29,015 bases of DNA from Coleofasciculus chthonoplastes F2-STO-03 (GCA_040222015.1 JAVJWO010000080.1:1-29015); one strand, 5' to 3'. Counted from the stretch's first letter, positions 1-29,015 are shown. The notes: a model not told the origin generated them from the sequence alone. A program made the numbers and translations.

Positions 1-136
1 TGCTCGCTACCCATTCCCAATCTTGCTCGCTACCCATTCCCAATCTTGCTCGCTACCCATTCCCAATCTTGCTCGCTACCCATTCCCAATCTTGCTCGCT
101 ACCCATTCCCAATCTTGCTCGCTACCCATTCCCAAT
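1..136. repeat. 23-bp tandem repeat (TGCTCGCTACCCATTCCCAATCT), ~6 copies, cut by the window edge
   Basis: Identical units start at 1, 24, 47, 70, 93 and 116. A single related copy with the same downstream flank lies at 22737-22769. Confidence 0.95.
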
Positions 137-159
137 TTAAATGCATGACAGCTTAATCC

Positions 160-222
160 GTTGGGGCGGGTTTAGTGACATCAGGGTGAAAACTAAATGT
201 TAATGGTAAAACCCGCCCCTAC
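160..222. repeat. REP-like palindromic element (GGGGCGGGTTT...AAACCCGCCCCTAC family)
   Basis: Inverted arms at 163-173 and 209-219 with a CTAC end. Same family at 1335, 6229, 8010, 12301 and 25975. Confidence 0.85.
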
Positions 223-404
223 ATTTTCTCCATCTCCCAGACGCGCCATGTTCAGTCTCTACAACCCCTGTTCCTCAACCCAACCTACACCAATGGGGAA
301 AATCTAAAAAAAATCGATAGAAATGCAGACTCGGCAAAAAAATGCTAATTTAGATACAGAAATGCCATTCAAGGTGAAACGTTAGACTTAACCGATAAGC
401 ATTT

Positions 405-602
405 TGAGTACAAATCTGTACTCAGTACAAGAACCGAATAAAATTAGCTCAATTCCGCACTACAATAGGCTTTGAGCGTGAGTACAGAAATACTCGAACC
501 CCACCCCTTAAATACTTGCACCCCATCCCGAAAATACTAGAACCCCTACCCCCAAAGAAATTTGAAACGCCTCTGTAATCAGACTTTAGGGTGATGAGTA
601 CA
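405..602 (+). promoter_or_regulatory. Cyanobacterial nifB promoter motifs (putative CnfR/PatB-recognised TGAGTACA boxes)
   Basis: TGAGTACA at 405-412 (perfect inverted partner TGTACTCA at 417-424), at 479-486 (partial partner TACTCG) and at 595-602, all upstream of a nifB-derived ORF. Matches the motif known from cyanobacterial nifB promoters. Confidence 0.75.
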
Positions 603-797
603 TAACCAATTAATCTAATAAGTTTTAACGCCAGCCCAACGGAACCTCCTGTTTAGACCAAGCTGCTATAAAAACAACTATCGCCGGAATTCAAGTATGA
701 AGGATGACCAATCAACTCCTTCATACTTAACTGTTTAAGTATTGGCGTTGGGTGTTAAGGGTGCATTTATCTTTTAATCAGACAATGCCGAAAGCCC

Positions 798-1337
798 ATG
801 ACTCAAACAGTTACTGGATTAGCTACGCCGAGACGATTAGGCGATTCGGGGACACCGGAGGAGGATGTCATGAACACCAACAGTCTGAAGATGAAATCAG
901 AATACGACTTGAAACGACCTCAGGAACGACAAACGGGCAAAGAGCCTAAAGAAATCCTGAACGCGACTCGAACTGAAAATATCTCCTCTGTCGCCAATCG
1001 GACTAAAATCCGCGTCGCTGTCGCCAGTAAAGGGGGTGGCTTGGTTAATCAACATTTCGGTCATGCTAAAGAATTCGAGATTTATGAAGTGAATCGCGAT
1101 GAAGCCCATTGTATTGATCGGCGTTCCGTAACTCCCTATTGCCAAGGCGGGTATGGCGAAGCCGATGTACTGGAAAACATTATGCAAACGCTTTCAGATT
1201 GCCAAGCTGTTCTGGTTTCTAAGATTGGTGCTTGTCCCAAGGAACAATTGCAAGCGCAGGGAATTGAGTGTGTTGAAGCCTATGACGTGATTGAAAACGT
1301 GGTGTTGGACTTCTACGAGCAATATCAACTGTCCTAG
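798..1337 (+). CDS. Cyanobacterial nifB relic: NifX/NifB-C (FeMo-co binding) domain only, radical SAM domain absent. Alternative start ATG 870 with RBS GGAGGAGG.
   Basis: VAVASKGGGLVNQHFGHAKEF...YCQGGYGE...VLVSKIG...EAYDVIE...FYEQ closely follows the C-terminus of cyanobacterial NifB. No CxxxCxxC motif. Sits in the nifB position before nifS-nifU. Confidence 0.85.
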   Translation: MTQTVTGLATPRRLGDSGTPEEDVMNTNSLKMKSEYDLKRPQERQTGKEPKEILNATRTENISSVANRTKIRVAVASKGGGLVNQHFGHAKEFEIYEVNRDEAHCIDRRSVTPYCQGGYGEADVLENIMQTLSDCQAVLVSKIGACPKEQLQAQGIECVEAYDVIENVVLDFYEQYQLS

Positions 1338-1395
1338 GAGCGGGTTTTACCGATAACGTTTGATACAAAACCAATCCCTTAACTAAACCCGCCCT
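1335..1395. repeat. REP-like palindromic element overlapping the stop codon of the nifB relic
   Basis: TAGGAGCGGGTTT...AAACCCGCCCT inverted arms. Confidence 0.8.
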
Positions 1396-1496
1396 GATTC
1401 AAACATAGAGTATTTTATTTTGTATCTTTGGTTACGGTTTTTCTGGAATTTTAGCATCGGATTCGATTCCTAAACTGATGTTCTATAGGTAGACCT

Positions 1497-2723
1497 ATGA
1501 GTGTAATTTATTTAGATAACAATGCCACTACTCGTGTAGATGAGGCTGTGCTGGAGGAGATGCTGCCTTATCTGAGTGAATATTATGGAAATCCCTCCAG
1601 CATGCACACGTTTGGTGGACAATTATCCCGCAACTTAGAGCAAGCACGAGAAAACGTTGCGGCATTATTGGGCGCTCAACCGACAGAAATTATCTTTACC
1701 AGTTGTGGTACGGAAGGGGATAATGCTGCGATTCGCGCCGCGTTGATCACTCAACCGGACAAGAAGCATATTGTTACCACTGCGGTGGAACATCCAGCGG
1801 TTTACAGTCTTTGCAAACGACTGGAAAAAGAAGGATATCGGGTGACGTATCTCCCGGTTAATGGCAAAGGATTGATTGATCTCAAGGAACTGAAAGCTTC
1901 TCTCACCGACGACACGGCGCTGGTTTCAGTGATGTGCGCCAATAATGAAACGGGGACGATTTTCCCAATTGAACGGATTGGGCAGATTGTTAAAGAACGG
2001 GGCATTTTATTCCACGTTGATGCGGTGCAAGCGGTGGGGAAAGTTCCCTTAAATATGAGCGAGAGTACTGTTGATTTTTTGGTTCTATCGGGTCATAAAC
2101 TTCATGCGCCTAAAGGGATTGGGGTACTTTATGTTCGCAAAGGGGTGCGCTTTCGTCCTCTGCTGATTGGGGGTCATCAAGAACGAGGGCGTCGAGGGGG
2201 TACGTCAAATGTTCCCGCCATTATTGGCTTAGGAAAAGCCGCAGAATTGGCAATCCAGCACGTCACGGAAGAAGTTACCCAGGTGAAGGAATTACGCGAT
2301 CGCTTGGAACAAGGATTACTGAGTCGGATTTCCGATTGTCAGCTTAATGGTCATCCATCGATGCGGCTACCGAATACGACGAATATTGGCTTTAAGTATA
2401 TCGAAGGTGAAGCCATTTTACTGTCCCTGGATCGCTTCGGTATCTGCGCCTCGTCGGGTTCGGCTTGCACCTCTGGCTCATTAGAACCGTCTCATGTGCT
2501 GCGGGCGATGGGACTCCCTTACACCCTTCTCCATGGTTCGATTCGCTTTAGTCTGTCCCGGTATACCACCTCGGCTGAAATTGATCGGGTGTTGGAAGTG
2601 ATGCCACCAATAGTAGAACGTTTGCGAACGATTTCCCCCTTCAAGAATGAAGCAGACGAAGAACAGGGTTGGCTTCAGACAGCCAGGGAGCAACAGGGTA
2701 GAGGGGTTATGACGGTGCAATGA
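1497..2723 (+). CDS. nifS: Cysteine desulfurase NifS
   Basis: IYLDNNATT start, SGHKLHAPKG PLP lysine, SSGSACTSGSLEPSHVL catalytic Cys; next to nifU. Confidence 0.97.
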   Translation: MSVIYLDNNATTRVDEAVLEEMLPYLSEYYGNPSSMHTFGGQLSRNLEQARENVAALLGAQPTEIIFTSCGTEGDNAAIRAALITQPDKKHIVTTAVEHPAVYSLCKRLEKEGYRVTYLPVNGKGLIDLKELKASLTDDTALVSVMCANNETGTIFPIERIGQIVKERGILFHVDAVQAVGKVPLNMSESTVDFLVLSGHKLHAPKGIGVLYVRKGVRFRPLLIGGHQERGRRGGTSNVPAIIGLGKAAELAIQHVTEEVTQVKELRDRLEQGLLSRISDCQLNGHPSMRLPNTTNIGFKYIEGEAILLSLDRFGICASSGSACTSGSLEPSHVLRAMGLPYTLLHGSIRFSLSRYTTSAEIDRVLEVMPPIVERLRTISPFKNEADEEQGWLQTAREQQGRGVMTVQ

Positions 2724-2732
2724 GCAGGGTTT

Positions 2733-2926
2733 GTAGAGACGTAGCATGCTACGTCTGGGAGATTTTGTCGGGGCTCACTTTCACTACTATCGTTTGAAAT
2801 GGTGCGTTACGCTACCCTACCCTTCGGGAACGCTTCGCGAACGGGAACGCTTCGCGAACGCTAACGCACCCTACGCCCGCCCCGATTTTACGTAATGACG
2901 AATGACAAATGACGAATGACGAATAA
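2733..2926. repeat. Repeat cluster in the nifS-nifU spacer: GTAGAGACG palindrome (2733-2756), nested palindrome (2801-2874), heptamer ATGACGA/ATGACAA repeats (~2896-2926)
   Basis: GTAGAGACGTAGCATGCTACGTCT; GGTGCGTTACGCT[insert]CGCTAACGCACCCTAC; short STRR-like array. Confidence 0.85.
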
Positions 2927-2940
2927 CGGGAGAATAAGCG

Positions 2941-3894
2941 ATGTGGGACTACACTGACAAGGTAATGGATTTGTTTCATAATCCTCACAATATGGGCGCG
3001 ATCGCGACTCAAGATTGTGATCCGACGGAAACGATCGCGGTTGGCGAAATTGGCAGTATTGTTTGTGGCGATGCGTTGCGGTTGTATCTGAGGATTGATA
3101 CCAAAACCGATATTATCTTAGACGCCCGTTTTCAAACCTTTGGTTGTGCGAGTGCGATCGCGTCTTCCTCGGCGCTGACGGATCTGATTAAGGGGATGAC
3201 GGTTGATGATGCGTTGCGACTGACGAATCGTGAGATTGCTAGCTATTTGGGCGGCTTACCTCAAGAGAAGATGCACTGTTCGGTCATGGGTCAAGAAGCC
3301 CTGGAAGCGGCAATCTCTGATTATAAAGGAGTTCCGGTTAGACCGGAGGAAGAGGATGAAAGTCCCCTAGTGTGTAGTTGCTTTGGGGTGAGTTCCGCTA
3401 AGATTAAGCGACTGATTCGGGAAAATCACCTCACTAACGCTGAAGAAGTCACCAATTACATTAAAGCCGGTGGGGGGTGTGGCTCTTGTTTGGCAGATAT
3501 CGATGATCTGGTGATCGATGTTACTCAAGAACAGGATAAATTAAACACCGCCGCGTCGCTATCCGCACCGATTCCTCAACCCGCCGTCGCTACAACGACT
3601 CCATCGACTTCCCCGATCAAAGAAAGCCAGGGGGGAACGCGATCGGCTACCAAGCTAACCAACTTGCAAAAAATTACCTTGATTCAGCAGGTTCTGGAAA
3701 CGGAAATCCGTCCCACATTAGCCTATGATGGCGGCGATGTCGAGTTGCATGACGTAGAGGGCGATCGCGTCAAGGTGATTCTCAAAGGATCGTGTGATGG
3801 TTGTCCCAGCGTGATGATTACCCTGAAGATGGCGATCGAAAAGCGGCTGCAAGAACGAGTGTCTCCTAATCTTATTGTTGAAGCTGTGGTTTAA
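2941..3894 (+). CDS. nifU: Fe-S scaffold NifU (IscU-like, BFD-like [2Fe-2S] and Nfu domains)
   Basis: MWDYTDKV, CGDAL, FQTFGCASAIAS, KMHCSVMG, CSCFG/GGGCGSC, DGGDVEL...CDGC; cyanobacterial LTNLQKITLIQ segment. Confidence 0.97.
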   Translation: MWDYTDKVMDLFHNPHNMGAIATQDCDPTETIAVGEIGSIVCGDALRLYLRIDTKTDIILDARFQTFGCASAIASSSALTDLIKGMTVDDALRLTNREIASYLGGLPQEKMHCSVMGQEALEAAISDYKGVPVRPEEEDESPLVCSCFGVSSAKIKRLIRENHLTNAEEVTNYIKAGGGCGSCLADIDDLVIDVTQEQDKLNTAASLSAPIPQPAVATTTPSTSPIKESQGGTRSATKLTNLQKITLIQQVLETEIRPTLAYDGGDVELHDVEGDRVKVILKGSCDGCPSVMITLKMAIEKRLQERVSPNLIVEAVV

Positions 3895-3963
3895 GTTTAA
3901 TGGGCAAATTTTGACTTCAGTTTCTGATTGAACAGGTTTTAACGTAACTCCGTTGTATAGGTA

Positions 3964-3994
3964 ACCCTTGGTGAATCGCCAAGGGTATTTTTTT
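3964..3994 (+). terminator. Intrinsic terminator-like hairpin after nifU
   Basis: ACCCTTGGTGA-A-TCGCCAAGGGT stem followed by A and a T7 tract. Confidence 0.6.
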
Positions 3995-4402
3995 GACCGA
4001 TAACAGGTTGGATTGATTCTACAAGTAAGTAACATTTGCATTGAGTAATCTGAATTAAAAACAGTGTTAATTATCACTATTTAATAATAATTAAAGCTTT
4101 AACTAAATTGTAGACAAGCAATTAATCTATCGTTTGTATAGAAAGACTAATACTTTTTTACAAACCGAAAAATTCTGAATAAAAACTAAATCAATAAACT
4201 TCTGTTTTTGTAGCAAAATACACTTTTACTTCTAGATTTAATTTCTATTATTAAATCATCAGGAAAACAAAAAACGTTACCAGGATAAACGCTCAATTGT
4301 TTCTTGATTGACTTGAAGCTTTCGGATCGTTGAACATACCATAATTCTCCGAATCAACTTCAATTAACTGTTAATAATGTAACCTCAAAAACTTGAGCCT
4401 AA

Positions 4403-5239
<837 letters not shown>

Positions 5240-5268
5240 AGATGCAGTGAAAGATGCAGTGTGTTGCA

Positions 5269-5303
5269 GGTGGAAGGTTAGAAAAGGTTCCATACCTTCC
5301 ACC
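5269..5303 (+). promoter_or_regulatory. Stem-loop just downstream of nifH (possible transcript stabiliser or attenuator)
   Basis: GGTGGAAGGT / ACCTTCCACC perfect 10-bp stem without a U tract; preceded by a 12-bp direct duplication AAAGATGCAGTG (5238-5261). Confidence 0.5.
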
Positions 5304-5340
5304 GCTGAAATACAAGCACAATTGTTTGGAGGCAACATCC

Positions 5341-5700
5341 ATGACTATCATGGTGAGAGCGATTATTCGACCGGAAAAGAGCGACGACGTGATGAAAGCG
5401 CTCTTGGACGCTGGTTATCCAGCCGTTACCAAAGTTGATGTCTTTGGTCGAGGCAAACAACGGGGATTGAAAATTGGTAATGTGCTTTATGATGAACTAC
5501 CCAAAGCGTTGTTAATGGTAGTGGTTCCCGATACCGAAAAAGAGTTTGTGATTCGGGCAATTCTCAGCAGCGCTCGCACGGGAGAAGAAGGAGCAGCAGG
5601 CGATGGCAAGATATTTGTCAGTCCTGTAGAAGAAGTCTACACCATCAGCTCCGGCAAAACTGATTCGAGTAAGAAAGAACCTGCGCTGGCTACGCGCTAA
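5341..5700 (+). CDS. nifI1: PII-family nitrogenase regulator NifI1
   Basis: IIRPEK, GRGKQRG, YDELPK, GDGKIFVSPVEEVYTISSG; lies between nifH and nifD; RBS GGAGG before ATG 5341. Confidence 0.93.
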   Translation: MTIMVRAIIRPEKSDDVMKALLDAGYPAVTKVDVFGRGKQRGLKIGNVLYDELPKALLMVVVPDTEKEFVIRAILSSARTGEEGAAGDGKIFVSPVEEVYTISSGKTDSSKKEPALATR

Positions 5701-5727
5701 ACATGAGACCCATTTTGTATCCATTGT

Positions 5728-5762
5728 TCTTGTAGAAATCGTTATTAACGGTTTCTACAAGA
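5728..5762. promoter_or_regulatory. Strong hairpin between nifI1 and nifI2
   Basis: TCTTGTAGAAATCGTTA / TAACGGTTTCTACAAGA near-perfect inverted repeat. Confidence 0.55.
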
Positions 5763-5816
5763 GAACTCCCCGGTTTATGTTAGGAGGCACGAGAGTAAAT
5801 CTCAGTGTTGAAGGTT

Positions 5817-6212
5817 ATGAAAGAAGTTCTGGCTGTCATCAGGATGAACAAAATTAACCAGACGAAAGAAGCATTAAGTAAAGCTGGTTTTCCTTCAGTG
5901 ACAGCGGTGAAAGTGGTCGGTCGAGGCAGGCAGCCTGTGGACTTTCAGTTAGCGAAAGCAATTAATGAAAATCCCCAAGATAGCAGTGATTTGCTGCCCC
6001 TCCTGGCTCAAGGACACCGTTTAATCCCTAAACGGATGCTCAGTTTGGTGGTTCCCGATGACAACGTTCAGCAAGTGGTTGACGCCCTGATTCAAGCCAA
6101 TCAGACCAGCAACCCCGGAGATGGAAAAATCTTTGTTCTGCCCATCGAGGATAGTGTCCGCGTTAGCAGCGGCGAAACAGGAGCCGTCGCGATTGATGAA
6201 ATGGCGGGTTAA
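5817..6212 (+). CDS. nifI2: PII-family nitrogenase regulator NifI2
   Basis: MKEVLAVIRMNKINQTKEAL, GRGR, RLIPKR, GDGKIFVLP; second member of the PII pair. Confidence 0.93.
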   Translation: MKEVLAVIRMNKINQTKEALSKAGFPSVTAVKVVGRGRQPVDFQLAKAINENPQDSSDLLPLLAQGHRLIPKRMLSLVVPDDNVQQVVDALIQANQTSNPGDGKIFVLPIEDSVRVSSGETGAVAIDEMAG

Positions 6213-6228
6213 GGTTTCCCCGCGAAAT

Positions 6229-6291
6229 ATAGGGGCGGGTTTTACGGGATAACGTTTTGGTACACATCGATAACTTGACTAAATCCGCCCT
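6229..6291. repeat. REP-like palindromic element between nifI2 and nifD
   Basis: ATAGGGGCGGGTTT...AAATCCGCCCT; the interior resembles the copy at 1335. Confidence 0.8.
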
Positions 6292-6325
6292 TCTAGGAAA
6301 GTAATTAAGACAGGAGAAAACGATT

Positions 6326-7945
6326 ATGAGTCCCCATGATTCAGATACCTTGAAATTAGAAAAGGCGACGTATGAAGTAGACCCGAAAGAGGTTACCAAA
6401 GAGATGGTAGCCCCCTACCCAACCAAAGTTGCCAGAAAACGGGCAAAGCATATCGTGATGCGGGACCCGTCCGTCGAAGGACAGGAAATTCAGGCGAATG
6501 TGCGAACAGTTCCTGGGATTCTCAACACTAGACACTGTGCTTTTGCCGGATGTAAAGGGGTGGTTGTTGGTCCCTTTGGTGATGTGCTGCACATTGTTCA
6601 CGGACCAGTGGGCTGTTCATACTACACCTGGATGACGCGACGCAACCAGTATCGGGCTCGTGAAGATGGCAAGAATTACATGAGCTACTGCCTCACCACT
6701 GATATGCAGGACTCTGATATTGTCTTCGGCGGTGTGAAAAAGCTGCGTCAAGCCGTTCAGGAAGGCTATGACATCTTTAAGCCCAATGCGATTACCATCA
6801 CAGCCACCTGTCCTGTGGGATTAATTGGTGACGATATTCAAACCGTTGCCAAAGAGATGACAGAAAAGTTGGGCATTTCGGTTGTTGCATTTAACTGCGA
6901 AGGATACAAAGGCGTTTCCCAGTCTGCGGGTCACCATATCGCCAACAATGGCTTCTTTAAAAATTGGGTGGGTGAAGGCGAAGCAACAGACGAAGAACTT
7001 GAAGGCTTCACCGTCAACCTTTTGGGTGAGTACAACATCGGCGGCGATTCCTGGGAACTTGAGCGGGTGTTTGAGAAGTGTGGCATTAATGTGATTGCTA
7101 CATTCAGTGGTGATGGCAACTACGATGCGGCAACAAAAGCGCATTTGGCTCAATTGAACTTGGTCATGTGTCACCGCTCGATTAACTACATGGCGGAGAT
7201 GATGGAAACCAAGTTTGGGGTTCCTTGGACGAAGGTCAGCTTTATCGGCGTTCAAGCTTTTGCCAAGTCATTGCGTAAGGTTGCCCGATTCTTTAATGAT
7301 GAAGCACTCACCCAGCGCATTGAAGAGGTGATTGCTGAAGAAGTGGCTGCCGCAGAAGCTGAAATTGCCCCGATTCGGGAACGGTTGCAAGGCAAGAGTG
7401 CGATTCTGTTTGTGGGCGGTTCTCGCGCTCACCATTACCAAGACTTGTTTGCCGACTTAGGCATCAAAACCATTGCCGCAGGTTATGAGTTCGCCCACCG
7501 GGATGACTACGAAGGTCGTCAAGTTCTACCGTTGAAAGTAGACGCCGACTCCCGCAACGTCGAAGAGTTGCATGTCGAAAAAGACCCAGAGCGCTACAAA
7601 CTGACGGCTGACCCAGCATGGGTGGAGCAGCTCAAAGAGGAAGGGTTCCTGAATCGGTACGAGGGCATGATTTCGGAGATGGGTGAAGACACCTTGATGA
7701 TTGATGACATCTCCCATCATGAGCTAGAAACTCTGATTAAGCGCCTCAAGCCCGATATCGTCGGTTCCGGGATTAAGGACAAGTATGTGATTGAGAAGTT
7801 TGGCGTTCCTTGTAAGCAACTTCACAACTACGACTACGGCGGTCCGTTTGCCGGATTCCAAGGTGCGGTTAATTTCGCCAAAGATATCGATATGCGGATT
7901 AACAACCCCACTTGGAAGCTAGTTAAAGCCCCCTGGCAGAACTAG
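6326..7945 (+). CDS. nifD: Nitrogenase MoFe protein alpha chain, group II/cluster III type with the internal insertion
   Basis: P-cluster Cys (HCAFAGC, GPVGC, ATCPVGLIGDD), GVSQSAGHH, MCHRS (Cys275 equivalent), GGSRAHH, EFAHRDDY, QLHNYDY (His442 equivalent); ~50-aa insert after EFAHRDDY; 539 aa. Confidence 0.97.
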   Translation: MSPHDSDTLKLEKATYEVDPKEVTKEMVAPYPTKVARKRAKHIVMRDPSVEGQEIQANVRTVPGILNTRHCAFAGCKGVVVGPFGDVLHIVHGPVGCSYYTWMTRRNQYRAREDGKNYMSYCLTTDMQDSDIVFGGVKKLRQAVQEGYDIFKPNAITITATCPVGLIGDDIQTVAKEMTEKLGISVVAFNCEGYKGVSQSAGHHIANNGFFKNWVGEGEATDEELEGFTVNLLGEYNIGGDSWELERVFEKCGINVIATFSGDGNYDAATKAHLAQLNLVMCHRSINYMAEMMETKFGVPWTKVSFIGVQAFAKSLRKVARFFNDEALTQRIEEVIAEEVAAAEAEIAPIRERLQGKSAILFVGGSRAHHYQDLFADLGIKTIAAGYEFAHRDDYEGRQVLPLKVDADSRNVEELHVEKDPERYKLTADPAWVEQLKEEGFLNRYEGMISEMGEDTLMIDDISHHELETLIKRLKPDIVGSGIKDKYVIEKFGVPCKQLHNYDYGGPFAGFQGAVNFAKDIDMRINNPTWKLVKAPWQN

Positions 7946-7950
7946 CCAAT

Positions 7951-8070
7951 GTAGAGACGCGCCATGGCGCGTCTGAGAGCAAAAAAGTTATCCGTTAATT
8001 CTTGCGAGCAGGGCGGGTTTAGTCACATCTGGGTTGAACAAGCAACGTTAATAGTGAAACCCGCCCCTAC
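7951..8070. repeat. Two palindromic elements in the nifD-nifK spacer (7951-7974 and 8010-8070)
   Basis: GTAGAGACGCGCCATGGCGCGTCT and AGGGCGGGTTT...AAACCCGCCCCTAC. Confidence 0.85.
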
Positions 8071-8101
8071 ATACTTAAACCCACAAAGGAGAACCAGAAT
8101 C

Positions 8102-9478
8102 ATGTTAGAAGCAACCCCTAAAGAAATCGTTGAACGCAAGGCGCTACGAATCAACCCTGCTAAGACTTGTCAGCCCATTGGTGCAATGTACGCCGCATTA
8201 GGGATTCACGGCTGCTTACCGAACTCCCACGGCTCCCAAGGCTGCTGTTCCTTCCATAAGTCTCACCTGACCCGCCATTACAGAGAACCCATCATGGCGG
8301 CAACCAGCGCCTTTACCGAGGGTTCCTCTGTGTTCGGCGGTGGTGCAAACCTGAAGCAAGCCCTGACCACTATTTTTACCGTGTACAACCCGGATATGGT
8401 GGCAGTTAGCACCACTTGTTTATCGGAAACCATTGGCGATGATTTACCGACATTTATCCGCCAAGCCCGTGAATCTGGGGCAGTTCCCGAAGGCAAATAT
8501 GTCATTCACGCCAATACTCCCAGCTACGTCGGGTCTCATGTCACCGGCTGGTCGAATATGACTAAGGCGATGGTGACTTATTTATCGGCAAAAACCGAGA
8601 CGCCGAATAACAAGCTCAACATTATTCCGGGCTATGTCGAACCCTCCGATGTAAGGGCGGTTAAGCAGTTGGTGACCCAAATGGGGATTGATGCGATTGT
8701 CTTCCCGGATACCTCGGATGTGGTGGATACACCGAAAACCGGTGATTTTCAGATGTACCCGAAAGGCGGGACACTGATTCCTGATTTAATCGACACGGGG
8801 AATAGTACTGCCACCTTAGCCTTGGGTAATTTTACCTCGGAAGCCGCCGCGATCGCACTCCAAAACAAGTGCCAAGTTCCGTCTCGTGTCCTAGACTTAC
8901 CCATTGGTCTTCGCGCCACTGACCGCTTTGTCCAAGCCTTGATTGAATTCAGTGATGTCACGCCACCTGAGTCGCTCAATGATGACCGAGGACGATTGGT
9001 TGATGTGATGACTGATATGCAGCAGTACCTGTATCGCAAGCGGGTTGCGGTATACGGTGACCCTGACCAAGTAATCTCGGCGACTGAGTTCCTCGTAGAC
9101 TGTGGGATGTTACCCGTTTACGTAATTACCGGAAGCCCAGTTGGTAAGCGCTTTGAAGAACGAGTCAAAGACATCCTCAAAGACACCGTTCCCGATGCCA
9201 TTGTCGCCGCGAATGCCGACTTATTCTACCTGCATCAACTGATTAAAAACGAGCCAGTCGATTTACTACTAGGCAACGAATACGGCAAATATATCGGTCG
9301 TGATGAAGACATTCCGATCGTGCGCTTCGGCTTCCCCATTTTAGATCGCGTTGGTCACAGCTACTTCCCCACAGCTTGCTACTGGGGCGGTATTTACCTG
9401 CTGTCTAATATTTGCAACACCCTACTCGAACGCCTCGACCGGGATGCGCCCGATGAACTCTTTGAATTAGTACGCTAA
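8102..9478 (+). CDS. nifK: Nitrogenase MoFe protein beta chain (short group II form, 458 aa)
   Basis: INPAKTCQPIG, HGSQGCC, TTCLSETIGDD, TPSYVGSH, FELVR end. Start placed at ATG 8102 after AAGGAG; the ORF-track extension from 7964 is translated repeat DNA. Confidence 0.96.
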   Translation: MLEATPKEIVERKALRINPAKTCQPIGAMYAALGIHGCLPNSHGSQGCCSFHKSHLTRHYREPIMAATSAFTEGSSVFGGGANLKQALTTIFTVYNPDMVAVSTTCLSETIGDDLPTFIRQARESGAVPEGKYVIHANTPSYVGSHVTGWSNMTKAMVTYLSAKTETPNNKLNIIPGYVEPSDVRAVKQLVTQMGIDAIVFPDTSDVVDTPKTGDFQMYPKGGTLIPDLIDTGNSTATLALGNFTSEAAAIALQNKCQVPSRVLDLPIGLRATDRFVQALIEFSDVTPPESLNDDRGRLVDVMTDMQQYLYRKRVAVYGDPDQVISATEFLVDCGMLPVYVITGSPVGKRFEERVKDILKDTVPDAIVAANADLFYLHQLIKNEPVDLLLGNEYGKYIGRDEDIPIVRFGFPILDRVGHSYFPTACYWGGIYLLSNICNTLLERLDRDAPDELFELVR

Positions 9479-9550
9479 ACCCAGGGGCGGGTTCAACAAC
9501 AATCCGTTGTTTCCCGCCCACTCTCCAACCCAAAACTTAAACCCTCCAAT

Positions 9551-9603
9551 CCCTCTGCGTACCTCTGCGCTAACCTCTGCGTACCTCTGCGTTAAAAAAA
9601 CAA
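9551..9603. repeat. CCTCTGCG-type dispersed repeat
   Basis: CCCTCTGCGTACCTCTGCGCTAACCTCTGCGTACCTCTGCGTTAAAAAAA; near-identical copy at 17518-17570. Confidence 0.9.
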
Positions 9604-9657
9604 CCCAGAACCCAACCACCAACCCCAAATTATTCACCCTTTCCAAGGAAACTTACC

Positions 9658-9963
9658 ATGCAAAAACCCGAACACCATATATTCGTTTGTTCCAGCTTCC
9701 GAGTCAACGGCGACGCCAAAGGCGTTTGTCAGAAAAAAGATTCTACAACCTTAATCCAGTACCTCGAATCAGAAATCACAGACCGTGGTTTAGACGCTCT
9801 GGTTTCCTCAACAGGATGCATGAATCTGTGCAACAACGGACCCGTAATGATGGTTTATCCAGACAATTATTGGTACGGTAATGTTGATGAAGAAGCCATT
9901 GACGAAATCCTCGACGCCTTAGAAGACGGCAAACCTGCTGAGGATTATATTTTTGTCAGTTAA
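9658..9963 (+). CDS. Thioredoxin-like [2Fe-2S] ferredoxin (Clostridium pasteurianum 2Fe / Shethna I type)
   Basis: HIFVC11...C24...GC54MNLC58NNGPVMMVYPDNYWYG; lies inside the nif operon. Confidence 0.92.
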   Translation: MQKPEHHIFVCSSFRVNGDAKGVCQKKDSTTLIQYLESEITDRGLDALVSSTGCMNLCNNGPVMMVYPDNYWYGNVDEEAIDEILDALEDGKPAEDYIFVS

Positions 9964-9979
9964 ATCTCAGAAAATAAAA

Positions 9980-10039
9980 GGCGACCCGAGTCAATTAAGT
10001 GGATAAAGTTGTTCATTTGTGCAAGCGGGTCGCCCCTAC
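9980..10039. repeat. REP-like palindrome before nifE
   Basis: GGCGACCCG...CGGGTCGCCCCTAC. Confidence 0.7.
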
Positions 10040-10120
10040 ACAAAAACCTATCCGTTAAATCCAACACCCCACCTCTCTTTTTTTTACCTTCTGCCTTCTG
10101 AAGTTTATGAGCCTGACGAT

Positions 10121-11488
10121 ATGGAACCTGTTATTTTCCAAGAACGTGAAAAGCAAATTCACCGCAAGGGAAACCAACCATTTGACCTGGAATGTAACAA
10201 AGACAGCCTTGCTGGTGCAGTTAGCCAACGTGCTTGCGTTTTTTGTGGGTCTCGCGTTGTTTTATACCCCATCGCTGACGCGGTTCATTTAGTCCATGGA
10301 CCAATCGGATGTGCGGCGTATACGTGGGATATTCGCGGGGCGCTTTCATCGGGTCCAGAATTGCATCGGTTGAGTTTTTCCACGGACTTACAAGAACGGG
10401 ATGTTATCTTTGGTGGTGAGAAAAAACTGTATCAGGCGTTAACGGAACTGATTGACCGACATCACCCCAATGCGGCATTTGTTTATTCTACCTGTATTGT
10501 GGGGATTATTGGCGATGATTTAGAAGCGATATGTCGGCGAGTTAGCCAAGAAAAAAATATCCCAGTAATTCCGGTTAAATCAGAAGGGTTTAAGGGTAAC
10601 AAACGGGCGGGCTATAATGCTGCTTGTACTGCCATGTTTCGCTTAGTCGGTACAGGGGATACTACCGGAATTTCTCCCCGCAGTATTAATATTCTGGGTG
10701 ATTTTAATTTAGCCGGAGAAATTTGGATTATCCGCGAATATTTTGAACGCATGGGTGTCCAGGTTGTTGCCAATATCACAGGGGATGGTAGAGTCGGAGA
10801 TATCGCGCGATCGCACGGCGCTGCATTGAACGTGGTTCAGTGTTCTGGGGCGACGATGGACTTAGCCAAGATGATGAAGGAAAAGTATGGAACTCCGTTT
10901 CTGCGAGTGTCCTACTTTGGTGTCGAAGACATGGCGGAAGCCTTGTATAAAGTTGCCCGATTCTTCGAGGATGACCCAGACATTCTCAAACGCGCTCAAG
11001 ACTTAGTGCGGGAAGAATTAACCCTGTTATATACTAAACTGCAAGAGTACCGCAAAGACTTGCAAGGTAAAAAAGCGGCGATTTATGTGGGCGGTGCGTT
11101 CAAAGCCTTTTCATTAGTGAAAGCCTTCCGACTTATCGGCATGGATGTGGTGATGGTGGGTTCGCAAACGGGAACCAGTGAAGACTACCGAGAACTCCAC
11201 GAAGTTACTGACGAAGGCACAATTATTGTGGATGATTCTAATCCCTTAGAACTCTCAGCATTTTTGAAAGAAAAAGATGTTGATATCTTTGTCGGCGGCG
11301 TGAAAGAACGACCGATTGCCTATAAATTAGGACTAGGATTTTGCGACCACAACCATGAACGCAAGGAAGCATTAGAAGGATTTCTGGGAATGGTGAATTT
11401 TGCCAAAGAAGTGCATAGTACCGTCATGTCTCCCGTCTGGAGATTCGTGCCGCGTAAAAATAAAGCCTTGAACTCAAGTTCAAGCTAA
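10121..11488 (+). CDS. nifE: FeMo-cofactor scaffold NifE
   Basis: AGAVSQRACVFCGS, HGPIGCAAYTWDIRG, STCIVGIIGDD, VVQCS, FCDHNHERK; anaerobe-type sequence; start placed at ATG 10121. Confidence 0.95.
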   Translation: MEPVIFQEREKQIHRKGNQPFDLECNKDSLAGAVSQRACVFCGSRVVLYPIADAVHLVHGPIGCAAYTWDIRGALSSGPELHRLSFSTDLQERDVIFGGEKKLYQALTELIDRHHPNAAFVYSTCIVGIIGDDLEAICRRVSQEKNIPVIPVKSEGFKGNKRAGYNAACTAMFRLVGTGDTTGISPRSINILGDFNLAGEIWIIREYFERMGVQVVANITGDGRVGDIARSHGAALNVVQCSGATMDLAKMMKEKYGTPFLRVSYFGVEDMAEALYKVARFFEDDPDILKRAQDLVREELTLLYTKLQEYRKDLQGKKAAIYVGGAFKAFSLVKAFRLIGMDVVMVGSQTGTSEDYRELHEVTDEGTIIVDDSNPLELSAFLKEKDVDIFVGGVKERPIAYKLGLGFCDHNHERKEALEGFLGMVNFAKEVHSTVMSPVWRFVPRKNKALNSSSS

Positions 11489-11494
11489 AAGCTT

Positions 11495-11717
11495 AAACCC
11501 GTTAAAACGGGTTGTTCGTAGTAGGCACTTTAATGCCTCAAGTTGTAGGGTGTGTTAGCGAAGCGTAACGCACCATTATTCCTCAAACTTAAGTTGTAGG
11601 GTTAGCGTTCACGCCGCGTTTCCGTTCGCGCAGAGTTCCCGTTCGCAAAGCGTTCCCGTTCGCGAAGCGTTCCCGAAGGGTAGGGTAGGGTAGGGTAGCG
11701 TAACGCACCATTATTCC
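11495..11717. repeat. Repeat cluster in the nifE-nifN spacer: AACCCGTT palindrome, plain REP (11545-11574) and a duplicated copy with nested insert (11596-11709)
   Basis: AAGTTGTAGGG...GCGTAACGCACCATTATTCC occurs twice; the second copy contains four 17-bp units plus GGGTA repeats. Confidence 0.85.
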
Positions 11718-11766
11718 AGGATTGAAATGATAAACAATTACCTAATTCGCTGCCACCGATAAAACA

Positions 11767-13269
11767 ATGTCTAAGAAACTCAAAATTAAGCAAAAAACCG
11801 AAGCTTACGTTTCCACAACCAACGCCTGTAAACTGTGTAAACCGCTGGGCGCTTGTATTGCCTTTCGGGGAATTGAAGGAACCGTACCATTTCTGCATGG
11901 ATCACAAGGCTGCGCCACCTACATGAGGCGTTATATCATCAGTCACTTTCGCGAACCCATTGACATCGCCTCATCTTCCTTGAGTGAAAAACACGCCGTC
12001 TATGGCGGAGGACCTAACCTGAAAAAAGGTATCCTCAATGTCATGGATAAATATGGCGCAAAAGTTGTGGGAATTGCCACCACTTGCTTAACTGAAACCA
12101 TTGGGGATGATGTCACAGGATTTTTGAAAGAGTTTAAGGAAGAATTTGGCGACAAGGAATTGCCAACCTTGTTAAATGTCTCCACCCCCAGTTATAGTGG
12201 CACCCACATGGAAGGCTTTCATGCCACAGTAAGGGCAGTTATTGATCAATTAGTGGAACCAAAAACAGTCGAACCCACAACCGCTTCCCAATCCCCAGGA
12301 GTCGGGGCGGGTTTAGTCACATCTGTGCCAACAGAAAGTGATAGTCGTGAAACCAGCCCCTACACAATCAACAATCAACAATCAACAATCAACACCTCCA
12401 AAGTCAATCTTTTACCTGGATTAGTTTCTCCCGCCGATATCCGTTATCTAAAAGAAGTTCTCGATGATTTTAATTGTCCAGGAACTATCCTACCGGATAT
12501 CTCAGAAACCTTAGACGGACCCGCCCAAATGGACTATGAAAAGATTCCTGAAGGGGGAACGCCAATTGCAGCAATTCAACTTATGGGACATTCTGGCGCC
12601 ACGATTGAGTTCGGTCAAGTGTTGCAACGTAGTGGTAATTCTGGGGGTCAACTTCTGGCTAAACGCAGCGGTGTTCCCCTGTACGCCTTGGGTATGCCGA
12701 TTGGGTTGCGAGAGTGCGATCGCTTTTTTGACACCCTAGAAGAGCTGTCTGGTTGTGCGACACCGAGAAAACATGAACTGGAACGGGGACGGTTAGTTGA
12801 TGCGTATGTTGATTCCCATAAATATCTGTTTGGTAAGCGGGTAGTTGTTTATGGGGAAGAGGATTTGTGTGTCGGATTAGCGGCATTTTTAGCCGAAATT
12901 GGCATGAAGATAGTCTTATGTGCATCAGGAGGAAATAGTGGACATTTTCAGGACGCGATTAATGCGGTTACGTCTGATATTGTCACCGAACCGCCAATCG
13001 TTAAAGAAGGATTTGATTTCTATGAAATTTCTGAAGAAATCGAAAGTCTAGACCCCGATATGTTGATTGGCACCAGCAAAGGATATTCCCTGACTAAAAA
13101 ACATCAAATTCCCCTAATCCGCGTAGGCTTCCCCATTCACGATCGCTTTGGCGGACAGCGGATGCTACATCTGGGGTATCGGGGGACTCAGAACCTGTTA
13201 GATCGGATTGTGAATGCCATTATCGAGAAGAAGCAAACCGATTCACCAGTGGGGTATGGCTATCTTTGA
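11767..13269 (+). CDS. nifN: FeMo-cofactor scaffold NifN with an in-frame repeat-derived insertion
   Basis: NACKLCKPLGA, HGSQGCATYMRRY, TTCLTETIGDD, TPSYSGTH, GFPIHDRFGG; follows nifE. Confidence 0.95.
   Translation: MSKKLKIKQKTEAYVSTTNACKLCKPLGACIAFRGIEGTVPFLHGSQGCATYMRRYIISHFREPIDIASSSLSEKHAVYGGGPNLKKGILNVMDKYGAKVVGIATTCLTETIGDDVTGFLKEFKEEFGDKELPTLLNVSTPSYSGTHMEGFHATVRAVIDQLVEPKTVEPTTASQSPGVGAGLVTSVPTESDSRETSPYTINNQQSTINTSKVNLLPGLVSPADIRYLKEVLDDFNCPGTILPDISETLDGPAQMDYEKIPEGGTPIAAIQLMGHSGATIEFGQVLQRSGNSGGQLLAKRSGVPLYALGMPIGLRECDRFFDTLEELSGCATPRKHELERGRLVDAYVDSHKYLFGKRVVVYGEEDLCVGLAAFLAEIGMKIVLCASGGNSGHFQDAINAVTSDIVTEPPIVKEGFDFYEISEEIESLDPDMLIGTSKGYSLTKKHQIPLIRVGFPIHDRFGGQRMLHLGYRGTQNLLDRIVNAIIEKKQTDSPVGYGYL
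12301..12394. repeat. REP-like element (12301-12363) plus 4x ACAATCA inside nifN
   Basis: Shares GGGCGGGTTTAGTCACATCTG and GTGAAACCnGCCCCTACA with the intergenic copy at 8010-8071. Confidence 0.9.
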
Positions 13270-13349
13270 TTTTGTCTTATGTCTTATGTCAATGACTTGT
13301 TTTTGATAGGTTTACCTAAATTCAACTCATCACTTCAGGAGAGAAAACC

Positions 13350-14633
13350 ATGACAGCTACAGTTAACTTAGAAAATCACCCTTGTTTTAATGTCAAGGTA
13401 AAAGGACAATTCGGACGAGTCCATTTACCTGTAGCACCCAAGTGCAATATTCAATGTAATTATTGCAATCGCAAATATGATTGCGTCAACGAAAGTAGAC
13501 CTGGTGTCACCAGCACTATTCTTTCTCCCGCCCAAGCCGCTGTTTACATGGAAAAGGTATTAGAAAAAGAACCGAGAATCAGTGTTGCTGGAATTGCTGG
13601 TCCCGGTGATCCCTTTGCCAATCCAGAGGAAACCTTAGGTACAATGCGCCTACTGCGGGAAAAGTTTCCCGACTTAATTCTCTGCTTGGCGACCAATGGC
13701 TTGAATCTCAAATCAGAGTATATCGACGAAATTGCCGAAATTGGCGTCAGTCACGTTACTGTTACCATCAACGCGATCGACCCAGAAATTACTCGCAAGG
13801 TGTACCGTTGGGTACGCCATGAAAAGTCAGTGTATCAGGGCTTAAAAGGTGCTAAGTTACTCTTAGAACGCCAATTAGTAGCCGTAAAAGGACTGAAAGC
13901 CGCAGGAATTACGGTTAAAATTAACTGCATTGTGATGCCCGGAATTAATGACCATCATGTGGTGGAAGTCGCCAAATCTATGGCAGAACTTGGGGCAGAT
14001 TTATTCAATGCCATGGCGATGTATCCCACCGCAGAAACGCCATTTGAGGGATTAACTGAACCCGATGCAATTATGATGGCGAAAATCCGCAAAGAATGCG
14101 AGGAATATTTACCGCAAATGCGCCATTGCACGCGCTGTCGGGCGGATGCTGTGGGACTTTTGGGCGCAGATCAGTCAGAGGAATTCCATGGTTGTTTGAT
14201 TGCTTGTTCCAAGAAAGTGATTCCCATTGAAGAAAAAGAACGCCCTTATGTTGCTGTGGCAAGCGTTGAAGGAATTCTAGTGAATCAACATTTAGGTCAA
14301 GCGGATCAGTTTCAGATTTGGCAGAAAACCGATCAAGGCTTTACCTTAGTAGAAGAACGCCTCGCCCCTGACCGTGGAAGTGGTTTTGAACGGTGGCAAA
14401 AAGTTGCAAATATGCTTAAAGATTGTCGAGCGATTTTAGCCAGTAGTATTGGCGATAACCCGAAAGAAATTTTGACCAAGTGTGGTGTGCTTCCGGTGGA
14501 AATGAGCGGCTTTATTGAGACGGGATTGCAAGCGGTTTATGAGGGTAGCGATTTGTCAAAGCTGAAAGGTAAACGGCAAGTTGCGGTGGGTAAAGTTGGA
14601 GAATGTACCGGGAGTGGCTTAGGTTGTGGTTAA
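13350..14633 (+). CDS. nifB: FeMo-cofactor biosynthesis radical SAM protein NifB (full length, with C-terminal NifX-like domain)
   Basis: HPCF, CNIQCNYC, ESRPGV, AGPGDPFAN, CTRCRADA, then VAVAS...VNQHLG. RVHLPVAPK form is of the anaerobe type. Confidence 0.97.
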   Translation: MTATVNLENHPCFNVKVKGQFGRVHLPVAPKCNIQCNYCNRKYDCVNESRPGVTSTILSPAQAAVYMEKVLEKEPRISVAGIAGPGDPFANPEETLGTMRLLREKFPDLILCLATNGLNLKSEYIDEIAEIGVSHVTVTINAIDPEITRKVYRWVRHEKSVYQGLKGAKLLLERQLVAVKGLKAAGITVKINCIVMPGINDHHVVEVAKSMAELGADLFNAMAMYPTAETPFEGLTEPDAIMMAKIRKECEEYLPQMRHCTRCRADAVGLLGADQSEEFHGCLIACSKKVIPIEEKERPYVAVASVEGILVNQHLGQADQFQIWQKTDQGFTLVEERLAPDRGSGFERWQKVANMLKDCRAILASSIGDNPKEILTKCGVLPVEMSGFIETGLQAVYEGSDLSKLKGKRQVAVGKVGECTGSGLGCG

Positions 14634-14688
14634 ATCGTTCGTAGTTGTACTGTCTTCGCCATCAACTCGAATTCTTTACCCATAACCT

Positions 14689-15034
14689 GTAGGGTGCGTT
14701 AGCGAAGCGTAACGCACCATTTTTCTGATTATTGGTGGGTTACGGCGGATATTTCATTAAATGGTTATTTCTGTTTATTGAGTTACCGCCTAACCATTTT
14801 TCTGATTATTGGTGAGTTACGGCGGATATTTCATTAAATGGTTATTTCTGTTTATTGAGTTACCGCCTAACCATTTTTCTGATTATTGGTGGGTTACGGC
14901 GGATATTTCATTAAATGGTTATTTCTGTTTATTGAGTTACCGCCTAACCATTTTTCTGATTATTGGTGGGTTACGGCGGATATTTCATTAAATGGTTATT
15001 TCTCTTTATTGAGTTACCGCCTAACCCACCCTAC
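14689..15034. repeat. REP (14689-14718) followed by four tandem 77-bp hairpin units
   Basis: Units start at 14719, 14796, 14873 and 14950 and are nearly identical; arms GGTGGGTTACGGCGG / CCGCCTAACC(CACCCTAC). Confidence 0.93.
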
Positions 15035-15139
15035 AATTAATTATATTTTTAACCTTAAATAAAACTTAAAAACAGCAATTAATCAATTATTTGTAGCTTG
15101 TAATACCAGCTAAATATTTAGTCCTATCCTAGTTAAGTC

Positions 15140-15164
15140 AGGGCGCACGTCTGTGCGCCCCTAC
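15140..15164. repeat. REP-like palindrome
   Basis: AGGGCGCACGTCTGTGCGCCCCTAC; a copy with one mismatch at 28211-28235. Confidence 0.85.
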
Positions 15165-15233
15165 GATTCAGGGCTGCTGTTGACTGGTGAAAACTGAGGA
15201 TTTGGGACAACCCAATGTTCAAGCACGCACCCT

Positions 15234-15443
15234 TTAATCTGTTGCCACCATGACATCTGTCGCTTTAACAACAGCATACGCTTCCTTACCCTCGGCAAGA
15301 CCGAGTCGTTCTGCCGAAGACTTGGTGATAATTGCCGTCATTTCTATCCCAGGAGCAACTTCTATTGTCACCTCACTGTTCACAGAGCCAGGTACAACCT
15401 TTTTTACTGTTCCTTTAAAGGTATTGCGAGCGCTAATTTCCAT
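15234..15443 (-). CDS. mop: Molybdate-binding Mop/TOBE protein (molbindin)
   Basis: ISARN...GTV...G.VNSEV...AIITKSS..RLGL.EG..AYAVVKATDV; 69 aa. Confidence 0.95.
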   Translation of the reverse strand: MEISARNTFKGTVKKVVPGSVNSEVTIEVAPGIEMTAIITKSSAERLGLAEGKEAYAVVKATDVMVATD

Positions 15444-15622
15444 AGTTCAATCCCTGCTTTAGTCATTGGTTCACCAGCTAATAATACCAAAAATTAGTGA
15501 ATTTTCTGATTTTGCTGAACAATTTTAGTCAACCAGCAAAATGTATTATTTTACTCACTTTTACCCTCGCAGAAATGATATAGCCTAGTCAGAAGACCGA
15601 ATGCAAAAATGCGGCATACGTA

Positions 15623-16471
15623 ATGGTTTTTATCTCACAGCAGTTTATCGAACAGTTAATCCAAGAAGACGTTCCCTATTTTGATTTAACCACCCAGGTG
15701 TTAGGGATTGGCGATCGCACGGGGACAATCCGCTTTACCACTCGCGCCCAAACCGTTCTAGCCTGTACCGAGGAAGCCGCCAGTATCTTACGCCAAACTG
15801 GGGCAGAGGTGACAGCAATCTTGGCAACGGGTCAAATCTTGGACGCTGGCGTCACCTTTCTCAGTGCTACCGGAAACGCCGCCGCCTTGCATCTCGCCTG
15901 GAAACCTGCCCAGAATTTACTGGAATATGCCTGTGGAGTCGCCACCAAAACCTACAATCTAGTGCAGATAGCACAAGCGGCTAATCAGGATGTAATGCTT
16001 TATACCACTCGCAAAGTGATTCCAGCAACCAAACCCATCGCCATGAAAGCCATCTTAGCGGGTGGGGCATATCCTCATCGACTGGGAGTCTCAGAAACCG
16101 TTTTAATCTTCCAACAGCATCTCAACTTTCTGGGCGGAATTGACTCCCTTATTCAGCAACTACCCGTAATCAAGCGCCAGGTTAAGGAAAAGAAAGTCAT
16201 TGTTGAAGTCAAAGATATGGCTACCGCCTTTAAGTTAGCCACTTCAGGCATCGATGGGATTCAATTTGATAAAGTAAATGCCGAGACATTAGCGGAAACA
16301 ATTCCCCAGATTAAGTCCATGAATCCAACCCTGATTACCCTGGCGGCTGGCGGGATTAATGACGCTAATATTGCCAATTATGCGGCAACTGGCGTAGATG
16401 GGTTAGTGTTAACCGCTCCCTATTATGCCAAGCCTGCTGATATCCAGGTGGAAATTGAGCCGCTAGTCTAA
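15623..16471 (+). CDS. modD: ModD family protein (NadC/quinolinate phosphoribosyltransferase-like)
   Basis: EDVPYFDLTT, QNLLEYACGVAT, TTRK, HRLGVSETVLIF, QFDK, AAGGIN; among molybdenum genes. Confidence 0.88.
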   Translation: MVFISQQFIEQLIQEDVPYFDLTTQVLGIGDRTGTIRFTTRAQTVLACTEEAASILRQTGAEVTAILATGQILDAGVTFLSATGNAAALHLAWKPAQNLLEYACGVATKTYNLVQIAQAANQDVMLYTTRKVIPATKPIAMKAILAGGAYPHRLGVSETVLIFQQHLNFLGGIDSLIQQLPVIKRQVKEKKVIVEVKDMATAFKLATSGIDGIQFDKVNAETLAETIPQIKSMNPTLITLAAGGINDANIANYAATGVDGLVLTAPYYAKPADIQVEIEPLV

Positions 16472-16595
16472 GCAAGCAGACTATCAAGGATTGTAACATT
16501 TATAATGTATAATTTTGGTCTATTTTAATCCGTGGATAGTTGAACCAAAGTTGCATAATCATCCAATTTAACAGTCAGAATAAGTCAAAACTAAA

Positions 16596-17405
16596 ATGAA
16601 TCAACGACGTGTTATATCCTTAATGGTATGGATGGTGGCGGCTTTTTTAATCGTTGTGGGTTGTTCTCAAGGGACACCTCCGAACCCTTCCGCCACGTCA
16701 CCAGAATCGGTAGAAATTACGGTATCAGCGGCAGCTAGTCTACAGGATGCCATGAAAGCGATCGCGCCATTATATACTCAAGAACAAGCTAACGTTATCA
16801 TTACCTATAACTTTGGCTCCTCGGGTTCTCTGCAACAGCAAATCGAACAAGGAGCGCCTGTGGATGTCTTTCTGTCCGCCGCGCAAAAACAGATGAACGC
16901 TTTGCAAGAGAAAGACTTACTACTAACTGATACACGCAAAGACTTATTGAAAAACTCAATAGTTCTAGTCACACCAAAGGATAAAAGCGATATATCTAAC
17001 TTTGAAGGATTGACGACTGATAAAGTGAGCAAAATTGCCATTGGTGACCCGAAAAGTGTACCCGCTGGACAATATGGGAAAGAAGTCCTAACTTCACTGA
17101 ATTTATATAAACCCATCCAATCTAAACTGGTTTTCGCCAAAGATGTGCGCCAAGTCCTCTCTTATGTAGAAACCGGAAATGTTGAGGCAGGATTAGTCTA
17201 TGCCACGGATGCCAACGTATCAGATAATATCAAGATTGTCGCCACAGCACCCGAAACGTCTCACTCACCCATTATTTATCCAGTTGCGGTTTTAAAAGAG
17301 AGTAAACATCCGGATTCAGCCAAAAAGTTTGTGCAGTTTCTCTCAACTGAAACCGCTAAAACTGTATTTCATAACTATGGCTTTAGCGTTAATGGCACTC
17401 TATAA
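16596..17405 (+). CDS. modA: Molybdate ABC transporter substrate-binding lipoprotein
   Basis: Lipobox VVGC, SAAASL, FGSSGSLQQQIEQGAPVDVF, PAGQY, DVRQVL, YATDA. Confidence 0.96.
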   Translation: MNQRRVISLMVWMVAAFLIVVGCSQGTPPNPSATSPESVEITVSAAASLQDAMKAIAPLYTQEQANVIITYNFGSSGSLQQQIEQGAPVDVFLSAAQKQMNALQEKDLLLTDTRKDLLKNSIVLVTPKDKSDISNFEGLTTDKVSKIAIGDPKSVPAGQYGKEVLTSLNLYKPIQSKLVFAKDVRQVLSYVETGNVEAGLVYATDANVSDNIKIVATAPETSHSPIIYPVAVLKESKHPDSAKKFVQFLSTETAKTVFHNYGFSVNGTL

Positions 17406-17421
17406 TTTGCATTAGAGCAAT

Positions 17422-17570
17422 GGTGCGTTACGCTTCGCTAACACACCCTACCGGCTATACCTTGGGCGCAAAGATAGTGCCCCTACTATTCTAAATATCC
17501 TTCCCCAACCGCCAACTCCCTCTGCGTACCTCTGCGCTCACCTCTGCGTACCTCTGCGTTAAAAAAACAA
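17422..17570. repeat. Repeat cluster between modA and modBC
   Basis: GGTGCGTTACGCTTCGCTAACACACCCTAC (17422-17451), GGGCGCA...TGCCCCTAC, and CCTCTGCG repeat (17518-17570). Confidence 0.85.
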
Positions 17571-17743
17571 TCCTGCAATTTCACCATTTAATCGAGGCAA
17601 GTTTATAGGCTAAGTTTCCCTGACTACAAACTTAATTTATAAAAAAGATAGTTAAACTACAGAAAACCCTAGAAAAAGCTGAGATACTACCCATCAAACT
17701 ATCTCTAAAGGTTTTCAAATAACTCGATTACTGGACTGGTGGA

Positions 17744-19756
17744 ATGCCCTATTCAGATTTATCTCCGCTGTGGATTTCTCTAAAAACCGCATTTGTCGCT
17801 ACAATCTTCGCTTTATTAGTGGGAATTACTGCCGCCCTATGGATGTATGGCTATCGTGGTAAAGCCAAAGGATTAATTGATGGGTTGTTTACCCTGCCGT
17901 TGGTACTACCACCGACGGTTATCGGTTTTCTGCTACTGCTACTTTTGGGCAGAAATAGTCCTGTGGGACAACTATTAAAACAAATGGGAATTACGGTCAT
18001 ATTTTCTTGGTCAGCTACAGTAATCGCGGCTACAGTTGTGGCGTTTCCTTTAATGTATAAAACGGTACTGAGTGCCTTTGAACAAATTGACAAAGATTTG
18101 ATTCATTGCGCTCGGACATTAGGGGCATCAGAATGGCGAATTTTTTGGCAGATTCTGTTACCTTTGGCATTACCTGGCGTGGTTTCAGGAACAATTTTAG
18201 CCTTTGCCAGGGCTTTAGGAGAATTTGGTGCCACATTAATGTTAGCGGGTAGTATTCCGGGTAAAACTCAAACCATGCCGATCGCGATCTTTTTTGCGGC
18301 AGAAGCAGGTAAGATGGACGAGGCGTTAAATTGGGTGCTGCTGATGGTCGCGATCGCACTCGGAGTAATTGCCGCAATCAACTACTGGTCAGGAACACAG
18401 CACTCCGCCAAGTGGCACGCGATCGCGCATTGGTTATCAGTTGCAACGGATTTTGTAAATGTAATACCATTCTTTAATCATGCCACGAAAAACCCTCCCG
18501 GCTATCGCCATTCTCCCTTAGCAAGGAGGGACTACAGGCAATGCTTTTCCAATAAACCAAACCTAACCCCCCCAGCCCCCCTTCCCTGCAAGGGAATGGG
18601 GGAGTCGGACACCCCTCTCCTTGTAGGAGAGGGGTTGGGGGAGAGGTTAACTAAACAGTCTTGGAACTACAGGGGAGTTAGATATGGCAATAAAGGACTT
18701 TTTGTTAACCTGAAAAAACAGTTACCTGGGTTTACCTTAGACGCAAAATTAGAAGCCAATGGACAACCATTAGGACTCTTAGGCACGTCCGGTTCGGGTA
18801 AAAGTATGACACTGCGGTGCATTGCAGGATTAGACTCACCCAACCAGGGGCGAATTGTTCTCAATGGGCGAGTTTTATTTGATTCGCAACGCGGAATTAA
18901 TCTTCCTAGCCGCCAACGTAGAATTGGTTTTGTGTTTCAAAATTACGCCCTGTTTCCCCATTTAACCATTACCCAAAATATCGCCTTTGGTCTGCAAGAT
19001 TTGCCCAAACTTGAACGCAGACAGCGCGTTGCCAAATATATGGATATGATGCAGTTGCAAGGCTTAGAAAACCGTTACCCTGAGCAAATTTCTGGCGGAC
19101 AGCAGCAGCGAGTTGCTTTAGCTAGGGCTTTGGCAATTCAGCCAGAAGCCTTACTCTTAGATGAACCGCTTTCCGCTCTGGATACGTATTTACGCAGCCG
19201 GATTGAAAGGCTGCTGAGTGAAACGCTTTCCACTTATGAAGGCGTGACACTATTCGTTACTCATAAGCTAGAAGAAGCTTATCGAATTTGCCAGAATTTG
19301 TTGATTCTTTCCCAGGGAAACGTGATTGCTAATGATACCAAAGAAAATATTTTTGAGCGTCCTCCTAGCTTTGAAGTTGCACAGGTTACTGAATGTAAAA
19401 ACTTTTCCGCCGCCCAGATGATTGAATACCAAAAAATTGAGGCGCTAGACTGGGGCTGTACGCTTCAGGTGGTTGAACCAATTCCTGACGGATTAACTTA
19501 TGTGGGAATTCGCGCCCACCACTTCACCTTTCCTAACCATCCCGATGGAGAGAATACCTTTCCCTGTTGGCTGGTGATGACCAGTGAGACGCAACACCGA
19601 ACAACGTTATATATCAAACTACATCATCCTCCTGATCATTCCCAACACTACCACCTGCAAGTTGAGGTTTACAAGGAAAAATGGGCTAACCTCAAAGACC
19701 GCCCCTTTCCCTGGTATGTTTGTTTAGATGCGCTGCGACTAATCTTGATGGAATAA
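17744..19756 (+). CDS. modBC: Fused molybdate ABC permease + ATPase (ModB-ModC)
   Basis: N-terminal LPLVLPPTVIG, FARALGEFGAT; C-terminal GTSGSGKS, ISGGQQQRVALARAL, LLLDEP, VTH; long linker made of repeat DNA. Confidence 0.93.
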   Translation: MPYSDLSPLWISLKTAFVATIFALLVGITAALWMYGYRGKAKGLIDGLFTLPLVLPPTVIGFLLLLLLGRNSPVGQLLKQMGITVIFSWSATVIAATVVAFPLMYKTVLSAFEQIDKDLIHCARTLGASEWRIFWQILLPLALPGVVSGTILAFARALGEFGATLMLAGSIPGKTQTMPIAIFFAAEAGKMDEALNWVLLMVAIALGVIAAINYWSGTQHSAKWHAIAHWLSVATDFVNVIPFFNHATKNPPGYRHSPLARRDYRQCFSNKPNLTPPAPLPCKGMGESDTPLLVGEGLGERLTKQSWNYRGVRYGNKGLFVNLKKQLPGFTLDAKLEANGQPLGLLGTSGSGKSMTLRCIAGLDSPNQGRIVLNGRVLFDSQRGINLPSRQRRIGFVFQNYALFPHLTITQNIAFGLQDLPKLERRQRVAKYMDMMQLQGLENRYPEQISGGQQQRVALARALAIQPEALLLDEPLSALDTYLRSRIERLLSETLSTYEGVTLFVTHKLEEAYRICQNLLILSQGNVIANDTKENIFERPPSFEVAQVTECKNFSAAQMIEYQKIEALDWGCTLQVVEPIPDGLTYVGIRAHHFTFPNHPDGENTFPCWLVMTSETQHRTTLYIKLHHPPDHSQHYHLQVEVYKEKWANLKDRPFPWYVCLDALRLILME

Positions 19757-19910
19757 TAGCTAACTATTATGTCCGGAAACCTTGACAAAAACTGGGATCT
19801 CCATACTTGTCACCCCAGGTATTCTTATGTATAAGAAAAGGTTAAAATAGGGTTAAAATTACAGAACGTCCCTAAGCATAAGGGACGGGAAACCAGATAC
19901 TATTTGGCTA

Positions 19911-20108
19911 ATGCTCAAGGTAGGAACCTTAATTCGGGTTATCCACCCTGAATATGCTGCGGGTATTCAGGGGATTATCCAAGGTCGTGAAGAGTCAGGA
20001 CGTTGGGTAGTCCGCTTAGAACAAAATTTAATGAATCCGAAGGACGTTCCTTTGATTGTGTCTCTGGATGAATCTGACTTTGAAGTGATTCAGCCTGAGG
20101 AGTCGTGA
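19911..20108 (+). CDS. Small hypothetical protein (predicted beta-rich, SH3/KOW-like pattern)
   Basis: ATG start, isolated ORF, pattern LKVGTLIRV.HP.YAAG..G.I. Confidence 0.6.
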   Translation: MLKVGTLIRVIHPEYAAGIQGIIQGREESGRWVVRLEQNLMNPKDVPLIVSLDESDFEVIQPEES

Positions 20109-20433
20109 GGTTAATTTTTGATCAGCCTGTTTGCATTAGTGCGTCTCTAGTTCATTAATTGTAAAATTTTTTAATTTTATAGTAATAAATTGCAACAGTT
20201 CTCAGGAAAAAATCATCCCAAAAAGATATCTCAAATACAAAAAACTACAGGATAGGCTGAGATACTACCCATGAGATGAGCTATCTCATGCCATTTACTT
20301 GGAACATTGCACTGAATATTTACCCCGGCAAACCTTTCTTTAGTCAGGGTAGGTGGCGTAAGCGTTAGGCTAGAGCAAGTGCAACTTTATCCAGAATTGG
20401 TATTACCCAGGTTTCTAATGGAGGTCAGCAAAG

Positions 20434-20652
20434 ATGTCTCAAGACAATGTGATCAATTTACTCGAAGCAGGCGGAAAAGATAAAAAATTGCGAGCTAAGT
20501 ACGACGCACTCAAAACCAAGGAAGAGTTTGTAGAAATGGCGGCTACTGATGGTTACGAGTTTACCGTGGTTGAACTGGAGGCTGTTTTGAACGAAGCTGG
20601 AGACTCGTGGGAGGAGTCAGGCTTTCCACCCCGACGCTTGATTTGGTGGTAG
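20434..20652 (+). CDS. Nif11-like domain small protein
   Basis: MSQDNV..LL....D..LR........EEFVEMA...GYEFTVVEL Nif11 pattern; RBS GGAGG. Confidence 0.8.
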   Translation: MSQDNVINLLEAGGKDKKLRAKYDALKTKEEFVEMAATDGYEFTVVELEAVLNEAGDSWEESGFPPRRLIWW

Positions 20653-20659
20653 GTTGTAA

Positions 20660-20764
20660 TTTGTCATTTGTCATTTGTCATTTGTCATTTGTCATTTGTC
20701 ATTTGTCATTCGTCATTCGTCATTCGTCATTCGTCAGAGAATAGGGAACAGGGAACAGGGAACA
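20660..20764. repeat. STRR heptamer arrays (TTGTCAT/TCGTCAT ~11x; GGGAACA 3x)
   Basis: Directly visible tandem heptamers. Confidence 0.92.
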
Positions 20765-20860
20765 GCCCACCAGTCTTAAGTCAGTGACATTCCCCTTAAG
20801 TTAAAGGGTTAGGGTGATCACAAATCTACTGAAGTCAGCTTGATGTGGGAAAGCCAACCT

Positions 20861-21364
20861 CTACTCCAATTCCTCGACCAACTCACTCGGTTCACCCGGA
20901 TAAAAGCTATCCTCTAAAATTTCCGCCAAACTGTAGGGACAAGTCTGGGGAAAGGTTGGCTCTGGCAAGTCAGTTTCTCCCATTGCCAGATCTCTACCGT
21001 TCTCGTAAGCTAAAACCAGTGCATCCTCAAGGTAAGGCTTTAGGCTTGGGTTGTCTTTGAGCAACTGTGACGTATCACGGCGCTGTACGCGAATCGTCGC
21101 CAGCCAACTCCGACTCCGGCGTTGCGGTTGGTACTCCCATTTCAACAAATGTCCAATCAGTACCGTCAACCGATTTCGCAATTCCTGGCATTGCTGTTTC
21201 CCCAAGGATTCAATCTCCTCAATCAGATTGCCCAAATCAAGCTGACTCCACTGCTGTTGGTGGAGTAACGATGCTTGTTCCTGCGTCCAAGCATAAAAAT
21301 CGGTTTCGTAGAGGTTGGGTGTAGGTATTGCTGTCTGTTGATTCGTTTCTGGCACTGGCATCAC
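20861..21364 (-). CDS. DUF29 family protein
   Basis: LYETDFYAW..EQA, LD..NLIEEIESLG, HLLKW.YQP..RSRSW..TI, NPSLK, CPY. Confidence 0.93.
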   Translation of the reverse strand: MMPVPETNQQTAIPTPNLYETDFYAWTQEQASLLHQQQWSQLDLGNLIEEIESLGKQQCQELRNRLTVLIGHLLKWEYQPQRRSRSWLATIRVQRRDTSQLLKDNPSLKPYLEDALVLAYENGRDLAMGETDLPEPTFPQTCPYSLAEILEDSFYPGEPSELVEELE

Positions 21365-21449
21365 GATTTTCCCACCTCAACGTCTCTCTATATAATAGTA
21401 AAACTGTTCTATGTAGGCGCGATCGCTTATTAGCTAGGACATCGGTCAA

Positions 21450-21515
21450 GAAACCGGGTTATGCAGGGTGAAAGCTTGATATTTCGTTGTCATCCTCACG
21501 AGAAACCCGGTTTCT
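21450..21515. repeat. GAAACCGGGTT...AACCCGGTTTC inverted-repeat element
   Basis: 11-bp perfect inverted arms around a ~44-bp spacer. Confidence 0.7.
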
Positions 21516-21807
21516 CATAATACTTCGATAAAATTGACGACGAACATACAAAGAAATAGTTATGAGGTTTTATGAAGTTTTCATTTTATTTAATTAACCA
21601 ATAAAAATGTTTTGGATTGTTAGCTCTCCCCAACTATTCTTTTATTTTTGTGAGGTTTTATGGTTTACATAACCCAGATGATCAACGAAACTAATAAATA
21701 GGTGTTCCCCACCGATTGATCTGTGAATCTACCAGGGTAAAGCCGCCCAACCGGGCTGAAATACCCGACTCGGTTGTAAATTTAGATAGTATGACAGGGG
21801 AAGAACA

Positions 21808-22674
21808 ATGTTTAATTTAACAGGGGTGCTAGTTCGCGATTGTGTCGAACGCCTACAAGTCGGCTACCGCCAGACTTACGGAAATTCTCAACCCGATTAT
21901 GCTGAGGTTATCGCTGGAGTGGCTCAAGTGGCTCTAGAACAGATTACCCAGAGTGATGCTCTATACCACAATGTTGAACATACCATTTTGGTAAGCTTAG
22001 TCGGACAAGAAATCCTTCGAGGAAAACATATCCTAGACGGAAACGTTTCCCGTCAAGATTGGCTCACGTCAATTGTGTCTTGGTTATGCCATGACATCGG
22101 CTATATTAAGGGGATTTGCCGAAATGACCAACCGGATCAACGATTGTACGTGATTGGTCTTGATGATATGATGATATCCTTGCCCCAGGGGGCAACCGAT
22201 GCGAGTTTGACATCCTATCATGTTGACCGAGGAAAGCGGTTTGTGGACGAGTATTTTGGCGCTCATCCCTTCATTGATTGTGCCATCGTAAAACGCAATA
22301 TTGAGTTAACCCGTTTCCCAGTACCTGCTGATCACGCCCATCAAGATACGATTAATTATCCGGGTTTGACTCGTGCGGCTGATTTGATTGGTCAGCTTAG
22401 TGATCCACGTTACTTACAAAAGATTCCCGCATTGTTTGGTGAGTTTGAAGAAAGTGGCGCAAATAAGATTTTAGGCTATCACAATCCGGGTGAACTGCGG
22501 CAAAACTACCCCAATTTTTTCTGGACAATTGTGTTACAATACATCCAACCTGCTTTGCGTTATTTAGAGGTAACCAGAATTGGTCAACAGATTATTGCCA
22601 ATCTGTATGGTAATGTCTTACAGGTTGAACAGGAAAATAGGGTAAGCCCAAAGAAGGTTGCCATGTTTGTTTAA
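21808..22674 (+). CDS. HD-domain metal-dependent phosphohydrolase (Npun_R2479-like; PDE-like YHNxxH motif)
   Basis: ALYHNVEHT, CHDIGY, YHVDRG, RAADLIGQL. Confidence 0.85.
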   Translation: MFNLTGVLVRDCVERLQVGYRQTYGNSQPDYAEVIAGVAQVALEQITQSDALYHNVEHTILVSLVGQEILRGKHILDGNVSRQDWLTSIVSWLCHDIGYIKGICRNDQPDQRLYVIGLDDMMISLPQGATDASLTSYHVDRGKRFVDEYFGAHPFIDCAIVKRNIELTRFPVPADHAHQDTINYPGLTRAADLIGQLSDPRYLQKIPALFGEFEESGANKILGYHNPGELRQNYPNFFWTIVLQYIQPALRYLEVTRIGQQIIANLYGNVLQVEQENRVSPKKVAMFV

Positions 22675-22859
22675 ACTATTCGGCATTTAAAGCTTAATGT
22701 CAACACCTGCAAAATCCTTGTCAGGCGAGCCAGCAAGCTCGCTACCCATTCCCAATTTAAATGCGTGACCGATTACCTCTTTGACTGTAACTTGGTATCA
22801 AGTCATCTTTAGACGACGATATAAGAGTTTTAGTCCATTTAAATAGACTTAAGCGATTA

Positions 22860-22881
22860 GCCCGGAGTTTAAACTCCGGGC
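22860..22881. terminator. Perfect palindrome between convergent genes (possible terminator or dispersed repeat)
   Basis: GCCCGGAGTTTAAACTCCGGGC, 12 bp after the cyclase stop codon. Confidence 0.45.
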
Positions 22882-22893
22882 AGGTGTTGGGGT

Positions 22894-24807
22894 TTACACA
22901 GAATTGATATTAGGATTCAGATGACAGCGTTGCTGATAAATTTGCGCCACCTGATCCGCTGGGTTTTGGCGCAAACAGGCTTCAAACAGTTGTAGCGCTT
23001 CTGCATAAGCCTGTTGATTATACAGAGACAACGCTAAGGCAAATCGGTCTTGATTTGCCAGTTTACCCTCTCGGACTTCCGGTAAGTCAGCATCAAAGAT
23101 TTCATAGACAGTCACCAGTTCAGATTTGCCTTTGACTTTGACGTGATCAATCATGCGGATAGCATAGTCGTAGGGATTTTGTAATTGTTTGAACGTGTGG
23201 TGAGAAATTAATAATGATACGCCATAATTTTTGGTTAAGCCTTCCAAACGAGCCGCTAAATTCACCGCATCACTAATCACAGTGGTGTCCATCCGGTTAT
23301 ATCCGCCCACAGTCCCTAACATTAATGTTCCTGTATTAATGCCCATACCTAGTTGAATGGCTCGATAATTACAGTTAGCTCGATGTTGATTATATTCAGT
23401 TAACTGATGCAACATGGCAATTCCGGCTTTAACCGCATCATCCGCACCGCCACTAAAGAGTGCCATAATCGCATCCCCAATATATTTATCAATAAATCCT
23501 TGATTTTTAATAATAGTGGGTTCCATTCGGGATAGATAGGAATTGATGAATTTAAAATTCTCTTCAGGGGTCATCCCTTCCGAAAGAGCAGTGAAGTCGC
23601 GAATATCCGAAAATAACACGGACATTTCTTTCTCAACTTGGTCGCCTAACTTAACATCAATAATAGTCTCCTTATTGAGTAACTGGAGAAATTGACCCGG
23701 CACAAAGCGAGAAAAAGCATGATTGAGTTTATTCAGATGACCTGTAAACTTGAGTCGTTCGGCTTCCCCCCGTTTGCGTTCGGTGATATCGTTCAGCACG
23801 ACAATGGCGTAGCTAACATTTCCCTTGTCATCAAAGATGGGGGTTCCTAAAACCTCAATCGGCACTATTTTGTCGGGCTGGTGAATTTCTATCCCTTCAT
23901 AGATGGAATTTTTACCGTTAAGTGCTTGGATAATTGGCTCAAGATTGGCGGGATAGATTTTCTCAGATTTAGGAGAATAAATTGGATAAATTTCGGGTAG
24001 CTGATTGGCAGGATTGGTGGGAATTAGACCTTGCCCAAAAAGTTTCTTTGCCGTCTGATTGGCATAGTAGGGTATACCGTTTTGATCAACGACAAAAACG
24101 CCGACAGGTATCGCTTCTAAGAATTGAGTGAGCCGACTTTCACTATCTCGTAATTGATCTTGAGCCTCCAGCCGTTGATTAATTTCGCGATAAATGTGAT
24201 AATAGACAAAAACAAGAATACCTAAGTCAAAAATGAGTCCAATGGAGAAAATCCATATTGTCGTATGGACTGTGCCTTGAGTGTGCTGCGATCGCGCATA
24301 CAATAGCCGCTCTTCCTCCGCCTTCATCTGATGAAAGATATCGCGGATCTGATCCATGATCAGTTTGCCTTCGTTTGTGTTGACAATCGCTAAAGCCGCG
24401 TCCAATCCTTGCTCGTTTCTTAAGTTAATTGTTTGCTCAAGTTCGGCAAACTTGGTATTAATTAAAGGGACGACTAGCTCTAACTTTTGTTGATGGTAAG
24501 GGTTGTCTACTGTCAAGTCTTGTAGCTGCTTGATATCATCTTCGACTTTATCAATGGCTTTTTGATAGGGTTCCAGATAGCGCTGTTCACCCGTGAGAAG
24601 ATAACCCCGCTGTCCCGTTTCGGCATCCGTAATTTCAGCTAAGACTTCTTCAAGTTTCGTTAATACTTTTTTGGTATGGAGTTCTTTGTGATTTGTCTCT
24701 CTCAGGCGAAATGCGCTATAATATCCACTTAAACTAACGATCACGATCAGGCTAGAGGTTAGTCCAAATCCTACGACGATTTTTCGTTGTATCGATAATT
24801 TTATCAT
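22894..24807 (-). CDS. Membrane class III adenylate cyclase: TM-CHASE3-TM-PAS-cyclase with TPR-like tail
   Basis: DAETGQRGYLLTG (CHASE3), PAS ending DITERK, FSDIRDFT, DKYIGDAIMALF, TVISDAVNLAARLE. Confidence 0.92.
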   Translation of the reverse strand: MIKLSIQRKIVVGFGLTSSLIVIVSLSGYYSAFRLRETNHKELHTKKVLTKLEEVLAEITDAETGQRGYLLTGEQRYLEPYQKAIDKVEDDIKQLQDLTVDNPYHQQKLELVVPLINTKFAELEQTINLRNEQGLDAALAIVNTNEGKLIMDQIRDIFHQMKAEEERLLYARSQHTQGTVHTTIWIFSIGLIFDLGILVFVYYHIYREINQRLEAQDQLRDSESRLTQFLEAIPVGVFVVDQNGIPYYANQTAKKLFGQGLIPTNPANQLPEIYPIYSPKSEKIYPANLEPIIQALNGKNSIYEGIEIHQPDKIVPIEVLGTPIFDDKGNVSYAIVVLNDITERKRGEAERLKFTGHLNKLNHAFSRFVPGQFLQLLNKETIIDVKLGDQVEKEMSVLFSDIRDFTALSEGMTPEENFKFINSYLSRMEPTIIKNQGFIDKYIGDAIMALFSGGADDAVKAGIAMLHQLTEYNQHRANCNYRAIQLGMGINTGTLMLGTVGGYNRMDTTVISDAVNLAARLEGLTKNYGVSLLISHHTFKQLQNPYDYAIRMIDHVKVKGKSELVTVYEIFDADLPEVREGKLANQDRFALALSLYNQQAYAEALQLFEACLRQNPADQVAQIYQQRCHLNPNINSV

Positions 24808-25150
24808 AAAGGGTAGAGTTTAACTGATAAAACTCTGATTCGGGTTAAACGGTAAAACACCTATTCAGGTATAATTTATCTTTTTCCGCAACTTTAAAAA
24901 ATAATGATATTTTTTGTGACAAACCAAACTAGGCATAAATTATTTTTTTAGATAGAAATCATGCCAAAACTGGGCTGTTTATTCTTTGTTCAGAGGAATA
25001 CGTCTCGCTTTCAGAGGATAAGAATATAACCAGCATTTTACCGATACAGTTTCGGTTTTGGCAAATGCTGGTTAAAAAAATTTATCTTCTTGGCTTTGTC
25101 CTTCTGTCAGGGAATGGGAATCTGGAAATTCAACAACATTCATTACCCCC

Positions 25151-25693
25151 CTAGACTTGACAAATAATCGCGCCCTTCAAAATTGCCCCACTCAGATTCG
25201 CACCATTGAGGTTCGCCTGATTCAGATTGGTATTTCTCAGGTTTGCTCCTTTCAGATTTGTTTCACTGAGATTAGCGCCTGTCAAATCAGCACCACTGAG
25301 ATTCGCATCAGTTAAATCCGCTCCTTTCAAGTTTGCGCCTCTGAGGTCAGCATTTCTTAAGAAAACAGCCATGAGGTTGGTATCGATTAAAATGGCTTGA
25401 CTGAGGTTGGTTGTATGGCAAATTGCTTCACAGAGATTCGCCCGACTGAGGTTGGCTCGACTGAGATTCGCCCGACTGAGATTGGCTCGACTGAGGTTGA
25501 AGTTTTGCAAATTATACTCACTGAGATTCAATCCACTCAGATCAACCTTACTAAAGTTCAGTTTGACTACATTGGCTTTACTCTGGTTTGAATTTAAGTT
25601 AATATTTTGCAGTCGCCATCGATTCCAATTTTCAACACCTTGTTTTAGGACAACTATATCGTTCGCATTTGCCACTTTGTATGACTCCTCCAA
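25151..25693 (-). CDS. Pentapeptide repeat protein (start codon uncertain)
   Basis: Repeated A(N/D)LSx pentapeptides; LKQGVENWNRWR N-terminal motif. Confidence 0.88.
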   Translation of the reverse strand: MEESYKVANANDIVVLKQGVENWNRWRLQNINLNSNQSKANVVKLNFSKVDLSGLNLSEYNLQNFNLSRANLSRANLSRANLSRANLCEAICHTTNLSQAILIDTNLMAVFLRNADLRGANLKGADLTDANLSGADLTGANLSETNLKGANLRNTNLNQANLNGANLSGAILKGAIICQV

Positions 25694-25974
25694 GTTTCAA
25701 CGTGATCACAGTATCGTTTTGTCAAAATTCTCTGAATCATTCATAATGGTGAGAATCGGGTCGATTTGGAGTCATAAAAATTGCTGAGATTGCTATTGAA
25801 TCAAGTGACTAACATTGAGTTCATGCCAGAAACGGGTGATGAAACAAATAGGGGTTTCATCGATCAATGTAACAAAAGTTTAAGACCTTATTCAGGTTAT
25901 CGGATAAGAAGTGCTTGGTCAAAACATAGAGGATTTTCTATGGCATAGCTATGAATTGGGGAAGTTTTGAGTGT

Positions 25975-26038
25975 GTAGGGGCGGGTTTAGGGAATCGCGT
26001 TTCGCTATTGACGATAACGTTTGTTCAAAACCCGCCCT
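25975..26038. repeat. REP-like palindromic element
   Basis: GTAGGGGCGGGTTT...AAACCCGCCCT. Confidence 0.85.
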
Positions 26039-26176
26039 GAGTGTTGAGTGTTGATCCTTCGCTTCGCTAATCGGACATGATTTCGACCCGGCGGGATCAT
26101 TGAGTGAGCCTGGTTTTAAGGAGTGTCGAGACTTAGTCGGTTACGTCTCTACACCCCCTGTCTCCTTAAAGGCGGG

Positions 26177-27136
26177 TTAAATGGCGGGTGCGATCGCGCT
26201 TTGGGTCCCCTGGGTGTCAATCGAGTGCGATCGCGCTATTGCAGAAATTCCCACCTTTTGCCAAGCGGATGCCATAGCGGTGACTACGGCTTCAGCTTGC
26301 ATCGGCTCGACAAGCGCCAACAAAGTCGGACCGGCGCCACTAATCGTCACTCCATAAGCCCCCGCTTTTAAGGCGGCGGTTTGTACCGCTTCATACCCCG
26401 GAATCAAAGCCTGTCGATAGGGTTGATGTAACTTATCCTGGAGGGCAGTTTGTAACCAATCACCTCGTCCCGTTGCCAAGGCGCGGATCAATAAGCCGAA
26501 ATGGGCGACATTAAAAATAGCATCCGCCCGACTCACTTGGGTGGGGAGTACCTGTCGCGCTTCTTGGGTGGAGAGTTCAAAATTGGGAATGGCGACGACA
26601 GGGATAATTTGATCATGCCAGGGAATATCACAAATCTCCCATTCCTTGAGAACCTCATCTCCCCGCGCCGCCAGACGACAGCCGCCCAACAAAGCGGGGA
26701 CAACATTATCCGGATGTCCTTCCAGCGCGATCGCTAATTCCATGATTTCGGTTTGACTCAGGGGTTCCCCAGCGAGTTGGTTAGCGCCAACCAATCCGCC
26801 GACAATCGCCGTGGCGGAACTTCCTAAGCCTCTGGCGAGGGGGACATCTAAATCAATTTTGAGTTGGACGGGGGGAGGTGTATGACCAATCTGGTTGTAT
26901 AGTTTCAGAAAGGCTTGGTAAGCCAGATTCGTTTCATCAGTTTTTACCTGGTTTGCCTCGACACCTGACACCCGAATTCTCACCGCCCGTTCCGTTTCCC
27001 AGGGAGTATCCGAACTCAGACGAGTAAACGTGAACTTGTTGTACAGAGTTAAGGCGGCGCCAATGCAATCAAATCCGGGACCTAAGTTGGCGGTTGTAGC
27101 AGGAACGGTAACGGTGACGGGAGAATGGATAGACAT
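26177..27136 (-). CDS. thrB: Homoserine kinase
   Basis: [43 protein letters not shown]; start placed at ATG 27136. Confidence 0.96.
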
Positions 27137-27319
27137 TCGTGCGGGATTAAAAGATGCCAAGGGGAAATCTTACCAGATTCCCTGTATCAATGTAGAGACT
27201 CCTCATGCTACGTCTGTCCGTCTGCAGAATCTTCCCCCAACCGGGGGTTGAAACTGTTAAGCAGTTCCCTGTTAAGCAGTTCCCTCTCCTCACCCCCAAA
27301 CTTATTCAGCAGCCCCTAA

Positions 27320-28057
27320 TTAACGACGATTAATCAGAACATAACCCCTGGTTTTTTCTGAGGTAGAATCCACCGTCGCCATGGCTTGCCAGAGTTCTTC
27401 CGCTTTGACCCAAATGGGCGGATACTTGTAGCGGGACACATCTAAAATTAGAAAGCGATCATCCTGTTGATTATAAGCCGCGATCGGGGAAATATGTCCG
27501 CCCCGTTCCTGACCCATGGTTTTTCGTAAGTAGTTGACTAAGACGAAGTTATTGGGGTCTTGTAAATTCTCTACCACCATCTGACGGAATTCCTCCAGAG
27601 TCACCTCACTGGCGTGGTAAACTTCGGCGTTGAGGGGATAGGTTTCTAAGAGTTGACCTAATTCGTTTAAGGTCATCCCTTGACGGGCAATGACCGCAAC
27701 AGGGAGAATTTTTTCGGTTTGTTCATTTAAAACATTGTCTTGGGTAAAAATATGATATTCCCCGAAGTTAGCGGTTGGCGGTGCGGGGATAGAAAGGGCG
27801 TTGAGTACCATCACCATACTGGCGACGCCACAATAGGCTAAATTGTCCTGGGTTTCAAAATGGATACTTAAGGGGAAATAGTCCCGGCGAGCAATACTTT
27901 CAATGAGTAAGGTTTCTCCATCCTGGGAGTTGAGGTTAATCAAATCCTGGGATAGGGGCAATGTTTGGGGGAGGAGTTTACCTGTGGCAAAGGAAAACCC
28001 GATAATTCCGGCGCCTAGGGGAAGGCGAAGTGCTTTGAGAAACTTCAGTCGATGCAT
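27320..28057 (-). CDS. Prokaryotic phytochelatin synthase-like protein with N-terminal signal-like segment
   Basis: Q....YCGVAS..MVLNAL, GGHISP, LILDVSRYKYPP.WV (Cys-His-Asp triad). Confidence 0.92.
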   Translation of the reverse strand: MHRLKFLKALRLPLGAGIIGFSFATGKLLPQTLPLSQDLINLNSQDGETLLIESIARRDYFPLSIHFETQDNLAYCGVASMVMVLNALSIPAPPTANFGEYHIFTQDNVLNEQTEKILPVAVIARQGMTLNELGQLLETYPLNAEVYHASEVTLEEFRQMVVENLQDPNNFVLVNYLRKTMGQERGGHISPIAAYNQQDDRFLILDVSRYKYPPIWVKAEELWQAMATVDSTSEKTRGYVLINRR

Positions 28058-28258
28058 ATTGAGCTGGAGTGGTCGAATATCTTAATATGCTGATATTAAT
28101 CTGCTTTAGTGGAATTTTTGTGGGGGAACGTGATTTTAATGGCGGGGATGTTAATTAGATACCCAACTTCTTGAAGAAGTCGGGTATCTGGTTGAGAGTC
28201 ATGTTGAGAAAGGGCGCACGTCAGTGCGCCCCTACGGGGTTTTCGGGTTACTTTTTAT

Positions 28259-28672
28259 CTATTGGGCTTGATTGGGGCGTCCCATTCCTCTTTGACCCCG
28301 ACGATTTCCGCGCATCTGGCGCATCTGTTCCTGTTGCTCCTCTGTTAGGACATTCTGCATCTGTTCTCGTGCGGATTGGTGGATTTCCCGCATCTGATTC
28401 CGTTGTGCTTCGGTCAGATTTAGCGCCCGCATCCCTTCCCGGTGTCGCTGGCGTTGTCCCTGCAATTCTTGGAATTGTTCCCGTTGTTCGGGGGTAAGAA
28501 TTTGTTCGATTTGCGAGTGTTTATTATCCCGGATGCGTTCTAACTGCGTTTGTTGGTCGGTTGTTAGGTTGAGTTCTTCTGCGAATCGGGGTTGGGACAA
28601 TGCTGCCATAGGTGCAGCCGCGAGGGTAATTGCGGCGATGGTGGCGAATAGAGGTAAGAGTTTGATGTTCAT
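28259..28672 (-). CDS. Spy/CpxP-family (LTXXQ) periplasmic chaperone
   Basis: Signal peptide followed by LNLTTDQ, LTPEQR, LNLTEAQ and LTEEQ motifs. Confidence 0.88.
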   Translation of the reverse strand: MNIKLLPLFATIAAITLAAAPMAALSQPRFAEELNLTTDQQTQLERIRDNKHSQIEQILTPEQREQFQELQGQRQRHREGMRALNLTEAQRNQMREIHQSAREQMQNVLTEEQQEQMRQMRGNRRGQRGMGRPNQAQ

Positions 28673-28879
28673 GATGTTACAGTTGCCAACGATTTGGTGT
28701 TTGATGTCTTTATCCTAGAAACTGTAAGGGGTGAACCACCTGAGGCAAACGTCCTGATTTGAGGTAGGACTTTAGTCCTAGTGTTTTAGGTGTGGGGAAG
28801 GTGGGGGAGATGAGGGAGATGGCGAAGATGGGGGAGATGGGGGAGATCAAAACTCTACCTTACCCTGTTCCCTATTCCC

Positions 28880-29015
28880 TGACCAATGACCAATGACCAA
28901 TGACCAATGACCAATGACCAATGACCAATGACCAATGACCAATGACCAATGACCAATGACCAATGACCAATGACCAATGACCAATGACCAATGACCAATG
29001 ACCAATGACCAATGA
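28880..29015. repeat. STRR heptamer array (TGACCAA) ~19 copies, running off the window
   Basis: Perfect tandem heptamers. Confidence 0.97.

Follow-up and report, generated by a model that had tools for sequence, protein, structure and literature searches.

The nif cluster of Coleofasciculus chthonoplastes F2-STO-03 corresponds to the group II 'desulfo-type' cluster known for Coleofasciculus, in which a nifB'-nifS-nifU head of cyanobacterial stock is followed by an anaerobe-type core running from nifH to a terminal nifB. The reading favored here, to which a probability of roughly 0.6 is given, is that the join between head and core likely formed once, that it likely spread between cyanobacteria with Coleofasciculus as a likely recipient, and that the cluster is served by two predicted promoters. 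These findings come from the analysis of a stretch of 29,015 nucleotides, referred to as the window.

Gene Organization of the Chimeric Cluster

ORF and profile calls reproduced the gene order and coordinates described in an earlier note on this DNA (Table 1). The group II marks that it listed from nifH onward were also found: besides the 274-aa NifH, the ferredoxin, and the terminal nifB, two PII-family ORFs lie between nifH and nifD, NifD carries an insertion of 50 residues relative to one cluster I NifD (a gap of 29 + 21), and NifK has 458 aa versus 512 aa in cluster I. The enzyme is of the Mo type, with NifD above its curated cut-off (669 vs. 654) and NifK above its own; the Vnf and Anf models remained below theirs (VNFD, 312 vs. 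823; ANFD, 292 vs. 874), and a delta-subunit gene is absent between nifD and nifK. No second nifHDK was found in the 7.7-Mb genome, in which nifX, nifW, and nifZ had no match either, and the spacers and the region downstream of nifB held no nif-gene remnants. As regards mobile elements, the cluster is not a genomic island, the term used in that note: no integrase or transposase occurred among the 19 scanned window proteins, no tRNA was found at the cluster, and gene GC (0.44–0.51) showed no break from the genome (0.454).

Table 1. Features of the nif locus, in window positions.
Feature	Position	Strand	Remarks
CnfR-type nifB promoter array	405–602	+	TGAGTACA boxes at 405, 479, and 595; spacing 74/116
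Predicted extended −10 element TGnTATAAA	664–672	+	Aligned with cluster I nifB promoters
nifB' relic (NifB C-terminal domain)	870–1337	+	From the start shared with relatives; ORF readable from 798
nifS	1497–2723	+	Cyanobacterial stock, chimera-carrier clade
nifU, three-domain	2941–3894	+	Cyanobacterial stock, chimera-carrier clade
Terminator-like hairpin (10 bp) and T run	3964–3994	+	After nifU; conserved in 7/7 genus loci
Predicted NtcA class II promoter of nifH	4210–4251	+	GTN10AC box 4210–4223, 22-nt spacer, TAN3T box 4246–4251
nifH	4415–5239	+	Group II, 274 aa
nifI1, nifI2	5341–6212	+	PII-family pair; 5341–5700 and 5817–6212
nifD	6326–7945	+	Mo-type, 539 aa
nifK	8102–9478	+	Mo-type, 458 aa
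2Fe-2S ferredoxin	9658–9963	+	Thioredoxin-like
nifE, nifN, nifB	10121–14633	+	Group II; 10121–11488, 11767–13269, and 13350–14633 (full-length, terminal)
mop, modD, modA, fused modBC	15234–19756	.	Right flank, likely native; mop on minus strand

The nifB' Relic

The nifB' ORF encodes a stand-alone NifX/NafY-like domain, the C-terminal domain of a cluster I NifB that has lost its radical SAM part. Its HFGHA motif is intact, and its dN/dS of 0.03–0.12 reveals purifying selection, other genes ranging from 0.02 to 0.18. The relic scored above the PF02579 cut-off (78.9 vs. 26.3) and below that of the NifX model TIGR02663 (44.7 vs. 112 bits), and a branch of 2.27 (support 100/100) separated the relics from the ends of group II NifB proteins. 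As a NifB C-terminal domain, it is proposed to act like NifX/NafY and not to be one. A retained nifB N-terminus was considered, given that the ATG at 798 sits at the usual nifB start position; this ATG was present in 2 of 7 genus loci (G000, the genome under study, and G007), the extension had no NifB similarity, and the proposal was left unsupported.

Origins of Head and Core

In the NifHDKENB tree, the core was placed within group II, among Desulfobacterota, at a branch of 1.74 from group I (support 100). The cyanobacterial group II cores formed a clade of their own (support 100), whose sister was a Thermodesulfobacteriota MAG (94.5) in a donor search that scanned 6 of 64 parts, in agreement with the anaerobe origin claimed earlier. 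Within this clade, the Coleofasciculus core was sister to that of G637 at 100, inside a 99.2 clade with the family f60. The carriers themselves were scattered and polyphyletic in the ribosomal-protein tree.

The head has another ancestry. Of the 27 cyanobacterial loci, 22, from six families, have the relic, nifS, and nifU ahead of their group II nifH; in 68 loci outside cyanobacteria, the only trace was a weak (26%) nifS-like hit on the opposite strand, in 1 locus. The NifS+NifU tree recovered a cyanobacterial clade at 100/100, with the chimera heads as a clade of their own (95/99), and a root on Desulfobacterota made this clade the sister of the cluster I heads sampled, taken together. A donor-derived head was rejected in the AU test (p = 1.7e-4), as was the grouping of the NifS/NifU of this lineage with the cluster I copies of the host family (p = 2.4e-4) or with those of its members G009 and G017 alone (p = 5e-7), although these rejections come from constrained trees obtained by short searches and are perhaps somewhat overstated. 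Without a gammaproteobacterial outgroup, 'genus+delta' was not rejected (p = 0.13), an outcome that reflected only the root position.

The trees of NifS/NifU and of the relic thus uphold a cyanobacterial head, as the earlier note had claimed. It had also proposed that this lineage kept its own nifS and nifU and was cut at the nifU-nifH junction, which is not supported: since the chimera NifS/NifU form their own clade and the family grouping is rejected, the junction is taken to be old and shared. The change from cyanobacterial head to anaerobe core does lie at nifU-nifH, but it is older and found in six families.

A Probable Native Frame of the Locus

A native frame is nonetheless likely. The CnfR of this genome was 66% identical to that of G009 versus 45–55% to the CnfRs of other chimera carriers, which formed a 100/100 clade, as their relics did at 98.9/100, each without Coleofasciculus. 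The placement of the G000 CnfR itself was weakly supported (80.9/73); its union with all family CnfRs was rejected, and monophyly of all carriers' CnfRs was not (p = 0.08). The cysE gene, divergent at the locus in two species of the genus (G003 and G008) and a few kb upstream in two more, grouped with G009/G017 at 82.6. On the right, the orientation of mop, modA, and modBC matched the end of the cluster I loci of G509 and G479, although Mop was only 66% identical to the G479 copy, and ModA was 46–58% identical to its best matches of either class. The promoter, cnfR, the relic, mop, and, in relatives, cysE look like their counterparts in same-family cluster I loci, which supports the earlier proposal that the ancestor was a diazotroph and that the cluster sits in its native place. 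The promoter, cnfR, the relic, and the mop flank were likely kept; nifS and nifU likely came from another cyanobacterium.

History of the Hybrid

The favored history would begin in one cluster I diazotroph, in which nifH and everything following it would have given way to an anaerobe core. The ancestor of Coleofasciculus, itself likely a cluster I diazotroph, would later have received a nifS-to-nifB cassette from a cyanobacterial carrier and taken it up at its own nif locus, retaining its promoter, cnfR, the nifB 3' end, and the mop/mod flank. This model requires two nifB truncations.

A rather unlikely alternative follows the earlier note: in the stem lineage of Coleofasciculus, the core would have displaced nifH and the genes beyond it in place while the resident head was retained, and other cyanobacteria would have obtained the finished hybrid from there, the core being exchanged at a later time. 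The promoter, relic, cnfR, and cysE are indeed all nearest those of G009/G017, and the other carriers' relics and CnfRs form clades apart from Coleofasciculus. Moreover, two topologies survived the AU test for NifS+NifU, 'Coleofasciculus outside other chimera heads' (p = 0.10) and 'all heads with G009+G017' (p = 0.15), so that, taken by itself, the head would also fit a birth of the hybrid in this lineage. A crossover within nifS was considered, since two cluster I-type diagnostic sites in the 5' third are followed by seven chimera-type ones; a G009/G017 grouping was not rejected for codons 1–135, although the best trees still place the genus with G637. However, the core is nested beside that of G637, and the reduced core tree rejected both 'Coleofasciculus first' (dL 177) and 'Coleofasciculus+G637 first' (dL 41); NifS+NifU are also nearer G637 (0.43) than G009 (0.68).

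Less probable still is the proposal of bioRxiv 10.64898/2026.01.15.699626, in which the hybrid existed beside cluster I nif in a deep common ancestor and was distributed by differential loss with no later transfer. It accords with the position of the chimera heads beside the cluster I heads as a whole, and with three g206 genomes that hold a full cluster I locus together with a group II nifH-D-K-fdx. Against it, the core tree contradicts the species tree, whose f12+f24+f6 grouping was rejected (dL 524), and core distances fall below ribosomal-protein ones between distant hosts (0.23 vs. 0.47 for G000–G637; 0.35 vs. 0.62 for G214–G469), in contrast to G009–G010 (0.36 vs. 0.26). These tests already suggest that the core tree requires transfers between cyanobacteria. 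A series of separate replacements by anaerobe genes in place, with native nifS/nifU retained in every host, would suit polyphyletic carriers and the mat habitat that, according to the literature, they have in common with sulfate reducers. This very improbable account is largely refuted by the single core clade and the single head clade, and host-specific pairings were rejected as well (g74+G022, p = 0.001; genus+G016, p = 4e-9).

Two Predicted Promoters

The promoter boxes claimed ahead of nifB' proved to be real: TGAGTACA, whose identity as the CnfR box was taken from the portion available of 10.1101/2025.04.01.646610, had 5 matches in the window where 0.73 would be expected, a count attained in 0 of 100 shuffles. 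An inverted box lies at 417 on the minus strand, and A/C-rich repeats sit between the second and third boxes of the array. Triple arrays with 74/116-bp spacing occur twice in the 7.7-Mb genome, the nif array being the sole exact one. It aligned with cluster I nifB promoters, in which the second and third boxes were 115–129 bp apart in 18/18 cases; 116 is the value of the family and differs from 124–127. An extended −10 element in nifB promoters is described in the part of PMC8510180 at hand; a generic sigma-70 scan was not above chance (4 found vs. 6.4 expected). The cnfR gene of this genome (G000:C180:15785-17401) encodes N-terminal 4Fe-4S and C-terminal HTH domains, a name based on this layout and on nif-linked homologues, as the libraries hold no CnfR model; the 700 bp upstream contain no NtcA-like site. 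Activation of the nifB' promoter by CnfR is predicted. In Coleofasciculus and in G636, nifB' is preceded by an intact array, and exact boxes were seen in 0/3 chimera carriers of g74 and 0/7 of g22.

Between nifU and nifH, the spacer measures 520 bp versus mostly 140–450 bp in cluster I loci. The hairpin after nifU had a stability z of −3.18, with equally stable structures in 3 of 200 shuffles. Further downstream, the box at 4210–4223 differs at one base from GTAN8TAC, which in the NtcA class II consensus lies ~22 nt upstream of TAN3T (PMC3898017, in part); the GTN10AC core and the spacing are present, and from the class II distance of ~41.5 nt between site center and primary start, transcription of nifH is predicted to begin near 4258. 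The genome has an ntcA gene. The strict pattern preceded nifH in 13/27 cyanobacterial group II loci versus 2/33 cluster I loci, and in 7/76 non-cyanobacterial loci (2.9 expected), with the caution that it was picked after inspection of the alignment and that kin among the loci counted are not independent.

Because a hairpin, a T run, and an NtcA-type promoter occupy this junction, the head promoter is probably not the sole driver of the core. The opposing reading, that a single operon under CnfR comprises the entire cluster, as it does in cluster I cyanobacteria, with a hairpin that serves RNA processing or stabilization and an NtcA-like site that is incidental, appears doubtful. It draws on the hairpins also held by cluster I nifU-nifH spacers, on the imperfect box of the window, and on the nifB2 promoter of A. 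variabilis, which, according to the same part of PMC8510180, also drives the downstream hesA2. Nevertheless, in families with spacers that cannot otherwise be aligned, the box and the −10 element remain in register, ~22 nt apart, and the site persists in g74 and g22, which lack exact CnfR boxes, and in head-less g206 loci. Eight RNA runs were compared as assembled contigs, and those of relatives cover nifH and further nif genes. The nifU contig of X2 stops at 3965, with nifH on another contig that begins at ~4343, and X3 bridges the spacer; the depth and ends of such contigs can neither rank genes nor mark starts, and they favor neither reading.

Under the two-promoter reading, low oxygen would turn on nifB'-nifS-nifU through CnfR, in a transcript ending largely at the post-nifU hairpin, nitrogen starvation would turn on nifH and the following genes through NtcA, and ammonium would inactivate the enzyme through NifI1/I2. 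The nifB' domain would stand in as cofactor carrier for the missing NifX. In a tentative extension, the captured core may have been re-wired once by an NtcA class II promoter of its own at nifU-nifH, so that the CnfR promoter was left with only the genes for Fe-S supply and a nifB' carrier put to new use; this two-input cassette (CnfR for oxygen, NtcA for nitrogen, with NifI for the ammonium response) might then have spread over at least six cyanobacterial families and overwritten the native cluster I locus in Coleofasciculus, a lysine-pathway-type homocitrate synthase replacing NifV.

Homocitrate Supply

No nifV exceeded its cut-off in the nine Coleofasciculus genomes (0/9), and a LysS-type homocitrate synthase was encoded in all nine (G000:C28:69270-70430 in this genome). 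As it also occurs in G011, G016, and G630, the gene is not nif-specific; judged by sequence, this unlinked synthase is a likely NifV substitute that would provide homocitrate. On N2 reduction by the cluster, the sequence shows purifying selection, and a table in the portion consulted of PMC12694226 records nitrogenase activity as not seen in cultures of the genus.

Relation to Known Systems and Significance

The hybrid cluster and its nifB'-nifS-nifU layout are already in print (PMC12694226), and the finding as given is thus not new. In the available part of that paper, the 'desulfo-type' cluster of Sodalinema and of Coleofasciculus (Microcoleus) chthonoplastes, for which citing papers refer to Bolhuis 2010, has an identical order, nifB'SU-H-I1-I2-D-K-fd-E-N-B. 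The paper regards nifB' as possibly non-functional, whereas purifying selection is found here, and leaves single versus multiple transfer undecided, whereas the present data favor one origin; the lack of nifV in the genus goes beyond its description. The 'distinct group' clusters (Chen 2022, PMC9435057) and the group II 'ancient nif', placed in ten genera in the accessible text of bioRxiv 10.64898/2026.01.15.699626, share the nifI pair, the NifD insertion, the terminal nifB, a Deltaproteobacterial origin, and a retained cnfR. The same text states that CnfR cis-elements were not found, and NtcA has 0 occurrences in it, in contrast to the intact array and the NtcA-type site reported here.

The CnfR-controlled cluster I locus, nifP<>nifB-(fdxN)-nifS-nifU-nifHDK (Leptolyngbya boryana, Anabaena variabilis), shares the promoter array and spacing, the S-before-U order, the mop/mod flank, and, with G003 and G008, a divergent cysE; unlike it, the present locus is group II from nifH onward and has no nifX, nifW, nifZ, or nifV. 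The Desulfobacterota group II operon (MAG101, L044) follows H-I1-I2-D-K-fdx-E-N, an order seen in 12/57 non-cyanobacterial loci, and the L044 NifD is 67% identical to that of the window. Desulfobacterota, however, place three-domain nifU before nifS in 21/21 hits, apart from nifH. In the literature searched, no earlier mention was found of the purifying selection on the relic domain, of the post-nifU hairpin with the NtcA-type nifH promoter, of the absence of nifV with its LysS-type candidate, or, contrary to the 2026 preprint, of an intact CnfR array.

These results name two candidate promoters for mapping, address the transfer question left by the consulted part of PMC12694226, and contradict the preprint's statement of missing CnfR elements. 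The way in which an oxygenic host came to control an anaerobe nitrogenase is also relevant to nitrogenase engineering. Coleofasciculus is dominant in coastal mats, and its N2 fixation status is debated, as the parts available of PMC7445270 and PMC12694226 indicate; in this genus, the loss of nifV and its candidate substitute may be a reason for weak activity in culture.

Gene Content and Setting of the Island

The earlier note had placed all genes of the island correctly, and a profile scan of the window proteins carried NifD, NifK, NifE, NifB, NifS, NifU and NifH over the curated cut-offs, with NifN below its own (296 vs 327). NifD harbored a 50-residue insertion relative to a cluster I NifD, and a single nifHDK set was found in the genome. 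NifH was 98-100% identical across the nine genomes of the genus, and the closest named homologue of the truncated nifB' (the relic) was 95% identical and labelled Coleofasciculus sp. Neither a composition break nor a tRNA was found at the window, nor an integrase among the 19 window proteins scanned. The contig begins within a tandem repeat, so the far left flank is out of view. After nifB, other genus members bear a 140-aa HmpF-like ORF that the window lacks. The genes on the right are ordinary cyanobacterial neighbours.

Location of the features discussed (window positions unless a genome contig, G000, or a locus, L, is named)
Feature	Location	Strand	Remarks
23-bp tandem repeat	1-136		opens the contig
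TGAGTACA boxes (CnfR-type array)	405, 479, 595		spacing as in cluster I nifB promoters
Hairpin, 10 bp, plus T run	3964-3994		after nifU; identical in 7/7 genus loci
NtcA-type site	4210-4251		GTN10AC-N22-TAN3T
77-bp tandem repeat	14716-15023		after nifB
Fused modB+modC	17744-19756		single 670-aa ORF; matching 606-aa ORF in the G509 cluster I locus
Right-hand neighbours	20434-28057		Nif11-like leader peptide gene, DUF29 protein, HD-domain protein, phytochelatin synthase
Adenylate-cyclase-like and homoserine-kinase-like ORFs	within 20434-28057		names from sequence, no scan
LysS/LYS20-type homocitrate synthase	G000:C28:69270-70430 = L269:5271-6431	minus	over TIGR02146 cut-off
Split cluster I nifB	L039:9386-10796		two ORFs (301, 187 aa); second a stand-alone C-terminal domain

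Distribution of the Hybrid

Both the cluster and its hybrid make-up are already known. Previous studies described 13 'distinct group' strains (PMC9435057), stated that nifB'SU is cyanobacterial and nifB' truncated, leaving single versus multiple transfer open (PMC12694226), and listed ten genera as well as dual carriers, with the CnfR elements described as 'missing' (bioRxiv 10.64898/2026.01.15.699626); further background came from PMC5061849, PMC8071049, PMC8510180, PMC7445270 and 10.1101/2025.04.01.646610. A literature search that mostly excluded subscription journals returned no head-gene trees, NtcA site at the Coleofasciculus nifH or nifV substitute.

Of 401 genomes sampled from the order, 28 had a group II NifD, and a phylum sample (401 genomes) gave six full matches and one partial, all inside the order. 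With G004 and G638 set aside because a contig end truncates the locus, the relic, nifS and nifU preceded nifH in 22 of 27 cyanobacterial group II loci, from families f1, f5, f6, f12, f24 and f60; of the other five, G214 had nifS alone and the four from genus g206 had no head gene. Several carriers retained cysE, nifV, asr1405, cnfR or mop upstream, like cluster I loci. Among non-cyanobacterial loci, drawn from 6 of the 64 parts of the collection, the order H-I1-I2-D-K-fdx-E-N was common to 12 of 57, and of the 68 whose upstream sequence reached 3 kb or more, one showed a weak nifS-like match on the opposite strand.

Three g206 genomes (genus loci L122, L124, L276, L278, L279) combined a full cluster I locus with a separate group II nifH-D-K-fdx devoid of nifI, head and ENB, the NtcA-type site before nifH being retained in two of them; this layout resembles the dual arrangement in the 2026 preprint (bioRxiv 10.64898/2026.01.15.699626). 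In G214 (L138 / L288), a partial nifH directly followed nifS, with a partial nifD and neither nifU nor relic, which may reflect decay or misassembly. A Pseudanabaena plasmid (NZ_AP017564.1, L193) bears a complete cluster I locus, and thus a cyanobacterial nif locus can reside in its entirety on a plasmid.

Origin of the Head and the Core

A FastTree species tree built from 27 proteins (4,432 columns, 49 genomes) placed the genus inside family f1, amid cluster I diazotrophs, and the carriers in five places. The 52-row core tree united the cyanobacterial group II copies, without exception, in a single clade (support 100) whose sister was the Thermodesulfobacteriota genome MAG101 (94.5), and the genus was sister to G637, a carrier of another family (100). 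The NifS+NifU tree (47 rows, near-duplicates and long branches removed) gathered the cyanobacteria in one clade (100/100), within which the heads of the chimeras (95/99) separated from those of cluster I loci (97/100); a mixture-model tree of NifS alone gave the same split at lower support (79 and 92). The grouping of the head with cyanobacteria and of the core with anaerobes, expected from the earlier note, was therefore found.

AU tests on the head, which included gammaproteobacterial outgroups, rejected its derivation from the donor (p=1.7e-4) and the grouping of the genus with the family cluster I heads (p=2.4e-4) or with those of G009/G017, cluster I members of that family (p=5e-7). Two arrangements were not rejected, one joining all chimera heads to G009/G017 (p=0.15) and one leaving the genus outside the remaining chimera heads (p=0.10). 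Identity of the relic domain was 52-64% with the NifB ends of cyanobacterial cluster I vs 31-41% with those of group II. Trees, AU results and relic identities altogether show that the head is cyanobacterial and indicate that nifS and nifU travelled together with the core.

Recipient or Birthplace

The history that we favor, with a probability of about 0.6, is that an ancestor carrying cluster I nif would have acquired nifS-nifB, in place, from another cyanobacterium with the hybrid. The earlier note was right about the diazotrophic ancestor, and its history stands at the phylum level, although not in where the Coleofasciculus lineage was cut. The surroundings of the cassette look native on comparison with cluster I relatives. 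CnfR, encoded on a different contig, was 66% identical to that of G009 and 45-55% to those of other carriers, which formed a 100/100 clade without it; of 40 genomes, 33 had a CnfR, and the five family members in which it is missing include three without a nifH or nifD match. The island cysE of relatives grouped with G009/G017 (82.6), Mop was 80-83% identical to G009/G010 vs 67-68% to chimera-linked copies, and the mop-modA-modBC flank matched the cluster I loci of G509 and G479.

An origin of the hybrid in the Coleofasciculus lineage, with later exchange of the core, is unlikely and keeps a share of the probability because the head genes alone are compatible with it. For the core, a 'genus first' topology was rejected (dL 177), as was the species-tree grouping f12+f24+f6 (dL 524). 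The core distance between the window's genome and G637 was half the ribosomal-protein distance, whereas the cluster I pair G009-G010 showed the reverse; this ratio alone is weak, since two other cluster I pairs also have the smaller distance in the core (G009-G022, 0.38 vs 0.43; G010-G022, 0.25 vs 0.43).

Regulatory Signals

The array aligned base by base with cluster I nifB promoters, including the A/C-rich repeats and the extended -10 element. Exact copies of the first two boxes occurred in 7/7 genus loci and of the third in 5/7; the array was complete in the carrier G636 and partial in four others, and at least one exact box was present in 29 of 31 cluster I loci. Its presence differs from the 'missing' elements of the preprint (bioRxiv 10.64898/2026.01.15.699626), a contrast set against the main text only and possibly limited. 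Exact boxes were not found in carrier genera g22 (0/7) and g74 (0/3), nor cnfR in g74 (0/2). Among loci L033, L129-L133 and L136, those of g22 accompany a shortened CnfR (413-440 aa) and those of g74 none, and both genera retain an NtcA-like site before nifH, a state that would represent regulatory erosion.

The site before nifH has the layout of NtcA class II promoters (PMC3898017). The pattern was chosen post hoc from the alignment and counted with non-independent kin. Of 27 group II loci, 13, from four families, bore it in strict form (1.7 expected), and 21 did so with GC allowed for GT; the strict form was present in 2/33 cluster I and 7/76 non-cyanobacterial loci; a strict GTAN8TAC lay at the aligned position in three more carriers. 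The genome contains ntcA and pyruvate:ferredoxin oxidoreductase. The regulatory roles of array, hairpin and NtcA-type site are all predictions from sequence.

The Relic and Missing Accessory Genes

The relic domain kept HFGHA, a histidine motif that presumably binds cofactor, and three comparisons within the genus gave it a dN/dS of 0.03-0.12, whereas the linker drifted (0.58-1.16, few sites); whole-relic values in two other genera were 0.13 and 0.19. Against solved structures, weak matches were to NifX (9ian) and 1p90, which is NafY. The split nifB of L039 may be a natural forerunner of the relic, unless the split stems from an assembly error.

No match to nifX, nifW or nifZ was found in the genome, and no nifV scored over cut-off in the nine genus genomes; nifV was also missing in G042 and G636 (82% complete). 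A LysS-type homocitrate synthase passed the cut-off in 9/9 genus genomes and G042, in none of the eight nifV-bearing carriers tested, and occurred also in G011, G016 and G630. From two independent lineages, we infer that this enzyme would stand in for NifV. The relic retention, the nifV gap and the predicted two-promoter design are modest, testable additions to the known cluster.
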